A program made the position numbers and the translations under genes. Below are positions 1 through 60,536 of a stretch of DNA of 60,536 nt, in pieces (positions within the stretch are counted from its first letter, which is position 1; every line of letters begins with the position of its first letter). The DNA comes from a virus. Lineage: Duplodnaviria; Caudoviricetes. Location: the IMG/VR virus record IMGVR_UViG_3300044648_000299, positions 1-60,536 of that record; one strand, given 5' to 3'. Under the pieces are notes generated by a model. It did no database searches, was not told the origin of the DNA, and saw only the letters and a program-made list of their open reading frames with translations.

Positions 1-127
1 TGGTGCTGGTGTGGGTGCGGCTGGTCGCGGTCGACGCGGTGTCGGCGACCCGCGGCGCGTACGAGCGGTACTACGTGCCCGGTGAGCCCCGCTGGCGGCA
101 CGTGATGTTCGGGTGGTCGCGGTGGCC
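1..127. repeat. Terminal direct repeat (assembly overlap), identical to 60410-60536; genome is circular or circularly permuted
   Basis: First 127 nt are identical to last 127 nt; the ORF from 60121 reads in frame across the junction into 3..269. Confidence 0.95.
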
Positions 128-269
128 GCGCGAGGGCGAGCCCCGCTCGCCGGTGCGGGCCACCGCGACCCGAACCGACCGTGAGCCGCCCCCTGCTCTT
201 CCTGCCGCGTCCAGCGGTCAGGCGGAAATTGAAAGTTCCACGATCGTCGTCAACTGGAGGACCCCGTGA
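3..269 (+). CDS. 3' part of a membrane protein that starts at 60121 and wraps the origin (about 185 aa), Spd/transfer-module protein
   Basis: In frame with ATG 60121; hydrophobic segment; GTGA overlap with next gene. Confidence 0.75.
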   Translation: MLVWVRLVAVDAVSATRGAYERYYVPGEPRWRHVMFGWSRWPREGEPRSPVRATATRTDREPPPALPAASSGQAEIESSTIVVNWRTP

Positions 270-583
270 GCACCCCCGAAACCACCACCACGACCGTCAC
301 CACCGGAGAAGGCGGCCTCGGCGCCTACCGCGCGTTCTGGCAGGGCATCGCCAGCACCGTGCAGCAGGGTGCCAGCTCCTGCGAGGCGACCATCGCCGAC
401 ATGAGCGGCCACGACTGGTCCGGCCCGCCCGTCGAGAACGGCAACCTCGCGATGGAGCTGCTGGGCAGGGCCGCCGACGCGGCCCTTGCGGCGGACGCGG
501 CGCTGGAGGAGTCGATGAAGGTCGCTGAGGCGTACGCCGCTGTGCCGTCCACCGGCGACAAGGAATCCGTCACCAACCTCTGA
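266..583 (+). CDS. Small helical protein with central W-S-G, WXG100-like / transfer accessory
   Basis: 105 aa, HDWSG at the midpoint, Ala-rich helices, GGAGG RBS, directly upstream of the FtsK-like ATPase. Confidence 0.6.
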   Translation: MSTPETTTTTVTTGEGGLGAYRAFWQGIASTVQQGASSCEATIADMSGHDWSGPPVENGNLAMELLGRAADAALAADAALEESMKVAEAYAAVPSTGDKESVTNL

Positions 584-689
584 CCCGAACCCTGCGCCTG
601 GACGAACCCGGTCCACACCCGCGTCACGGCGGAGCGCAGGGGCCACGCCTTGAAGCACCCACCTGCACCACCAGCGAGGAGTCAGCACC

Positions 690-2948
690 ATGACCGACCA
701 GGCGTCGACCACGATCGCGCGCTACGACGTGCCCGAGGGCGTGCTGGCACTGTCGAAGCGCGCCCGCACCGAACGATCCCTGGTGCTCCTGCCGGCCGGG
801 GCAGTCGGGGTGACGACGTACGCGGGCACGGCGCTGCACTCGCAGATGATGGCGGCGATGGCCGTGGGCGGCGCGGACATGCTCCTCGTGGGCGTCGGCG
901 CGGGCGCGGTCACCTCGACGGTGGCGACGGGCGCGGTGCTGCTGACGATGGCGAAGACCGGCACGTTCGAGGCGCTGCCAGCGCTGAAGCGTGTCCTGCT
1001 CGGATCGGCGGGCGCGGGTGCGGCGCTGGCGCTGTTCGGCGGGCACCCGTTGATCGTGGGCGGTTACTGGGTGGCGTCCGCGATCGGCGTGGGTCCGTGG
1101 ATGGCTCGGCGCGCGGCTGCGTGGCACGCGCTGCGGGGCGAGCTGAAGACGCTCCGTGAGCAGGTGCCGCCCGCCCTGCGCGCCGAGGAGGTCGTCGACA
1201 CCACGGACAGCGTCATCGACGGGGAGATCGTGTCCGATGACCCGCTGAACGTCGCCGAGTACGTGCAGCGGTGGGCCGCGGGGGTTGCCGTGCACCACCT
1301 GCCCGGCACGCACCTCACCACGCCGCGCCTGCACGCGGAGGGCCGGATCTCGTTCGTCGTGCAGTCCGGGCCCAAGGGGGTGACGTTGGAGGCTGCCAAC
1401 ACCGCCCGTTCCAAGATCGTCGGCACGTTGAAGCTCGCCCTGCCCGGACCGGACACCGGTGGGCAGGACATCGTGTTCGACCAGCCCACCGACGGCACGC
1501 TGATCGACCGCTCCCAGCTCCGCGCGCAGATCATCAACCTCAACGCCTCGACCGCGGTCAGTCGCCGCGTCACCGCCACCCTCGCCTCTGCCGAGGACAA
1601 CCCGTTCCGGGTCCGCATCGGCGGTTACCTCGACGACGGCTCCGACGCCCACTGGGATCACGCCGATCGCGACGGAGCCTGGTCCGGGGCGATCGTCGCC
1701 GGGACGGGCATGGGCAAGTCCAGTCTCGTGGACGCGCTGGCCTACGGGTCGAAGAAGCTGGGGTTCCAGATCGCGTTCCTGGACCCGCAGCGTGGCGCGT
1801 CGTCGCCGGTGCTGGTCGAGCACGCCGACTACCTGGGGCTCGGAGAGGAGGCGTCGGCACCGATGCTGCGATGGCTGGAGGCCGCCGCTGACCTGCGAGA
1901 GACCTGGATGGCAGCCCACCGCGTCGGGAAGATCACGTGGTGGACGACCGCGCCGTGCCTGCCCGGCGGGGAGCACCCGAACCCGAACTGCCCGTGCGGC
2001 GGAGTCGTCCCACCCGGCATCGACGCCTACATCGAGGAGTGCGATCAGGTGTTCGCGGCGCTGCTGCCCGGCACGAACGTTCGGCTCGGTGTGCCCTACG
2101 GGGCGCTGGCCAAGCGGATCCGCAAGCTCAACATGAAGATCACGGCGGTGACGCAGAATCCTGAGCAGAAGACGTTCGGCGGGTCGGAGCAGCTGCGGTC
2201 GAACCTACCGGTGCGCAACCTCCTGGCGATGCACGTGTCCAGCAACATCTCCGGCACCCTCATCCCCGGTCTGCCCTACAACCCGAAGCTCCTGCCGAAG
2301 ATTTCCGGGCGCGGCTTGATGTGCGGGCAGGGCTCGCGGGTTATGGAGGTGGTGCTGGACTGGGCGCCGCGCCGCGAGGATGCCGAGAAGGCGGGTGACG
2401 GGCCGTTCGTGGAGGACCTGTTCGAGGCGCTGCCGCCGTCGCAGCTGTACGAGCCGGACCGGCTGGCGGCGGTGGAGCACCTGCCTGCTGCGGGTGCGGA
2501 CGCGGCGCAGGTGTCGCAGCGCGCAGCGGAAGAGCGACTGGCGGCGCTGATGGCCGGCGCGACGCCGGTGGCCACGCCGTCAGCTCCAGCTGCGGCGTCG
2601 CTGCCGTCGCCGGTGATGTCGTGGCCGGCGCCGGTGCGGACGCCGAGCGTGGAGGCGCTGGCGGCCGTGCCGTCCAACGCCGAGGAGTTGCAGGCGGCAC
2701 TGGACGACGCAGTCGACCTGGTGGGCCGGGTGCGGGCGGCGGTGCGCGGCGTGCCGGACGAGCAGTGGCTGACGGCGGGCGAGCTGGCCCGGCGCATCGG
2801 CTGGGTGCCGCAGGACGCGGACACCGCGGTGCTGCGAGCACGAGCCCGTGAACTGGCGGCCGGGCTGGCGGGGGCGGGCGTGGAGTTCGTGAAGCGCGAG
2901 GCCGGCATGTCGGTGCGGGCGGGCCAGTTGCGGGCCGCGTGGTCGTGA
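690..2948 (+). CDS. traB: FtsK/SpoIIIE-family TraB-like DNA translocase
   Basis: N-terminal TM segments; Walker A AGTGMGKS; LDPQRG; Walker B AYIEECD; AVTQNP; Pro/Ala linker; C-terminal wHTH-like WLTAGELARRIGW; GAGGAG RBS. Confidence 0.8.
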   Translation: MTDQASTTIARYDVPEGVLALSKRARTERSLVLLPAGAVGVTTYAGTALHSQMMAAMAVGGADMLLVGVGAGAVTSTVATGAVLLTMAKTGTFEALPALKRVLLGSAGAGAALALFGGHPLIVGGYWVASAIGVGPWMARRAAAWHALRGELKTLREQVPPALRAEEVVDTTDSVIDGEIVSDDPLNVAEYVQRWAAGVAVHHLPGTHLTTPRLHAEGRISFVVQSGPKGVTLEAANTARSKIVGTLKLALPGPDTGGQDIVFDQPTDGTLIDRSQLRAQIINLNASTAVSRRVTATLASAEDNPFRVRIGGYLDDGSDAHWDHADRDGAWSGAIVAGTGMGKSSLVDALAYGSKKLGFQIAFLDPQRGASSPVLVEHADYLGLGEEASAPMLRWLEAAADLRETWMAAHRVGKITWWTTAPCLPGGEHPNPNCPCGGVVPPGIDAYIEECDQVFAALLPGTNVRLGVPYGALAKRIRKLNMKITAVTQNPEQKTFGGSEQLRSNLPVRNLLAMHVSSNISGTLIPGLPYNPKLLPKISGRGLMCGQGSRVMEVVLDWAPRREDAEKAGDGPFVEDLFEALPPSQLYEPDRLAAVEHLPAAGADAAQVSQRAAEERLAALMAGATPVATPSAPAAASLPSPVMSWPAPVRTPSVEALAAVPSNAEELQAALDDAVDLVGRVRAAVRGVPDEQWLTAGELARRIGWVPQDADTAVLRARARELAAGLAGAGVEFVKREAGMSVRAGQLRAAWS

Positions 2949-2981
2949 CCGCACCCCCACGGCGACTACGGATCGTCACGA

Positions 2982-3011
2982 AAGCCCCTTCCGGTGTCCC
3001 GGAAGGGGCTT
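2982..3011. terminator. Hairpin after traB
   Basis: AAGCCCCTTCCGG-TGTC-CCGGAAGGGGCTT, perfect 13-bp stem. Confidence 0.7.
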
Positions 3012-3017
3012 CGCCGT

Positions 3018-3222
3018 GTGTTGCAGGACCACCCGTGTCGTGTTGCAGGAGCCTGCAAGACGGCTGCAACACCACCTGCAACACCGTCAAGGCTGTGACC
3101 TGCGAAAACACGGCCAAATCGGGTAGGCTGCAAGACCTGCAACAGCCCGCGCAGACACACCGTTCCGCCCCGGTCACCTGCGGAAACACCCCGGAGACCG
3201 TGTCCGGCCCTCGTGTTGCAGG
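3018..3222. repeat. Array of (C/G)CTGCAA(C/G)A(C/G) motifs in both orientations, candidate cis-acting transfer or protein-binding locus
   Basis: Reverse copies at 3018, 3040, 3213; forward copies at 3052, 3063, 3075, 3127, 3136; two GT(G/C)ACCTGCG(A/G)AAACAC at 3095 and 3173. Confidence 0.8.
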
Positions 3223-3277
3223 AACACCGCCCACCACCCCACCCGCCGTGTACTCACAGTGAGATCGGAGGCCGTTC

Positions 3278-3799
3278 GTGCAGGCCACCCAGACCGACCA
3301 GTCCGGCGCTCTCGCGCTCGTCATCCTCCTCGTGGCGTTCGTGGTGTGGCGGTTCCGCACCACCGACGAGCGCCCCGCCCCGACCGGGGTCCGCCCCGAC
3401 GACGCGGCCGTCCCCGCTCCGGCCGCGCCCGCGGCGGCACCCGAACTGCGGGAGGTGGACTTCGTCCTCGCCCGCTGCGGACACCACGACCACCACCCCG
3501 GCCACGTCCCCACCGCGCCGATCCGGAAACGCACCGCGGGAATGGACGTGCGGGACATGCGGAAGAACGGGTGGGGATCGAACGACCGGATCACCCTGTG
3601 CTATTCCCACAATCTGCTCGGTTCGCAATTGCGGAACGTGCTGTTCGAGTGCGACCGGGGATGCGGTACCCGTGGGGATCTCGACGTCGGAGACGTTGAC
3701 GTGGGGATCGGGGACCTGCGGTACCGGGGATGGCGCAACGACGGGGATCTCCTCGTGTGCCCGTACTGCGCGGGGACCAGGTCCCGGCGCTGGAGGTAG
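3278..3799 (+). CDS. Membrane-anchored protein with Cys/His (Zn-finger-like) motifs
   Basis: GGAGG RBS; N-terminal TM helix; CGHH, CDRGC, CPYC. Confidence 0.65.
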   Translation: MQATQTDQSGALALVILLVAFVVWRFRTTDERPAPTGVRPDDAAVPAPAAPAAAPELREVDFVLARCGHHDHHPGHVPTAPIRKRTAGMDVRDMRKNGWGSNDRITLCYSHNLLGSQLRNVLFECDRGCGTRGDLDVGDVDVGIGDLRYRGWRNDGDLLVCPYCAGTRSRRWR

Positions 3800-4549
3800 G
3801 TCCCCAGATCCCCACGGGAACGGATCCCCACGGGGATATCCCCGCTGGAGTGGCAGGTCCCCACCGGGGCGGTCCCCACGGTCAGGTCCCCACCAAGCAC
3901 GGAAGATCCCCAGATCCCCAGATCCCCAGATCCCCACGGAGGTGGTCCCCATGATGGGAAGAACCCACGCGCTCACCGGCCTGTGCGCCGGCCTCGCCCT
4001 GGCACCGGTCGCGGTCGACACCGCAGCGCAGGCCGTGGTCCTGTCGGGAGTGACGGCGGGGTTCGCGCTGCTCCCGGACCTAGACCATCCTGGTGCGCGG
4101 GCGTCGCGGCTGCTGGGTCCGGTGACGGGCGGACTGTCGACGGCGCTGCGGGCGGGAAGCCGGTGGCTGTACGCGAGAACGCGGGGTCCCCGCGACGAGC
4201 GGCATCGTGGGGAGCATCGGCACGCCACGCACACGCTGCTGTTCGCGGTCCTCGTGGGGATCCTCGTCGCCGCGGGGACGAGGGGACTGGGGATGTGGTT
4301 CGTGCTGGGGACCGTGGTGCTGGGGACCGCGCTGGCGAGGGATGCACTTGGGGACTGGGTGCTTCCGGTGGTGGGGATCGCGGGGATCGCGGTGTGGGGA
4401 TCGGCCGGTGGGGATCTCCCTGGGGAGCTGGCGGGGATCGGGGTGTGGTTGGGGATCGCGGCGGGGACCGGGTGTTTCGTGCACTGCTTGGGGGATGCGG
4501 TGACGTTGTCGGGGTGCCCGTTTCTGTTTCCGTTACGGATTCGTGGGGA
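3573..4549. repeat. Polarised GGGGA motif cluster (about 40 copies by hand count) including tandem (AGATCCCC)x4 at 3904-3935
   Basis: 8 forward copies at 3573-3778, 12 reverse at 3799-3950, 18 forward at 4209-4549; copies occur in different codon frames. Confidence 0.85.
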
Positions 4550-4682
4550 GACGTGGTTCGAGATTCGGCCGCCGCGTGTTCTTCGTTTCCGGACGGGTGG
4601 GGTTGTGGAGCATCGGGTGGTGTTTCCGGTGTTTGTGGTGATCGCATTTTTGTTGGTGTTTCAGGTGCCGCTGGTTGCGTGA
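3951..4682 (+). CDS. Membrane-bound metal-dependent hydrolase (YdjM-like)
   Basis: MMGRTH, LLPDLDHP, HRHATHT, HCLGD..T.SG.PFLFP motifs; multiple TM helices; GGAGG RBS. Confidence 0.85.
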   Translation: MMGRTHALTGLCAGLALAPVAVDTAAQAVVLSGVTAGFALLPDLDHPGARASRLLGPVTGGLSTALRAGSRWLYARTRGPRDERHRGEHRHATHTLLFAVLVGILVAAGTRGLGMWFVLGTVVLGTALARDALGDWVLPVVGIAGIAVWGSAGGDLPGELAGIGVWLGIAAGTGCFVHCLGDAVTLSGCPFLFPLRIRGETWFEIRPPRVLRFRTGGVVEHRVVFPVFVVIAFLLVFQVPLVA

Positions 4683-4694
4683 CCTCGGCACGAC

Positions 4695-4722
4695 GAAGGC
4701 CCCCACCGTGGTGGGGGCCTTC
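4695..4722. terminator. Bidirectional terminator between convergent operons
   Basis: GAAGGCCCCCAC-CGTG-GTGGGGGCCTTC hairpin. Confidence 0.8.
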
Positions 4723-4749
4723 TCGCTGTCCCGGTCCGGCGCGGCGGGG

Positions 4750-5118
4750 CTACCAGGTGTCGGGGATGCGGACGACGTTGACGTTGGGGACGCCGGCGGC
4801 GCGGAGGGTGGCGGCGTAGTCGTCGAGCAGCGCCTGCGTCGCGGTGGCGCAGCCGTGCGGGCTGCACTCGAAGATCGTGAAGTTCAGCAGGCCGCCCCAG
4901 GTCACCCAGTCGTCCTTCGCGCCTCGCCGCCACGTGTCGGCGAGCTGGGCGAGTTCGGGGAGCCGGTCGAGCATGTCCTGGATCTTGGCGTGGGCCTGGT
5001 CGCGGTCGAGCGTGGTCTCCTCGCTCATCATCGACTCGGCCCGCGCGTCCTCTGGGACGAGGGTGATGGTGGCGTAGTGCCAGTGCTGCGGGGTGCTCAT
5101 GGCGTTCTGCTTTCTCAT
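4750..5118 (-). CDS. Hypothetical protein (alternative start 5100)
   Basis: 3' end of the long track ORF has normal composition; ATGA overlap with upstream gene. Confidence 0.65.
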   Translation of the reverse strand: MRKQNAMSTPQHWHYATITLVPEDARAESMMSEETTLDRDQAHAKIQDMLDRLPELAQLADTWRRGAKDDWVTWGGLLNFTIFECSPHGCATATQALLDDYAATLRAAGVPNVNVVRIPDTW

Positions 5119-5690
5119 CGGCTGCGGGCGTAGCCCTCGATGGCGGTGCGGGACCAGCGGGGCGTGCGGCCGACGTAGTGGGCGATGCCGGGCCAGCCCG
5201 CCGGGGGGTTCTTCGTGTAGTTGTAGAGGGTCGCCTTGCTGATCGGCCGCCCGAGGGTGCGCAGCAGGTCGAGGACCTGTTCGCGGGTGATGTAGTCGGT
5301 GTCGTCGACCAGCGCGTCGTCGTCGAGGTCCAGGTCGAGGTGGGCGGGCGCGATCGGCCGGTAGCCCAGGGGCAGCGCCGCGGCGTGCTCCTCCAGCAGG
5401 CTGGCCAGCGTCCACGGGCGGGCGTCGGGCCTGCGGCGGGGCCAGACCATGCGGTTGGCCCAGATGGTGCGGTGGGGGCGGTCCAGGGCGTCGGGGGTGT
5501 GCCAGACGGCCGCGGTCTCGGGGTCGATGCCCATCTCGCGGATGGTGCGCACCGACTCCAGGTGCAGCGAGCAGGGGGTGTGCAGGTCGTTGGCCGACCA
5601 GATGCGGGCGATGGCGGCGGCGGTGGGGCTGAGGTCGTCGAGTTCGACGTGTTCGACGCCTCGGGGGGTTTCGATGGGCACGGTGGGCAT
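5115..5690 (-). CDS. Protein with C-terminal AlpA/MerR-like HTH
   Basis: YITREQV...ISKATLYNY...GRTPRWSRTAI pattern. Confidence 0.65.
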   Translation of the reverse strand: MPTVPIETPRGVEHVELDDLSPTAAAIARIWSANDLHTPCSLHLESVRTIREMGIDPETAAVWHTPDALDRPHRTIWANRMVWPRRRPDARPWTLASLLEEHAAALPLGYRPIAPAHLDLDLDDDALVDDTDYITREQVLDLLRTLGRPISKATLYNYTKNPPAGWPGIAHYVGRTPRWSRTAIEGYARSR

Positions 5691-5729
5691 GGCGGTGTCC
5701 TCGCAGATCGTGGAAGCGGTGGGTGGTGG

Positions 5730-6341
5730 TCAGCCGAAGCAGTGCTCCATCGGGTCGTGGTCCGCGCAGCGGGAGCAGACGCGGCCCAGGATTCCGGAGC
5801 CGTCGGGGACGCTGGTCAGCTCGTCGCTGTAGCGGCTGCACGAGGCGCACCGGCCGCCGCTCGGGCGGTCGGAGTCGTGCATCGGGCGTTCGGCGCGGAC
5901 CCGGGTGAACTCGGCGACGCTGTAGGGCACGGCCGCGTCGGGGAAGGAGCGCAGCACACGGCCGACTCTGACGGTCTCGGTGGTGCCGTCGCGCTTGGTG
6001 ACGGTGACGGGGCTGTAGGTGCGCAGGTCGGCGAGGGGGCCGACGACGAGCCACTGTCCCTGGATGTTGGTGAACAGGGTTTTTCCGGCGCGGACCTGTT
6101 CGTGCATCTCCTGCTTGCGTGCTGCGGTTTCCTGCTGCGTGGCCGCCTTCTTGGTCTCGGCGGCGCGGGTCTGCTCCAGGGTGCTGGCGAGGTCGTTGGC
6201 CGCGGATTGGGCGGCGCGGTTGCAGGCGACGGGGTTGCCCGCGATGGTGATGATGCGGTCGTGGGCGGCGAGGAGCTGTTCGCGGGTGCCGCCGGCGGCG
6301 ATGACGCGGGTGAGGGTGGGGGTGAGGTCGTACTGGGCCAT
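5730..6341 (-). CDS. Hypothetical protein, C-terminal Cys (Zn) motif
   Basis: GAGGAG RBS before MAQY; CASC...CSRC. Confidence 0.7.
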   Translation of the reverse strand: MAQYDLTPTLTRVIAAGGTREQLLAAHDRIITIAGNPVACNRAAQSAANDLASTLEQTRAAETKKAATQQETAARKQEMHEQVRAGKTLFTNIQGQWLVVGPLADLRTYSPVTVTKRDGTTETVRVGRVLRSFPDAAVPYSVAEFTRVRAERPMHDSDRPSGGRCASCSRYSDELTSVPDGSGILGRVCSRCADHDPMEHCFG

Positions 6342-6375
6342 CGTGGGCTCCTCGTGTTGTTGACCTGTTGCACAC

Positions 6376-6410
6376 ATCGTATGAGTTCAACTCATGTGAT
6401 GTCAACTCAC
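6376..6410 (-). promoter_or_regulatory. SigA-type promoter with palindromic operator
   Basis: Minus strand TTGACA-18 nt-TACGAT; palindrome ATGAGTT-N-AACTCAT at 6381-6395 in the spacer. Confidence 0.8.
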
Positions 6411-6488
6411 GCGATTGGGCAACATCTGGACAGCAGAGCGCCCCGGCCGCGTCGAAGACGACCGGGGCGCAGACCAGCAACGGCGAAC

Positions 6489-7028
6489 TCAGCGGCGCCG
6501 GGCAACCGCGACGAGCACCGCGGCGGACAGCACGGCCAGCGCCCGGTGCGCGGCGTCGTCCAGCACCATCCACGCCGTGCCCGGCCCCACCGTCCCCGCA
6601 GGCTCGCCGGGCTGCCGCACGACCGTCCCGAAGTCCACGTACCCCTGCTTGCGCGTGAGCCGGACGAACGCCCGCATCAGCGGACCCCGGTCCAGGGCGG
6701 CGTGCGTGATCACGTTGACCGCGCTGGCCGCGAGCACCGCCCCCGCGGGCACACGGAGCCCGCACAGCCGGGCTAGCGCGAGGAACCCGCCGAAGTTCAA
6801 TGCCTCGTGGGTGATCGCGTGGCGACCGGCGGAGATCCACGCTCTGGTGTCGCGGGTGACGGCCCACCTGCTCGGGGTGGGCTGGCCGGTCCAGGGGTGG
6901 ACCAGGTCGCGGCCGGTGTTGCGCTTGTCGAGGGCGTCGTCGGAGCGCTGGCACCAGTTGTCGCAGGCGGGGTGCAGCGCCTCGAAGGTCGCGATGCGGA
7001 GGGCGAGGAGTGCGGCGGGGTGGTCCAT
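6489..7028 (-). CDS. DUF3307-like membrane protein
   Basis: H..xD(N)W.Q, HAITH, THAALDR, LDDAAH motifs with hydrophobic stretches. Confidence 0.65.
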   Translation of the reverse strand: MDHPAALLALRIATFEALHPACDNWCQRSDDALDKRNTGRDLVHPWTGQPTPSRWAVTRDTRAWISAGRHAITHEALNFGGFLALARLCGLRVPAGAVLAASAVNVITHAALDRGPLMRAFVRLTRKQGYVDFGTVVRQPGEPAGTVGPGTAWMVLDDAAHRALAVLSAAVLVAVARRR

Positions 7029-7111
7029 GCTGGGTGTGCTCCGATCCGTGGGTTTGGGGCGGGCTGGCCCGGCGGGTGGCTGTGGAGGCGGACCCGCCGG
7101 GCCAGGCGGGG

Positions 7112-7447
7112 TCAAGCCGGGCGGGTGTCTCTCCAGCCGCGGGAGTAGACCTTGGCGAGCTTCGCGGCGATCACGGCTTCGAGGTCGATCTTCATCTCGG
7201 CGGCGGTGACGAACGCGGTGATGACGACGTCGGCGAGTTCGTCGTGCATCTCCTCGGCGGTGCCGACGCGGCGGGCCTGCCCGGTGTAGCGGCGGTAGGC
7301 GCCGACGAACTCCCCGACTTCCTCGGCAAGGTTGAGGACCTGGCGCTGCACGGCGGTGTCCGGGTCGAAGCCGGCGTCGCGGAGCTTCCAGGTGATGTCC
7401 TCGGCGATGTCGGGCAGGGACGCGAGGGTGGTCGGGTTGGCGGTCAC
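7112..7447 (-). CDS. mazG: MazG-like nucleotide pyrophosphohydrolase
   Basis: LAEEVGEF...DELADV motif. Confidence 0.85.
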   Translation of the reverse strand: MTANPTTLASLPDIAEDITWKLRDAGFDPDTAVQRQVLNLAEEVGEFVGAYRRYTGQARRVGTAEEMHDELADVVITAFVTAAEMKIDLEAVIAAKLAKVYSRGWRDTRPA

Positions 7448-7644
7448 GGGTTGAGTCCTTCCTCGGGGCGGAGGCCGAGTGCGTCGAGCAACAGGGCCAG
7501 GTCGGCGGCGTCGCGGGCGTGGTTTCCGGCGATGGCCCGCACAGCCCGGCGGCGCTGTGCGGGTGCGACGCGGCCCTGCTGCTCGGTGAGCGGCACGGGC
7601 CGGGCGGTGACGCTGCCGCGGCCAGCAGCGAGATCCGCGCCCAT
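7444..7644 (-). CDS. Small hypothetical protein
   Basis: Stop/start coupled to both neighbours. Confidence 0.6.
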   Translation of the reverse strand: MGADLAAGRGSVTARPVPLTEQQGRVAPAQRRRAVRAIAGNHARDAADLALLLDALGLRPEEGLNP

Positions 7645-8084
7645 CACGCCACCTCCACCAGCAGCCACAGCCCGCACGCCGGCGGCGGCAGGATCTCCGG
7701 CATCCGCTTCGTCATGTGCTCCGGCGTGTCATCCGGCACCAGGTGCAGGCCGGGCAAGTCCTTCCGGCCGCGGGCCAACGCGTCGCACATGACCTTCTGG
7801 AGCGCGACGAGGTTGTCCACGTCCGCCCGGCGCCGGTCGCCGGGTGCCCACAGGAGCTGCACGGTGATGTGCTCGCCGGCGGGGATGCGGCCAAGGCGGG
7901 CGAGGAGCACGACGTCCTCGATGACCTGCTTCACGGCGCGGTGGCGGATGGCCCAGTGGCCGGGTCGGGCGTTGCCGCGGAGGGTGTCCCACACGAGGCG
8001 CTTGCGCTTGCCCCGGACGATCTCCCACGCGGTGTCGTAGCGGGGCAGGTTGAGCCGGTAGGTCTGGCCAGTTGAGGGGATCAC
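7644..8084 (-). CDS. rusA: RusA-like Holliday junction resolvase
   Basis: RRRADVDNL...K...DAL...PDD motif; GTGA-coupled start. Confidence 0.8.
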   Translation of the reverse strand: MIPSTGQTYRLNLPRYDTAWEIVRGKRKRLVWDTLRGNARPGHWAIRHRAVKQVIEDVVLLARLGRIPAGEHITVQLLWAPGDRRRADVDNLVALQKVMCDALARGRKDLPGLHLVPDDTPEHMTKRMPEILPPPACGLWLLVEVA

Positions 8085-8623
8085 AGGCCCTCCCCGGTGG
8101 CGGCGGGTGAAGACGAGTGCGGCAGCGACGCGAACTCGCGGCCGAGCACGCTGTCCTTCTCGCGGGCGATGTCGTGCTGCTCGACGGTCCAGGTCGCCCA
8201 CTTCCTGAGTTGGCGGGCGCGGGTGTGCAGGAGCTGGCGGGCCTCGAAGCTGAGGATGGGGGTGGGCAGGTTGGCGAGCCGGTCGAGCTCGTCTGCGATG
8301 GCGGCCCAGACCGGTGCGAGGGGGTGCAGGTCCTCAGCAGCGGGGAGGTCTTGCGGTTCCGGGGCCGGGCCGGGACCGGGGTGGACGAGCACGGCCACCG
8401 CGGCGTTCCACGCGGCCACCACGTCGCGCCCCAGCAGGTGGCGCCACCCCTCGCGGCGGGACCTCTCTTCTGTGGCGCGCAGCCACAGCGACAGCGGCTC
8501 CCGCAGCGCCTCGGGTTGCATTGCGCTCAGGTCGTGCACGGCTTCGAGCAGCACGGCCCGGAACCGCTCGACGGTGACGCCGCTCATATCGGAGTCGACG
8601 CGGGGGTACAGGTCGTCAGCCAC
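8081..8623 (-). CDS. Hypothetical protein
   Basis: Coupled in operon, GGAGG RBS. Confidence 0.65.
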   Translation of the reverse strand: MADDLYPRVDSDMSGVTVERFRAVLLEAVHDLSAMQPEALREPLSLWLRATEERSRREGWRHLLGRDVVAAWNAAVAVLVHPGPGPAPEPQDLPAAEDLHPLAPVWAAIADELDRLANLPTPILSFEARQLLHTRARQLRKWATWTVEQHDIAREKDSVLGREFASLPHSSSPAATGEGL

Positions 8624-9008
8624 GGGGGGCCTCCCCAGCAGCGGCGAGCGGGAGGCCGTGTCCGGGCAGGCCCATGCTGTTGCACACGCACCCCTCGACC
8701 GGTCCCCACGACGGGCACAGGCTGCGGTAGTCGGCGTGGTGGCCGCACGGCATGTTGGACGGTGGCGGTCCCTCGCAGTGGGTGACCTGCTTCCCGCAGC
8801 GGCAGCACGCGAGGTACGGGTTGGCGTACACGTCCCCGGTCGCGGGAATGCGGTAGGTGGCTCGGTCAGGCATGGGTGTCTCCCTCAGCAACCCAGCGGC
8901 GGAGAGCGCGTCGGCGATGGCGTCCACGATCGGCGCGTCGAGGTGCTGCCGGGCGATCCACCGGGCGGCCGCGAGCACGCCGCCGTCCGGGGTGGGGTTG
9001 GTGGTCAC
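8616..9008 (-). CDS. Hypothetical Cys-rich protein
   Basis: GTGA-coupled start; CCRC, PCGH, CVC. Confidence 0.55.
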   Translation of the reverse strand: MTTNPTPDGGVLAAARWIARQHLDAPIVDAIADALSAAGLLRETPMPDRATYRIPATGDVYANPYLACCRCGKQVTHCEGPPPSNMPCGHHADYRSLCPSWGPVEGCVCNSMGLPGHGLPLAAAGEAPRG

Positions 9009-9454
9009 GAGCAGGACACCTCCAGGATCGTCATCGGCACCGCACCCGGCGTGTGCTCCTCGCACCACTCGGCTGTCCAGCGCGGCGTGGGGTGGCTCTC
9101 CCACGAGCCCGGCTTCACGCACGGCGGGAGGCCGTAGCGGGCGCACCCGTGCTCGTCGTCCTCGGCGAGGTGGGTGCAGGTGGCGCCGCAGCCGCAGGTG
9201 TCCCACACCGTGGCCCAGCGCGGCGACGCGTCCGCGAGGTCGACCGTCCAGGTGAGGTCGCCGTCGCGGTGGCCTGCGGCACGCCACGCGGCCCGCATCG
9301 TGTCGAGGTGGCGGCGGGCGACCGCCAGCGCCTGCTCCGGGTCGTCGGTGAGAACAGCGATCTGCTCGGTTTCGTCGCCGAGCCAGGAGAGGCGGATGCC
9401 GTCGTACTCGGCATCGGTGTCGATCTGCTCCAGCGGGAGGGGGTTGGTGCTCAC
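9005..9454 (-). CDS. Hypothetical Cys-containing protein
   Basis: GTGA-coupled start and stop. Confidence 0.6.
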   Translation of the reverse strand: MSTNPLPLEQIDTDAEYDGIRLSWLGDETEQIAVLTDDPEQALAVARRHLDTMRAAWRAAGHRDGDLTWTVDLADASPRWATVWDTCGCGATCTHLAEDDEHGCARYGLPPCVKPGSWESHPTPRWTAEWCEEHTPGAVPMTILEVSCS

Positions 9455-9735
9455 CGCACACCACCCGCCGGGGTGTCCGAGCAGCACTCAGCGAGCCACC
9501 CCAGCGGCAGCGGCGACGGCAGCCGCAGCGCGGTCCCCGCCTCGAAGCCGTGGCCGCACTGCCCGCACCTGCCGGGGAACTGCGCGGGGAACCAGCCGGG
9601 CCCGGCCAGCAGGCGGGCGCGGTGAGCGTGCTGCTCGCGCGCGGCCTCCTCCTCGACGGTGCGCCCGGCGCGATGCTGGCGGCAGGCGCACTGCTCGACG
9701 AGGAGATCGGTGAGGTCACATCTCGTGTCGCCCAT
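9451..9735 (-). CDS. Small Zn-finger-like phage protein
   Basis: RCDLTDL..EQCAC; GRCGQCG. Confidence 0.6.
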   Translation of the reverse strand: MGDTRCDLTDLLVEQCACRQHRAGRTVEEEAAREQHAHRARLLAGPGWFPAQFPGRCGQCGHGFEAGTALRLPSPLPLGWLAECCSDTPAGGVR

Positions 9736-9998
9736 CACGCACCGCCCTGCGAGTTGGCTCGTCCGTCCTGAAGGGGGTTGTCGTGCCAGATGACGGTGGT
9801 GCGCCCGTCGTGGCCGTGGATCGCCTCGACAGCGGTCATGCCCTGGGGCCAGGACACCTCGGAGGCGTAGCGGCCGAGCCACTTGATGGTGACGGTGCCG
9901 TCGGGCCAGAGGACTCCGTCGGCGACGTGGCCGGTGCCGGACGCGCCGGTGACGTCCGTGCGGCGGTCGAGCCAGAAGGTGCGCGGGGTGTCAGGCAT
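9735..9998 (-). CDS. Conserved actinophage hypothetical protein
   Basis: R.TDVTG.SGTG.VADGV.WPDG.V..W...HGHDG pattern; AGGAG RBS. Confidence 0.7.
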   Translation of the reverse strand: MPDTPRTFWLDRRTDVTGASGTGHVADGVLWPDGTVTIKWLGRYASEVSWPQGMTAVEAIHGHDGRTTVIWHDNPLQDGRANSQGGA

Positions 9999-10260
9999 GG
10001 GTGGTCTCCTCGCTCGTGAGCAGGTTTGCCCGTCGCAGCGCGTCGGCGATGTCCGGCACCAGGTGAACCCAGTGCTCATCGAGGTGCGATGCGGCGTGCC
10101 GCACACCGGCGCGCAGCTCCTCGGTGGCCGAGGTGGCGTCGGCGATGGCAATGTGGCTCTTCACCCAGCGGCGGATGAGGTCGTCGATGATGCGGTGCGC
10201 CAGCGGCTCGTCGTAGGCGCTCTTGGCGTACGGCCGGGCAGGCGGGGTGTCAGCGGGCAT
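9991..10260 (-). CDS. Hypothetical protein
   Basis: AGGAG RBS, coupled. Confidence 0.6.
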   Translation of the reverse strand: MPADTPPARPYAKSAYDEPLAHRIIDDLIRRWVKSHIAIADATSATEELRAGVRHAASHLDEHWVHLVPDIADALRRANLLTSEETTHA

Positions 10261-10630
10261 CGGTGGTCTCCTCCACAACGAGGGCGGGCAGGGCGGTGGG
10301 GCGACGGCGCGGCGGGAGGAGGCCCATGCAGCAGAGTCCGCTGTCCCACTCGGCCAGCACCTCGACGCCCGCCGGAGTCAGAACCACGTCCGGGTCGGAC
10401 GTCGACGTCGCCAGCCCGCTCTCCCACACGTCGCTCACAGCGCGCTGGCGACGAGCGTCGGAGGGCAGGTCGGGTGCGATGAGCCAGTCGCGCGGGTCGT
10501 CGGTCGGGGCGATGGTGACGTGTCCGTCGGCGATCGCGATGAGGATGGCGTGGTGCAGGAGCGTGTGCTTCACGGCAGGTCCGTTCCGTCGAAGGTGTCG
10601 AGGTGTCGAGGTGTTGAAGGACGTCTTCAC
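10250..10630 (-). CDS. Hypothetical protein (start uncertain)
   Basis: Coupled; RBS. Confidence 0.55.
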   Translation of the reverse strand: MKTSFNTSTPRHLRRNGPAVKHTLLHHAILIAIADGHVTIAPTDDPRDWLIAPDLPSDARRQRAVSDVWESGLATSTSDPDVVLTPAGVEVLAEWDSGLCCMGLLPPRRRPTALPALVVEETTDAR

Positions 10631-11391
10631 GGCTGGTCTCCTCTCGAGGCGAGGGCTGCGGCGATCTGGCGTGCGTGCGTGTGCGGGGCCTCGCGCACGT
10701 CGGTCTCGGTGACGCCCAGAGGAGCGGCGGCGAGGGCGAGGGACCGGACGAGGTGCTCCCGAATCCGGCGAAGCTCCTCCACCTCGGCGCGCAGCTCGTC
10801 CCGCTCGCGGGCGTAGATCCGCAGGGCCTGCACCGCTGCCTGCACACCGTGCTCGTGGCCGATCGCGTACCGGTCGCCGACCTGGTAGCCCTGGACCTCC
10901 TCGCCCAGCCGCACCACATCGGCCCGCAGCGCGGCCACCAGGTCCACGGCCGTGTAGTAGCCGCGCACCTGGTCGTCGTCGCGCGGCACGCCCAGAGCGT
11001 CGGCCAGCGCGTGGTAGCGGATGCTCAGGTCAGCGCGCATCCCGGCGGCCTCCGCCAGCACCGGGGCGAACAGGCCCACCACCCGATCGACCGCCGCTTC
11101 CACAGCCTCCGGGCGCGTGTCCGCCGTCGACATCAGCTCCGCCACCACCAGCGCCAGCGCGTCCCGATCCGCCGGGACGACCTCGGCGGCCTCGGCGGCC
11201 TCCCGCGCCCGCACCACCAGCGGCCACAGCACCGCCATCGCCGCATCCACACACTCATCGGCAGGCCGACGCGACACCTCCGCCGACACCAACTCCCGCG
11301 CCGCGTCCCGGTCCTGGATGCGAGCCAGCCGGGCCTGCACCTCGGCCACGACCTGATCGTGCGACGGCGGCGGGCTGTCGGGGGCGGTCAC
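10627..11391 (-). CDS. Hypothetical helical/coiled-coil protein
   Basis: 254-aa ORF, GTGA coupling. Confidence 0.65.
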   Translation of the reverse strand: MTAPDSPPPSHDQVVAEVQARLARIQDRDAARELVSAEVSRRPADECVDAAMAVLWPLVVRAREAAEAAEVVPADRDALALVVAELMSTADTRPEAVEAAVDRVVGLFAPVLAEAAGMRADLSIRYHALADALGVPRDDDQVRGYYTAVDLVAALRADVVRLGEEVQGYQVGDRYAIGHEHGVQAAVQALRIYARERDELRAEVEELRRIREHLVRSLALAAAPLGVTETDVREAPHTHARQIAAALASRGDQP

Positions 11392-12422
11392 GCCGCCCGC
11401 TCCGCGTAGTCACTGAACAAATCCGGGCACGACGAGCACAAGGCGCCGGCCGCCGCTGTGGGGGGTTTGAGCAGTGCCCGAATCGCCGGGACGACCTCAC
11501 GCCCCTCCAGCACCGCGGTGACGTGCGGTGCCGCCCAGCCCCACGTGGCCAGCGGGTCAGGAACCCCTGCTGCCCGTGCCGCCTGCTCTAGGGAGGTGAT
11601 CTCGGCGTCCACCTCCGGGTACCAGTCGCGCAGCTGCTGCCGCTCGCCGTCCTTGGCGTAGGAGCCACACAGGCACTCGCCGGACATGTGCAGCACGTCG
11701 GCGACCGGGTTGCGGGGCAGGTCGGGGTGCATCAGGCGGTAGGTGTTCATGTCCAGGGTGGTCCAGTTCGCGATCGGGGACGTCCAGATCACCGAGTCCT
11801 CGCGCTCGTGCAGCGGGATCGGTGTGCGGCCGCGCCGCAGGTTGCCTGCACGACGCGCGGACTCCGCCCGGCGGCGGCCGGCGACGAACACGACGCGCTG
11901 GCGGCGGCCGTTGGTGACGAGTTCGCGGCGGACTTGGCGCAGGGCGCGTTCCTTGATGCGCTGGAACATGCGGTGGTGCTGGGCCGGGCCGGGGAAGCCG
12001 TGGCGGAGCACGAACTCGCGGTAGGTCGATCCGGCGGGTGGGTGGCGCTCCAGCAGGGGCAGGTTCCAGGCGGCGGCGGTGTCGCGGACGAACTGCCGGG
12101 TTTGCTCGATGCCGATTCCGGTGTTGGCGTGCACGGCGTGGGTGACGTGGGTGCGCATGAGGTGGGCGAGGAGGGTGGAGTCGTGGCCGCCGGACCACAG
12201 CAGGCAGGTGGCGGTGATGGTGCGGTCCCCGCGGTGGGCGGCGATGCCGTCGGCGTGGATGCGGTGGGCTTGGGCGATGAGGGCGTGGACGCGCTGCTCG
12301 CGTTGGGGGCGGGTGAGGGTGGCGACGATTGCCGCGGGTGTGGGGGTGTCGAGGGCGGGGTTGAGGGGGTCGCCGGCCCAGGCGTCCGCGACCGGGAACA
12401 GGCCGTCGTCGGGGGCGGTCAC
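11388..12422 (-). CDS. PAPS-reductase family (PP-loop) protein
   Basis: WSGGHDS, HANTG, GFPGP, GRRRAESARR, SPIANW, SGECLCG. Confidence 0.85.
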   Translation of the reverse strand: MTAPDDGLFPVADAWAGDPLNPALDTPTPAAIVATLTRPQREQRVHALIAQAHRIHADGIAAHRGDRTITATCLLWSGGHDSTLLAHLMRTHVTHAVHANTGIGIEQTRQFVRDTAAAWNLPLLERHPPAGSTYREFVLRHGFPGPAQHHRMFQRIKERALRQVRRELVTNGRRQRVVFVAGRRRAESARRAGNLRRGRTPIPLHEREDSVIWTSPIANWTTLDMNTYRLMHPDLPRNPVADVLHMSGECLCGSYAKDGERQQLRDWYPEVDAEITSLEQAARAAGVPDPLATWGWAAPHVTAVLEGREVVPAIRALLKPPTAAAGALCSSCPDLFSDYAERAA

Positions 12423-12892
12423 GGCTGGCTTCCCCCGGACACCCGCACGGGGCAGCCCACGAAGTGCCCGCCGTCGTCGCGCCGTTGCCCGCCGCACATG
12501 CACTCGGTGGTCGGGGTCCACGGCTGGTCCGGGGAGTGCCGGGTGACGATCGTGCCGCCGGGGAGCTTGGACAGGGTGTAGAGGGTGGACCACGGCGAGT
12601 TGTGCGCGGTGGTGCGGACGCTGGGGTGCTGCACGGCCCACTGCTGCCGGGGCTCGGCGGTCGGGGTGGGTGATGCACCCCCAGACGGTGCGGGCGGGTC
12701 GATGTGGTCCGCAGCGGCGGTGATCGCGGCGGCCAGCTCACGCAGCTTCGGCGCGTCCTTGGCGAAGAACGCCTCGATCGGCCACGTCTCCTGGGTGTCG
12801 GTGCCGATGGCGATGGTGACGTCGCTGCTGTCGTCGATGTCCACGGAGATCCAGACGTCGTTGATGCCGACGACGGTGCGGGTGTCGCTCAT
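12419..12892 (-). CDS. Hypothetical protein
   Basis: ATGA/GTGA coupling. Confidence 0.55.
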   Translation of the reverse strand: MSDTRTVVGINDVWISVDIDDSSDVTIAIGTDTQETWPIEAFFAKDAPKLRELAAAITAAADHIDPPAPSGGASPTPTAEPRQQWAVQHPSVRTTAHNSPWSTLYTLSKLPGGTIVTRHSPDQPWTPTTECMCGGQRRDDGGHFVGCPVRVSGGSQP

Positions 12893-13149
12893 CGGTCCCC
12901 CAGGGCGGTGTGGATCGCGCGGACCGTGGCGCAGCAGGGCGTGGCGGCGTTGAGGTACTGGCCGCACTCCAGGCACTCGGACCAGCGATTGCCGTCCTCG
13001 TCGGGCCGCTCGACCTCGGTGTGCAGGGCGAGCACGGCGAGCAGGGCGGTCCCGTACTCGTCCATCGCGACGCTGTCGGGGCTGCCCTCGGCGGCGTCCA
13101 GGCGCTCGGTGATGCTGGCGCTGAGGTTGCGCGGGGTCGGGATGGGCAT
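12889..13149 (-). CDS. Small hypothetical protein (AVLALH...CLEC...PC.TV motif)
   Basis: GAGGAG RBS; common actinophage-type motif. Confidence 0.6.
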   Translation of the reverse strand: MPIPTPRNLSASITERLDAAEGSPDSVAMDEYGTALLAVLALHTEVERPDEDGNRWSECLECGQYLNAATPCCATVRAIHTALGDR

Positions 13150-13496
13150 CAGGACTCCTCCTCCGGGGCGGGCCGATCGGTGACGAGGCCATCGACGAGC
13201 AGGTCCCGCGACGCCGCCAGGGCCAGATGACACGCCCGGTACGTCTCCGCACGGACAGCAGCAGCGGTCCGGGACTCGGCGGTGGTGGCGCTGAGCGTCT
13301 CGTCGAGTGCCGTGGCTGCCGCCGTCTCCCAGGTGCGGATCAGGTGGTTGAGCTCGGCGGTGATGTCGTCGGCGGTGTCGGTTTGCGTGGCGGCGATCTG
13401 TGCCTGGCCCAGGATTTCCAGGTCGCTGATGACGGTGTCGTAGGCGTCGCGCACGAGCCGGTGCAGATCGCGGCCGGGGATCGGGGTGTCGGCCAT
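13149..13496 (-). CDS. Hypothetical protein
   Basis: GAGGAG RBS. Confidence 0.6.
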   Translation of the reverse strand: MADTPIPGRDLHRLVRDAYDTVISDLEILGQAQIAATQTDTADDITAELNHLIRTWETAAATALDETLSATTAESRTAAAVRAETYRACHLALAASRDLLVDGLVTDRPAPEEES

Positions 13497-13497
13497 G

Positions 13498-13719
13498 TCA
13501 GGACTCCTCAGGGGCGACAGCGGAAGCGGGGGCGAGGAGCTTCGCGGCGATGGCCTGCCTGATCTCCTCGCCGCCCTCCATGCGCTCGGCGAGGTCGAGC
13601 ACGGCGGCCAGGGCGGCGTGGTGCCGGGCGGCCACCTCGGTGCGGTCGGGGTTCTGGGCGTCGTTGACGAGCTGGAGCAGGATCGGGCCACGCACGTCGG
13701 TCGGGATCGGGGTGCTCAT
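13498..13719 (-). CDS. Small hypothetical protein
   Basis: ATGA coupled; GAGGAG RBS. Confidence 0.55.
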   Translation of the reverse strand: MSTPIPTDVRGPILLQLVNDAQNPDRTEVAARHHAALAAVLDLAERMEGGEEIRQAIAAKLLAPASAVAPEES

Positions 13720-13907
13720 GGGGTGTGGGTCTCCTCGGTCGCGGGGGTGGGGCCGGCCATCTCGGCGTCGGTGACGGGACCGCCGTAACCGCGCGCGATG
13801 GCGGCTTCCACGGCGGCAGCGGTGCGGGTCAACGGGCCGTGCACCGGGTGCTCCCGGTTCTCGGCGATCTCGGCGAGCCAGTGCGGGTTCAGGTGGAGCG
13901 TGCGCAT
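13716..13907 (-). CDS. Small hypothetical protein
   Basis: GGAGG RBS. Confidence 0.55.
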   Translation of the reverse strand: MRTLHLNPHWLAEIAENREHPVHGPLTRTAAAVEAAIARGYGGPVTDAEMAGPTPATEETHTP

Positions 13908-13910
13908 GGG

Positions 13911-14198
13911 TCAGCCCTCCAGGGCGGTCGGGACGGGGACGTGCTCGGGGCAGTAGTCGCCGTGCTCGTCGCACTGCCAGCCCTGCGTGCGCAGGTAGGC
14001 GCGGGCGACCTCGAAGCGGGCGCGGCGGTCGTCCTCGACATCGACGAGGTAGTCCGCCTCGTGCGTGTCGCCGCAGTGGTCGCAGAACACGCCTACCTGC
14101 GTCGGGTAGTAGTCGCCGGAGCGGATCGCGGTGTTGACGCGGTTGGCCTCGGCGGTGGTCGGGTGCGGGGTGATGAAGCCACGCGGGTCGGTGTCCAC
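13911..14198 (-). CDS. Small Zn-ribbon-like protein
   Basis: VFCDHCG...GW...DYCPEH; GAGGAG RBS. Confidence 0.6.
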   Translation of the reverse strand: MDTDPRGFITPHPTTAEANRVNTAIRSGDYYPTQVGVFCDHCGDTHEADYLVDVEDDRRARFEVARAYLRTQGWQCDEHGDYCPEHVPVPTALEG

Positions 14199-14269
14199 GT
14201 CGTGCTCCTCGGGTCGCGGAGGTGGGGTGGGGGTGTCCGCGTGGTGGTGCGGAGACCCCCGAAGCGGGG

Positions 14270-15079
14270 TCAGGCGGCGCGGTAGGTGCGGACGCGCGCT
14301 CCGTCGTCGGCGAGCCACACGCCCGACCGGGCCGGGTCCGGGAAGACCTCGACCGAGCCGATCCGGACACCGGCCGGGGTGCGGACGCCGTCGACCGGGA
14401 CGTACTCGGGCCAGCGGTCGCCGACGCCGACGAAGATGCCGATGTACTGCTCGGCGCGCTCCAGCTCGGTCACTTCTGCTCCTCGGGGTTCGTGGGGGTG
14501 GCGGAGGTGGTCTCGCCGTGGGTGCAGTCGGGGTCGCCGCACGCCGGCGCCCACACGTAGCCGAACTCGTCCGGCTCCTCACCGCGGCACTCGCCGGGAT
14601 CGATGTCCGGGCCGAGGTCCTGGCCGTAGCCCGTCCCGGCGATCACGACGCGCCACCATCGGTGCGCTTCTCGCGCCGAACCGACACCACGACGGCGCTG
14701 AGAACGCCCAGGAGCACGATCGCGGTCTCGGCACGCCACTCGGTCCACAGATGCGCCACCGGGCCGCTCAGGGCCGACAGGGCGCCCAACAGCCACCCTC
14801 CCGACCCGAACGGGGCGAGGATCAGCAGCCACATCGCCACCGACACGGCCGTGATCGCCGCCAACCTGCGGCGCGTCACCGGGTCACCGCCACAGCACCG
14901 GACACCGACTCGACCACCAACTGCGGGCGGGCAGGCACCGTGGCGCGGGTGTCCACGGTGACGCCGATGACGTACAGGACCAGGGCGAGCGCACCGAGCG
15001 GGAGCAGCCAGCGGACGTCGTGGACGGTCTGGCCGAGGTAGCCGTCGGACAGCCGGTGCGGCCGGGAGTGGGCGTTCAC
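14270..15079 (-). CDS. Four small coupled ORFs (14270-14473, 14470-14646, 14643-14879, 14876-15079); the last two encode TM peptides
   Basis: Successive GTGA stop/start overlaps. Confidence 0.55.
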
Positions 15080-15336
15080 GTCGACACCAGCTCTTGGTGC
15101 AGCGTGGTGCACGAGGTGCACGAGCACGTCACGACCGGGCGACCGCCGCCGTGCCACTTCGCGCCGGGCGGGGTGATGGCGGTGACCGGGTTGGCCGCGC
15201 CGTCCCAGGTGGGCAGCAGCTCTGACGCGGTCGCCGTGGTGCGGGTGGTGCAGGGGCACTCCTCGCAGCTGCCGGCGGTGGGGTGGTGGAAGAAGTCGGG
15301 GTGCCCGCAGGCGCAGCGGTGGATGATGATCGCCAT
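15076..15336 (-). CDS. Cys-rich small protein, paralog of 19609-19854
   Basis: MAIIIHRCACGH...CPC...PTWD...CSC..C..L..ELVS. Confidence 0.7.
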   Translation of the reverse strand: MAIIIHRCACGHPDFFHHPTAGSCEECPCTTRTTATASELLPTWDGAANPVTAITPPGAKWHGGGRPVVTCSCTSCTTLHQELVST

Positions 15337-15527
15337 CAGGGTGTCTCCTCGGGCTCGTGGAACTGCTGGAAGACGGGCAGGCCGTACACGGGCTCCTCGT
15401 GGGCGCCGGTCCACGGCGTGCACCACGTGCCGGTCTCGTCGACACGGGTCACCGTGAACAGGGACCCCCAGGCGCGGACGATGTCGCCGACGTGGAGCGG
15501 GGCGGTGGCGCGAAGCAGCGAGATCAC
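15336..15527 (-). CDS. Small hypothetical protein
   Basis: Coupled both sides. Confidence 0.5.
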   Translation of the reverse strand: MISLLRATAPLHVGDIVRAWGSLFTVTRVDETGTWCTPWTGAHEEPVYGLPVFQQFHEPEETP

Positions 15528-15814
15528 GACGCCCTGGCCTCGGCCGTGGACTGCTTGGCGCACTTGCGGCACAGCGGCATGTCCGTGATCGGCTTGACGG
15601 GCACGTAGGACCAGCGGGCCCGGTCGGCGGCGTACCGGTCCTGGTCCATCACGAAGACCGGGGTGGCTTCGGAGTGGCAGAGGGCGGTGCCGGCGCGGCC
15701 GTCCAGGTTGATCTGGCCGGCGGACAGGTCGGCTTCGCGGGCGAGGTGCCGCTTGCGGGCACTGTGGGTGGTGGCCTCGACCAGCTGGCCGGGGCGAGGC
15801 TGCGGGGTGCTCAC
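15524..15814 (-). CDS. Small Zn-binding protein, paralog of 28263-28505
   Basis: RHLA...GRAG.ALC...LC..CAK. Confidence 0.65.
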   Translation of the reverse strand: MSTPQPRPGQLVEATTHSARKRHLAREADLSAGQINLDGRAGTALCHSEATPVFVMDQDRYAADRARWSYVPVKPITDMPLCRKCAKQSTAEARAS

Positions 15815-16154
15815 TGCTGGTCTCCGTCCTGCTCGTCGTCGCGGGCGGGGGTCGAGGGCTCGGGCGGGGTGGGGAGTTCGGTGTCCGTGGGCGGGCCCAG
15901 CACGACGCGCTCCGCGAACTCCCGGAAGCCGCCCATCACGCGTCGGCCTGCTCGTCGGCCCGGAGTGCGGTGGCCCGCTCGGTCAGGGTGGTGGCGAACT
16001 CGCGGTAGTCCTCGGCGCGGACGCGGTGGCCGGCGTCGGCGAACTCCTGCGCGGTGCCGTCGGCGACGGCGGCGATGCGGTCCAGCTCGTCGGCGGTGGC
16101 GTTCTGGGTGCCGGGCGTCAGGACGGTGGTGACGGACGGTCGGGTGGTGGTCAT
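15811..16154 (-). CDS. Two small ORFs (15811-15936, 15936-16154)
   Basis: Coupled; first gene downstream of promoter at about 16190-16221. Confidence 0.5.
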
Positions 16155-16187
16155 GTGCTCTCCCGTGGTGGGGACGTTCGCTGTAAC

Positions 16188-16223
16188 GCCTAATCTACGC
16201 CTAATGACTGCCTAAAAACAAGC
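16188..16223 (-). promoter_or_regulatory. Early leftward promoter/operator copy 2
   Basis: 28 bp identical to 23580-23607; three GCCTAA at 11-bp spacing; TTGTTT-18-TAGATT. Confidence 0.8.
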
Positions 16224-16241
16224 GATACGAACATGTCAAAG

Positions 16242-16868
16242 TCAGGACACGTCCGGATGCGTGAACCTCTCGACCTCGGCCAGCGCATCCTCACGCGCAC
16301 CCCGAGGCGTCTCGACGACCACCGCGTCCACGCGAGCCGGATGCGCCGTAGACCTCGTCAGGGCCTTCCCCCGGTGGTCCACGCACGGCTGACCGACACG
16401 GGCACCGCAGTGGCTGCATGGCCGGGACCGCAGTTCACGCCTTACCACCGCCTCGCCCTCCGCGATGTCGTCCACGTCATCCGGAGGCGTGTCACTGCGG
16501 CGGAGCTTGCGGCCCTCCAGGACGGCCTGGACCTGGTCCATGCCGTGCCGGAAGCGCTGCGGGTCGAACGCGACGGGCGGCAGGGCGCGCATCGTGGCTG
16601 CGTTCTCGCCGGTCTTCTCGGCGGCAGTCGGGCGGCGCCGGGCGTTCCACCACTGCACGATGTCCGCGGGGGCGATGGTCTCGCGGCGCTGCGCGTACTC
16701 GTCGGACCGGTAGTGCGCGATCACAGCGTTCTGTGCGGCTTCGATCGGCACGTCGTGCAGGGCCTTCGCCCAGACCTTGCGGATCAGACCGGCCTCGTCG
16801 GGCTGCGGCATCTTCGGGTCCAGGCTGATGGCGATGAGCAGGACACGGCCTGCTTCGTGCTCGTTCAC
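16242..16868 (-). CDS. Putative helicase loader/inhibitor-like replication protein with C-terminal Zn finger
   Basis: Follows initiator; W..AL.D.P...A..AV..HY...I.PADI; CSHCGA..G.PC...H..R. Confidence 0.65.
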   Translation of the reverse strand: MNEHEAGRVLLIAISLDPKMPQPDEAGLIRKVWAKALHDVPIEAAQNAVIAHYRSDEYAQRRETIAPADIVQWWNARRRPTAAEKTGENAATMRALPPVAFDPQRFRHGMDQVQAVLEGRKLRRSDTPPDDVDDIAEGEAVVRRELRSRPCSHCGARVGQPCVDHRGKALTRSTAHPARVDAVVVETPRGAREDALAEVERFTHPDVS

Positions 16869-17851
16869 GCGGAACGCCCTCCTTCGATGACCAGCCAGTC
16901 GTGTGCAGGGCTGGCGGCGTGGTTGCCGATGACGGCTTGCCGACTGGCTTCGTACTGGTCCCAGAACGGGTCGTCGGGCGCGAGAGCAGCGAGGGCCTTG
17001 TCCATGCGCTTCGAGCCGGAAGACACTCGTCCTGGGACTGCTGCTGCGAGGCCAGCACGACGTTCGTCTAGGCGCTTCTGCTCTTTGCGCATCCAGACCT
17101 GCCAGGCACCGCGCCAGTCCTTCTTCCGGGCGTTTTTGGTGGCCTGTCGCCAGTAGTCGACGAAGAGGTCGGTTTCGGCTTGGCCGACGGACGGGGTGTT
17201 CTCCCTGGCCCACTGGATCATCTCGGGCGTCGCGGTGAAGTTGTCGGGGATGCGCGTCGCCTGGCTCGGGGGGGTAGCGCGCTTGCGCGCTACACCCTCC
17301 GAAGGAGGGTGGTTGTTAGTGGGATGGGATGGGATGGGATGGGAGAGCTGGACTCCCTCCGGGACTCCCGCCGGGACTCCCGCGTCTGTCCCTGGGGGAC
17401 ACACATCTTTGACCTGCAGTTCCGCAAAAAACGGGTCATTGGACTCCGGCGGGACTCCGTTATGGTCCGACGGAACTCCGGCAGCCGTACGCGTGTACTT
17501 TTTCCTCTCGTTTTCGCCGGAATCTTTCGGAGCACGCTGTCGGGCCTTCTTCGCGGCCTCCGCAGCACGCCGCTCCTCGACCTGCTGACGAGTTTTGTTG
17601 CGGCCCGGCGCGGCCCAGTCGTGGAACTGATAGCCCCCGCGAACGTCGCGGTGCCACAGTCCGGCCTTGACGAGCCGCTCGGCCTGCGCGGGCGTGCCGA
17701 GCACGGCAACCATGTCGTCGGGCACGTACCCATCGGTGAGCTGCTGAGCGCACCACGAACCTGCGCGGGTCCACAGGCCGATGGCGGCGTTGCCGGCGCG
17801 CACCGCTTTGTGATGGAAGGCGAATCCATCGTCGACGGGGAACCAAGGCAT
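16865..17851 (-). CDS. Phage replication initiator (RepA-like)
   Basis: MPWF.VDDGF..H.K; GLW..AGSW; TDG.VP; HDW; C-terminal F.DYW...KKDW..AW..W; internal iterons. Confidence 0.8.
   Translation of the reverse strand: MPWFPVDDGFAFHHKAVRAGNAAIGLWTRAGSWCAQQLTDGYVPDDMVAVLGTPAQAERLVKAGLWHRDVRGGYQFHDWAAPGRNKTRQQVEERRAAEAAKKARQRAPKDSGENERKKYTRTAAGVPSDHNGVPPESNDPFFAELQVKDVCPPGTDAGVPAGVPEGVQLSHPIPSHPTNNHPPSEGVARKRATPPSQATRIPDNFTATPEMIQWARENTPSVGQAETDLFVDYWRQATKNARKKDWRGAWQVWMRKEQKRLDERRAGLAAAVPGRVSSGSKRMDKALAALAPDDPFWDQYEASRQAVIGNHAASPAHDWLVIEGGRSA
17321..17479. repeat. Iteron-like origin within the rep gene
   Basis: (GGGAT)x4; GGACTCC at 17350, 17362, 17374, 17441, 17452; GGAACTCC at 17472; A/T tracts nearby. 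Confidence 0.65.
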
Positions 17852-17889
17852 AGTGCTGGCCTCCTGAGAGGTGCGTAGGGAGGCGGTTG

Positions 17890-18129
17890 TCAGGCCGCGG
17901 TGGTCGTCTTGCGGCGCCGCATCTTCCGGCGCTCGTACTCGGAGGTGCCGCCCCAGATCCCGAAGCGCTCATCGCGCTCCAGGGCGGCAGCGAGGCAGGC
18001 GGTGCGCACTTCGCAGCTACGGCACACGGCCTTGGCGTGACCGTTGGGCTCGCCCTTCTCGGGGAAGAAGGCCTCGGTGCCGATCTCGCGGCAGCGAGCC
18101 TGCTCCTCCCAGTCCTGCCCGGTGCTCAT
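17890..18129 (-). CDS. whiB: WhiB-family transcription factor
   Basis: W...A.C...FFP...AK.VC..C.V...CL..AL...FGIWGG.SE.ER. Confidence 0.95.
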   Translation of the reverse strand: MSTGQDWEEQARCREIGTEAFFPEKGEPNGHAKAVCRSCEVRTACLAAALERDERFGIWGGTSEYERRKMRRRKTTTAA

Positions 18130-18857
18130 GCCGCGGTCCTCTGCTCCTGGACCGCGTCGCGGCGTGGCTGGTGGATCAGGCGCCACACGAGGGACTGCGC
18201 GGTGCGCCCGGAGATCCGCAGACGGCGTGACATCTCGGTGGGCGAGCTGGTTGCCTCGTAGATGCGACGGGCGGCCTCTTGGCGCTCGGCGCGCGTACCG
18301 AACCCGCTCGGCGCGACGCCAGCAGTCAAGCGCTGCACGACGACCTCGTCCACGACGTCTTCATCCGGCCCTGCGAGGTCTGGCAGCGCGTCTGGGTTGT
18401 CGATGTCTCGACCCCACCATGCGAGCGGCGGGGCATGGCCCGCGGTGCGGGCGCGACTCCTCGTGATGCCGGACGGGCCGGGTGTCATGCTCAGCTCGTC
18501 GTAGATCCGCAGCAGTCGTTGGGCCTTGTCGTACTGAACCCACTTCTGCCGCTTCACCTGGTTGATCGCCTGTGGAGTGGTTCCTGCCCGTCGGGCAATG
18601 TCCTCCAGTGGCCAGCCGATGGCTTGGAGGGCGCAGATGCGGCGCGCGATGCCGACGGCGGGGATGCGGCGGGACGGGAGACGACGGCCGCGGTAGCGCT
18701 TCTGGTAGAGACGGTTTTCTTCCACGGCGTCGGGACAGGTGCACCCGTAGCGGAAGGAGCTGTAGGTGCCATGCCGCTTCAGTCGCTGGTTCTTGCACGC
18801 TGAGCGATCAATTGAACGCCTACTGTCAGTGGGTGTCGCTACCATCTGGTTCTGCAT
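18126..18857 (-). CDS. HTH DNA-binding protein
   Basis: HGT...YGC.C; RR..ALQAIGW...IA; PPLAW; C-terminal HTH. Confidence 0.7.
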   Translation of the reverse strand: MQNQMVATPTDSRRSIDRSACKNQRLKRHGTYSSFRYGCTCPDAVEENRLYQKRYRGRRLPSRRIPAVGIARRICALQAIGWPLEDIARRAGTTPQAINQVKRQKWVQYDKAQRLLRIYDELSMTPGPSGITRSRARTAGHAPPLAWWGRDIDNPDALPDLAGPDEDVVDEVVVQRLTAGVAPSGFGTRAERQEAARRIYEATSSPTEMSRRLRISGRTAQSLVWRLIHQPRRDAVQEQRTAA

Positions 18858-18879
18858 GGCTGACCTCGCAGGGACTCAG

Positions 18880-18912
18880 GGGCCGCGCTCACGGGCAAGG
18901 TGAGCGCGGCCC
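18880..18912. terminator. Intergenic hairpin
   Basis: GGGCCGCGCTCAC-7 nt-GTGAGCGCGGCCC. Confidence 0.55.
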
Positions 18913-18919
18913 GACTCGT

Positions 18920-19612
18920 TCAGGCAGCAACGGCCTCGGGCCTGGCGGGTTCAGTGGTGTCGTGGGGCGGAGCGAAGAACGGCACGGAGGCGGCCGACTC
19001 GTTCACCGGCATCAGCAGAGCGCGGTAGCGCTCGCCGACCTGAACGAAGTTCGCCTTCTTCACGCGAACCGTGGTGAACGTGAAGCGCTCGCCACGCCGC
19101 TTGGCAACCGCCAGAGGAACGGAGAGCCACCGAGGGTCGAACGTCACTGCGTCGCCGGTGGCGGCGTCCTCGTCAGGCGCGAACAGCTTCGCCATCTTCG
19201 GGAAGCTGTCGTGCTGGTCCCCAACTGGCACGGTGATCGACACGGCGGGCAGGACGATGTCACCGGGCTGGCGCACGACCAGCTTGTCGTCCGCGATGCT
19301 GAGCTCAGTCAGCAGATTGTTCGCCCGCGTGTAGGGCTTCAGGATCGCCACGATCTGCTTGACGCGGGACAGGTCCAGCCATAGTGGCGCAAGGTCGCCG
19401 CCAGCGTTGATGAACGCTTGCGCAGCGAGAAACCGGTTCGTGCTGGTACCCACGAGCACCTTGGTGCCGTCGTGGTCAGCCAGGTGCAACAACACGCCGT
19501 TGATCATCGGAAGGGCGCTGTCGTCGCTCGCCGACCGCATCAGGTCCACGAGCAGGCCGTGAAACTCAGCGGGATCAACGGTCAGGGACGCGGCGGTCTT
19601 GGTCGTGGTCAC
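18920..19612 (-). CDS. DNA polymerase III beta-clamp-like protein (truncated DnaN family)
   Basis: AS.D..LP.INGVLL; STNRF.A; FP; F.PR.L; ALLMPV. Confidence 0.7.
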   Translation of the reverse strand: MTTTKTAASLTVDPAEFHGLLVDLMRSASDDSALPMINGVLLHLADHDGTKVLVGTSTNRFLAAQAFINAGGDLAPLWLDLSRVKQIVAILKPYTRANNLLTELSIADDKLVVRQPGDIVLPAVSITVPVGDQHDSFPKMAKLFAPDEDAATGDAVTFDPRWLSVPLAVAKRRGERFTFTTVRVKKANFVQVGERYRALLMPVNESAASVPFFAPPHDTTEPARPEAVAA

Positions 19613-19854
19613 GCGGACACCAGCTCTCGGTAGAGGTTGTTGCAGTCGTCGCAGTTGCACAGCGGAATCTGGCTCCACCTGGTGCCCGGCTCGCTGACCG
19701 TGGACACGGGGGCGCCCATGTCGTCCCAGGTGGGCATGACCTCGGACTCACCGGGGACGGCGCCGGTCCTGCACGGGCAGTGCAGGCACGTCGCGCCGTC
19801 GTGGAACATCGCCAGGTGAGTGCAGGTGGTACAGCGGTGGATGATGATCGACAT
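19609..19854 (-). CDS. Cys-rich small protein, paralog of 15076-15336
   Basis: MSIIIHRC..C.H...CPC...PTWD...ELVS. Confidence 0.7.
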   Translation of the reverse strand: MSIIIHRCTTCTHLAMFHDGATCLHCPCRTGAVPGESEVMPTWDDMGAPVSTVSEPGTRWSQIPLCNCDDCNNLYRELVSA

Positions 19855-19997
19855 CAGTTCTGTCCTTCCTGGGCGGCTTCTTGGCGGCGGTACTCGTCGG
19901 TGAGGGCTTCGGTTGCGAGTCGGGTCGCGGCGGCGATGTCATCGATCTCGGCTTCGAGCTCACCGGACAGCGCTTCGAGGAGTTCGTCGTCGGTCAT
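19854..19997 (-). CDS. Small acidic protein (47 aa, not in track)
   Basis: MTDDELLEAL...; coupled both sides. Confidence 0.55.
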   Translation of the reverse strand: MTDDELLEALSGELEAEIDDIAAATRLATEALTDEYRRQEAAQEGQN

Positions 19998-20338
19998 GCC
20001 GCACGCTCGGCGACGGAGGCGGCGATCCACCACGAGTTCTTCGACCCGTGCCGCGCCTGGTGTCCGCTGGCGACCAGGCCGCGGTGGTCGCAGCGGACGA
20101 TGAGGCCGGTGCGGGCGCGACTCCCGATGACGGAAGCGACCCGGAGGCGCGTGTAGAGCGGGCCGTCCTTCAGGGCGTCGTGGACGGTGTCGGCGGTGAA
20201 CTCGGTGCCGCTGTCGATGAGGGCGTCGACGACGGCCTTGATGCGCTCGGACTCGCCCAGCACAGTGTTGCCGGCGGCGAGGTTCGCTTCGATGCCTTCT
20301 TCACGAAGGCGGAATCCTTCAGTCGCTCCGTTGCTCAT
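19994..20338 (-). CDS. Hypothetical (possible wHTH) protein
   Basis: EFTADTV...G.I...W pattern. Confidence 0.6.
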   Translation of the reverse strand: MSNGATEGFRLREEGIEANLAAGNTVLGESERIKAVVDALIDSGTEFTADTVHDALKDGPLYTRLRVASVIGSRARTGLIVRCDHRGLVASGHQARHGSKNSWWIAASVAERAA

Positions 20339-20350
20339 GACGCTCTCCGA

Positions 20351-20818
20351 TCAGGCGGCGGCGTTCTGGTTGGGGTGTGGCTCGACCTCGACCCACGACG
20401 TGCCCGGCATCGACCACAGGTCGCCGAACCGCAGAACCGGCCAGCTCTCGGGGGCGATACCGGACGGCACCAGCCAGCCTTCTGCGGTAGCACGGCGCCG
20501 GGCCTGGTGCTCCATCCAGTCGTGGCACGAGTCCGGGGTCGTGGCTGATCCGCAGACCGTCACGAGGTTGGCGAGGGTGTTGGTGCCCTGTCGGCCACGA
20601 GGGAGGCGATGCTGGAGGGAGTACGGGAAGTTGCTGATGTCCCGCCCGCAGCGCTGGCAGGCGTAGTCGTCACGCTGGAGCACGGCGTCCCGCATCGACG
20701 GCGTCGGGCCGGTGTAGCGCGTGACGGTCTTCCTCGGGTTGGTCCGCTTGACCGGGGTCCGCGAGAACTGCGAGCACGACCGCATCGGCGTCTTCCGCGT
20801 GATCTGGGTGCGCTTCAT
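20351..20818 (-). CDS. HNH endonuclease
   Basis: RD...CQRCG...HR..R...NL..VCG...CH..E. Confidence 0.85.
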   Translation of the reverse strand: MKRTQITRKTPMRSCSQFSRTPVKRTNPRKTVTRYTGPTPSMRDAVLQRDDYACQRCGRDISNFPYSLQHRLPRGRQGTNTLANLVTVCGSATTPDSCHDWMEHQARRRATAEGWLVPSGIAPESWPVLRFGDLWSMPGTSWVEVEPHPNQNAAA

Positions 20819-21159
20819 CCCTGGCTCCCGTACATCGCCCGCACGGATGCGCCGATGGACTGGAGTGCCCGCAGCTCCTCGGACAGCGCGCGGGCGGTGC
20901 GGTCGGCATGACGGAACGCCATCTCGGCCACGTCCCGCGTCTTGCGCTGCTCCTCGGTGGCGATGGTCGCGGCGTACTTCTTCTCGTGCGCCGGTCCCTG
21001 GTGATCGAGGTACGCGTGGGCGAACGCCACGTCGAACAGCCGATCGGCGTCGCGGAACGCGGCCTCGGCGTGCGTGACGACGGTGACGCCGCGGTGGATG
21101 CGGTTCGCGCAATCTCGGATCGACGTCTCGACGTCTACCGGGTTGAGGACTTCGCTCAT
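20815..21159 (-). CDS. Hypothetical helical protein
   Basis: ATGA coupled. Confidence 0.65.
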   Translation of the reverse strand: MSEVLNPVDVETSIRDCANRIHRGVTVVTHAEAAFRDADRLFDVAFAHAYLDHQGPAHEKKYAATIATEEQRKTRDVAEMAFRHADRTARALSEELRALQSIGASVRAMYGSQG

Positions 21160-21875
21160 GCCGCCACCTGCGGCTTCCGGCGAAGGTGGTCCAGGAACTC
21201 GCTGAGCGGCGCGACACCTGCGGTGCGCAGATCCAACTGCTGTCCGCCACTCCACCTGGAGAACTCAGCGGCCGCCTGGGTCGCGTTCCATCCGTGCGCC
21301 TTGCCGACAGCCGTGATCTGACCGCGCAACTCGGTGCGCTGCTCCTCCTCGGTCTGCGGCTCCAGCTCCACGGGGGGTTCGACGAGGTCGGCGTCATCGA
21401 ACTCGGGCAGTGTCGCGTCCGTCATCCACTGCTCCAGCGCGACACCGAACCGCATTGCAGTGGTTTTGATCGCGTCGCTGATGGCTTCCTTGATGGCGTC
21501 GCCACCGGTCTTGCCGTCGGCATGACCGTAGCCCGTGCGGGTCTTCCCGCCGATGGTGAGCGTGATCCACAAGCCGCCGTTCTCATCGAGCATCGGCAGG
21601 TTCGTCGCGGGGTTGATCGCGAGCGGCTCCCAGTCCCACTCGGGGTCCAGGTCCAGCAGTCGTGCGGTGACTCGCGCATGGCCGACGAAGTCGACGTGTA
21701 CGTGCTCGGTGGTCATGGTCCGACCGCACGTGGAGCAGTGCTTCCGGGTGTGAACGTTGCACACGCGAGCGTGAACACGCTGGCAGGACCGGCAGGTGAT
21801 CTGCGGTTTCGAGCCGATATCTTCCGGCGCGAACGGCTCCCGCAGAAGTTGAAGAACCTCAGGATTCACGGTCAT
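21156..21875 (-). CDS. Rad52/Sak-family ssDNA annealing protein
   Basis: LREPF; FVGHA.V..RL...DP.W.W; T..GYG; K.AISDAIK..AMRFGV. Confidence 0.85.
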   Translation of the reverse strand: MTVNPEVLQLLREPFAPEDIGSKPQITCRSCQRVHARVCNVHTRKHCSTCGRTMTTEHVHVDFVGHARVTARLLDLDPEWDWEPLAINPATNLPMLDENGGLWITLTIGGKTRTGYGHADGKTGGDAIKEAISDAIKTTAMRFGVALEQWMTDATLPEFDDADLVEPPVELEPQTEEEQRTELRGQITAVGKAHGWNATQAAAEFSRWSGGQQLDLRTAGVAPLSEFLDHLRRKPQVAA

Positions 21876-22446
21876 CAGCTCCGCCTTCCAGAGCCGGGGT
21901 GAGGATTGCTTGCAGGTCCACGGCGCCGGAACGGATGAGACCGATGACGGCGGGCAGAGCGGTTTCCCGGTTGGGCTTGCAGGCCACGACCGCCGGCGGC
22001 TGTTCGACTACGAATCCGGGGATGTCAGCCTCTCCTCCTGGACCGACTGGCGCTCCTGCGGCGACCGAGTCGGCGCGGAGCTGTTCGACCACTTCGGGGT
22101 GAACCCGGCGCACTCGCTTCAGGAGGTGCCCGGCGTGCTGTATCAGCACATCGACCACCTCGTCGTCGGTTCCGCTGACGACGTAGGTCACGTCGATGTG
22201 CTCGGGATAGTGCTCCGCCATCCACGCGTAGAACGCGCCCTCGTCGGTCACCGTGGCGACCTTCTTCGGGTCCGTCATCCAGACCGGGCCGATCTTCATG
22301 TCACTGTCGTGCGGACTCCGCACCTGCTTGCGGTCTCCGCGGCCCATGTCCGAGCTGAGCCTCGCGCGGGCCTGGTCGTAGGCGTCCAACGCGTAGTCGC
22401 TGATCACTTTGAGGACCGCGACCTGTAGTGCGAGATCGTTGCTCAC
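21859..22446 (-). CDS. Hypothetical phage protein
   Basis: GTGA coupled, typical composition. Confidence 0.65.
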   Translation of the reverse strand: MSNDLALQVAVLKVISDYALDAYDQARARLSSDMGRGDRKQVRSPHDSDMKIGPVWMTDPKKVATVTDEGAFYAWMAEHYPEHIDVTYVVSGTDDEVVDVLIQHAGHLLKRVRRVHPEVVEQLRADSVAAGAPVGPGGEADIPGFVVEQPPAVVACKPNRETALPAVIGLIRSGAVDLQAILTPALEGGADDRES

Positions 22447-22805
22447 GATGCCCTCCGGTACTCGCGGTAGGCGGTCAGGAAGTCGGCGTCGGCAAGGACA
22501 CCGAGGACGTGGTCGGCATCCCGATCGGGCGCGATCTCGACTCGGATCTCCTGCACGAACAGTTCCGACGCCCTGGACTTCGCCGTGTCCACCACGTACA
22601 GGGCGCACGCGTAGCAGCAGTGCGCGATGTCGGGCGACGTCGACTCGGTGGGGTTAGCGGCGCCGAACACGCGAACTGCGGTGAACGCGCCCTCGATCGA
22701 GCAGTACGTGCAGTCCTCGCGGGGGATGTCGGGGACGATGTCGATGTCCACGCCCAGCACCTGCGCCATGAATCCGAGGGCCAACGGCCGAGAGTTACTG
22801 GTCAT
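22443..22805 (-). CDS. Hypothetical Cys-containing protein
   Basis: ATGA coupled. Confidence 0.6.
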   Translation of the reverse strand: MTSNSRPLALGFMAQVLGVDIDIVPDIPREDCTYCSIEGAFTAVRVFGAANPTESTSPDIAHCCYACALYVVDTAKSRASELFVQEIRVEIAPDRDADHVLGVLADADFLTAYREYRRAS

Positions 22806-23263
22806 GCCGACTCCGCATGCCGGATGGGCTCGTCGCGGCCGGAGAGGAACTCCAGCATCGTCCGCCCGTACACCAGGGGGCGGTTGTTGGCGCGTTCGTC
22901 GACGCGCAGCACGCCGGTCGTCAGGAACCGGTGGGCCAGGTCGGGTGACACTCCGAGGAGTTGTGCGACCTGCGCGCGGTAGTACGGCTGGTCCGGGTCG
23001 AGCAGTTCCGGGTCGCGGTGGTCGTTGATGCCGTCCAGCGGGCCGCCGTGGATGTCGATGAGGGTTCCGCCGGCGATGATGTATCCGCGGGCACGTCCTC
23101 CGGTGCGGGCGGGAATGAGGCCGTCGTTGATCAACCGTCGGAAGTGCCGGTCTGCGACCTGCAGGGCCGCTGCTGCGGCGCGGGCGCTGTAGGCGACCTG
23201 GGGGGCGGGTTCGTTGCTCCGCAGGAGGCGTCGCACGAGCGCCGGCTGGAACTCGCCGCTCAT
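22802..23263 (-). CDS. Excisionase-like protein with two HTH_17-type domains
   Basis: YS...AAAALQV.....RRLI..G.IPA and YY...VAQLLGVS......G.L. Confidence 0.65.
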   Translation of the reverse strand: MSGEFQPALVRRLLRSNEPAPQVAYSARAAAAALQVADRHFRRLINDGLIPARTGGRARGYIIAGGTLIDIHGGPLDGINDHRDPELLDPDQPYYRAQVAQLLGVSPDLAHRFLTTGVLRVDERANNRPLVYGRTMLEFLSGRDEPIRHAESA

Positions 23264-23568
23264 GCGACCACCTGCTGCGGAACATCCCCGCTCCTCTGCG
23301 CGATCAGCGTTGTGACCTGCGCTTCGAGGCTGCGAACCCTCGGGGCCAGCGTTGAGACGGTGGTAGCCGAGGTCAACTTGTGGAGGGCTTCGGTGACGGC
23401 GCGGGCAGATCTGGTGCGTGCACGGCCGGTGAGGTCGGATCGGTATTCCAGGTTCTGCACGGTGGCTCGGGACACGTTGGCCGCGGCTGCGAGGGCCTGC
23501 TGGCTGATGCCAGCGCCCTCACGTGCGGCGCGGAGTCGTGCCCCGTAGAGGAGAGGCTGTGGCGTCAT
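23260..23568 (-). CDS. Cro-like XRE HTH regulator (probably leaderless)
   Basis: G.RLRAARE.AGISQQALA....VSRATVQNLE; ATG 7 nt after -10. Confidence 0.85.
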   Translation of the reverse strand: MTPQPLLYGARLRAAREGAGISQQALAAAANVSRATVQNLEYRSDLTGRARTRSARAVTEALHKLTSATTVSTLAPRVRSLEAQVTTLIAQRSGDVPQQVVA

Positions 23569-23571
23569 GCT

Positions 23572-23607
23572 GCCTAACATACGCCTAATGACTGCCTAAA
23601 AACAAGC
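23572..23607 (-). promoter_or_regulatory. Early lytic promoter/operator copy 1
   Basis: TTGTTT-18-TATGTT; three GCCTAA at 11-bp spacing; lies in the repressor/cro divergence. Confidence 0.8.
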
Positions 23608-23711
23608 AGTATGACGCAGGGTGGTGAATCAGGTACTCCGGGTGCAGGAAGCTGCAGCGTTACCGCAAGTCGTCATTGGCAGGTCACGATCCGATGCGGA
23701 ACGATGCGCCC

Positions 23712-24269
23712 ATGAAGCATGGGGAGCGCGACCCCGCAACCGGAGCCCGGCACCTCGCCGAACTCCTGCAGCGAGCACTGAAACACGAGACCGAACTCCA
23801 CGGTTCGGAGCCGTCCGAACGGGTTCTGGCACAGAAGGCCGGGATCTCGCCGGAGACCGTGTCGAACCTCCTTCGAGGTCACCTGCGAGGCAAGCCGGAC
23901 CACCCGTGGCGGCCGAAGCCCGGCGCGGTCCGCGCTATAGCGGACGCCCTGTCGGTCAACCAGCGCGAGGCGTTGCTCGTGGTCGGCTACGACCCGGCCC
24001 TGTACTTACCTCCCCCGGCCGCGCAGTCCGAGGAGATGACGGACGCGCGCCTCACTCAGATGATCCGGGGTCTGTCGAGGGACGACAAGGTGTTGCTGTG
24101 GCACTTGGCCGGCCGCCTTCTTCGGGGCCCGGACACGGGCGACGCCCACCCCGTGTCTCATGAGGTGGGCGTCGAGTCGCACGGCGAGACCGTTTCCGGG
24201 GGGAACCAGTCACACGGGGAAGACGAGGCCGGTCCCGCCGGATCGGGCCCCCGAGAGCCGGTCGCCTAG
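23712..24269 (+). CDS. Immunity repressor (XRE HTH); start uncertain (23676-23712)
   Basis: SERVLAQKAGISPETVSNLLRG; divergent from the cro-like gene, upstream of integrase. Confidence 0.75.
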   Translation: MKHGERDPATGARHLAELLQRALKHETELHGSEPSERVLAQKAGISPETVSNLLRGHLRGKPDHPWRPKPGAVRAIADALSVNQREALLVVGYDPALYLPPPAAQSEEMTDARLTQMIRGLSRDDKVLLWHLAGRLLRGPDTGDAHPVSHEVGVESHGETVSGGNQSHGEDEAGPAGSGPREPVA

Positions 24270-24514
24270 TTGTTGTTCTGGCGACGGCGAGCGCGGGAGT
24301 CGTCCAGGGCGTCGCCCAGGAGCCCGCGCTCGTCGGAGCCGTTCAATCGCCCGTGCGGGTGCATCCGCACCAGCTCGGTGTAGGGCGTCCCGCCGTTGTC
24401 GTACAGCACCTCGGCGATCGTGATAGACCTGGTGACCAGCCCTCCAGGCCGGATGGACCCGCAGGTCTCCAGGTCTGATTCGATCGCTTCGGCGGATGTG
24501 GTGCGGTCGGACAT
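24266..24514 (-). CDS. Small hypothetical protein
   Basis: GGAGG RBS; convergent with repressor. Confidence 0.5.
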   Translation of the reverse strand: MSDRTTSAEAIESDLETCGSIRPGGLVTRSITIAEVLYDNGGTPYTELVRMHPHGRLNGSDERGLLGDALDDSRARRRQNNN

Positions 24515-24915
24515 CGTGCGCCTCCCCCATGTGACGGGTGTGAGACAAGCCACCCAATCAGACGTTCGGGCTATGTGCTATGCCGTCGGACGAAACAGTA
24601 GCCGGATCGCTCATGTGTACGAACGTCCACCCACATGCGACACGCACGGTGCGCCTGGATTAACCCGTACGGGCTAATGTGTTCACCGTAACCGCAGGTA
24701 ACTGTGGTTGTTGACGAGTCACGTAGATTCTTGTCGGGTGTCAAGATCAATGATCTGTGCGCACCACACTTACACCACAGTTACGATCACTAGCTCTTGT
24801 CCGCCCTGGCGATGCTGTGTCCGCACAAGGCAACTGCTCGTCGTTGTTCTGCTGGTCGGCGCTCGTTGAGTTGAGTGTCCTGCGACGAAGTGCCCGCACC
24901 TGCCATGTGCGCTTG

Positions 24916-24955
24916 TAATCCGTCAGGTCGTGGGTTCGAGCCCCACCCGCCCCAC
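24916..24955 (+). mobile_element. attP core: 3' half of a tRNA (acceptor CCGCCCC, probably tRNA-Ile2/Met CAU type)
   Basis: TAATCCGT...GTGGG-TTCGAGC-CCCAC T-arm and acceptor strand; no 5' half; about 100 bp upstream of integrase. Confidence 0.85.
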
Positions 24956-25052
24956 AGAACACGCAGGTAGAACCCTATGAAGGTCGTGTGCGGACCGGCC
25001 TACACTGGCCTCACACTACGAAAACCACACGCTTACTCCGCAGGGGGCTCAC

Positions 25053-26288
25053 ATGGCGCGACCAGCCCACCCGATCGGCACCCACGGGGTCATCAACGTC
25101 CGTGCCGTCATCGACGGCGTGCCGCGCTCCCTGGCCGATGTCCCCGAAGGCGTCACCCCCACCCGCTACCGCGCATCCACCCGCTACCGCGATGCCGACG
25201 GCAAGACCCGTCCCGTCACCCGCGACGCCGCCACTCCCACCAAGGCCAAGGCCGCACTGCGCCAGGCGTGCCTCCAGCGCGGCCGGTCCCACGCCACCTA
25301 TCTGGCTGGCAATGTGCGCTTCGCCGAGATGAGCGAGCGTTACCTGGCCAAGGTCAAGGCCAAGCGGGCGGCGACCACCTACGACGTCTACGAGTCCTAC
25401 CTGCGCACCATCGTCGTGCCGGCACTCGGCAACCTGCTGCTCCACGAGGTCGACGTCGCCTGCTGTCAGGACTTCATGGACGCTCTCGAACGCCGCAAGA
25501 TGCCGGCCAACACGCGCCGTACCGTGCGCACCGTCCTGCGGGGCGTGCTCCAGCTCGCCGTGCGCGAGAAGGTGTTCGTCCACAACCCGGCCCGCGAGCT
25601 GGAGGTCATCGAAGGCGACACCGAACCGCCGGTCGCATTCACCGCAGTGGAACTCCGAGATTTTCTCGCCAAGCTGGCAGAGGACGAGGTGGCGCAGCGC
25701 ACCAACCTTGGGGACATCGTGCGCACGCTGTTCGCCACCGGCTGCCGGATCGGCGAGGTGCTGGCCCTACGTTGGTGCGACATCAACTTGACCGACGAGC
25801 CTGTGTGGGGCGAGGCAGCGAAGTGGGGGCGCCGCGAGATCCCACCTCACACGTTGTGGGTCAACGGCACCATCGTGCCGGTCAAGGGGGTTGGCGTGCG
25901 GCGCCATCCGGGCAAGACGAAGACCGCGAACCGGATGATCGGCGTGGTGGGCATGCTGGACGTGCAACTGTCGGTGCGGCGCCCGCCAGGGGCGAGCGAC
26001 CTGGAACCGGTGTTCCTGTCGGGCACAGGCGGCTGGATGCATCCGACGACGGTGCAGAAGTCGGTTCGGCGCCTGCGCGACCGCTTGGGCTACCCGGACT
26101 TCACAACGCACTGGGGCCGCAAGACGGTGGCGACGTTCCTGAACACCATGAAGCTGACGGCGCTGGAGGTCGCGGACCTGCTAGGGCACGCCGATCCCAG
26201 CATGACGCAGCGGGTGTACATGGGGCGCGGGCACGTAAGCCCAGACGTGAAGGCCGCACTCGACCGGCTGCACCAGCAGAGCGGCTGA
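25053..26288 (+). CDS. int: Tyrosine integrase
   Basis: ATGCRIGE (R), KTK (K), HWGR (HxxR), LGH, TQRVY. Confidence 0.95.
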   Translation: MARPAHPIGTHGVINVRAVIDGVPRSLADVPEGVTPTRYRASTRYRDADGKTRPVTRDAATPTKAKAALRQACLQRGRSHATYLAGNVRFAEMSERYLAKVKAKRAATTYDVYESYLRTIVVPALGNLLLHEVDVACCQDFMDALERRKMPANTRRTVRTVLRGVLQLAVREKVFVHNPARELEVIEGDTEPPVAFTAVELRDFLAKLAEDEVAQRTNLGDIVRTLFATGCRIGEVLALRWCDINLTDEPVWGEAAKWGRREIPPHTLWVNGTIVPVKGVGVRRHPGKTKTANRMIGVVGMLDVQLSVRRPPGASDLEPVFLSGTGGWMHPTTVQKSVRRLRDRLGYPDFTTHWGRKTVATFLNTMKLTALEVADLLGHADPSMTQRVYMGRGHVSPDVKAALDRLHQQSG

Positions 26289-26356
26289 CGTGGCGCGGGG
26301 CCGGGGGAGCTGTCAGCGAACATCCCCGATCCGGCCCCGCTGGTCCATGATGCCAG

Positions 26357-26391
26357 AGAGCCCCCGGCGCACACGTCGCGCCGGGGGCTCT
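26357..26391. terminator. Bidirectional terminator
   Basis: AGAGCCCCCGGCGC-7 nt-GCGCCGGGGGCTCT between convergent genes. Confidence 0.8.
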
Positions 26392-26404
26392 GCTGTGCCC
26401 GGTG

Positions 26405-26590
26405 TCAGCCGAGCTGGTTGTGCTTCACCGCGGTCAGGAACTCGGCCGTCGCGCCGGCCGGGAACCTGAGCTGCGGGCCCTGCGGGTTCTTCGAGTCACG
26501 CACCAGCAACACACCAGGCTGGCAGGCGAGCTCTACACAGTTGCCGCCCTCTGCCTGTGAGCGAGCGGCCGTCTTCCACACAAGGTCCAT
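26405..26590 (-). CDS. DUF397 protein
   Basis: W....S...GGNCVELA...VRDSKNP.GP.L.F. Confidence 0.9.
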   Translation of the reverse strand: MDLVWKTAARSQAEGGNCVELACQPGVLLVRDSKNPQGPQLRFPAGATAEFLTAVKHNQLG

Positions 26591-26611
26591 CACACACCCT
26601 TCTACGCGTCC

Positions 26612-27478
26612 TCACGCATTGCGTGCCAGCGTAGACAGGTATGCAACGGTCTCGTCAGGTGACATGGACATGCTGGTCAGACGCGTGAAGATGTCCCGGT
26701 AGCGCTGCAAGTCACCCTCGCGGGTGAGCTGACGCCCCGATCGGTCGTCCTCCAGGTACACCGCGTCAAGGCTCGGCTCGTCCTTCACGGTGAGGGCGTA
26801 GAACGGGACGCCCATCGCCGGGTGCGCGCCCGAGCTGAACGGCAACACCTGCACTGTGACCTGCGGGTCCGACGCCACCTTGACGATGTGCTCCAGCTGG
26901 CCGCGCCACGCCTCCGGGTCGCCGACCGGCCGCATCAAGACCGCCTCGTTCAGGATGACCCGCATCGTGGGCACACCACCGTCGACGAGGTGCCGCTGCC
27001 GGGCGAGCCGGAACTGCACCAGCCGCGCCGTCGCCTCCTCGGTGGCGTCCGGGACGGCCGCGGCGCGGAACCCGCGGATGTAGCCCTCCGTCTGGAGAAG
27101 GCCGGGCACCAGCTCGGTCTCGAACAAATCCAGGCCGGTGGCGACGGACTCGCGGCCGAGGAGCTCCTTGAACCACGGCTCGGGGCCGAACTCCGCCCAC
27201 CAGCCCGGTGCTGCGCCGCGCTCTGCTTCCTCTACCAACTCGTCCTCCAGGTCCTTGGCGCCGTAGAACGCGGCGAGGAGCCGCACGTGCGCGACCTTGG
27301 CGGACGTCCTGCCGTTTTCGATGCGGCTGATGGTGGCCTTGTCGACCCGAAGGTACTGCGCGGCGTCGAGCATCTCCTTGCCCGCGGCCATGCGGAGCTG
27401 ACGGAGGCGCGCACCGAGCCGGATGCGGATCATGAGGGTGCCGCCGTCGCGGGTCTTGCGCGTCTCGGTCCTGGTCAT
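26612..27478 (-). CDS. XRE HTH + DUF5753 regulator (WhiJ-like)
   Basis: LGARLRQLR; ISRIENG; GWW; VPGLLQTE.Y; NEAVL.RPVG; QVLPF..GAHP; VYLE. Confidence 0.9.
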   Translation of the reverse strand: MTRTETRKTRDGGTLMIRIRLGARLRQLRMAAGKEMLDAAQYLRVDKATISRIENGRTSAKVAHVRLLAAFYGAKDLEDELVEEAERGAAPGWWAEFGPEPWFKELLGRESVATGLDLFETELVPGLLQTEGYIRGFRAAAVPDATEEATARLVQFRLARQRHLVDGGVPTMRVILNEAVLMRPVGDPEAWRGQLEHIVKVASDPQVTVQVLPFSSGAHPAMGVPFYALTVKDEPSLDAVYLEDDRSGRQLTREGDLQRYRDIFTRLTSMSMSPDETVAYLSTLARNA

Positions 27479-27662
27479 GTGCTCATTGTGCCCACTCGAT
27501 CAAGTGATGTCCCCACATGTCACCTGTCAGATGCAATGCATTTGGGTGTTGCACAAGCTAGTGTGCTGGAGCGGGGGGTTCGCGCCCCTCCGCAGCCTCG
27601 CCCCAGGGGAATCGTCCTCGCGCACAACCTGGGGCGAGGCCCCACCACAGGAGGTGACAGCG

Positions 27663-29244
27663 ATGGAAGCCGCAGCCTGGACCGTGGTCCTCGCCGTGGG
27701 CCTCTCCCTCGCCGCCCTGCTGTTCCTCGTCACGAACCTGCAAGTCGAGCAGCGGCGCGAACACCGCCACCACGAGCTCGCTGCACGCCCCGATGTCCCC
27801 CCGGCCGGGGCGGCGCAGCGAAGCGCGGCCGGCCGACCTCACCCCGCGGGCAGCCCCCAGCCCGACGAGGACCGGCCGGCCGCGCACCATCACCGCCGCA
27901 AGGAGCACCCATGAGACGTCTCATCGATGCCATCGACACCCTCATCGAGCGCTGCCTGTACGGGAGAGCCGCATGAGCGGCCTCATCCTCCCCGCGTCCG
28001 CCGAGGTGCAGCTCATCCTGCGGCACTACAACGCGGTCGAGCGCATCATGCACGGCTCTGACGACGTCGAGGCGCGGACCGTGCGGGCCGACGAGTACAT
28101 GGTGCAGGTCCGCGCCCGCTGCGGGCAGCGCGTCCATGACGCGATCCTGGTGATGCTGGCCCAGGCGCGCCAGATCGCGCCGCCGTTCGCTCTCCAGTAG
28201 GCACCGCCGGCCGGTAGTCCCGGGTACCGTCAGGCGTCACGCACCCCAGCAGGGAGACGACCGTGACCGCACCCACCCGCGACCTCGTGGACGTCGCCAC
28301 CATCTACGCATCCACCCGGCACCTCGCTCACCCCCGCCATCTCGACCGGGTGTCCGCCGACACTGCTGGTCGGGCAGGTAGGGCCCTGTGCGGCAGCATC
28401 GGCTGGGACCAGACCGGGCGGGACTGGCTCGTCGGCACACCCGCCTACCGGGTCGACATCGCCGGGCTCCAGCTGTGCGCGACGTGCGCGAAGGCCGCCC
28501 CGTGAACACGACCAGCGCGCCCATGATGCGCTCCCGGCAGTCCGGCACGTCCTGCCCGCACCACGGCACCCGCTGCGCCCCCGACGAGTGGCGGCGGCAC
28601 GCCGTCGTCCGCGCTCAGGAGAAGCGGCAGTGGCGCGACGAGGTTCAGCGGGGCCGCTGGTGACCAGGCCGCCCCGCATCCCGCCCGGCGCAGGCATCGA
28701 CTGCTGGCACTGCCACGCCGACCTCCTCCCCGGCGACCACATCATCCGCGTGTGCGTCCTGTGCTACCGCGACCTCCGCTGGCCCCGCGAACCCGTCGAC
28801 GTCGTGATCGAGCGCGCCGACACAGCCCGCCGGGAGTGGCTACAGCGGCTCGACGCAGCCGTACACCTCACACTGCCCTGAAACGCCCTGGCCGGTCGGA
28901 GCGATCCACCCCAGGACACCGCCAGCGCCAGGGAGCCTCTCGTGACCGAGCCCGCGTTCAGCCCCACCACCAACAGCACCGGACAGACCACCGACGCCGG
29001 CCCGCCCTGGAACACCGACCTCGCCACCGCATCCCTCAACCGCATCCGCAACGCCCCCACCATCGACGCCGCCCACGCCCAAGCCACCGTCGAAGCCGTG
29101 ATCCTGCTGCACTCCATCCGCCGCATCCTGCTCTGGGCCGCCGTCATCATCCTCACCATCGCCCTGATCTTCGGCCTGACCTGGGGCATCGTCGCCGCCC
29201 AGAGTGACGAGGTCGACTGCCCCACCTACTCCAGCCGCTGCTGA
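27663..29244 (+). CDS. Operon of small ORFs (27663-27914 TM, 27911-27976, 27973-28200, 28263-28505, 28502-28663, 28660-28881, 28942-29244 TM)
   Basis: RBSs and ATGA/GTGA couplings; divergent from the XRE gene. Confidence 0.6.
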
Positions 29245-29254
29245 ACGCACGAAA

Positions 29255-29284
29255 GCGCCCCCACCGCCGAAGCGATGGGGGCGC
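29255..29284. terminator. Terminator between convergent operons
   Basis: GCGCCCCCA...TGGGGGCGC stem. Confidence 0.65.
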
Positions 29285-29312
29285 AGACGTGCAGTCGATC
29301 AGGGATGGACGG

Positions 29313-29672
29313 TCACACGCTCGACAGCCTCGCCGAGTCCACAGGCGGCTCCGGCGCCACGACGTTCTGCCGCACGAAGAACGCACCCAGCGCGGTCACC
29401 ACCGCCAACACCGCCACCTGCGTCGTATCCGGCACGTGCATCCCCAGCGAGATCACCAGCGCGAACACCGCCTTGATCAGCCCAGTCAGCGCCGGCAGCG
29501 CGGCATCCACCGACACCATCGCCGCCGTCGCGAACCCGCCGGCGGCCAGCAGCGCCGCGTTCACGTAGCCCTGCACCTCGGGCGTCAGGTTGAAGAACAG
29601 CGCGACCCCCTGAAACAGGGTCACCAGCATCGCGAACGCCACCGCGGGCTCACGCCCGAACACCCTGCGCAT
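29313..29672 (-). CDS. Holin
   Basis: M..FGREP start, 4 TM segments, ..VRQ.V end; adjacent to lysin. Confidence 0.8.
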   Translation of the reverse strand: MRRVFGREPAVAFAMLVTLFQGVALFFNLTPEVQGYVNAALLAAGGFATAAMVSVDAALPALTGLIKAVFALVISLGMHVPDTTQVAVLAVVTALGAFFVRQNVVAPEPPVDSARLSSV

Positions 29673-30574
29673 CACGCCTCCGTCTCGGTGGTCAGCGCCG
29701 CCAGGATCGAGTCCAGCTTCGAGTCCAGCTCGGCGATCTTCGCGTTCGTGTCGGCCTGCGCCTGCACGAACTTGTCGTCCAGTTCCGCCACACGCTTCTC
29801 GGTCCACTGGCCGATGACCTCGTTCGGGACGTCCTGGCCCTTCCAGTTCGTTCCGTTGACCAGGTCGTCGACCTTGCCGCTGATCTCGTCCACGCGCTGC
29901 TCGATCGCGTTGAGCACGGCCTGCGCGGCGACGTCCGTGCCGTGGTAGTTCGTGATGCCGATGTCGCGCATGTGGTTGGGCACGTCGTCCTCCTGCTGCT
30001 GCTTGGCCCCTGAGACGAAGCTCAGGATTCGGGTCACATCAAGAGCGCCGGGATCCCAGTGGTTGTCCGGCGCCGGAAGGTGCTGGTGGCCCAGCCACCC
30101 AGAGAAGTCACGCAACCCCGCCGCAGACAGACGGATCGGCGACGAAGCCGACGCCAGCGTGATGCCGCTGCGCTCGTCCTTGAAGCCTCCGCCGATCACC
30201 CGCCGCGGGATGCCGAACGCCCGCTCCAGCGGCGCGATCACGTCCTGCGCGATGTTCCGCAGCGCCTGCTCCGACCAGCCGCGGGTCTCGCGGGCGAACC
30301 CCACCAACTCGACCTGGACCATGAAGTCGTCGTCGTTGCCGTCCATCGCCGAGTACGCGGCCCGGTCCAGCCGGACGTGCTGCACGCCGCGCCGGTTGCG
30401 CCAGTCGTAGATCAGGTGCGGCGGGTAGGGGGCGTAGGCGGACATCGCACCCGCGATCGAGCCGCCCTCGGTGGTGTGGAGGCAGCCCTTCGGGTTGTGC
30501 GTGTACTGGTAGGGCTTGCCGCCCAGGCCGCGGTACTCGTGCCGTTCGTAGCCCGGCAGCCATGCGTCGACCAT
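29672..30574 (-). CDS. Endolysin, Zn amidase (Amidase_2-like) with C-terminal coiled coil
   Basis: LHTTEG, QVELVG, GHQH.P...HWDPG. Confidence 0.85.
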   Translation of the reverse strand: MVDAWLPGYERHEYRGLGGKPYQYTHNPKGCLHTTEGGSIAGAMSAYAPYPPHLIYDWRNRRGVQHVRLDRAAYSAMDGNDDDFMVQVELVGFARETRGWSEQALRNIAQDVIAPLERAFGIPRRVIGGGFKDERSGITLASASSPIRLSAAGLRDFSGWLGHQHLPAPDNHWDPGALDVTRILSFVSGAKQQQEDDVPNHMRDIGITNYHGTDVAAQAVLNAIEQRVDEISGKVDDLVNGTNWKGQDVPNEVIGQWTEKRVAELDDKFVQAQADTNAKIAELDSKLDSILAALTTETEA

Positions 30575-30577
30575 GTG

Positions 30578-31270
30578 TCAGCTCCCTCCTCTGAGGGTGA
30601 TGTCCGCCAGTGCCCTGCCGGGCATCAGGCAGTCCAGATCGGTTGCCTGCGGACCACCCGCAGGACTGGTCACGCCGGGCACCTGGCCGGTCGTCGAGTA
30701 CTGGTGCAGCACGACGCGCTCCGGCTCGTACCAGGTGCGGCCCGCCCACTCCTCCGCCGGCGTGCCGGCCGGGCGGGCGTAGCGCTCGGAGTGGCCGACC
30801 CAGCAGCGCACCCACTCCGGCCACGAGGTCGTCCCGCCGAGCAGACCGCCGAAGTAGGAGCCGGAGCTGTAGACGAGCAGCGGGAGGCCGCACAGGTCCC
30901 GGTAGGCGGCCAAGAACTCCCGCGTCCACGTCGGCCAGTCGACGCGCGCGTCTGCCGCCCTGTCCCCGGTCGGCTCGATGTCGATCGCAGGCCACAACCG
31001 CCCCGGCGACGACAACCCGAGGTGTGCGAGCAGGCCCACGAACCGGCGGGCCTCCGTCGCCGGCGACCACCGCGGCGGGTTCGCACGCAGGTAGCCGCCC
31101 AACAGCCGCCCCGTGCGCGAACCCTCACGAACGTTGAGCTCGGCCTGGTTGTCGATCTGCTGCTCGCGCCAGTCCAGCATCCCGATCAGCGCGAACTCCC
31201 GCTCCATCGGAACCGCATCCCAGTCGACGCGCTGGAAGCGCGCCACATCCACGCCACGAATCACGCGCAC
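30578..31270 (-). CDS. GH25 muramidase (second lysin, catalytic domain only)
   Basis: GVDVARFQ..VDW, IDIE, LVYS, HQYS..G.VPG, DLD. Confidence 0.85.
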   Translation of the reverse strand: MRVIRGVDVARFQRVDWDAVPMEREFALIGMLDWREQQIDNQAELNVREGSRTGRLLGGYLRANPPRWSPATEARRFVGLLAHLGLSSPGRLWPAIDIEPTGDRAADARVDWPTWTREFLAAYRDLCGLPLLVYSSGSYFGGLLGGTTSWPEWVRCWVGHSERYARPAGTPAEEWAGRTWYEPERVVLHQYSTTGQVPGVTSPAGGPQATDLDCLMPGRALADITLRGGS

Positions 31271-31306
31271 CTCACAAAACAGGGGAGAAGAACCGGGGAC
31301 GAAAGG

Positions 31307-31663
31307 TCACTTGCGACGAAGCCGTTCGTTCTCGTCGCGCAGCTCACCCATCTCCTTCGACATCTGATGCACCTGCCCCCGCAGCTCCTGCACCTCCGCC
31401 TGCGCCGCAGCCAGCTGCTGCTCCAGGGCGGTAGCCCGCCGTACCAGCGGCTCCAGCAGCACGATCGACGCGTCCGACAGGACCTTCCGTGCCGAAGCGT
31501 CGGCGAGGTCTGCGTCCTCGTCGGCCTTCTTCGCCTCGGACACGGTCTTGCGGCTCACAGCGCGCACCGTCAGCAGTGACGACAGCCCCGCAGAGCCCAG
31601 CACCGCGACGATCAGCATGATCGCGATGCTCCACGCCAGAGGAAGCCCAGCTGGAGGTGTCAT
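31307..31663 (-). CDS. Membrane-anchored coiled-coil lysis-region protein
   Basis: N-terminal TM plus heptad repeats. Confidence 0.7.
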   Translation of the reverse strand: MTPPAGLPLAWSIAIMLIVAVLGSAGLSSLLTVRAVSRKTVSEAKKADEDADLADASARKVLSDASIVLLEPLVRRATALEQQLAAAQAEVQELRGQVHQMSKEMGELRDENERLRRK

Positions 31664-32115
31664 GACGCCTCCAGCTCGTCGCCCAGCCCGACCGCTATGG
31701 CCGCCTGCGCGATCACCCTCGCCTCGCCGGGAATGCGCAGCGCCCGCAGAATGTGCGCGATCGACAGGAAGCACACCAGGAGCGTGAAGAGGAACCCGTC
31801 GGTGCCGAGCTTGGCGAACACCACGAGGCCGTAGCCGATCCAGGCCGCGGATTGCAGCCACAGGCCGGACGCCTCGATGTGCAGGCCCATCAGGCGGCGC
31901 CAGGGCAGGAAGATTCCGCTGAGCGCGATGCACGACGACACCAGCGTCGCCCCGAAGAACACCAGGGCCCAGCCGGGGCCGAGCGAGGCGAGAACAGGCG
32001 GAGTCACGCCGTCATCGGTGAAGAGCTCGCCGAGGAGCCCGCCGGCCCCACCGAAGAGACCTACGGCGAGCATGGCGATCTCATGCTCGCGCCTACCAGA
32101 GCGATTCACGATCAT
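31660..32115 (-). CDS. Multi-TM membrane protein (lysis region)
   Basis: 4 hydrophobic helices. Confidence 0.7.
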   Translation of the reverse strand: MIVNRSGRREHEIAMLAVGLFGGAGGLLGELFTDDGVTPPVLASLGPGWALVFFGATLVSSCIALSGIFLPWRRLMGLHIEASGLWLQSAAWIGYGLVVFAKLGTDGFLFTLLVCFLSIAHILRALRIPGEARVIAQAAIAVGLGDELEAS

Positions 32116-32263
32116 CTCCGTCCTTCCCCCCGACCGTTCTCTTGCTGTGGGTCAGAACGGAGCCATCCCCCAGATGAGCGTCGTTCTCGATGTAGCAACT
32201 TCCGTGATCAACACGAACTACCTGGTGAGCGCCACGCGGGCGCGACCACCAGGGGGAGATCGC

Positions 32264-32689
32264 ATGGAAAGACGCGCCAGTGCCTACGCCGCCGCGGCGG
32301 CCGTCACCGCCGTCCTCATCGGAGGCGGCATCGCGCTCGCCTCCGCCGACACGCCCGCACCCGCCACGCCCGTCGAGCAGTTGCAGGTCGCCGACACCAC
32401 CACGACCAGCGGCAGTGTCGAACCCACCACCACCGCGGTCGAGCCGACGACTGCCGACACCACCGATCCCGCACCGGCGGCGCCGGTCGACGCGCCCGCA
32501 CAGCAGGTGCCCGCGCCGGCCGCACCGGCGGATACTCAGGTCATGACCACGACCGAACCGCCCGTGCAGCCCGAGCCGCAGCCGGACCCCGTGCCCGTCG
32601 AGCGCACCCCGGACGACTACTACGACGGGCCGCCGCCGGACGCCCCCGAGCCCAACCAGCCCCCGCCGCCCCCGCCTCCCGGCGGCTGA
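32264..32689 (+). CDS. Secreted Pro/Thr-rich protein, antisense moron in the tail/lysis block
   Basis: GGAG RBS; signal peptide ending ALA; low-complexity P/T/A/D. Confidence 0.65.
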   Translation: MERRASAYAAAAAVTAVLIGGGIALASADTPAPATPVEQLQVADTTTTSGSVEPTTTAVEPTTADTTDPAPAAPVDAPAQQVPAPAAPADTQVMTTTEPPVQPEPQPDPVPVERTPDDYYDGPPPDAPEPNQPPPPPPPGG

Positions 32690-33406
32690 TCAGGGACTCT
32701 GACGCTGGGTCCACTTGAACGTGCCGCCCACGGACCCGGCGCCAGAGGTCCGCTGCACCTGGAGTTCGAGCCGGTGGTAGGAGTTGTAGTCGCCGGGGAT
32801 CGTCAGCGTCTGGAACGACGTCCAGCCGAACATGCCCGCCGTGATCGGGATGACGCTGCCCGTGGCCACGCCGTCGATCGTCCACCTCGCGTTCCCGGTG
32901 CCCGACGAGTTCGAGATCAGGAGCGCCTCGACCTCGAACGCGGGCTGTTGCTTCAGCACGTACCCCGTGGACTGCACCGACACGTAGCCCGCGCTCGTCG
33001 TGTTCGGGATACCTGCGGCCAACACGTTCACCACCGGCCCGGACAGCCACGGCCGCGCCAGGCCCTGGCCCGAGACGGCGTCGTTGGAGATCACGACCTG
33101 CTCGTCCTGCGCCCGCAGGCTGAAGAACTGCTCACCCGACGGCAGCGTGCTGATCTCGAACGCGGTTACGCCGTTGTCCCTGCCGATCTCCACGTAGTAC
33201 TTGTCCAACGCCCCCTTGCCGACGTGGAACAGCACCGCGCCCGACGGGTGCCGCACCGTCAGCTCCCCGCCGTCCTGGATCGTCACCCCGCCCTGCGGGA
33301 TCACCACCGACCTCGACGTCCGCCCGCGCACCTCCGCCCGCAGGTCCGCGATCTCGCGGCGCAACTGCTCCACGATGTCGCTCCGGGGTGTCGGCTCCAG
33401 CGGCAT
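32690..33406 (-). CDS. Minor tail protein
   Basis: N-terminal coiled coil then beta-rich region; synteny. Confidence 0.7.
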   Translation of the reverse strand: MPLEPTPRSDIVEQLRREIADLRAEVRGRTSRSVVIPQGGVTIQDGGELTVRHPSGAVLFHVGKGALDKYYVEIGRDNGVTAFEISTLPSGEQFFSLRAQDEQVVISNDAVSGQGLARPWLSGPVVNVLAAGIPNTTSAGYVSVQSTGYVLKQQPAFEVEALLISNSSGTGNARWTIDGVATGSVIPITAGMFGWTSFQTLTIPGDYNSYHRLELQVQRTSGAGSVGGTFKWTQRQSP

Positions 33407-34590
33407 CAGGTACCTCCCCGAACCGGCGCGGTGGTGATCGTCACGGTGTCCGAGGCGTCCCCGGCGATGTGCGTGATCCGGCGCCGGTACAAGCCGTTGT
33501 CGTACCACCAGTGCCCCGACAGGCGCACGTTGACCCAGTCGCCGCGCCGGTACGACCCGAGTACCGGTGTGGCGTTCGCCCGGACCCGCATCTGCCACGA
33601 CTCGATCGCGTGCTGGTAGGCGGCGACGTCTGCTTCCGCGTAGGCGTCCGCGGTCGGCTCTTCCTTGACCGTCCCGTGTCCGGAGTTGATGCGTTCCAGC
33701 AGCGGCACCCCGGCGTTGACAAGGGTCGGATCGTAGGCCGAGCCGATGATCTTGCCCTGGTCCATGCCGTCACCCGGCACGTACGCCCGCTGCGCCATCG
33801 CGCTGGAGTCGCTGTCCGGCTCGACGTCCTCCAAGTTCGCGCCGAGGTTCCACACCCAGTCCGCGCCCTGCTGCCCGAGGTACGGCTCGCCGATGTCCAC
33901 CCGCAGCCGCACCCACTGCTGATCCGCCGACAGCACCGGCGTCACCGTGATGTCCGGGCCGTCCTCCGTCTCGCCGAGCTGCCGCAGCCGCTCCGCGTAC
34001 GTGCCCAACTCGAAGCCCAAGTAAGCGCGGACGTTGTCGCCGTCGTTCGTCACCGGGAACGCCAAGTCCAGCGGCAGTTCGGCACCCGCCTCCGCTGTGG
34101 CCTGCACGAACAACGCGCGAGCGATGGCCGCCTTGGACGCCGGTCCGAGGGGGGTGTCCGCTGCCGGCGCCGCCGGGTTCTGCCACTCGCCCGGCTTGAC
34201 GACGATGCGGCGGCGCAGCAGCGCGGCAAGGTCACCGCAGCCGATCTGGCACGTCGTCGGCGTCGGCTTGTGGGTGATGACGTAGCCGTAGGCGATGGCC
34301 TGCGTTCCGTAGACCGCGACCAGCATGAACCGCCAACCGATGTCCGTGATCGCCCGCAGCCGTCGCGTCACCGACCGGTCGTCCGTCCCCGGCGGGCCGT
34401 CCAGCGCCACCGTCACCCGGAACTCCGCACCGGAGTCGAACGCCAGCGGCAGCGACCACTGCAACCCGGCCAGCGGCAACCTGCCCACCACCCGGCCCGT
34501 GCGGGACTCCGCCACCAACAACTGCCACTCCGGGGACACCGCCGGCGCCGCAGCGCCGACACTGAGCGCCGACGCTCCGAAGCTCGTCAT
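33406..34590 (-). CDS. Minor tail / baseplate hub-like protein
   Basis: Synteny; DGPD, GVPLLE, GDWV, RRI motifs. Confidence 0.75.
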   Translation of the reverse strand: MTSFGASALSVGAAAPAVSPEWQLLVAESRTGRVVGRLPLAGLQWSLPLAFDSGAEFRVTVALDGPPGTDDRSVTRRLRAITDIGWRFMLVAVYGTQAIAYGYVITHKPTPTTCQIGCGDLAALLRRRIVVKPGEWQNPAAPAADTPLGPASKAAIARALFVQATAEAGAELPLDLAFPVTNDGDNVRAYLGFELGTYAERLRQLGETEDGPDITVTPVLSADQQWVRLRVDIGEPYLGQQGADWVWNLGANLEDVEPDSDSSAMAQRAYVPGDGMDQGKIIGSAYDPTLVNAGVPLLERINSGHGTVKEEPTADAYAEADVAAYQHAIESWQMRVRANATPVLGSYRRGDWVNVRLSGHWWYDNGLYRRRITHIAGDASDTVTITTAPVRGGT

Positions 34591-35726
34591 CAGGCGATCT
34601 CCAGCACGGCCGAGATCACCACGTTCGAGTTGGTGTCCAGCGTGTACTGGCCGCCGATCGACGGGATGCCCGTGCCCGGCACGCCCGGCGAGTTCGCAGA
34701 ACGCAGCGCCGCCAGACTCGACACAGCAGCCGACTCCGGCATGAACGCCTGAATCGTCGTCGTACCACCGGGCGCGTAGACCACGCCGGGGTAGATCGCA
34801 CCGCTAGGCCCGTTGTAGAGCTTCACCGAGCCGGTCTGCTCCGGCGCGGCCGAGCTGATCGCCATGCCCGCCGGCAGCCCGAACAGCACCGTGCCGGACT
34901 TGGTGTCGTTGCCGCTGCCGATCTCCATCCTGATTCGCAGAATCAGTGTCTTCCCGAGGCGCACGTACCTGCCGATGATGGAGCCGCCCGAGCCGAGGAC
35001 CAGCGCACCACCGGTCGCGGTCACGGTCGGGGTGTAGGCCGTCCACGCGCCGGGCCGCACCAGCGGCACCCACGCCGTCCCGTCCCACTGGTCCAGGCCG
35101 CCCGTGGCGCTCGGGATCTTCAGGTCCCACGGGTGCGTACCAGCAGCGGCCGTGTTGTTGAAGTCGTTCCGCGGCGCGCCGGCCGCAGCCGTGTAGACCC
35201 GCCGATCGGTGATTTTTCCCGAGGCGATCGACGTCACCCCGGCATCCACCCGCACGTCCGCCAGGAAGATGTAGCTCGGGATGGCCGCGGTCGACGGGCC
35301 GACAGGCGAGGCGCTCGGCGTGCCCTTCACGACCTCGACCCCGGCGCCCTTGGACCACGTGCCGTTGGACGCGTCCCCGAGGTCGGAGTCCCGCACCCGG
35401 TAGATGATCGTGTCGATCCGCGGGTTCGTTGCGTCCGCCGGCTCGATGTCCACCGTGCCCGCCGTCGGGAGCGCGCACTCGTAGCCGTATTCGTTCGCCC
35501 GGTGCACCACGCACGCGCCCGGTGAGATCCGCACCGCCATCGACGCCGACGGAGTCGTTGCCGACACCAGCAGTCCCGTGCCGCCCAGACCCGGCAGCAC
35601 ACCACCATCAGCCATCACCGCGGAGGCGTTCAGTCGCATCGCCGTAGCCATGCCGGCGCGCGCCTCACGCGGACTGACCGCCTTGTCCACGAACCAGGGG
35701 TCCGCCCCTTGGAGGACAGCAGCCAT
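34590..35726 (-). CDS. Minor tail / receptor-binding protein
   Basis: NPRID, WDGTAW, WTAYTP, GRY...G motifs. Confidence 0.75.
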   Translation of the reverse strand: MAAVLQGADPWFVDKAVSPREARAGMATAMRLNASAVMADGGVLPGLGGTGLLVSATTPSASMAVRISPGACVVHRANEYGYECALPTAGTVDIEPADATNPRIDTIIYRVRDSDLGDASNGTWSKGAGVEVVKGTPSASPVGPSTAAIPSYIFLADVRVDAGVTSIASGKITDRRVYTAAAGAPRNDFNNTAAAGTHPWDLKIPSATGGLDQWDGTAWVPLVRPGAWTAYTPTVTATGGALVLGSGGSIIGRYVRLGKTLILRIRMEIGSGNDTKSGTVLFGLPAGMAISSAAPEQTGSVKLYNGPSGAIYPGVVYAPGGTTTIQAFMPESAAVSSLAALRSANSPGVPGTGIPSIGGQYTLDTNSNVVISAVLEIA

Positions 35727-35779
35727 CGTCAGACCTCCCAAGGGTCAACCAGCAGGTGAGGGGAAGAGGGGGAGAAGAG

Positions 35780-36703
35780 TCACCACCAGGCGGGGCGCAG
35801 GTACACCGCGACCGCGCCCAGCGGGTTGTTCGACGCGGCCCGGAACACCCACGAGCGCGTCTCGCCGGGCCCGACGCGCGGCCAGTCACCGACGATCGCC
35901 AGTAGATTCCCGCGGTCCGCCGTGCCGCCCAGCAGCACCGCCTGACCCGGATAATCCATCGCGGTGAACGAGTCGCAGTTGATGACCACGTGCTCACCGG
36001 ATTCGAGGACGCCGTCGTAGCGCACGATCTCGCCGGTCGTGATGTCCGACAGCTCCGGCGACTCCAGCGGCCCCACGAACTCGATCACCGGATACGCGTC
36101 CGCCGTGCCCGAGTTCGTCACCGACACGATCCCGGTCGCCCCGACACCGCCCGCATCCAGACCGCCCACCGTCGTGGCGTCCAAACCACCCACGGTCGTC
36201 GCGTCCAGGCCGCCCGGCGGATCCACCGGCAGCCCCGTACCCGCAGGCGACCCCCACAAGCCGTGGCGCCGCGGATCGGCCGCCACCAGCGTCAACTGCC
36301 ACTCCCACGTGCGCGGAGACAGCAGCCGAACCCGCGGCTTGTCGCCGAGCTCCACCATCGCCGTCCGCGTCATCGTCGGCTCGGCCACCGTCAGCTCGTG
36401 CTGCCCGCCATCGGACAGCAGCCCGTTGAACCGGTCGATCGCCGCGTGCGCCAACTCCACCGTCGGAGCGCGACCACTTCCACGCAGCGTCACCACCCGC
36501 GCATCACGCGAGTTCGGCGACCGCCACACCCCGTGCCCCGTCTCGCGCGCCACATGCCGCAGACGAACTCCCGGCGCGTCGAACCACCCGGAATCCACGT
36601 CCGTGCCGTCCCGGCTGCCGGTGAACCACCGCACCCCGTCGTCATCGACGATGTTGGCCGTCCAGCCGTCGACGTCCCACGTGGGCAGCGTGATCACCGC
36701 CAT
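35780..36703 (-). CDS. Distal tail protein (Dit)
   Basis: Directly after TMP; GW.D.P, R.VTL.G, AADP, N.GT....P, ends AWW. Confidence 0.75.
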   Translation of the reverse strand: MAVITLPTWDVDGWTANIVDDDGVRWFTGSRDGTDVDSGWFDAPGVRLRHVARETGHGVWRSPNSRDARVVTLRGSGRAPTVELAHAAIDRFNGLLSDGGQHELTVAEPTMTRTAMVELGDKPRVRLLSPRTWEWQLTLVAADPRRHGLWGSPAGTGLPVDPPGGLDATTVGGLDATTVGGLDAGGVGATGIVSVTNSGTADAYPVIEFVGPLESPELSDITTGEIVRYDGVLESGEHVVINCDSFTAMDYPGQAVLLGGTADRGNLLAIVGDWPRVGPGETRSWVFRAASNNPLGAVAVYLRPAWW

Positions 36704-36715
36704 GACCAGCACCTC

Positions 36716-39700
36716 CTACAGAGTGCGCAGCTGCCACGCCTGCTGGGCGGTCGTGACCTGACCGATCTCGTAGGCCGTCTGGTCGTTGCGCACCACGTAG
36801 GTGTTGTTGATCTGCGGTGCCAGGCCCGTCGCCGAAGTCACCGCCGAAGCGCCGGCGTTGGCGAACCCGCCCACCGCGAACCGGCGCGCAACCTCGAAAC
36901 CCATCCGTCTCGCGGTCTCCATCAGCAGGCTCACCGACCGCTGCGACCGGTTGATCGGGATGTACGCCTCGTCGTCCACCAGTCGGTCCCCGACGATCCG
37001 CCATGTGTTCGGCGGCACGATCGTCGCCACCCCGCCGCGCATCGGTGTGAGCCGGTGCACCCCGCCCGCCGCGTACGCCGCGGCGAACAGGTTGCCGTCG
37101 TGGGAGTAGGCCGCCTGACCTGGCTTCGGGGCCCCTGCCCCGGTGCCAGGATCGTGGTAGACGATGTTGACCGTCTTGGTGGCCGGCGTAGCCAGGAACG
37201 CGGCCAGCTCGTTGCGCGCCCGGTCGGAGTTCGCTGTGATCGTCACGTTGTTCGGCGTGGTCGTCACCGTGTAGCCCAGGTCGATGAGCTTGGCTTTCGC
37301 CTCGTCCGACAGCGACCGGACCGTGATCGGCTTGTCCGGCGGCACCCGGTCCACCAGTGCCTTCAGCACGATCAGCTCTTGCTGCGTGTCCGACATGCCC
37401 GGTGCCTGGATTAGCGTCGACAAGGTCGACGGGATCAGTTCGTACCGGTCGGCCAGCATCTCTGCCTGCTCGGACGTGAGCCCGAGCTGAGCGGCCTGCG
37501 CCACGAACGCGTCCCGTGCGGACGCCGCCGCTGACGTGGCCTTCGCCAGCGCTGACGGCACCGACTCGCCCTGAGCGATAGCCATGTCGTAGGTCTTCTG
37601 CGCCACGTCCGCCGTGCCCGCCGAAATGTCCTGAAGTGACTCGAACAGGGTGCGGCCGTTCGCGACCGTCGTGTTGATCGACCCGTCAGCACGGATCAGG
37701 GCGTCGCCCCAGCCCTTGGTCTTGTCGACGTTGTCGCCGAACGCCTCCCCCAGACGGGCGAGCTGCTCGTTCAACTTCGACTGCGCCGCCTCCAACGTGA
37801 TCTGCCCACCCGACAGGGCATCCATCGCGTCCTTCAACGCCCGCGCCTTCTCATCCGCCGACGCAGTGCTGTCGGCCAGCACCTCCATCGCCGCACCGAA
37901 CGACCGGCCCGCGTCCGTGGCGTCCACCATCGACGCCGACCCCGACTTCAACGCCGCTTCCAACTCGGCGTTCTTCTGCTGCGCCGCGGTGTACTCCGGC
38001 AGCAGACCGGACAGCTGCTCCCGCAGCTCCTGCGCCTTGTCGGCCATCGGGTTCTGCCCGGCGACCTGCCCCTCCAACTGCCCCTGGCCTTCGATGGCCT
38101 TCAGGTAGGAGTCGATCGCGCCGTTGACCTGCCCCAGCGCGTCCCGATTGCCCAGGTAGGCGTCCGTCAGCACGTCAATCGGGATGCGCAGGTCACGAGC
38201 CAGATCAGCCGCACCCTCGTCCTGGAGTCGCTTCGTGGCCATCATGCGGATGTTCTCGGTGATGGCCCCGTTGGAATCCCGCAGCGCTGACGCGAGGCTG
38301 TCGACCGCAGAGCGGTGCCGGGCAGCGTCCTGCGCGGCCTCCTGCTGGCTGGCGCCCAGCAGCGACAGGCCGATCGCGGCACCCGCGATGGCGATGCCGA
38401 ACGGGCCGCCGAGCGCGGCGACGAGGCCGCTGGCCCCGAGGCGAAGCGCAGTCCCGCCGGCCGCGGCCGCGCCTGCGGCCGTACCGAACCGGGTGGCACC
38501 CGCAGACGCCTGGTCGAACGAGCTCGCCATCGCTGAGAGCGCCGGAGACCGCTCCACCAGCGTGCCCAGCGCGGCGGACATGCGGCCGATCGGCTCGCCC
38601 GCCGCCGCAGCACCGGCACGGATCGCCGTGGCCTGATCGCCGAACTCTCGTGCCGCCGCGACCGCCGGGACGGTGCTCGTGCGGTAGGCGGCCATCGCCG
38701 AACCGAGACGGCCGATCTCCTCGCCGTTCTGCGCCGCCAACTGCCGCTGAACTGCCATTTCGCCGCTGAACTGCCTCAGCCCCGACAAGGCGGTCGTGTT
38801 GCCCAGCGCCTGCTGTGCGACACGGAACGCCACCAGCGCGATGACCGCGGTCTGCACCGGGCCGGGCAGCTCGGAGAAGCCCTGCACCAGGGCGCCCAAG
38901 AGCTGCCCGATCGGCACCAGGATCGACGACGCCAACTTCAGCACGTCCCCGGCGACCCCGACAGCAGCGCCGAACGCGCCCACCACGCCCGCGCCGTCGC
39001 CTGCCTCGCGGACCACCGCAGCCACACCGGTCGCGACCGGGCGCACCGCGGCCACCGTGTTGTCCAGAACGTCGGTGAAGTCGTCGAACAACTCGATCGA
39101 GGTGTTGATCAGCTCGTTGAGAGGACCGACCCCTGCACGCGCCAGCGGCGCCAAGATGTCCCGTGCCGCATCCGCCACGACAGCCCCGCGGGAACGGATC
39201 GCCTCCGCCAGCCGCGGCCCGTACACCTCGGCCACGGCGACACCGGTCGCCAAGCCCTTCTCGACCGTCGAACCGAAGTCGCCCACGAACGACGCCGCGG
39301 CCAGGACCAGCCGCTCCAGGTAAGGGGCGATCGACTCGTAGATCCCCAACCCCGCGTCCTCGGCCTGCGAGCGCAGCTTGTCCAGCGCCCCGCCGAGACC
39401 CTGCGTCTTCGCCGCCGCCACATCAGCGGCACCGCCCTGCCGGTTGACGGCAACAGCCATCTCGTCGAACGCCGACGCGCCACCGGACGCCAGGGCGACG
39501 ATCGCGGACAGGGGTTCGCGACCGAACGCTGTCGCCGCCGCCGACGCGAACTGCTCGTCGGTCATCCGGCCCTGCGCCGCAGTCAGCTGCTCGATGACCG
39601 TGCGCAGACCGACGAATCGGCCCTGCGAGTCGAACGCGACCACGCCGAGCTCGGTCAGCGCCGCCGCTGCGGGCTTCGACGGCGCCGCCAGCGACGCGAG

Positions 39701-40384
39701 CATCCCCCGCAGCGCCGTACCAGCACTGTCGGCCTGGATACCGTTGTTAGCCAGCAGACCGACAGCCGTCGCGGTGTCCTGGATCGAAATCCCGACACTG
39801 GCGGCAACCGGGCCGACGTACTTCAACGCCAGCGCCACGTCCGTGATCGACCCGGACGCGGCGTTCGCAGTGTTGGCCAGCGTGTCCGCCACCAGCGTGG
39901 CGTCCGACGCCTGCAACCCGAACTGATTGATGGCCGCCGACTGGATCTCCGCCGCCGCAGCGCCCTCGATCTGCGCCGCCGCCGCCAGCTGGATCGTGCC
40001 GCGGGCCGCCTCCATCGACTCCGCCAGCGTGAGGCCGCCCTTGGTGAGCTCCAGCATCACCGCCGCGGCGTCCGCACCCGACGTCGCCGGCAGCGACAGG
40101 TCCGAGCCCAGTGCGCGAGCGGCGTTGCCGACCGCGACCATCTGCGCCCCGGTCGCACCGGACACGGCTTGCAGTTCGTTGAGGGTCGACGTGTAGTCGA
40201 TGCCGAGCTTGATGGCCGCGCCGATCCCGACCGACGCGACACCGATGCCGGCGGCGACCGCCACACCGATCGCCCGCCCGGCGATCCCGGCCACGCCGAC
40301 CGATGAACGCAGCCCCGACTCCAACTGCCGCGGGAAGCCGCGGACGTCGGGCTCTACCGGGATGCGGACGACGCCACCGGGCAT
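36716..40384 (-). CDS. Tape measure protein
   Basis: 1222 aa, Ala-rich; TP901-like core (LKYVGPVA, GTALR.ML..L); GEAYIP-like C-terminal motif. Confidence 0.95.
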   Translation of the reverse strand: MPGGVVRIPVEPDVRGFPRQLESGLRSSVGVAGIAGRAIGVAVAAGIGVASVGIGAAIKLGIDYTSTLNELQAVSGATGAQMVAVGNAARALGSDLSLPATSGADAAAVMLELTKGGLTLAESMEAARGTIQLAAAAQIEGAAAAEIQSAAINQFGLQASDATLVADTLANTANAASGSITDVALALKYVGPVAASVGISIQDTATAVGLLANNGIQADSAGTALRGMLASLAAPSKPAAAALTELGVVAFDSQGRFVGLRTVIEQLTAAQGRMTDEQFASAAATAFGREPLSAIVALASGGASAFDEMAVAVNRQGGAADVAAAKTQGLGGALDKLRSQAEDAGLGIYESIAPYLERLVLAAASFVGDFGSTVEKGLATGVAVAEVYGPRLAEAIRSRGAVVADAARDILAPLARAGVGPLNELINTSIELFDDFTDVLDNTVAAVRPVATGVAAVVREAGDGAGVVGAFGAAVGVAGDVLKLASSILVPIGQLLGALVQGFSELPGPVQTAVIALVAFRVAQQALGNTTALSGLRQFSGEMAVQRQLAAQNGEEIGRLGSAMAAYRTSTVPAVAAAREFGDQATAIRAGAAAAGEPIGRMSAALGTLVERSPALSAMASSFDQASAGATRFGTAAGAAAAGGTALRLGASGLVAALGGPFGIAIAGAAIGLSLLGASQQEAAQDAARHRSAVDSLASALRDSNGAITENIRMMATKRLQDEGAADLARDLRIPIDVLTDAYLGNRDALGQVNGAIDSYLKAIEGQGQLEGQVAGQNPMADKAQELREQLSGLLPEYTAAQQKNAELEAALKSGSASMVDATDAGRSFGAAMEVLADSTASADEKARALKDAMDALSGGQITLEAAQSKLNEQLARLGEAFGDNVDKTKGWGDALIRADGSINTTVANGRTLFESLQDISAGTADVAQKTYDMAIAQGESVPSALAKATSAAASARDAFVAQAAQLGLTSEQAEMLADRYELIPSTLSTLIQAPGMSDTQQELIVLKALVDRVPPDKPITVRSLSDEAKAKLIDLGYTVTTTPNNVTITANSDRARNELAAFLATPATKTVNIVYHDPGTGAGAPKPGQAAYSHDGNLFAAAYAAGGVHRLTPMRGGVATIVPPNTWRIVGDRLVDDEAYIPINRSQRSVSLLMETARRMGFEVARRFAVGGFANAGASAVTSATGLAPQINNTYVVRNDQTAYEIGQVTTAQQAWQLRTL

Positions 40385-40411
40385 GACACCTCCCAGTGGA
40401 TGCGTGGAGGG

Positions 40412-40885
40412 TCAGGCCCAGTCGTTCGCCATCAGCCACTCGTCGAGCACGTCGTCCGGGTTCAGTTCGTCGACGCTGGGTTCGGCGGGCAGCAGGTAGG
40501 GCGACATGCGGTCCGCGAACTCGTGCAGCCGGTCGACGCTGTGCTTCCACGGCCGGTGTGCGATCGGCGGCACCGGCGGGAACGGCGGCGGTTTGATCCC
40601 CGCCGCGTCGGCGCGTTCACGCTGCGCCACCACGTCCGGATCCTCCGGATCGACAGTCCGGTCGGACCACAGCAGACCCAGGCGGTATGCCTGCTGCTCC
40701 AGCAGCAGGGCGGTGTTCTCCTCGTGCGCACCCCACGCCTGCAACTCGTTGACGTGGGCCACGAGGTCCAGCGCGGGCATCGTGACGATGCAGTCGCGCA
40801 GGTCGAGCCGGTAGTGGCGCCGGAAGCCGGTGAGGGTGGCGTCCCACTCGTGTCCCAGGACCCGAGTCAGGACGCCGAGGATCCC
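40412..40885 (-). CDS. Tail assembly chaperone T region (via -1 frameshift)
   Basis: -1 frame from GGGGGGA reads ILGVL...FRRHYRLDL into the 40412-40780 ORF. Confidence 0.8.
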   Translation of the reverse strand, partial: GILGVLTRVLGHEWDATLTGFRRHYRLDLRDCIVTMPALDLVAHVNELQAWGAHEENTALLLEQQAYRLGLLWSDRTVDPEDPDVVAQRERADAAGIKPPPFPPVPPIAHRPWKHSVDRLHEFADRMSPYLLPAEPSVDELNPDDVLDEWLMANDWA

Positions 40886-41379
40886 CCCTGGTCTGCGTCC
40901 TCGTCCTCGGCCTGGTAGCCGTGGCGCTCCAGGATGTCCTCGTCGGCGAGCGCGAACTCGCGCAGCGCCGCAGAAGCGCGGTAGATGCTGGCCTGCACAA
41001 GCATGGAGTGCAGCTTCGGCAGGTCGCCGATCACCGCGTCCAGTTCGGATGCGGCCGTGCCGTAGGGCAGCGGGGTCGGTTCGGGACGCGGACCGGCCTT
41101 CGCCGGTGTCGTCTCGGCGGCTTCGCGGGCGTCCATCGCCCGGTCCATCGCGACGATGTCCTTGCGAGTGCCGACGAGGTACGTCCAGATGGCCTTCAGG
41201 TCACCGGTGCGCATGAAGTACAGGCAGCGGACGACCTGGCGGGTGGTGAGGTCGGTGCGGATTTGCCACGTCCGGCCGGCGAGGGTGACCGGACGTGGCT
41301 TCAGCAGGCGTGCGGAGAGCAGCGCGTCGAGATCCAACGCGCCGCCCGCCACGGCCTCGGTGTTCTGGGTGCCCTGCAT
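40867..41379 (-). CDS. Tail assembly chaperone G
   Basis: Between MTP and TMP; slippery site before stop. Confidence 0.8.
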   Translation of the reverse strand: MQGTQNTEAVAGGALDLDALLSARLLKPRPVTLAGRTWQIRTDLTTRQVVRCLYFMRTGDLKAIWTYLVGTRKDIVAMDRAMDAREAAETTPAKAGPRPEPTPLPYGTAASELDAVIGDLPKLHSMLVQASIYRASAALREFALADEDILERHGYQAEDEDADQGGSSAS

Positions 41380-41394
41380 GGTCGTGCTCCTCGG

Positions 41395-41994
41395 TCAGGC
41401 GGCGAGCGGGTTGTAGTTCGAGTAGCGGCGCACGGCCTTGCCGCCGTCGGCCGGGGCGAGCGGCTTCAGCCGGAACGGCACCCGAGCGAGTTCGGCGCCG
41501 TCCATCGTCTCCGTCGGCAGGTTGTCCAGCGTGCACCGCGGAATCCACAGGGAGTTCTTCGAGACGTTGTCCGCGGCCCGCAACTGGAGCAGGATGCTGA
41601 ACTCCTCGTCGTCGCCCTCGGTCCACTCGTAGACGTCGGTGTCGGTGCCGACCTCGGCGATCGAGCCGCCCAGCAGCATCGTCAGCACCGTGGCCTTGGT
41701 CTTGATGTCGACGGCCTCGAACGCGATGACGTCGGACTTCTTGCCCTTGTGCAGGTAGTAGTCGTCGTCGGAGTTCCAGATCGTCTCCGGGGTGTTGTCC
41801 TGGCTGCGGTCGCGGGAGAACCCAGCCTTGATGCCGCCGAAGGCGAGCATCGCCGTCACGCCGTTGGTGGGTGCGGTGCCGAACAGGCCACCGGCGGTGT
41901 TGTCGGCGACGGGCATGGTGGCGTTCGCGGCACCGCGGAACGCATCACCGGTGATCCACTTGATCGCGTTGCTGGAGTCGGCCTTGCTGGCCAT
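41395..41994 (-). CDS. Major tail protein
   Basis: 199 aa, synteny, strong RBS. Confidence 0.8.
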   Translation of the reverse strand: MASKADSSNAIKWITGDAFRGAANATMPVADNTAGGLFGTAPTNGVTAMLAFGGIKAGFSRDRSQDNTPETIWNSDDDYYLHKGKKSDVIAFEAVDIKTKATVLTMLLGGSIAEVGTDTDVYEWTEGDDEEFSILLQLRAADNVSKNSLWIPRCTLDNLPTETMDGAELARVPFRLKPLAPADGGKAVRRYSNYNPLAA

Positions 41995-42106
41995 GTCTCA
42001 TCCCTTCCTGCGCGTAGCGCCCGCGCGCAGGCGGGCCTGAAGTGCCCTGCACGGGCCGAAAATGGGTGTCCCGCCCGACCGTGCAGGGCAGCAGGCGGGC
42101 GGGACG

Positions 42107-42538
42107 TCAGAAGGCCTGGCCGGACAGCTCGACGCGCGTGTAGGCGCCGAACAGCACCGCGGAGTCGGAGCGGTCCCGGTCAGGCAGATGCGGGGCGATG
42201 TCGATGACGCGGGTACCGAACCCGTAGTTCTGCCAGCGGTGCACCTCGACGGAGCCGAGGACACGCGCGGCGTGAGAAGCGATCATCCACACGACGCCCT
42301 TGACGTCCCGGTCAGGCAACTTCGGGCCCCACCCGGACACCTGGATCATCGGCCTGGACGACACGCCGGCGTCGTCGTCGAACACCACACCGGGTGGCCA
42401 CACCACCGCGTAGGGCTGCGACACATCGTCAGGGGCTTCGGAGTCCACCCGGCCGCCGCACGCCGTCATGAAGTCGACGTCGGCCCGCAGCAGCTCCAGG
42501 ACCGCGCCCTGCACCCAGGGGAACAGGGGGCCGGTCAC
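42107..42538 (-). CDS. Tail terminator
   Basis: Synteny; P...PY.VV...IQVS.W. Confidence 0.7.
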   Translation of the reverse strand: MTGPLFPWVQGAVLELLRADVDFMTACGGRVDSEAPDDVSQPYAVVWPPGVVFDDDAGVSSRPMIQVSGWGPKLPDRDVKGVVWMIASHAARVLGSVEVHRWQNYGFGTRVIDIAPHLPDRDRSDSAVLFGAYTRVELSGQAF

Positions 42539-42843
42539 TGCGACTCGTCCGCTTCGTAGATGCCGCGGCGCCGTGCGGCGTTGACGTGGCCCATGTGCGG
42601 TGGGGTGTCCGAGGTGCCGAACGTGATGTAGCTGGCCGCCGGGTCCGTGTTCACCGACGCCGGCGGATCACTCCCCGCCTCTACCCCGAACGACGAGGCG
42701 TACGACCCCGTCAGCGTCGGCGCCGAGGCAGCACCCTCCGCTGAGATGTCGCCCGCGATCTGCACCCGATCCGGGAACGACAGCTCCTCTGCCAGACGGC
42801 GGGCCTCACCGTCGAACACGATCACCTCGACACCGCGAGCCAT
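42535..42843 (-). CDS. HK97 gp10-like neck protein
   Basis: AP.LTG.Y..S...FGT....P. Confidence 0.65.
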   Translation of the reverse strand: MARGVEVIVFDGEARRLAEELSFPDRVQIAGDISAEGAASAPTLTGSYASSFGVEAGSDPPASVNTDPAASYITFGTSDTPPHMGHVNAARRRGIYEADESQ

Positions 42844-43214
42844 CACGCCCCCTGCATGTCGGAGATCAGCAGCAGCGTGGCCGAGGTGAACGGGCGCCGC
42901 ACTGCGGGCTTGCCCTCGACCCGCCACACCGCACCCGGCCCGCCGAGCACACCGCCCACGTCGACCACTTCGGTCTTCGCGGACACCACCGTGCCGGGAG
43001 GGAACAGGACGTCCCCGAGGGTTGTGGTGAACGACGAGGACCCCTCGACCTCGCTAGCGGACGACACGTTCGTCGTGGCCCGCTGCGACAGCCGGCACGG
43101 CTGACCCGTCACCACCACCGGTGAGCCCAGCACCGGCCGCCCGGTCACCGGGTCAGGCGTTGACGCTGTCCCCGGATGCCGCAGCGTCACCTTGTGCGGA
43201 AACTTGGGACGCAT
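42843..43214 (-). CDS. Head-to-tail stopper
   Basis: DP..G.P; WRVEGKP. Confidence 0.7.
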   Translation of the reverse strand: MRPKFPHKVTLRHPGTASTPDPVTGRPVLGSPVVVTGQPCRLSQRATTNVSSASEVEGSSSFTTTLGDVLFPPGTVVSAKTEVVDVGGVLGGPGAVWRVEGKPAVRRPFTSATLLLISDMQGA

Positions 43215-43392
43215 CCGGAGCCACCTCCTCCGCCAGCTGCACCGTGCCGTTCTCCAGGCCCTCGCGCACCCACTTCGCGTCCGCCGACGCGTAGTGCGGG
43301 TTGCCCTGCCGCTTGCCGTTGTCGTTGAGCTTGTACACCGCGACCAGCCCGCTCTTGGGCTGCTCGGTCTGCTTCTTGGCGCTGGTGGCCAT
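43153..43392 (-). CDS. Small hypothetical virion-region protein
   Basis: Follows adaptor; overlaps next gene by 62 nt. Confidence 0.5.
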   Translation of the reverse strand: MATSAKKQTEQPKSGLVAVYKLNDNGKRQGNPHYASADAKWVREGLENGTVQLAEEVAPDASQVSAQGDAAASGDSVNA

Positions 43393-43395
43393 GTC

Positions 43396-43785
43396 TCACC
43401 CCGGTCGGATCGAGAAGGCGCGCGTCGTGCGCGCCTCGGACTCTGGTGTCAGGTCAGCGAGCTCCGCATCCGTCAGATCCAGCCCGGCCGCCGCCGCCTT
43501 CGTCAGCCGGTACGACCACTCCGGGTACTGCTCCGACTCGTACCCCGCACCGGCCTCGTAGGACGACAGGAGCCGGGACGCGACCTGCCGGACCACGTCC
43601 CGCACCCACAGCGCGTCCAGCGTGCCCGCAGCTATCCACTCGTCGATCAGCGGGCGTCGCTTGCGGATCAGGCGGGAGATCGCGCCCAGAAACTCCTGCA
43701 TCTGAGCCCGCTCCGGACTACCCGGCTCGAACTCGGCTTTCAGCCAGACGGCCACGTCCTCCACCGTGGCGAACGACGCGGCCAT
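43396..43785 (-). CDS. Head-to-tail adaptor
   Basis: FATVEDV; L.LTDAE...L.P; AFSI. Confidence 0.75.
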   Translation of the reverse strand: MAASFATVEDVAVWLKAEFEPGSPERAQMQEFLGAISRLIRKRRPLIDEWIAAGTLDALWVRDVVRQVASRLLSSYEAGAGYESEQYPEWSYRLTKAAAAGLDLTDAELADLTPESEARTTRAFSIRPG

Positions 43786-43791
43786 CTCGCC

Positions 43792-44073
43792 TCACCCCTT
43801 CGCGCTGTCGACCAGGGCGATCACGTCGTCCCTGCTCGCATCGTCGGGCACCACGATGTCGAGACCCTCGGCGTACGCCTTCCACGCCTCCAGCCCCGAC
43901 CCCTTGCCGGACCGCGGCGGCTCCTCCGACTCGCCTTCCGACGACTCCGCCACCTCGCCAGCAACCCACGCCTTCGGGTTCGTGATCCGGCCCGCCACAT
44001 CCGACGGCACCTCGTCCTCCGGCCCGAACACCCGCCCGTCCACGTGCACGAACCCCGCCAGCCGCCGCATCAC
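43792..44073 (-). CDS. Small capsid-associated protein
   Basis: FGPED.VP..A..ITNP.AW; PP.SG.GS..EAW..YA. Confidence 0.7.
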   Translation of the reverse strand: MMRRLAGFVHVDGRVFGPEDEVPSDVAGRITNPKAWVAGEVAESSEGESEEPPRSGKGSGLEAWKAYAEGLDIVVPDDASRDDVIALVDSAKG

Positions 44074-45086
44074 AGCACGTCCGCGACGAACGACAGGTCC
44101 GGGTCACCCAGGATCGGCAGAGCGATCGCCGACCCGATCGTGAACACCCGGATCGGCGTGGTCTTCTGCTTGAACGCGCCCACCACCAGCCCCGGCAGAT
44201 CAGCGCCACCGAAGCCGTACTCCGGCTCCTGCGCCTCCAGCGTCGTGCCGTACAGCGTCGCTCCCAACGCGTTGCCCCGCGGCGGCAGCAGCAGCACCTT
44301 GTCCGCCGCGATGTAGCGCTGCACCGTGCCAGCCCGCCGCGCCTTCGCGTCGTACACCGTGATCGGCGGCAGGTCGAAGTCCGCCAGCACCGTGTTCAGC
44401 TGCGTCACCGTCACCTGAGGCGCGGTGGCCGCGAGCGGGAACACCTGCCCCTGGACCTCGGCGTTGCGCAGCAGGTGCCCGCGGGCCTGGAGAGACATCA
44501 GGATCGCGCCGGGGCGCTGACCGTTGGTCTCCGCGTAGGTGTCCGACCACGCTTGCAGGTCGCTGATCGGCGTCGAGGTGGCGTGATCGGACCACGCCAC
44601 GGCCGCGGTCACGCTGTGCGTGCCGGACCGGGCGAAGTCGACCGTGGCCTGCACGCCGCGTTCGTTGAGCGTCACCGTCGCCGAGACCAGGGCCTCCGCA
44701 CGCGCGTACTCCATGCGGATGTCGATCTGCTTGGCGATGCGCGCCGCGTCCCGCAGCAGCAGGTTCCGGATCTCCTCGCCCGCGTTGCGCAGGCGCAGGT
44801 TGTTGTACTCGTCCAGCACGTACTGCTGGCCGATCGGGGGCAGCTCACCGGTCACCCGGCTGATGCCCTCGCGGGCGCCGAAGCCCGGCTCGGCGTCGTA
44901 GGCGCGGAACTCCGCGGCCTCCAGCAGCCCACCGCCACCGCGGTTGAAGCGGTAGACCAGGTCGTTGACCGGCTGGTAGGGGAACCAGTCGGCCAGGGAC
45001 AGTTCGTTCTCCGGCCGGTCTTGCAGTGCCGCACGGGCGTAGCCGCTCAGTTCGGGGGGAGTGACGTACTCGTCGTAGATGTCCAT
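44070..45086 (-). CDS. Major capsid protein (lambda E-like)
   Basis: 338 aa; R.YDAE, GELPPI, WSD....PI.DL..W; follows decoration gene. Confidence 0.9.
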   Translation of the reverse strand: MDIYDEYVTPPELSGYARAALQDRPENELSLADWFPYQPVNDLVYRFNRGGGGLLEAAEFRAYDAEPGFGAREGISRVTGELPPIGQQYVLDEYNNLRLRNAGEEIRNLLLRDAARIAKQIDIRMEYARAEALVSATVTLNERGVQATVDFARSGTHSVTAAVAWSDHATSTPISDLQAWSDTYAETNGQRPGAILMSLQARGHLLRNAEVQGQVFPLAATAPQVTVTQLNTVLADFDLPPITVYDAKARRAGTVQRYIAADKVLLLPPRGNALGATLYGTTLEAQEPEYGFGGADLPGLVVGAFKQKTTPIRVFTIGSAIALPILGDPDLSFVADVL

Positions 45087-45102
45087 CTAGTACAGCCCTC
45101 CC

Positions 45103-45492
45103 TCAGTAGAAGATGATCCGGCCGGCGACGTCGACCTGACCGGCCGCGTCGACGGGAACGGGGAGCTTGGCGTTGACGACCTTGCCGTGGTCGAGCATCG
45201 CCCCGACGGGGTCGATGGTGTTGACCGACGGCGCGGACACCGCGGCGAACAGGAAACCGGCCAGGGTCTGACGGCCGTCGGCCGCGGCGTTGTCGTAGGG
45301 CCCGTACTTGCCCGTGGCGGTGATCTTCGCGAGGGCGATGCCGCTCTTGAAGAACCCGTTGGGGTAGTGCGTGGCCGGGGTGAAAGTCGAGGTGTCGAGC
45401 GTGACGCTCGCGCACTCCCCGACACCGTGACGAGACCCCAGCCAGGACTGGTCGTCCACGGCGAACGTCTCGGTCCTCAGCGTGAGGTCCAT
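45103..45492 (-). CDS. Head decoration protein
   Basis: HYPNG..KSG.AL....GKYGPY...A.DGRQ..AGFL. Confidence 0.85.
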   Translation of the reverse strand: MDLTLRTETFAVDDQSWLGSRHGVGECASVTLDTSTFTPATHYPNGFFKSGIALAKITATGKYGPYDNAAADGRQTLAGFLFAAVSAPSVNTIDPVGAMLDHGKVVNAKLPVPVDAAGQVDVAGRIIFY

Positions 45493-45508
45493 GTTGTCCC
45501 TTTCAGGG

Positions 45509-46129
45509 CTAGTTCTGCTTCTGGTGCTGCTTCCGGTAGATCTCCATCCCGGCCGCGACGGACGCGGTGTTGGGCGGAGTGACCGGTGCGCCCTGACCGG
45601 GCAGCGGAGCGGGAGGCGTCGGCCCAGCGGACTTCGCGGCGACGAGCGCCGCCACGGACTCCGCCTGCTGCTTCAGGGCCGCCTCGTCGGTGGCCGTGAG
45701 GAGCAGCAGGTACTCCGCGGGGATCGAGTGCTCCGCTGCCGCCTGGAGGCGCAGTCGCTGCGTCCTCTCGGTGGCCAGTGCCTCTTCCGCCGCGGTGGCG
45801 CGGGCACGCTCGCGTTCCAGCTCGGTCAGGTTCTGCTGCTCCTGCTCGGCCTTCCACCGGGCGAGCTCGTCACGTTCCCGCTCCGCCGCAGCAGCGCGTT
45901 CACGCTCGGCCTGCAACGCGCGCAGGCCAGGCTCACCGAGAGGAGCGTCGAGCGGGTCGGGTGCCGCCGGTGGCGTCGCGCCTACCGGGGGAACCGCGGG
46001 GGGAGCAGCGGGGGCCGCCGGAGCCGGCGGGGTGTCCTCGGCGCCACCAGCGATCGCGAACACGGGCCCGCGGGAGGTGTGGCCGATGATGGTGCCCGGC
46101 GCAGGCCAGGCGTGGGTGCGGTCGGGCAT
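45509..46129 (-). CDS. Capsid scaffolding protein
   Basis: LGEPG.RAL.AER, LTE.ER; coiled coil. Confidence 0.85.
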   Translation of the reverse strand: MPDRTHAWPAPGTIIGHTSRGPVFAIAGGAEDTPPAPAAPAAPPAVPPVGATPPAAPDPLDAPLGEPGLRALQAERERAAAAERERDELARWKAEQEQQNLTELERERARATAAEEALATERTQRLRLQAAAEHSIPAEYLLLLTATDEAALKQQAESVAALVAAKSAGPTPPAPLPGQGAPVTPPNTASVAAGMEIYRKQHQKQN

Positions 46130-46168
46130 CGCGCCGTCTCCGTAGGGTTGGGCCCTGCGCGTCGCGCG

Positions 46169-47146
46169 TCAGAGCAGATAGCCGAACCGCCTGAGCTGCC
46201 GGAGCACCTCGGCGGCGTCCCACCCGGCCAACTCGGCCTGGCGGAAGATCTCGTCCGGCATCAGCCGGGGTGTGCGGGCGTTCGTGTACCGGCCCGTCCT
46301 GGTTACGCCCTCAGAGGCGAGGCGCTGACCGGCCAGCCCGCGGACCGTGGTCCCGGTCGTGGTGGCCTGCACCTGCTGCCCGTAGGCGGTCACCGTGGTC
46401 ATGCCCTGCTGGGCGTTGACGACCTGGCTCATGTCCGCGCCTAGTCGGATCGCCTCAGCACCGGCCTCGGTGAAAATCCGGTCCTGCTCCTCCGTAGAGA
46501 GCGACCGGAAGTAGTCCTCTGGCCGTGTCGTCCAGTCGCCGGAGTCCTCGGCAGCCGGGATGTGCAGGCAGTCGCAGTTTGGATGGCGCTTGAACGCCTT
46601 CAGGCGGTAGTAGCGTCGCCCGGCAAGGATTGCGCACCGCCCACACGACGGATGCTTCAGCATCCGCACGTAGTTCTTCGCGCTTCGCCGGGCCTGCATC
46701 CCGGTCTGCACCGCTGACCGGCCGATGTCTCGCACTCCAGCCGCCGTGACCGACTGCGCCACGAACGCGAACTGCGACAGCATCTGGGACTGCGACAAGC
46801 CGCGCGTGGTCACCGAGTTCGGCGCGTACACGAGGTTGAGCAGCCACGACCCGCCACCGTCGGTCAGGTCCGCGAACGCCTGTGGGTTGACCGCAGCCAC
46901 CGCACCGGGGTCGGCACCCTGGGCGTCCAGCACCTCGTCCAGGTAGCCGTCCGCGAGCGTCGCCGCGGCCACCTGGAGCGCGAGGAGCTGGGCTCCCATG
47001 TCGGCCACCACGTCACGCCACACCTCCGGACGCCCCCGAGCCACCCGCAAGCCCTGCGTGACCAGGGCCAACGCGGAGAGGGTGAGCTGCTTCTGTGCCG
47101 CGGAGTGAGCGAGAGCGACCTCAGCCACCCGCGGCGGCAGCACCAC
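46169..47146 (-). CDS. Head maturation / MuF-like minor head protein
   Basis: YVRM....SC.RCAILAG...RHPNCDC.H.P; RLMP..I. Confidence 0.75.
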   Translation of the reverse strand: MVLPPRVAEVALAHSAAQKQLTLSALALVTQGLRVARGRPEVWRDVVADMGAQLLALQVAAATLADGYLDEVLDAQGADPGAVAAVNPQAFADLTDGGGSWLLNLVYAPNSVTTRGLSQSQMLSQFAFVAQSVTAAGVRDIGRSAVQTGMQARRSAKNYVRMLKHPSCGRCAILAGRRYYRLKAFKRHPNCDCLHIPAAEDSGDWTTRPEDYFRSLSTEEQDRIFTEAGAEAIRLGADMSQVVNAQQGMTTVTAYGQQVQATTTGTTVRGLAGQRLASEGVTRTGRYTNARTPRLMPDEIFRQAELAGWDAAEVLRQLRRFGYLL

Positions 47147-48545
47147 CCACCCCCGTCAACGCCGACCCCGTCGTTGCCGCGAGGCGCACGTTCTGGGCGA
47201 TCGCCACCGGGTTGTACTGGCGGGCTCTGCGTTCCCGCATACCGCGCTTCTCCTGCTCGGAGTAGCCGACGTCAATCCATCCCTGCTCGTCGTCGATCAG
47301 GCCCGACTGAATGCCCTTCACGGCAGCGTCCATCTTCGACGCCAGAGTCGGGGTCGCGGCGTTGCGCCACTTCGACTCCAGCCCTGCGATCTCAGCCGGG
47401 TCGTTGCCGAGGATCGTCCACACGATGCGCTGCGCCCGCTCCCACGCGCCGCCCATCCACAGCTGTCGCTTCTCGGTGCGGCGCACCAGCCGCTCCAGGG
47501 AGAAGTTGATGGACTCCGCCGACGGCGGGTTGTCGCTGGAGTAGCCCATGTAGTTCGGGGGCAGCCCGTACACCGACGCGGCGAGCGTGGCCAGCATCTT
47601 CACCGACTCGTGGAAGTTCCGCAGGTCAGAGGCGCTGAACTGGCCCAGCTTCACCTCGGGCGCTTCCGACATGCCGTCGTCGCTCTTGGCGTGCGGGACC
47701 GCCCACACATCGCCCAGGGCGACCTTCCACAGCGGGATCTCCTGGCCGTTCTCGTCGACGAAGTCCTTCTGAGAGACGCCCACCGCGTACTTGCGCGGCA
47801 CGGCGTGGTGCTCGCCGGCGGCCATCATGTTCGTCGCGAACTGGTTCGCGCCGTCCACCAGCGGCTTGATTGCCACCAAGTCGCTACGGCCGGTGCCGCG
47901 GCGTGGCTTGTTCAGCATCGGCACGATCGGGATGCTCGGCAGCGTCGGGTCCTGCGCGATCCGGTCCGCCCAATCACCCAGCTTCGTCTCGGAGACGATC
48001 TCGCCGTTCTCCAGCTCGAACGCCCGGCCAGGCAGGTACAGCGCACCGAACGTGTCCACCGACCCCGGCGCGTCGTCCTGCCACACCCGGACACCCGCGA
48101 TCGGCTGCCGGGTCCGCGGGTCGATCTCCACCGCGACCTGGTCGCAGTACTCCGTGGTCACCATCGGATAGGCGCCATCACCAGGGCCGACCATGATGAA
48201 GTGCTGCCCCGACGTCATCGCCGCCAGGTGCGCCTCGCTGGAGTACTCGTCCAGGTCGTTCGCCTGCCACGTGGCCACCAGCTCGTCGACCTGCGTGTCC
48301 CGGTCGGCCATGAGGAACGTCTCCAGGATGAGGCGTTCCTCGACCGACTCCAGCACCAGCTCAGGCCACGAGATCATCAACGCCGGGAACCGCTCGCCCT
48401 GCTCCTGGAGGATCTTCGCCACGTAGTACAGCGGCTGCTCCAGGTCGACGTACTGCCACCAGTTCACCGCCGCGGTGCGCTGAAGCATCCGCCGCACGTT
48501 CAGGCGGTAGTACCACTCCTCGGGCTTCAGGTCCGACAGCTTCAC
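47121..48545 (-). CDS. Portal protein (SPP1 gp6-like)
   Basis: WP.LV...EERL, WQANDL, G.S.L, DNPPSAE. Confidence 0.9.
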   Translation of the reverse strand: MKLSDLKPEEWYYRLNVRRMLQRTAAVNWWQYVDLEQPLYYVAKILQEQGERFPALMISWPELVLESVEERLILETFLMADRDTQVDELVATWQANDLDEYSSEAHLAAMTSGQHFIMVGPGDGAYPMVTTEYCDQVAVEIDPRTRQPIAGVRVWQDDAPGSVDTFGALYLPGRAFELENGEIVSETKLGDWADRIAQDPTLPSIPIVPMLNKPRRGTGRSDLVAIKPLVDGANQFATNMMAAGEHHAVPRKYAVGVSQKDFVDENGQEIPLWKVALGDVWAVPHAKSDDGMSEAPEVKLGQFSASDLRNFHESVKMLATLAASVYGLPPNYMGYSSDNPPSAESINFSLERLVRRTEKRQLWMGGAWERAQRIVWTILGNDPAEIAGLESKWRNAATPTLASKMDAAVKGIQSGLIDDEQGWIDVGYSEQEKRGMRERRARQYNPVAIAQNVRLAATTGSALTGVGGAAAAGG

Positions 48546-48554
48546 GCGGACCTC

Positions 48555-50225
48555 CTACCTGCGAGAAGAGACCACCACGCGCCGCTGCGAGGTGTCGTCG
48601 TCGGTCGCGCCGGCCAGACGCGCATCGGACCGGGCCTCGTGCGCGAGGACCGAGCACACCGCAAGGTCGATCTTCTGGTGCTCCGAGGGCTTGCCCAGGC
48701 CGTACCGCTCACCCGGCTTCGCCACCCTCCGGGCGTTGCCCACGTGGATACCGGTGACCTTGCAGTCGTCGTGGGTGATGACCAGAGGCAGGTCAGCGAC
48801 GAACCGCTTCAGCGACTCGTGCATCTGCACCGGCCGGTTCGTCTCCCACTTGATCACCCGCTTCTCGCCGTACTGCAACTGCCAGCCCTCGATCTCCGTC
48901 TTCCACTCGCGCACGTCGCAGTACATCCGCAGCACGCGGTAGGTCGACATCAGGTGGTCCAGGGCCGCCGCGACCTCCAGCCGGGGGATCTCGCTCGAGA
49001 ACTTGGTCGGATCCCAGATCGTCGGCTGGTCGTCCGGGCCGAACGTCGGCGTGAACTGGAAGCCGTCCAGCGTCTCTGCCCGGATCGCCGTCCAGTCCCC
49101 GGTATCGCTGCCGTCGAAGCCCAGGCAGATCTTCGTCTTCGCCGGGACGATCCGCGGCGGCAACCCCAGAGCCCTGCGGCCCCGGCTGTCCCACAGCCCG
49201 TCCTTGAGCCAAGACCCAGTACCCGACGTGCAGCGATTGCCGTAGAACCGCTCCGCCTGCGCCGGGTCCTTCTCCGCGATCTCCGCCGCCTCGGCCTCGA
49301 TCGCGTCCAGGTCGATGTGCCCGCCACGCTCCCGCAGCGAGTTGCCGTACACGTAGCGGTGGATCTGCGCCCGCTCCCGCTTGTTCCTGTACGACAGGTG
49401 CTTCGGCGCCTGCGGGTGATACCGGAACACGTCCTTCGACGTCGACTCCGCCGTCTGCTGCGCGACGCTGTTCTCCGCCGGGTCGTAGGCGTTCGTCGTC
49501 TCCTCGGCCCGGCCACCCATGCCCGACAAGCCGCGGCGCTGCGTCGACGCCACCTTGTCCATCTTGTTCGACACCGTCCAGATGCCGACCTCGTCCTGCG
49601 GCACGAACGTCACACGCTGCCCCAGCCGGGACTGCGCCGACGACGTCACCGTGTCGATCCGCCCGCCGTTCGGGAGTCGGATGAACTCCTCACCCGTGCG
49701 CGGGATGACCTCCGACAGCGGACCCTTCTCGATCATCGGCCGCAGCGCGTCGTAGACGTTGTCCGTCTGCTCCTCGGAGAACGCCGTGATCTGGATCAGC
49801 GGAGTCGGCCACGGCATCCCCATCGGCTCGCCCGGCTCGTACTCGTAGATCCAGCCACAACCGCAACCGTGGTGGCGGCAGTCGTAGACCTCCCCGCCCT
49901 TCGCCCATCCGGCGAACAGCGCAGGACCCACACCCTCCAGGCACACGTGCGCCGCCGTGTACGGCCCCTTGCCCGCCTTCTGCGGTAGCACGATCTGCGA
50001 CCGCCGGTAGTAGAACGCCGGCGCCAGGATCGGATTGGACGGCACCCACAGCGCCGTGGGCTTGACCCGGTAGAAGTTCGCCAAGCACCAGGCCTGCCAG
50101 TCGATCAGCTCGAACGGCTCGCCTTGCCGGAACCCGTCCGGGATGACGCAGTGGTGCTCCGTCCAGTCCAGTGCGACGAACAGCGTGGGGAAGTCGACGA
50201 CGAACGGATCAGGCGCCGTCGCCAT
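48555..50225 (-). CDS. terL: Terminase large subunit
   Basis: PQKAGKG Walker A, QDE Walker B, TTNA, LGFDGS..D, KID. Confidence 0.92.
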   Translation of the reverse strand: MATAPDPFVVDFPTLFVALDWTEHHCVIPDGFRQGEPFELIDWQAWCLANFYRVKPTALWVPSNPILAPAFYYRRSQIVLPQKAGKGPYTAAHVCLEGVGPALFAGWAKGGEVYDCRHHGCGCGWIYEYEPGEPMGMPWPTPLIQITAFSEEQTDNVYDALRPMIEKGPLSEVIPRTGEEFIRLPNGGRIDTVTSSAQSRLGQRVTFVPQDEVGIWTVSNKMDKVASTQRRGLSGMGGRAEETTNAYDPAENSVAQQTAESTSKDVFRYHPQAPKHLSYRNKRERAQIHRYVYGNSLRERGGHIDLDAIEAEAAEIAEKDPAQAERFYGNRCTSGTGSWLKDGLWDSRGRRALGLPPRIVPAKTKICLGFDGSDTGDWTAIRAETLDGFQFTPTFGPDDQPTIWDPTKFSSEIPRLEVAAALDHLMSTYRVLRMYCDVREWKTEIEGWQLQYGEKRVIKWETNRPVQMHESLKRFVADLPLVITHDDCKVTGIHVGNARRVAKPGERYGLGKPSEHQKIDLAVCSVLAHEARSDARLAGATDDDTSQRRVVVSSRR

Positions 50226-50667
50226 CGACGACCTTGAACCTCTCGCGCGCCGACCTGCGTGCCGCGGGCGGCTTCACGGACGGAGACGAGTCAGCAGCAG
50301 CCTCGATCCGCCAGCGGTTCGCCCGCATCCCCGGAGTGGACAGCCCGAGTGAGTCGCCCATCTGCCTCACCAGCGTCCCGACCGTGACCTTCGACTCGGG
50401 CTTCTCCGCCTCGACCAGGCGTCGCACGTACAGTGCGACCTCGTGCTCCTGGTGGAAGCGGGCCCACATGAACGCCTGCGGCTTCGCCCACAGCTCCGTC
50501 CACAACGCCAGCTCCCGCTCGTCCGCATCGGTCAGCGGCCACTGCGGCGCGGGAACCTGCCGGCCCGCCGCAGGCAGGACGGTCCACTCGCCGGCGTCGC
50601 GTTCCCGTGCGAGCGCGTTCGGGTCCGGCGGTGGGCCGGACCGGGTGCGTGCTCCGCCCTTGGGCAT
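50209..50667 (-). CDS. terS: Terminase small subunit
   Basis: GGAR.RSGP.PDP.ALR-like start; W..PQA..W; LGL...G....RW.I; precedes terL. Confidence 0.8.
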   Translation of the reverse strand: MPKGGARTRSGPPPDPNALARERDAGEWTVLPAAGRQVPAPQWPLTDADERELALWTELWAKPQAFMWARFHQEHEVALYVRRLVEAEKPESKVTVGTLVRQMGDSLGLSTPGMRANRWRIEAAADSSPSVKPPAARRSARERFKVVDGDGA

Positions 50668-50887
50668 GGTGATCACCTTCCATCAGCCGCATCGCGCGGC
50701 GTCCGGGAAGCTCGGGGCGTCGCGCCGTCGAGCCGGAAGTTCTGAAGCCGCCGCACCGGCGAGACGCCTTGCTCACGGCGGGGCGTCGGGGGTGGGGGGA
50801 GGGGGCACCCCCTGGGGTGCAGGTCAGGGGGGTGATCGACCGGGTTGGTTGATCATCTGGAGGGGGTTGCGGGACGCCCGGTGATGA

Positions 50888-51321
50888 TCACGTGATGTGG
50901 TCGAGGTGGTCGTTGGTCCAGCGCTCCTGCATCAGCGCGGCGTGGTGTGTGCGGTCCCCGTGTGGTGCGTCGCGGTAGCCGTCGAGGTCGACGTGCTTGG
51001 TCCGCTGTGCTTGGAGGATGCGGGCGAGGGTGGATGCGTGGACCCAGTCGCGTCGCCGCAGTCCGTGCTTGCGTGCGTACCGTCGGGCTGCGCGCTTGGT
51101 GGGTGCGCAGATGACGGTGATGGTGCGCTTGCTGCTCACGTGCGATCAGCGGCCTGGTCCGGCTCCTTGGCCAGACGGATGAGTCCCTTGCTGCGCATCC
51201 ATGCCCAGACGAAGCCCAGTCTGGAAGTCACCGGGGTCTCGTCGAACCACTGTGGTGTGAGCAGCGGGATTGGCCAGAAGCGGTAGGCCCACCACTCGCC
51301 TCGGTACTGATCACGGGCCAT
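50888..51321 (-). CDS. Two small ORFs (50888-51139, 51136-51321)
   Basis: Coupled; RBS. Confidence 0.5.
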
Positions 51322-51322
51322 G

Positions 51323-51649
51323 TCAGCGCGCTCCCTTCCTGCTGTTGCAGGATCGACAGAGCGCTTGCAGTTCGGCCGATGGTCGCCCGGTGTGGGACAC
51401 GGGGATGACGTCGTCGGCGACGAGGTCGGTGGCTTCGTGTGCGGGGCGTTGCCAGCCGGGGCACCAGTTGCCGTGCTGTGCCCGGTGTCGACGCACCACG
51501 GCTGCTCTGCGTTTCCGCTCTGCGTGGGTGCGAGCGATCTTGGTGGGGACGGTGCGGTGCTGGCGTCTGCTGGTCTCGCGCCGGTGTTGGTCGCACTGGC
51601 CGCGGTCGACGAGTTCGGGGCAGCCGGGGGTGGAGCAGACACCAGCCAC
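51323..51649 (-). CDS. HNH endonuclease (packaging-associated), apparently degenerate
   Basis: C..PGCP.L...G.C..H; CPGW; ADDVIP; LCRSCNSRK. Confidence 0.75.
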   Translation of the reverse strand: MAGVCSTPGCPELVDRGQCDQHRRETSRRQHRTVPTKIARTHAERKRRAAVVRRHRAQHGNWCPGWQRPAHEATDLVADDVIPVSHTGRPSAELQALCRSCNSRKGAR

Positions 51650-51659
51650 GGCGCACCTC

Positions 51660-51848
51660 CTACTGCTCGTGCCGCTCTCGCCCGTCGAGGCTGTGGTGCA
51701 CGACCAGCCAGCTGTCCCCTCCCCGTGTGCGGGGGACGTGTTCGACGGTGGGTATGCACACGCAGTCGTCGCCGTCGTGCGTGATGAGGTCGTTGACGGG
51801 CAGGACTTCGGTGCCGTGGTCGGTGTTCTGTGCGAGCCACGTGGTCAT
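51660..51848 (-). CDS. Small conserved phage protein
   Basis: V.PVNDL..H...C.C.P...HHSLDGRE. Confidence 0.65.
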   Translation of the reverse strand: MTTWLAQNTDHGTEVLPVNDLITHDGDDCVCIPTVEHVPRTRGGDSWLVVHHSLDGRERHEQ

Positions 51849-52927
51849 CGGTGGTTCCTGACCTGCCACCGGAACGGGTAGGCGCTGCTGTAGTAGAGCT
51901 TGCCGCTGGTTCCGGTGGTGCGGATGGCGAGGACGACGTGGACCTGGCCGTCGGTGTCGATCAGGTCGGGGGTGACGGTGGCTGCGGCGTACCAGCCGGT
52001 GGGGCGCAGGCCGGGGTAGAGCGCGGGGTCGCCTTCGGGGCTGGGTGTGCTGGTCTCGGTGGAGCCGAACCACACGAGCGCGCCGTCAACGGTGATGGCG
52101 ATCTCGTAGAAGCTGTCGTTGTCGGCGAGGCTGAGCCACCCGCCTTGGATTTGGAGTTCGTCGCCGGGCTGCGCGTCGATGGCGAGTTCTCCGACGGGCG
52201 CGTACTGCTGCCACACGCCACCCGTGTTGGGGAGGTTGTCGCCGGCAGGGGTGCCGGTGGTGACGCGGGCGCGGACTTGGTGGCTGCGGTACTGGGGGTG
52301 CGGGTCGGCGGCCTGCGCGTGGGCGGTGAGTGCGTCGCCGAGTTCGGTGGTGGTGACGAGGTCGACGAGGGCGAGGGGCTGGACGTAGCGCGCGTCACCG
52401 CGGGTCTGTGTCAGGTAGTGGGGGTGGTCGTCGTCGGTGAGGCCGGTGAGCTGACCGTGGTCGGTGGTGCCGCCTCCGGTGCTGCTGGCGCCGCCTGTTT
52501 CGAGGTTGTCGAGGCGGGCGTCGATGGCGGCGAGTGCGGTGTCGAGGCCGGTGATCTCGGCGATCTGGTGGAGGTGGCCGAGGAGCGCGAAGAACTCGAC
52601 CTGTGCTGCTGCGGCGGCGGCGCGGTAGGTGTCGGCGAAGTGCAGTTCGCCGTCTCCGGCTGTGACGGTGAGGAGGTAGACGTCCTTCAGCACGTCGGTG
52701 TCGATGCGGACGACGTAGTGCCAGGCCGCGGCGGGCAGGACGATGTTGAACGCACCGGCGGTGAGGGTGGCGGTGAGGGGCCGGTCGGGGCCGATGACGA
52801 CGTTGTTGGTGGCGTCGTAGAGCGGTTGGGACAGGGTGAAGGTGAGGGTTCCGGTGGCGGGGTTTCCGTCGGGTCCGAGGATGGTGCCGGTGTAGGTGCG
52901 GGTGGTGATGGCGGGCGGGAAGGGCAC
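51845..52927 (-). CDS. Fibre/decoration-like structural protein upstream of terminase
   Basis: GGAGG RBS; DHG.LTGL.DDDHP.Y and H....DPHPQY fibre-type motifs; beta-rich C-terminus. Confidence 0.65.
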   Translation of the reverse strand: MPFPPAITTRTYTGTILGPDGNPATGTLTFTLSQPLYDATNNVVIGPDRPLTATLTAGAFNIVLPAAAWHYVVRIDTDVLKDVYLLTVTAGDGELHFADTYRAAAAAAQVEFFALLGHLHQIAEITGLDTALAAIDARLDNLETGGASSTGGGTTDHGQLTGLTDDDHPHYLTQTRGDARYVQPLALVDLVTTTELGDALTAHAQAADPHPQYRSHQVRARVTTGTPAGDNLPNTGGVWQQYAPVGELAIDAQPGDELQIQGGWLSLADNDSFYEIAITVDGALVWFGSTETSTPSPEGDPALYPGLRPTGWYAAATVTPDLIDTDGQVHVVLAIRTTGTSGKLYYSSAYPFRWQVRNHR

Positions 52928-53138
52928 CTGTACCTCCCGGTTGGTGTTCGCGGGCCCGGCCAGGTACCGCCGTGCCTGGCCGGGCGCCGCGCTCGACCTG
53001 CCCCCCGCAGGGCAGGGAGTGGGTCCCGGCGCTGCGCGGTGCGCCGGGGTTGGGTGGTCAGGGCCTGGCCGTGTTCTGGTCCGTGTTCGGGAGGGACTGG
53101 TTCCAGTTCGTGCGGCCCTGACCGGTCTGTGGATGCGA

Positions 53139-53175
53139 CGAAGCCCCCGTGACCGTGTGGTCTGCGGGGGCTTCG
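53139..53175 (-). terminator. Strong hairpin in the late leader
   Basis: CGAAGCCCCCG...CGGGGGCTTCG stem. Confidence 0.65.
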
Positions 53176-53232
53176 GATGCATCGCGCGTTGGGGACAGTT
53201 CACCAACATCGACAAGATAGCTTCGCTGCTGG

Positions 53233-53814
53233 TCAGTGCGCAAGTGGACGCGGTCGGGGCGTGTTGGCCTTGGTGTTCAGGTAGGCGCGCTTGACGGCGT
53301 TGTGGCGGGCGTCGGCGAGGGCGTTGTGGTGGCCGTCGGGCTGCTGCGGGAGTTCGTCCCACGGCACGCCGAGTCGGAGCGCTTCCTGCTGGATGTCGCA
53401 CGTGAACATCGGTATCCCCTCGGGGAGGTCGATCATGCGTCCCCAGAGCTGGCAGAGGGCGACGTGGTCGTACGCGCCGTAGTCAGCCCACAGGACCGGT
53501 CGCCCGGCGGCGAGGAGGAACGCCTCGACCTCGGCGGCGATCCGGGCGCGCGGCTTCACCAACCCGCTGTTGTAGTCGAACAACCAGCTCTGGGGCATGT
53601 GGTTGTTCCAGTCGCCGTACGGCTTCGGCAGCGACGGGACGACGTTGTCCATGAGCCACTGGTTCTTGCGGATGCGGCGCTCCAGCTTGCCCCTGGTCGC
53701 GTCGCGGCTGATGGCGTAGTACTCGCGGCCGTCGTCGGCGACGATCCCGATCGAGATCAGCTCGATGGTGCGGCCGTCCTCCAGGAACTCCAGGTCGTAG
53801 TCGTACTCGGTCAC
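53233..53814 (-). CDS. DEDD 3'-5' exoribonuclease (RNase AS/DUF5051-like)
   Basis: YDLEFLEDG.TIELISIG; W...NV.P.L; AYDHV.LCQLWG.M..LP; HNALADA. Confidence 0.9.
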   Translation of the reverse strand: MTEYDYDLEFLEDGRTIELISIGIVADDGREYYAISRDATRGKLERRIRKNQWLMDNVVPSLPKPYGDWNNHMPQSWLFDYNSGLVKPRARIAAEVEAFLLAAGRPVLWADYGAYDHVALCQLWGRMIDLPEGIPMFTCDIQQEALRLGVPWDELPQQPDGHHNALADARHNAVKRAYLNTKANTPRPRPLAH

Positions 53815-54014
53815 GATGCCTCCTGGTGGGCGTGCGGTGGGTGAAGCCGGTCGTAGGTGGCTTGGGCTTCGTTGAGGTCCCAGAGTCGTGCGCGGGCGGT
53901 GCCGTAGGGGGTCCAGTGGTTGAGGCTGGCCCATCTGGCGATGGTGCCCTTGGAGACGCCGTAGGCGAACGCGACGGTCTCGACGTCGACCAGCCTCTTC
54001 CGCTGCTTGATCAC
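53811..54014 (-). CDS. Small HTH protein
   Basis: VD...A.AYGVSKGTIARWAS...WDL. Confidence 0.7.
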   Translation of the reverse strand: MIKQRKRLVDVETVAFAYGVSKGTIARWASLNHWTPYGTARARLWDLNEAQATYDRLHPPHAHQEAS

Positions 54015-54673
54015 GATGCTGCTCCTGCCAGCCGGGTCCAGGTCGCGGGCGGCCAGGTCGCGCCGCACCCGGAGCAGATGACCGGGGCTCCGGGGGTGGT
54101 GTGCCACAGCGCCGTCCCGCACGTCTGGCCATCGGTGGCCTCGGGGCAGTAGCCGACCGGGCGTGGCTTGGGGGTGTGGTCTTCGACGCTCATCTCCTCG
54201 CAGGCGCGTCGGATGACCTGGTGGACCTGGGCGACGGCGTGGCAGGCGTCGGCGGCCCAGTCCTGGCGGAGGGTGAAGTCGGCCCACCGGGTGAGGTACC
54301 GGGCGGCGGGGGCGACGGCGAGGAGGTGGGTGTCGGTGTTGCCGACGGCGGTGCGGATGGCGGTGACGATCTCGCCGAGGGCGCGACGGGGGTTGAGGAG
54401 GTCGCCGTCTTCGTGCCAGGAGGTTCGGGGGTCGGTGAGGGCGACGATGGTGAGGTTGACGGGCGAGGGTGAGTGGATGCGGCCGACTCGTCCGACGGTG
54501 TCGCGCTTGACGGGGAGTCGGGCGGTGAGGGTGTCGAGCCAAGACCAGTGGCTGGGGATGTAGGCGAGGTGGTCGCGGTAGGTGTCGGCGGTGTGCTGGC
54601 AGGTGCGGAGGCCGTCGGCTGCGAGGCGGGGTGTGGTGCGGGTGCGGCAGGGGTGGCAGATGCAGTCGGTCAT
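54011..54673 (-). CDS. Zn-finger protein, possible late-gene regulator
   Basis: N-terminal CxxC; C-terminal G.CP...CG..L...CSGCG.TW; upstream of the late block. Confidence 0.6.
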   Translation of the reverse strand: MTDCICHPCRTRTTPRLAADGLRTCQHTADTYRDHLAYIPSHWSWLDTLTARLPVKRDTVGRVGRIHSPSPVNLTIVALTDPRTSWHEDGDLLNPRRALGEIVTAIRTAVGNTDTHLLAVAPAARYLTRWADFTLRQDWAADACHAVAQVHQVIRRACEEMSVEDHTPKPRPVGYCPEATDGQTCGTALWHTTPGAPVICSGCGATWPPATWTRLAGAAS

Positions 54674-55131
54674 GGTCTCCACTCCGCTCGGTAGCCCTCG
54701 TGGTGCTGGTAGGCCAGGGCGAGGGTCTTCATGGTGCGCTCGACAGCGGCATCGCGGCCGCAGTCGCATTGGCCGCCCGCGTCGTCACGGTGGCAGGTGT
54801 CGCCGTCTCGTTCTTCGGTGGCGGCGGGGCAGGTGAACCAGCCGTCGCCCTCGACGACGAGGTGCTTGCGGGCGAGAGCGTCTTCCAGCAGGGCGGTCTG
54901 CGCCTCGCACTGGGCCAGCACGGCGTGCGGGTCGTTCTCCAGGATGTGAGCGATGGACTCGTCCTCGAAGACGTGGCCGATGTGGGGCGTGATGGTGTGG
55001 CCTCTACCGGAGGAGTGCTGCTGTGATCCCCAGCCGTCTTCGGGGTCGTGCTGGAGTGCGGCGGCAGCAGCGGCGATCTGGCGGCGAGCCTCGATGCGGT
55101 CGCGGAGCCAGGGCAGCAGGTCGTCATCCAC
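54670..55131 (-). CDS. DUF6221-like protein
   Basis: L..WLR..I; HI...DP..VLA.CEA; LA..Y..H.GYR.EW.P. Confidence 0.75.
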   Translation of the reverse strand: MDDDLLPWLRDRIEARRQIAAAAAALQHDPEDGWGSQQHSSGRGHTITPHIGHVFEDESIAHILENDPHAVLAQCEAQTALLEDALARKHLVVEGDGWFTCPAATEERDGDTCHRDDAGGQCDCGRDAAVERTMKTLALAYQHHEGYRAEWRP

Positions 55132-55564
55132 GGGGCACCTCGATGTCCTGGCCCAGGAGAAGTCGCAGGGCGTTCGGGGATACCTGCACGGCCTCGAAGA
55201 CCAGCGGGGGCAGGTCGATGGGACTGTTCCAGGGGCGGTTGGGCTCGTCGTGCTCTTGCGGTGTGAGGGGCGCTGGGGGCAGCAGCGGGCCGGTCACGAA
55301 GTGGACGTTGGCGAGGGCTTGCCGGTCTTGTGGGTCGAGGGTGACGGGCTGCCGGGTGTCGGCGTAGCGGACGCGTCGGGGTGCGCCGAAGTGCAGGCCG
55401 GGGTTGTGGTGCTGCGGGTCGACGTGGACGCGAGCGGAGGCCCAGGCGTGCTGGCAGGCCTCAGAGCAGAAGTCGTCCGAGGGGGAGTTGCGGAGAGGTT
55501 CGCCGCAGCGGTGGCAGCCGGTGGCGGTGTCGATGCGGCGGAGGGTGGCGTCGAGGTCGTTCAC
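55124..55564 (-). CDS. Hypothetical protein with CxxC...FCS..CQ motif
   Basis: RBS; Zn-finger-like motif. Confidence 0.6.
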   Translation of the reverse strand: MNDLDATLRRIDTATGCHRCGEPLRNSPSDDFCSEACQHAWASARVHVDPQHHNPGLHFGAPRRVRYADTRQPVTLDPQDRQALANVHFVTGPLLPPAPLTPQEHDEPNRPWNSPIDLPPLVFEAVQVSPNALRLLLGQDIEVPRG

Positions 55565-55728
55565 GGTGTCCCCTTCGGCGGTCGGGGTCGTCCGGTGAGC
55601 GGACGTGTGTGTCCGATTATCGCACTTGAGGTGCCCGTTTGGGTGAGTGCTGCTGCCGGGTGTCGGCCGGGTAGCAGCACGGCCCCGCAGCCGGATGGGC
55701 GTACGGGGCCGTGAACGAACCGGGTGTG

Positions 55729-56139
55729 TCAGCGGTGTTCGATGATGAGGTCCAGCCCTCGATCCGGGTGGTAGGTCCAGGACGCCTTGTAGGTGCTCCA
55801 CGAGTCCTCGACGACGCCGTCGAGCGCACGAGTCCGGTCGATTTTCGCTATGACGGAATCGGGGGCGTGCAGGGCGGTCATGACGCACGCGACGTTCTTC
55901 AGGCCGGCGTCGGTGGTGACGCCGTCGTAGGTGATGGAGGAGCCGTCGGCGGCGAGGTCGGCGTGGCTGGTGGTTTTGCAGTCGGTGGCCGCGGTGGTGA
56001 GGGGGTCTTCGGGTTGTTCGGTCGGAGCCGCGCTGGTGGTGGCTAGTTGGGTGGTGGCGTAGGCGACGTACCCGGTGCCCGCGGTGGCGAGGAGGACGGT
56101 GCCGATGGCTGCGGCGAGGGTGCGGGGCGGGGTTGTCAT
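55729..56139 (-). CDS. Secreted/membrane-anchored protein
   Basis: N-terminal TM; TRALDG...W....SW.YHPD.GL. Confidence 0.7.
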   Translation of the reverse strand: MTTPPRTLAAAIGTVLLATAGTGYVAYATTQLATTSAAPTEQPEDPLTTAATDCKTTSHADLAADGSSITYDGVTTDAGLKNVACVMTALHAPDSVIAKIDRTRALDGVVEDSWSTYKASWTYHPDRGLDLIIEHR

Positions 56140-56196
56140 GTGGGCTCCTGGTGGCGGTGGTGTGTCTGGTGTGTGTCGCCGTGGCCCTGGGGTGTG

Positions 56197-56442
56197 TTAG
56201 CTGTCCTTTTTCTGTCCGGCGGTGGGTTTGAGGGCGTGGGGTGCGTCGCGGAGCGGGTCGAGCTGGGCGAGGTTGATGTTGCGCATCCGCTCGACGGGCA
56301 CGTGGAACTTTTCCCACTCGCGGGTCATGTGGGTGCTACCGGGGTGAGGGAGCATCCAGCAGGGGGTGCCGTCGGAGCGTTCGGCCGGGCACGACGTGGC
56401 GGCAGGGGGTTCGCACTCGGGCAGCGGACGCAGCTCAGGCAC
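56197..56442 (-). CDS. Small hypothetical protein
   Basis: GAGGAG RBS. Confidence 0.5.
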   Translation of the reverse strand: MPELRPLPECEPPAATSCPAERSDGTPCWMLPHPGSTHMTREWEKFHVPVERMRNINLAQLDPLRDAPHALKPTAGQKKDS

Positions 56443-57256
56443 CTAGCTCCTCCTCGTGCTGGTTCAACACGGCCTGCGTGCCGACGAAGTCCGCCCCGTC
56501 GTGCTGGCCACCCGCGTTCATGATCCCGGTCGGAGCCCAGCCCGCGCCGACGAACCCGCGAGCCTGCTCGATCGTCATGGGCTGCCGCTTCGGCCCGGCC
56601 GCTTGGCCGCCTGCGGTGGTGGTGAGCCAGCGGGCCAGGGCTTCGGCGTCGGGGAACACCGGGGAGACGGGGGAGCCTTCGGACACCGTCTCCCACATCT
56701 GCCAGCCCCCGCCCTCGGGAGGGTCAGTCGCCACCCACGCTTCTCGTTCGGCGCGCTGCCCCTCGTATCGCTCGTGCTCGCCGTGCCCCTCGCAGTGCTC
56801 GCACATTCCCCAGGTGTCCAGACCGGACGCCTTCACGATGGCCTTGTAGAGGTCGTACTCGGCATTGGGTCCGCCGAATCCGCCGATCTGGTTGGGTTCG
56901 CACCGGGAGATGCCAGCGAGGAGTTGGGTGATGTCGGCGCTCGGGCGCATCACGTCGTAGTCGTTGGACGCGAACGGGCGGTGTTGGTCCCGGTCGGGCC
57001 GCCACTTGATGGGCGGGTAGGCGTCGTTCGCGAGCCACGGGTGCATGGGCTTGCCGCGTTCTTGGTCGCGTACATCGGTGGCGAGCATGGCGATGCGGGA
57101 GCAGAGGAGGTAAAGCCAGCGGGAGGACCAGGTTTCTCCGCCGTTGCACTGGTCGCAGGGCTTGCCGTGGAGTGATTCGGGGGTGAGGTAGCCCTCCCAA
57201 ACCTTGCCGATGGGCCAGTCGAAGTTGAGCGGGACTCTGCGGATTTCACGGCCCAT
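56435..57256 (-). CDS. Conserved phage hypothetical protein with CxxC motifs
   Basis: MGREIRRVP..FDWP..KVW.G; GWQ.WET.SEGSP.SPVF. Confidence 0.75.
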   Translation of the reverse strand: MGREIRRVPLNFDWPIGKVWEGYLTPESLHGKPCDQCNGGETWSSRWLYLLCSRIAMLATDVRDQERGKPMHPWLANDAYPPIKWRPDRDQHRPFASNDYDVMRPSADITQLLAGISRCEPNQIGGFGGPNAEYDLYKAIVKASGLDTWGMCEHCEGHGEHERYEGQRAEREAWVATDPPEGGGWQMWETVSEGSPVSPVFPDAEALARWLTTTAGGQAAGPKRQPMTIEQARGFVGAGWAPTGIMNAGGQHDGADFVGTQAVLNQHEEELGA

Positions 57257-57500
57257 CGGGTTCCTCCTCGGTCGTGGCCTGCTCCAGCGGGAACGTGGGC
57301 CAGTGCTTCTTCGGGTTCGCCGCGTGCCATGCCCGCACCTGGTCGGCGACCTCCGCATCAACGAACAGCGGCGTCTTCGGGACGTCTCTCAGTGTGTACG
57401 CCGGTAGGCGACCGGCTCGGTACTGGAGGCGCAGGGCGCGCGCTGAGATCCCGAGCTGCTCGGCGAGGTCTGTGAGGGCTACCGGCCGTCTGTGCGTCAC
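57246..57500 (-). CDS. HTH DNA-binding protein divergent from the transfer operon (Kor-like candidate); start uncertain
   Basis: LTDLAEQLGISARALR....GRLP. Confidence 0.6.
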   Translation of the reverse strand: MTHRRPVALTDLAEQLGISARALRLQYRAGRLPAYTLRDVPKTPLFVDAEVADQVRAWHAANPKKHWPTFPLEQATTEEEPDGP

Positions 57501-57580
57501 AACTCGGAAGTCTGCCCCGGGGTGATCGTCACGTCTGCCCTTGCTGGGCAAAAGCGCTGATGTCGGGGGCGGCATGGATC

Positions 57581-57615
57581 AAAGACTACCAAGCATGGAA
57601 GTCTTTTGCTACAGT
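57581..57615. promoter_or_regulatory. Inverted-repeat operator and -10 upstream of the transfer operon
   Basis: AAAGACTACCA-AGCA-TGGAAGTCTTT; TACAGT at 57610-57615. Confidence 0.6.
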
Positions 57616-57660
57616 CGACCACACACCGCCACCGCCCGACCACCGGAGAGGACGTCCGAG

Positions 57661-57747
57661 ATGCCGAGGAAGTGCAAGGACTGCAAGGACCAGGGCGGCT
57701 GCTCGGACGGCTGCTGCCCGTGCGAGACCTGCGGCAAGACGGGCTGA
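57661..57747 (+). CDS. 28-aa Cys-rich micro-protein (metallothionein-like)
   Basis: MPRKCKDCKDQGGCSDGCCPCETCGKTG; GGAGAGG RBS. Confidence 0.55.
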   Translation: MPRKCKDCKDQGGCSDGCCPCETCGKTG

Positions 57748-57752
57748 CCACG

Positions 57753-58861
57753 ATGCGCATCTACACCGACCCCGCCGAGGCGGCCCGGTACGCCGACCTC
57801 GCACAGGAGCAGCTCCAGCGGGAGATCCGCCACTCCGTCGAGACCACCGATCCCGCCAGGCGCGACGAACACCTCGACTTCGCGGACTGGTTCGCCGAGT
57901 TCGCCGCCGACCACCGCTGATCCGAGAGGACACCCCGCATGACCACCGCCCAGCAGGTCCACCAGACACCTGAGACGGCGCTGCGCGACGTCCGCCGACA
58001 GATCAACGACACCTGGCAGGAACTGCACCGCGACGGCGTCGACTGGAACCCCACCGCAATGCGGCTGCTCAGCCTCCACACCGACTACCTCGCCGCCGCC
58101 TACCAGATGGACCGGATGACCGAGATCCGCGAGGGCTTCGGGTTCTGCCGCGACACCGAACGCGGTGCCGAGCAGTTCGTGAAGGCCCAGCGCGAGCAGC
58201 TGAGCCTCGTGTCCGCGTCGGTCCGGACGCAGGCCAGCCGATGAGCATGACGCAGAGGATCGCCGACCTCGCCAAGACCAACCCTCAGGCGGCGCGCACC
58301 CAGTACGACCGGCTCGACCCCGACGAGAAGCACCGCGTCCGCGACGAGACCGACCACGTCGCCCGCAGAGTGTTCGGCGACGAGCCGAAATGAGCCCCCG
58401 GTGGGCGGCCTGCTGACCTGGACGTCCGGACCGCCCACCGGGTTCCACCACCCACCTAGCAGGAGGGAGGCAGGGCATGTCTACCACCACCGACGTCAGC
58501 GACATCGAGGCACTGGCGGACGCCGTCGGCGTACTGCGCCGCTGAGCCCGCCTCCCCGGTCCCCACCGCCCCCGACCGCACCGACCTGGAGGCCACGATG
58601 CCCGCCCTCCGCACCACCGCCCTCGGCCTGCTCCTCGCCGCCGTCACCACCGGGACGCAGTCCTGCGAGCAGACAGGCGACGCGACCACACCGGTCGTCG
58701 ACGGGCCGTACCTGGAGATGGCCTACACCTGCGACGAGCACGGCGGCCTGATCTGGGTGGAGCCGGACACGCCGCAGACCCGCGAGCAGGCGGTCGTCAA
58801 GTGCGGCCGGCTCGACCGCGAGCTGGACGCCTTGCCCTGGCCCGACGGCATCAACCCCTGA
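57753..58861 (+). CDS. Small ORFs at head of the transfer operon (57753-57920, 57939-58244, 58241-58393, 58477-58545, 58598-58861; the last a possible lipoprotein)
   Basis: RBSs, coupling, signal-like LLLAAVTTGTQSC. Confidence 0.55.
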
Positions 58862-58888
58862 CCCACCCCGTCCCGGAAGGACATCTTC

Positions 58889-59653
58889 GTGACCAGCCAG
58901 GCTGACCGCGACCGGCAGACCCTCAGCGCCATCTCCACGGGCGTGTGGGTCGTGGCGTTCGTCGTCATGGCCGTCTCGGCCTCCACCGCAGCGGACCTGA
59001 TGTCCAAGCACGGGATGCAGTGGCGGGCCGGTCTCGCGATCGGCATCGCCACCGACATCGGCCTGTGCATCGGCCTGCTCGGCGACCAGACCCTTGCCCG
59101 CCTGGGCACGAAGTCGGCGTGGTCGACCCGGTTGCGCTGGGTGGGGCTGGGCATGAGCTTGGTGTTCAACTGCACCGACGCCATCGGAGTTGGAGACCAG
59201 CTCGGGGCGGTGCTCCACGGGTCACCGGTGCTGCTGTTGCTCGTGCTCACCGAAGCCGCTCAGGACTACCGCATGAAGTTGGCGCACGTCACCGAGGCCG
59301 CCAAGCCAGCGCCAGTGGGCGTTCAGCGTCAACCTGCTGCTGTTCCTCATGGGGAGCGCCCGTTACAGCCGCCGAGCCCGCCCGCGAAGACCGTGCCGTC
59401 GAAGCCGGTTGCGCCCGCGATCGAGCAGGCCCGCCCCTCGAACGTCACCCCCATACGGGCCACTGGCACTAAGACGCAGAAACAGTTGGTCGACGAATGG
59501 TTCGCCGCCGAAGTCGGCCGCCGCGGCGGTGACCCCGATGCCGTGACGGGCCCGATGCTCGCCGCCCAGTTCAGCGCTCCGCACCTCGCCAAGAAGATCA
59601 CCGATGTCCGGAAGCGGTACCTCGCCGCGAACCCCACCGCAGTCAACCAGTGA
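58889..59653 (+). CDS. Spd-like (DUF2637-type) multi-TM spread protein with C-terminal DNA-binding-like tail
   Basis: 4 TM helices; D.GL..GL.GD; W...LRW; SL..N; HG.P.LLL...EA; Pro-rich linker. Confidence 0.7.
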   Translation: MTSQADRDRQTLSAISTGVWVVAFVVMAVSASTAADLMSKHGMQWRAGLAIGIATDIGLCIGLLGDQTLARLGTKSAWSTRLRWVGLGMSLVFNCTDAIGVGDQLGAVLHGSPVLLLLVLTEAAQDYRMKLAHVTEAAKPAPVGVQRQPAAVPHGERPLQPPSPPAKTVPSKPVAPAIEQARPSNVTPIRATGTKTQKQLVDEWFAAEVGRRGGDPDAVTGPMLAAQFSAPHLAKKITDVRKRYLAANPTAVNQ

Positions 59654-59681
59654 GCCCCCACCAGGGCGGAAGGACCTGACC

Positions 59682-60116
59682 ATGAACGGCACCATCGTCA
59701 GCACGAGCGTCGTGGGGTTCGTGCTCCTCACCCTCGGCGCGATCATGATGTGGAAGAAGAAGTCCCTGAAGGTCGTCACCTGGCTGTGGTTCCTCGGCGG
59801 CCTCACCGTCTCCGGTGGCCTCATCGCCACCCTTCAGGACGTCCTGCGCCAGGCCGGAGCTGCCGGCGGGAGCGCGCTGGGCATCGGCGTGAACGTCGTC
59901 CTCGGCGTCGTGGGCCTGGGGGCGCTGTACGTGGCGTGGCTGGAAGCGCCGCTGAAGAAGGGCAAGGGCACCCCGAAGGCTTCCACCCCGTTCCTGGCGC
60001 TGGTCGCCCCGATCCTGATCCTGACCACGACCGGGACCCTGGCCGGGTGGTTCGGGGCGCTGGGTGCGTTCGTCGGCCGCCTCGGCGGGCCGCTGGCCAC
60101 CTTCTTCGGGGCGTGA
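59682..60116 (+). CDS. Multi-TM membrane protein (Spd-like)
   Basis: RBS; 4 hydrophobic helices. Confidence 0.7.
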   Translation: MNGTIVSTSVVGFVLLTLGAIMMWKKKSLKVVTWLWFLGGLTVSGGLIATLQDVLRQAGAAGGSALGIGVNVVLGVVGLGALYVAWLEAPLKKGKGTPKASTPFLALVAPILILTTTGTLAGWFGALGAFVGRLGGPLATFFGA

Positions 60117-60120
60117 CGAC

Positions 60121-60536
60121 ATGGGCCTGTTCCTGCTCGTGCTGCTCGTCGCCTGGTTCATCGTCTACCGCACTGGCGCCGACGCGACGTCGATCGCACG
60201 CAGCGGACTGGCCTGGTGCGCGGATCGGCTCGGTGGTGTCGCCGATCGGCTGGCCTCGCGTTCCCCGCTCCTGGCCGGCCTCCTCGGCAAGGGCGCGCGC
60301 GCCGTCGCCGCCAAGCTCAGGCCGCGACACACGCCGATGCAGCCGCGCACCTCCGATGGCCAGGCTCTCCTCAACGCGGCCGGTGGACTGACCGCAGTCG
60401 GGGTGGTGCTGGTGCTGGTGTGGGTGCGGCTGGTCGCGGTCGACGCGGTGTCGGCGACCCGCGGCGCGTACGAGCGGTACTACGTGCCCGGTGAGCCCCG
60501 CTGGCGGCACGTGATGTTCGGGTGGTCGCGGTGGCC
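60121..60536 (+). CDS. 5' part of the origin-spanning membrane protein (continues to 269)
   Basis: MGLFLLVLLVAWFIVY; open through the junction. Confidence 0.7.
   Translation, partial: MGLFLLVLLVAWFIVYRTGADATSIARSGLAWCADRLGGVADRLASRSPLLAGLLGKGARAVAAKLRPRHTPMQPRTSDGQALLNAAGGLTAVGVVLVLVWVRLVAVDAVSATRGAYERYYVPGEPRWRHVMFGWSRW

Follow-up and report, generated by a model that had tools for sequence, protein, structure and literature searches.

A repeat array overprinted on two genes beside a TraB-like pump gene in a temperate actinomycete phage

Why should a tailed phage carry some 40 copies of one short word written over two neighbouring genes? The copies form a locus that we call array B (3572-4549), downstream of a gene for a TraB-like DNA translocase. 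The initial annotation took it for a candidate clt/TRS locus of that translocase, at which the TraB winged helix would load and take its direction. The window analysed here, a single stretch of 60,536 nt, is a complete temperate actinomycete phage genome of soil origin. It has a 127-bp direct terminal repeat and contains terminase, portal and capsid genes together with an integrase gene of the tyrosine type. Pfam was run on 82 of the 83 called ORFs (the tape-measure gene was left out). No tRNA gene was found across the genome, and consensus scans of 2900-4800 gave no promoter-like site and one weak terminator-like site. A phage collection, from which near-identical records may be missing, gave no match to nucleotides 1-8000 and none to the TraB-like protein. 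Sequence of the phage is present in six soil-metagenome contig sets from three studies, one of them possibly its source, with no RNA set among those listed. In the four sets compared, the fragments were identical and carried no informative variants, and such contigs cannot show ends.

Array B consists of three blocks. The left arm (3572-3778, plus strand) lies in the 3' half of orf173 and has eight GGGGA, six of which belong to the longer form YGGGGAYC. The core (3799-3951, minus strand) fills the 152-bp spacer between orf173 and ydjM with 12 copies, 11 of them YGGGGAYC, and the right arm (4185-4549, plus strand) lies in ydjM with 18 GGGGA, 10 of them YGGGGAYC. On recount, the hand counts of 8, 12 and 18 in forward, reverse and forward blocks were exact: eight forward GGGGA at 3573-3772, 12 TCCCC at 3801-3946 and 18 forward GGGGA at 4209-4545. 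One forward copy (3832) sits among the reverse copies of the core, and one reverse copy (4185) beside the forward copies of the right arm. The perfect fourfold 8-bp tandem described within the core was recovered by Tandem Repeats Finder as (AGATCCCC)x4 at 3904-3936 (period 8, 4.1 copies, 100% match). Alignment of 42 sites from 3400-4700 gave an 8-bp word, YGGGGAYC, in which the base at -1 is T in 27 sites and C in 13, the base after GGGGA is T in 23 and C in 16, and the next is C in 30.

The density of these sites is far above that of the rest of the genome, as had been judged by eye. Whole-genome counts were 93 for GGGGA and 72 for TCCCC, and only two 1-kb bins stand out: 3001-4000, with 9 forward and 14 reverse copies, and 4001-5000, with 21 and 1. 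All other bins have at most 5 forward and 4 reverse copies. YGGGGAYC occurs 41 times in the genome compared with 21.35 ± 4.23 in 100 dinucleotide shuffles, none of which reached 41. Within 898 bp (3572-4469) there are 28 of these 41 copies; the 13 outside the array (3 forward, 10 reverse) compare with about 21 expected genome-wide.

The copies in both genes use all three reading frames (3/3/2 in orf173 and 6/2/10 in ydjM), and the excess persists when the encoded proteins are held constant. Under synonymous-codon permutation, the 8 copies observed in orf173 compare with 3.32 expected (reached in 3 of 2000 permutations) and the 18 in ydjM with 8.9 (0 of 2000). When codons were resampled from genome usage, the expected numbers fell to 1.44 and 2.89, respectively (0 of 2000 each). 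GGG serves as the glycine codon at 21 of 35 positions in ydjM versus 316 of 1403 elsewhere. The same type of control in the TraB-like gene, based on genome codon usage, showed no enrichment of GGGGA (2 observed, 3.09 expected). The claim of synonymous codons recruited over two genes thus withstood codon-preserving controls. The forward orientation within the genes may be a mere coding effect, because forward copies encode Gly-Ile, Gly-Asp and Trp-Gly and reverse copies would encode Pro; a functional polarity is not implied.

Relatives of the locus were obtained through alignment-based scans of genome contigs, in which the single TraB-like protein had found no match. Thirteen loci were fetched and 11 related loci analysed; L002 was left out with a homologue only 27% identical, and L012 with a contig that ends inside the gene. 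A wider search with the TraB alignment found at least 2 of 401 genomes in the order of G001 and at least 6 of 401 in its family, counts that are floors given the stricter first look used in this search. Four distant matches (L020-L023) had no comparable k-mer clusters.

A dense array running from the 3' half of the orf173 homologue to the ydjM homologue was present in 10 of the 11 related loci and absent from L011. Its word differs among them. The locus of the window (W), L003, L006 and L010 use GGGGAYC; L005 uses GGTACC-based words (31-34 copies); L001, L004, L007, L008 and L013 have mixtures of the two; and L009 has 32 copies of CGGACC, spread across the three frames of a different inserted gene. 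The pure GGTACC and pure CGGACC types are represented by one locus each. Both also exceed synonymous permutation (GGTACC in L005 ydjM, 9 versus 2.04; L009, 32 versus 18.1; 0 of 2000 in each case). The codon positions of the right arm are conserved across relatives, with GGTACC occupying them in L005. At the same codons, the YdjM protein of L005 has Gly-Thr (GGTACC) in place of Gly-Ile (GGGATC), and Gly-Tyr in place of Gly-Asp. Amino acids that change at fixed codons to carry a new word argue that the array is selected as nucleic acid. Sequence comparison thus supports array B as a selected DNA-level feature, laid over two genes through codon choice and, in relatives, through amino-acid changes as well.

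Selection on nucleic acid could also reflect structure, with array B acting through alternative RNA pairings that control ydjM or as a G-quadruplex; we consider this highly improbable. Copies in the spacer are complementary to copies in both flanking genes, the forward-reverse-forward order is kept in all five single-word loci compared (W, L003, L005, L006 and L010), and compensatory change would make both arms switch word together. The last core copy overlaps the ribosome site and start codon of ydjM, and the minus-strand (GGGGATCT)x4 could form a G-quadruplex. RNA from 3560-4559 folds at -557.6 kcal/mol compared with -520.4 ± 10.4 for 20 shuffles (z = -3.6), but this z-score is expected anyway given the inverted copies. 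Pairing needs complementarity, not about 40 identical, irregularly spaced words. Conservation is as strong at the three bases after GGGG as in the G run itself, although a quadruplex would not need them; the L009 word has runs of GG only, with 32 forward and 9 reverse copies; and no Rfam family was matched across the phage genome.

The attribution of array B to TraB depends on what the neighbouring pump is and which DNA it reads. The gene at 690-2948 (plus strand) encodes a 752-aa protein with no sequence match in Pfam (FtsK_SpoIIIE included), PHROG or PDB, and its identity to plasmid proteins is at most 33%, over part of the length. In its predicted layout, a motor of the FtsK type is preceded by four long helices at the N terminus and followed by a winged helix (wHTH) at the C terminus. 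An AF2 model (mean pLDDT 81.8) places long hydrophobic helices at 16-157; residues 661-743 are modelled as a helix-helix-helix-hairpin (pLDDT 85-94), with the presumed recognition helix alpha-3 at 712-728. Foldseek against PDB matched the model to the FtsK motor (6t8g_C, E 3.5e-11, TM(target) 0.65), TcpA (6o1w, E 7.6e-11) and 2ius_D (TM(target) 0.68). Alignment columns contain an invariant, Walker-A-like G-x4-GKS at 338-344 (G338...G342-K343-S344). The modelled fold and this motif are those of an FtsK/SpoIIIE-type motor and, with the architecture, support the description of the neighbour as TraB-like. In source records, a Prauserella homologue of the pump is labelled 'TrmB family transcriptional regulator', and plasmid relatives 'sigma-70 family'. 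By analogy with TraB, the pump would move double-stranded DNA between cells or hyphal compartments.

The pump stop codon (2948) is followed by a perfect 13-bp hairpin, I2 (2982-3011, plus strand; 100% complementary, 4-nt loop), which is probably a terminator, and then, starting 70 bp past the stop codon, by a different array. Array A (3018-3222) has eight exact CTGCAAS and two degenerate CCTGCGRAAAC sites in both orientations, with the central sites spaced 11-12 bp apart. Eight of the 28 CTGCAAS copies in the genome lie within 3020-3221; 11.66 are expected genome-wide. All 11 relatives have an analogous array 3' of the pump gene, with a word that co-varies with helix alpha-3. Helices of the form [LR]RA[RI]AR pair with CTGCAAC (W, L004, L007, L009), VQxA[SG]R with CTGCAAAG (L001, L008, L013), VKVAAA with ATGCAAG or CTTGCAC (L003, L005), and VR[VR]RA[KR] with (CTG)ATGCA (L010, L006). 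Four of the seven TraB columns private to L001 and L008 fall in residues 675-746, and two of the three private to L010 and L006 in 709-714.

The closest comparison is between L001 and L004, whose DNA is 88-98% identical through the pump body, drops to 54-73% across L001 9892-10472, the wHTH-coding end plus array A, and returns to 93-98% in the orf173 homologue. By this profile, a segment of about 580 bp has been swapped that contains only the winged helix and array A. The association of the two could in part be physical linkage of neighbours, because the wHTH end and array A are adjacent. As excerpted, the literature places known clt loci next to the tra gene (PMC3583192) and describes them as 7-9-bp repeats read by wHTH helix alpha-3 (PMC3583192, PMC4447253, PMC10191066). 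Adjacency to the tra gene fits array A and not array B, and our reading is that array A is the putative clt/TRS of the pump. The natural exchange between L001 and L004 offers a ready-made pairing of helix and word for studies of sequence reading in the FtsK family.

Might array B itself still be the clt/TRS, with the TraB winged helix reading YGGGGAYC and the orientation flips loading and directing the pump? It has multiple copies of a word of suitable size (28 YGGGGAYC in 898 bp), lies 0.6-1.6 kb from the TraB-like gene and always travels with it; the passages available on known TRS describe 8-bp repeats (PMC4447253, PMC4170104). An 'ADT' position precedes alpha-3 in the four pure-GGGGAYC loci (W, L003, L006, L010) and in none of the seven others. 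However, array B starts 624 bp past the stop at 2948, beyond the hairpin, array A and half of orf173, instead of at or overlapping the tra 3' end, and clt loci as excerpted from PMC3583192 adjoin or overlap that end with 4-9 repeats, not about 40 in 1 kb. Its word does not co-vary with alpha-3. L003 (GGGGAYC) and L005 (GGTACC) share the wHTH type VKVAAA, and W (GGGGAYC), L009 (CGGACC) and L004/L007 (mixed) share [LR]RA[RI]AR. No TraB column is uniform in the four G-type loci and absent elsewhere, and it is array A that adjoins the pump gene and swaps together with the wHTH. We therefore keep one part of the initial annotation, a selected DNA feature in a TraB cassette, and set aside the other, a TRS read by the TraB winged helix: alpha-3 tracks the array at 3018-3222 instead. 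Array B is probably not the word that the pump reads, and its identity with the clt is unlikely.

FtsK gamma and its KOPS sites provide a second model for a motor that reads DNA, with an 8-bp asymmetric word and a winged-helix reader on an FtsK-family motor. KOPS are polar words spread chromosome-wide. YGGGGAYC, unlike these, is neither spread nor strongly skewed along the replicon, with 28 of 41 copies in one 0.9-kb cluster. A host KOPS-like role for YGGGGAYC found no support either, the chromosome of G130 having no strong polarity of the word. This chromosome (8.2 Mb), that of the L006 host, has GTGGGGATC 49 times forward and 65 times in reverse, about one per 72 kb, with a weak change of strand bias along the positions listed. 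These counts also bear on the wider proposal, which we regard as very unlikely, that array B works through a host factor, or is a target zone for a nuclease or modification enzyme, with a word that differs by host. All three word types contain palindromic cores (GATC, GGWCC, GGTACC, CGGWCCG), and short palindromes of this kind are recognition sites of the restriction-modification type; a host-specified reader would also explain that no cassette protein clearly tracks the word. Against this, the distribution in G130 is not KOPS-like, Pfam recognised no methyltransferase or nuclease family among the scanned phage ORFs, a nuclease reading of orf173 (below) found no support, and selection in a phage would normally act against a cluster of some 40 restriction sites.

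Which cassette protein, then, could read array B? As far as sequence can tell, the likeliest candidates are the C-terminal three-helix domain of a DUF2637-like membrane protein and the Cys/His domain of orf173. The first protein, from cassette gene 1 (58889-59653, plus strand), has a DUF2637-like membrane domain, a Pro-rich linker and the C-terminal domain. An atlas feature search, taken as a lead only, linked it to DUF2637 clusters (0.89, 190 shared features), and its L005 homologue has a Pfam DUF2637 match of E 1.9e-4, below the cut-off. The C-terminal domain (about 70 aa, residues ~184-254) is conserved in nine loci, more so than any other part of a protein that is mosaic elsewhere; the HL[KR]KKI of the other loci is HWKRKV only in L005. 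Identity of the domain to all others is 43-54%, and whole-domain identity does not track the array-B word type. A PDB profile search gave chance-level matches only (E 0.22 and 0.37), Pfam on the nine members single faint matches (HTH_72, 0.054; Myb/MADF, 0.058-0.13), and a big-database search with residues 180-254 only the self-match.

The second candidate, orf173 (3278-3799, plus strand), encodes an N-terminal membrane helix followed by a Cys/His-rich domain in which C67, C108, H111, C125, C129, C161 and C164 are invariant among 16 aligned homologues. Its AF2 model (pLDDT 83.7) had no PDB or BFVD match at E <= 0.001; the best BFVD hits by Foldseek (E 0.03) were small zinc-finger-like phage proteins, and Pfam on the 16 homologues gave faint zinc-ribbon matches only. 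A DHHP...LCxxHN pattern, which we took to be reminiscent of His-Me/HNH nucleases, prompted the idea of a nuclease; this was rejected, with a best Foldseek E of 1.4 in PDB and no match in a PDB profile search. The protein of W is 48-53% identical to those of L003, L006 and L005 alike, and whole-domain identity again does not track the word. In PDB and Pfam, and for orf173 also in BFVD, no recognised DNA-binding fold was found in either candidate domain. GGGGAYC, GGTACC and CGGACC are all one-step neighbours of GGGACC, which suggests homologous readers in all loci. This fits poorly with L009, where a DUF2637-type membrane protein with a different, N-terminal HTH is encoded under the differently worded array; in its membrane domain, this protein is similar to the first cassette ORF of L004 (E 6e-5).

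The remaining genes of the cassette run across the genome ends to the pump gene. Gene 2 (59604-60116, plus strand), an ORF supported by GC3, encodes a 170-aa hydrophobic protein with no family in Pfam or PHROG and with homologues in L003, L005, L001, L007, L008 and L010. Its membrane character is read from sequence. Gene 3 encodes a membrane protein of about 186 aa that spans the terminal repeat: its 5' part lies at 60121-60536 and its 3' part at 3-269 (both plus strand), and the ORF is open across the junction after removal of the 127-bp repeat. Homologues occur at L005 7012-7608 and L003 1620-2195. Gene 4 (266-583, plus strand; GC3 0.92), directly upstream of the TraB-like gene, encodes a 105-aa acidic helical protein with a sole, sub-threshold Pfam match to PPE (E 0.008) and with homologues in L005, L007, L008, L009, L010 and L011. 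On the other side of the pump, ydjM (3951-4682, plus strand) encodes a YdjM-family inner-membrane protein of 243 aa (Pfam YdjM, E 6.8e-24; phrog_20744, E 1.1e-41), with GGAGG 6 bp upstream of an ATG start codon read from sequence. A GC-rich hairpin (4695-4722), also read from sequence and absent from the output of a simple terminator scan, lies between the convergent ydjM and minus-strand genes, where the cassette ends.

The phage backbones compared are otherwise unrelated and have only the cassette genes in common, and array B therefore travels with the TraB cassette. This bears on a further alternative, that array B is a maintenance site with no role in transfer, either an iteron-type origin or a centromere-like partition site. 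Dense repeats in two orientations with a contiguous tandem core do resemble iteron or centromere arrays. The iteron region of a Streptomyces plasmid has a similar-looking word, with five GTGGGAAC and five TTCCCAC, in the excerpt available of PMC3583192, and an in-gene precedent exists in SpdA2, which, according to the part of PMC4170104 available, binds sps within spdA2 and affects stability. The likeness to the iterons of pWTY27 RepA extends to direct and inverted 7-8-bp repeats of similar composition. Those iterons, however, occupy a 300-bp non-coding region beside rep genes (PMC3583192, as excerpted), whereas array B overlies two membrane-protein genes, and Pfam recognised no initiator in the 82 of 83 ORFs. 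Similarly, sps of pIJ101 resembles array B as the DNA site of a transfer-region protein within the coding region of the same module, but it is a single short palindrome for stability, not some 40 asymmetric copies over two genes (PMC4170104, same part). No SpdA homologue was identified in the phage.

Pfam also found no ParA, ParB, Rep, primase or helicase, and no ParM or TubZ, in 82 of 83 called ORFs (tape-measure gene left out), although divergent proteins could escape such a scan. Since the array travels with the cassette, the role of initiator or partition protein would have to fall to one of the cassette membrane proteins. A plasmid state is not required either, given the tyrosine integrase and the relatives found integrated in chromosomes. 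A maintenance site is, in our estimate, quite unlikely.

The explanation that we favour, tentatively and at somewhat less than an even chance, is a transfer and spreading cassette in which array A serves the pump and array B is a second cis site with another reader. The phage would carry a DNA transfer and spreading cassette of the Streptomyces plasmid type, in which five small membrane or helical proteins accompany the TraB-like pump of the FtsK family and two repeat arrays act in cis. The loading site of the pump itself would be array A, which follows its gene directly, and array B would be a cis site of the same cassette that evolves separately. Selection at the DNA level keeps array B strongly enough to set the codons used in orf173 and ydjM and, in relatives, even amino acids. 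Its reader would be another sequence-specific protein, distinct from the TraB winged helix; many copies of this protein would coat about 1 kb of phage DNA near the clt and keep that DNA at the membrane, next to the TraB pore. The pump could in this way load at array A and transfer double-stranded phage DNA to an adjoining hyphal compartment or cell.

How far does this resemble known systems? The TraB and clt/TRS pairs of Streptomyces plasmids (pSVH1; TraA-clt of pWTY27; clt of pJV1) likewise have a membrane-anchored FtsK-like pump with a C-terminal winged helix, the likeness on the phage side being one of modelled fold. In the sections available, they also combine 7-9-bp repeats beside the pump gene with small membrane 'Spd'-like genes in the same operon (PMC4447253, PMC3583192, PMC10191066). 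Unlike these, the phage cassette sits in a tailed temperate phage, its pump has no Pfam FtsK_SpoIIIE match and only partial identity of up to 33%, and it has two arrays, of which array B packs about 40 copies into roughly 1 kb of coding DNA, with a word that is not tied to the wHTH. In the excerpt of PMC4447253, TraB and Spd proteins are described in a membrane complex that serves intramycelial spreading, and a remark places SpdB2 homologues on some actinophages.

Tethering of DNA to the membrane or pole in the service of an FtsK-family pump occurs in Bacillus sporulation, with RacA-ram and SpoIIIE. The proposed role of array B would be similar: a short word repeated many times around one locus, and DNA fixed by protein at the envelope so that the pump can act. 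The phage has no RacA homology and the array spans 1 kb versus hundreds of kb; the proposed analogy is functional only.

To our knowledge, TraB-type conjugation has so far been a trait of plasmids and AICEs. A full-text literature search, covering titles and the starts of abstracts and few subscription journals, found no description of a TraB-like pump with cis sites in a tailed phage. The fuller proposal is of a family of temperate tailed phages of mycelial actinomycetes with a complete plasmid-type machine for transfer and spreading of double-stranded DNA, served by two cis sites that co-evolve independently, a TRS/clt for the pump and an overprinted 'tether' array of 40 copies in about 1 kb; it is possible but doubtful.

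In array B, a DNA signal clearly overrides protein sequence, with Thr in place of Ile and Tyr in place of Asp at the same codons, and such natural cases of overprinting help to calibrate the load of non-coding information in coding DNA. If the proposal is true, the overprinted array would represent a novel type of centromere, one that anchors DNA to the membrane and whose changes of word drag the amino-acid sequence along, and the phage genome could move between hyphal compartments or cells without virions. Phages of mycelial bacteria would then, if the cassette works, have a second, virion-free route of spread, a point relevant to the passage of infection and lysogeny through a colony.

Unbiased k-mer clustering of the whole genome returned two strong clusters only, the GGGGA array at 3572-4549 (array B) and an array of CTGCAAS repeats at 3018-3222 (array A). 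Hand counts made in the initial annotation proved exact for array B, with 8 forward GGGGA at 3573-3772, 12 TCCCC at 3801-3946 and 18 forward GGGGA at 4209-4545, and the core (AGATCCCC)x4 at 3904-3936 is, as described, a perfect period-8 repeat. All other 1-kb bins held at most 5 forward and at most 4 reverse copies, which bears out the impression of a density far above the rest of the genome. Alignment of 42 sites in 3400-4700 extended the word to YGGGGAYC, often GTGGGGAYC. This longer word occurs 41 times in the genome (21.35 +/- 4.23 in dinucleotide shuffles), and 28 of these copies fall within 3572-4469.

The arms of array B are written over two genes. For the left arm this is orf173 (3278-3799), in its 3' half. 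The product has a single membrane helix at its N-terminus and a domain rich in Cys and His, in which seven Cys/His residues are invariant among 16 homologues; its confident model (pLDDT 83.7) gave no significant match in a fold search. The right arm is carried by ydjM (3951-4682), a gene for a YdjM-family inner-membrane protein (Pfam E 6.8e-24). Upstream of array B, the gene at 690-2948 encodes a 752-aa protein that had no Pfam, PHROG or PDB match at the sequence level. In a fold search, the matches of its AF2 model (pLDDT 81.8) included the motor of FtsK (6t8g_C; E 3.5e-11; TM 0.65 on the target) as well as TcpA, a coupling protein of FtsK-like type. The model shows four long helices at the N-terminus and a C-terminal helix-helix-helix-hairpin module with recognition helix alpha-3 at residues 712-728, an arrangement that appears to follow the published architecture of TraB (PMC4447253, PMC3583192); fold and architecture support reading this neighbor as TraB-like. 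The gene and four small upstream genes, the first encoding a DUF2637-like membrane protein, form a single plus-strand cassette.

Gene-borne copies of the word occupy all three reading frames, as had been noted. When the suggested codon-preserving shuffle was run, GGGGA counts exceeded both codon-aware controls in orf173 (8 observed; 3.32 by synonymous permutation within the gene, reached in 3/2000; 1.44 by genome-codon-usage resampling, 0/2000) and in ydjM (18 observed; 8.9 and 2.89, respectively, 0/2000 for each). The enrichment is therefore not due to local composition. Corresponding values for the TraB-like gene were 2 observed, 4.37 and 3.09. The ydjM frame remains open for 738 bases 5' of the start codon, across the spacer and into orf173, giving a mechanical ORF of 489 aa (3213-4682, plus strand); this long open frame is probably a by-product of a stop-free repeat word. 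Complementarity between the arms and the spacer, together with an RNA fold z of -3.6 (20 shuffles), would suit an array that acts as an RNA or DNA structure, but would not account for one exact word being repeated about 40 times.

Related loci carrying homologues of the pump gene were retrieved by scanning; the query was an alignment of 30 homologues. Of the 13 obtained, 11 were analyzed; L002, with a homologue just 27% identical, and L012, where the contig ends inside the gene, were left out. Among the genomes searched, the family is rare (at least 2/401 and at least 6/401). The gene and array order is conserved (TraB-like gene, array A, orf173 homologue, array B, ydjM), and the cassette genes alone are common to phage backbones that are otherwise unrelated. 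Array B was seen in 10 of the 11 loci, the exception among those analyzed being L011. Its word is GGGGAYC in the window, L003, L006 and L010, GGTACC-based in L005 (31-34 copies), a mixture of the two in L001, L004, L007, L008 and L013, and CGGACC in L009 (32 forward copies in all three frames). The L009 array overlies a different gene, inserted between the orf173 and ydjM homologues (L009:5561-6625) and encoding an N-terminal helix-turn-helix, a low-complexity 'GPDRT'-like linker produced by the 32 CGGACC copies, and a DUF2637-type membrane domain. In the distant Micromonosporaceae locus L002, 9 of 16 CCGTTCC copies lie in one 1.2-kb window around 15700, ~7 kb from the pump homologue.

Within ydjM, the codons that bear the array-B word are shared by all relatives. 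G-I (GGG ATC) in the window corresponds to G-T (GGT ACC) in L005 and the mixed loci, and G-D in the window is G-Y in L005. Judged from these alignments, the YdjM protein has been altered to carry the new array-B word. Synonymous permutation likewise gave an excess in L005 ydjM (9 GGTACC vs 2.04), L010 ydjM (11 vs 2.91) and L009 (32 vs 18.1), each at 0/2000. These sequence comparisons indicate that array B is selected as nucleic acid. Recruitment of synonymous codons, proposed in the initial annotation, thus holds in the window and its relatives, and the amino acid changes go beyond that idea. A polar word read by the host is not supported, since on the 8.2-Mb host chromosome of L006 GTGGGGATC occurs 49 times forward and 65 times reverse, a weak bias. 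Short palindromes in all array-B words could suggest a nuclease or modification target zone; this is speculation, and fold, profile and Pfam searches lent it no support.

Array A lies in the 330 bp that separate the stop codon of the TraB-like gene from orf173, and is preceded by a perfect 13-bp hairpin. It holds 8 of the 28 exact CTGCAAS sites in the genome (11.66 expected genome-wide) and two degenerate CCTGCGRAAAC sites. Present in 11/11 loci, its core typically has 2-4 sites in one orientation, then 3 in the opposite one, at 10-12-bp steps. Whatever the local word, array A of every locus inspected has one or two copies of an element (T/C)(G/C)ACCTGCG(A/G)AAA (window 3097-3110 and 3175-3188; also L003, L005, L006, L009, L010), possibly a shared anchoring site or part of a promoter; in several loci an array-A word copy comes directly after it. 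In place and size array A resembles characterized clt loci: that of pWTY27 (four 7-bp repeats in 16 bp of traA and the 159 bp next to it), that of pJV1 (nine 9-bp repeats) and the 8-bp repeats of pSVH1, read by helix alpha-3 (PMC3583192).

Array B had been proposed as the site read by the winged helix (wHTH) of the pump. When co-variation was checked, the array-B word did not follow the wHTH; the array-A word did. Classes of the N-terminal half of alpha-3 match the array-A word across pump bodies just 45-56% identical: [LR]RA[RI]AR with CTGCAAC (window, L004, L007, L009), VQxA[SG]R with CTGCAAAG (L001, L008, L013), VKVAAA with ATGCAAG / CTTGCAC (L003, L005) and VR[VR]RA[KR] with (CTG)ATGCA (L010, L006); the array-A word of L011 is GGCAGGA. 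Alignment columns specific to one word class cluster in the wHTH (4/7 for L001 and L008, 2/3 for L010 and L006). L001 and L004 DNA is 88-98% identical along the pump body, 54-73% across L001 9892-10472, exactly the wHTH-coding end and array A, and 93-98% again in the orf173 homologue (147/156 residues identical), a pattern indicating that wHTH and array A were exchanged as one module. Linkage contributes to the association, because the two adjoin. For array B, L003 and L005 have a wHTH class in common and different words, and the window, L004/L007 and L009 have one class and three array-B states; a single position just before alpha-3 splits the four pure-GGGGAYC loci from the rest. The array-B spacer is a second divergent patch between L001 (10873-10972) and L004, with 54/100 aligned columns identical and 40 gap columns; its core length changes quickly in loci elsewhere 93-98% identical.

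The polarity of array B had been taken as a direction signal. Its forward-reverse-forward pattern is indeed kept in 5/5 single-word loci, but does not by itself show such a signal. In the genes the forward word gives Gly-Ile, Gly-Asp or Trp-Gly and the reverse would force Pro; in the spacer, reverse orientation avoids Shine-Dalgarno-like GGGGA runs 5' of the ydjM start codon.

The 60,536 bases of the window make up a complete genome of 60,409 bp unique length, with a perfect direct terminal repeat of 127 bp at 1-127 and 60410-60536. The repeat is spanned by a cassette membrane-protein gene (~186 aa, about 60121 to 269), which places the cut of the record within a gene; the genome is thus either terminally redundant or closed into a circle. 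Gene content marks it as a tailed actinomycete phage, with a large terminase (48555-50225; up to 58.5% identity to Streptomyces and Arthrobacter phage terminases), a tyrosine integrase (25053-26288; Pfam) and, in other ORFs, Pfam domains of the portal, major capsid, decoration, Dit and lysin types. G+C is 66-73%, and homologues of the gene adjoining array B occur in Pseudonocardiaceae-type genomes (Lentzea, Saccharothrix, Actinosynnema, Prauserella) and soil metagenomes. A Pfam inventory of 54 ORFs includes a WhiB-family protein, HTH_31 and DUF5753 (E 5.2e-48) matches and a DUF397 protein, families typical of actinomycete developmental regulators. Two separate minus-strand ORFs, 7644-8201 and 18920-19678, have PHROG matches to RusA-like Holliday-junction resolvases (E 8.2e-9 and 1.8e-19). 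The stretch 16200-17900, with no ORF passing the GC3 filter, lower G+C (0.678 over 16001-18000) and CCGGGACTCC-like repeats that form a small cluster at 17356-17458, could be a regulatory or origin region. Array B itself might be a replication origin or partition site, and its repeat anatomy and the similar-looking pWTY27 iteron fit that reading; yet Pfam found no initiator or partition protein (82/83 ORFs scanned), and array B travels with the transfer cassette.

A reader for array B would have to change in specificity. As the cassette is all that the loci have in common, this reader is either one of the cassette proteins or a factor of the host. Two proteins encoded in the cassette are plausible carriers of a cytoplasmic binding domain tethered to the membrane. 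The DUF2637-like protein combines mosaic membrane and linker parts with a conserved C-terminal three-helix domain of ~70 aa ending in a basic helix (HWKRKV in L005 alone, HL[KR]KKI in others); orf173 bears array B in its own 3' half. Fold, profile and Pfam searches recognized a DNA-binding fold in neither, and neither tracks the array-B word by whole-domain identity. In L009 the gene directly under the differently worded array encodes a DUF2637-type membrane protein with an HTH that is a different one and N-terminal; between the membrane domain of this protein and the first cassette ORF of L004 there is a match at E 6e-5.

By analogy with the TraB-Spd membrane complex, which serves intramycelial spreading (PMC4447253), we propose that the pump would load at array A and that array B would be a tether keeping phage DNA at the membrane beside the pump; binding, tethering and transfer are all things we infer. 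TraB with clt is already known from plasmids and AICEs. A full-text literature search, judged by title and abstract start, found no paper describing a tailed phage that carries a TraB-like pump together with cis sites; the nearest published statement found mentions SpdB2 homologues in actinophages (PMC4447253). It is the overprinted array B that stands out as unusually strong.
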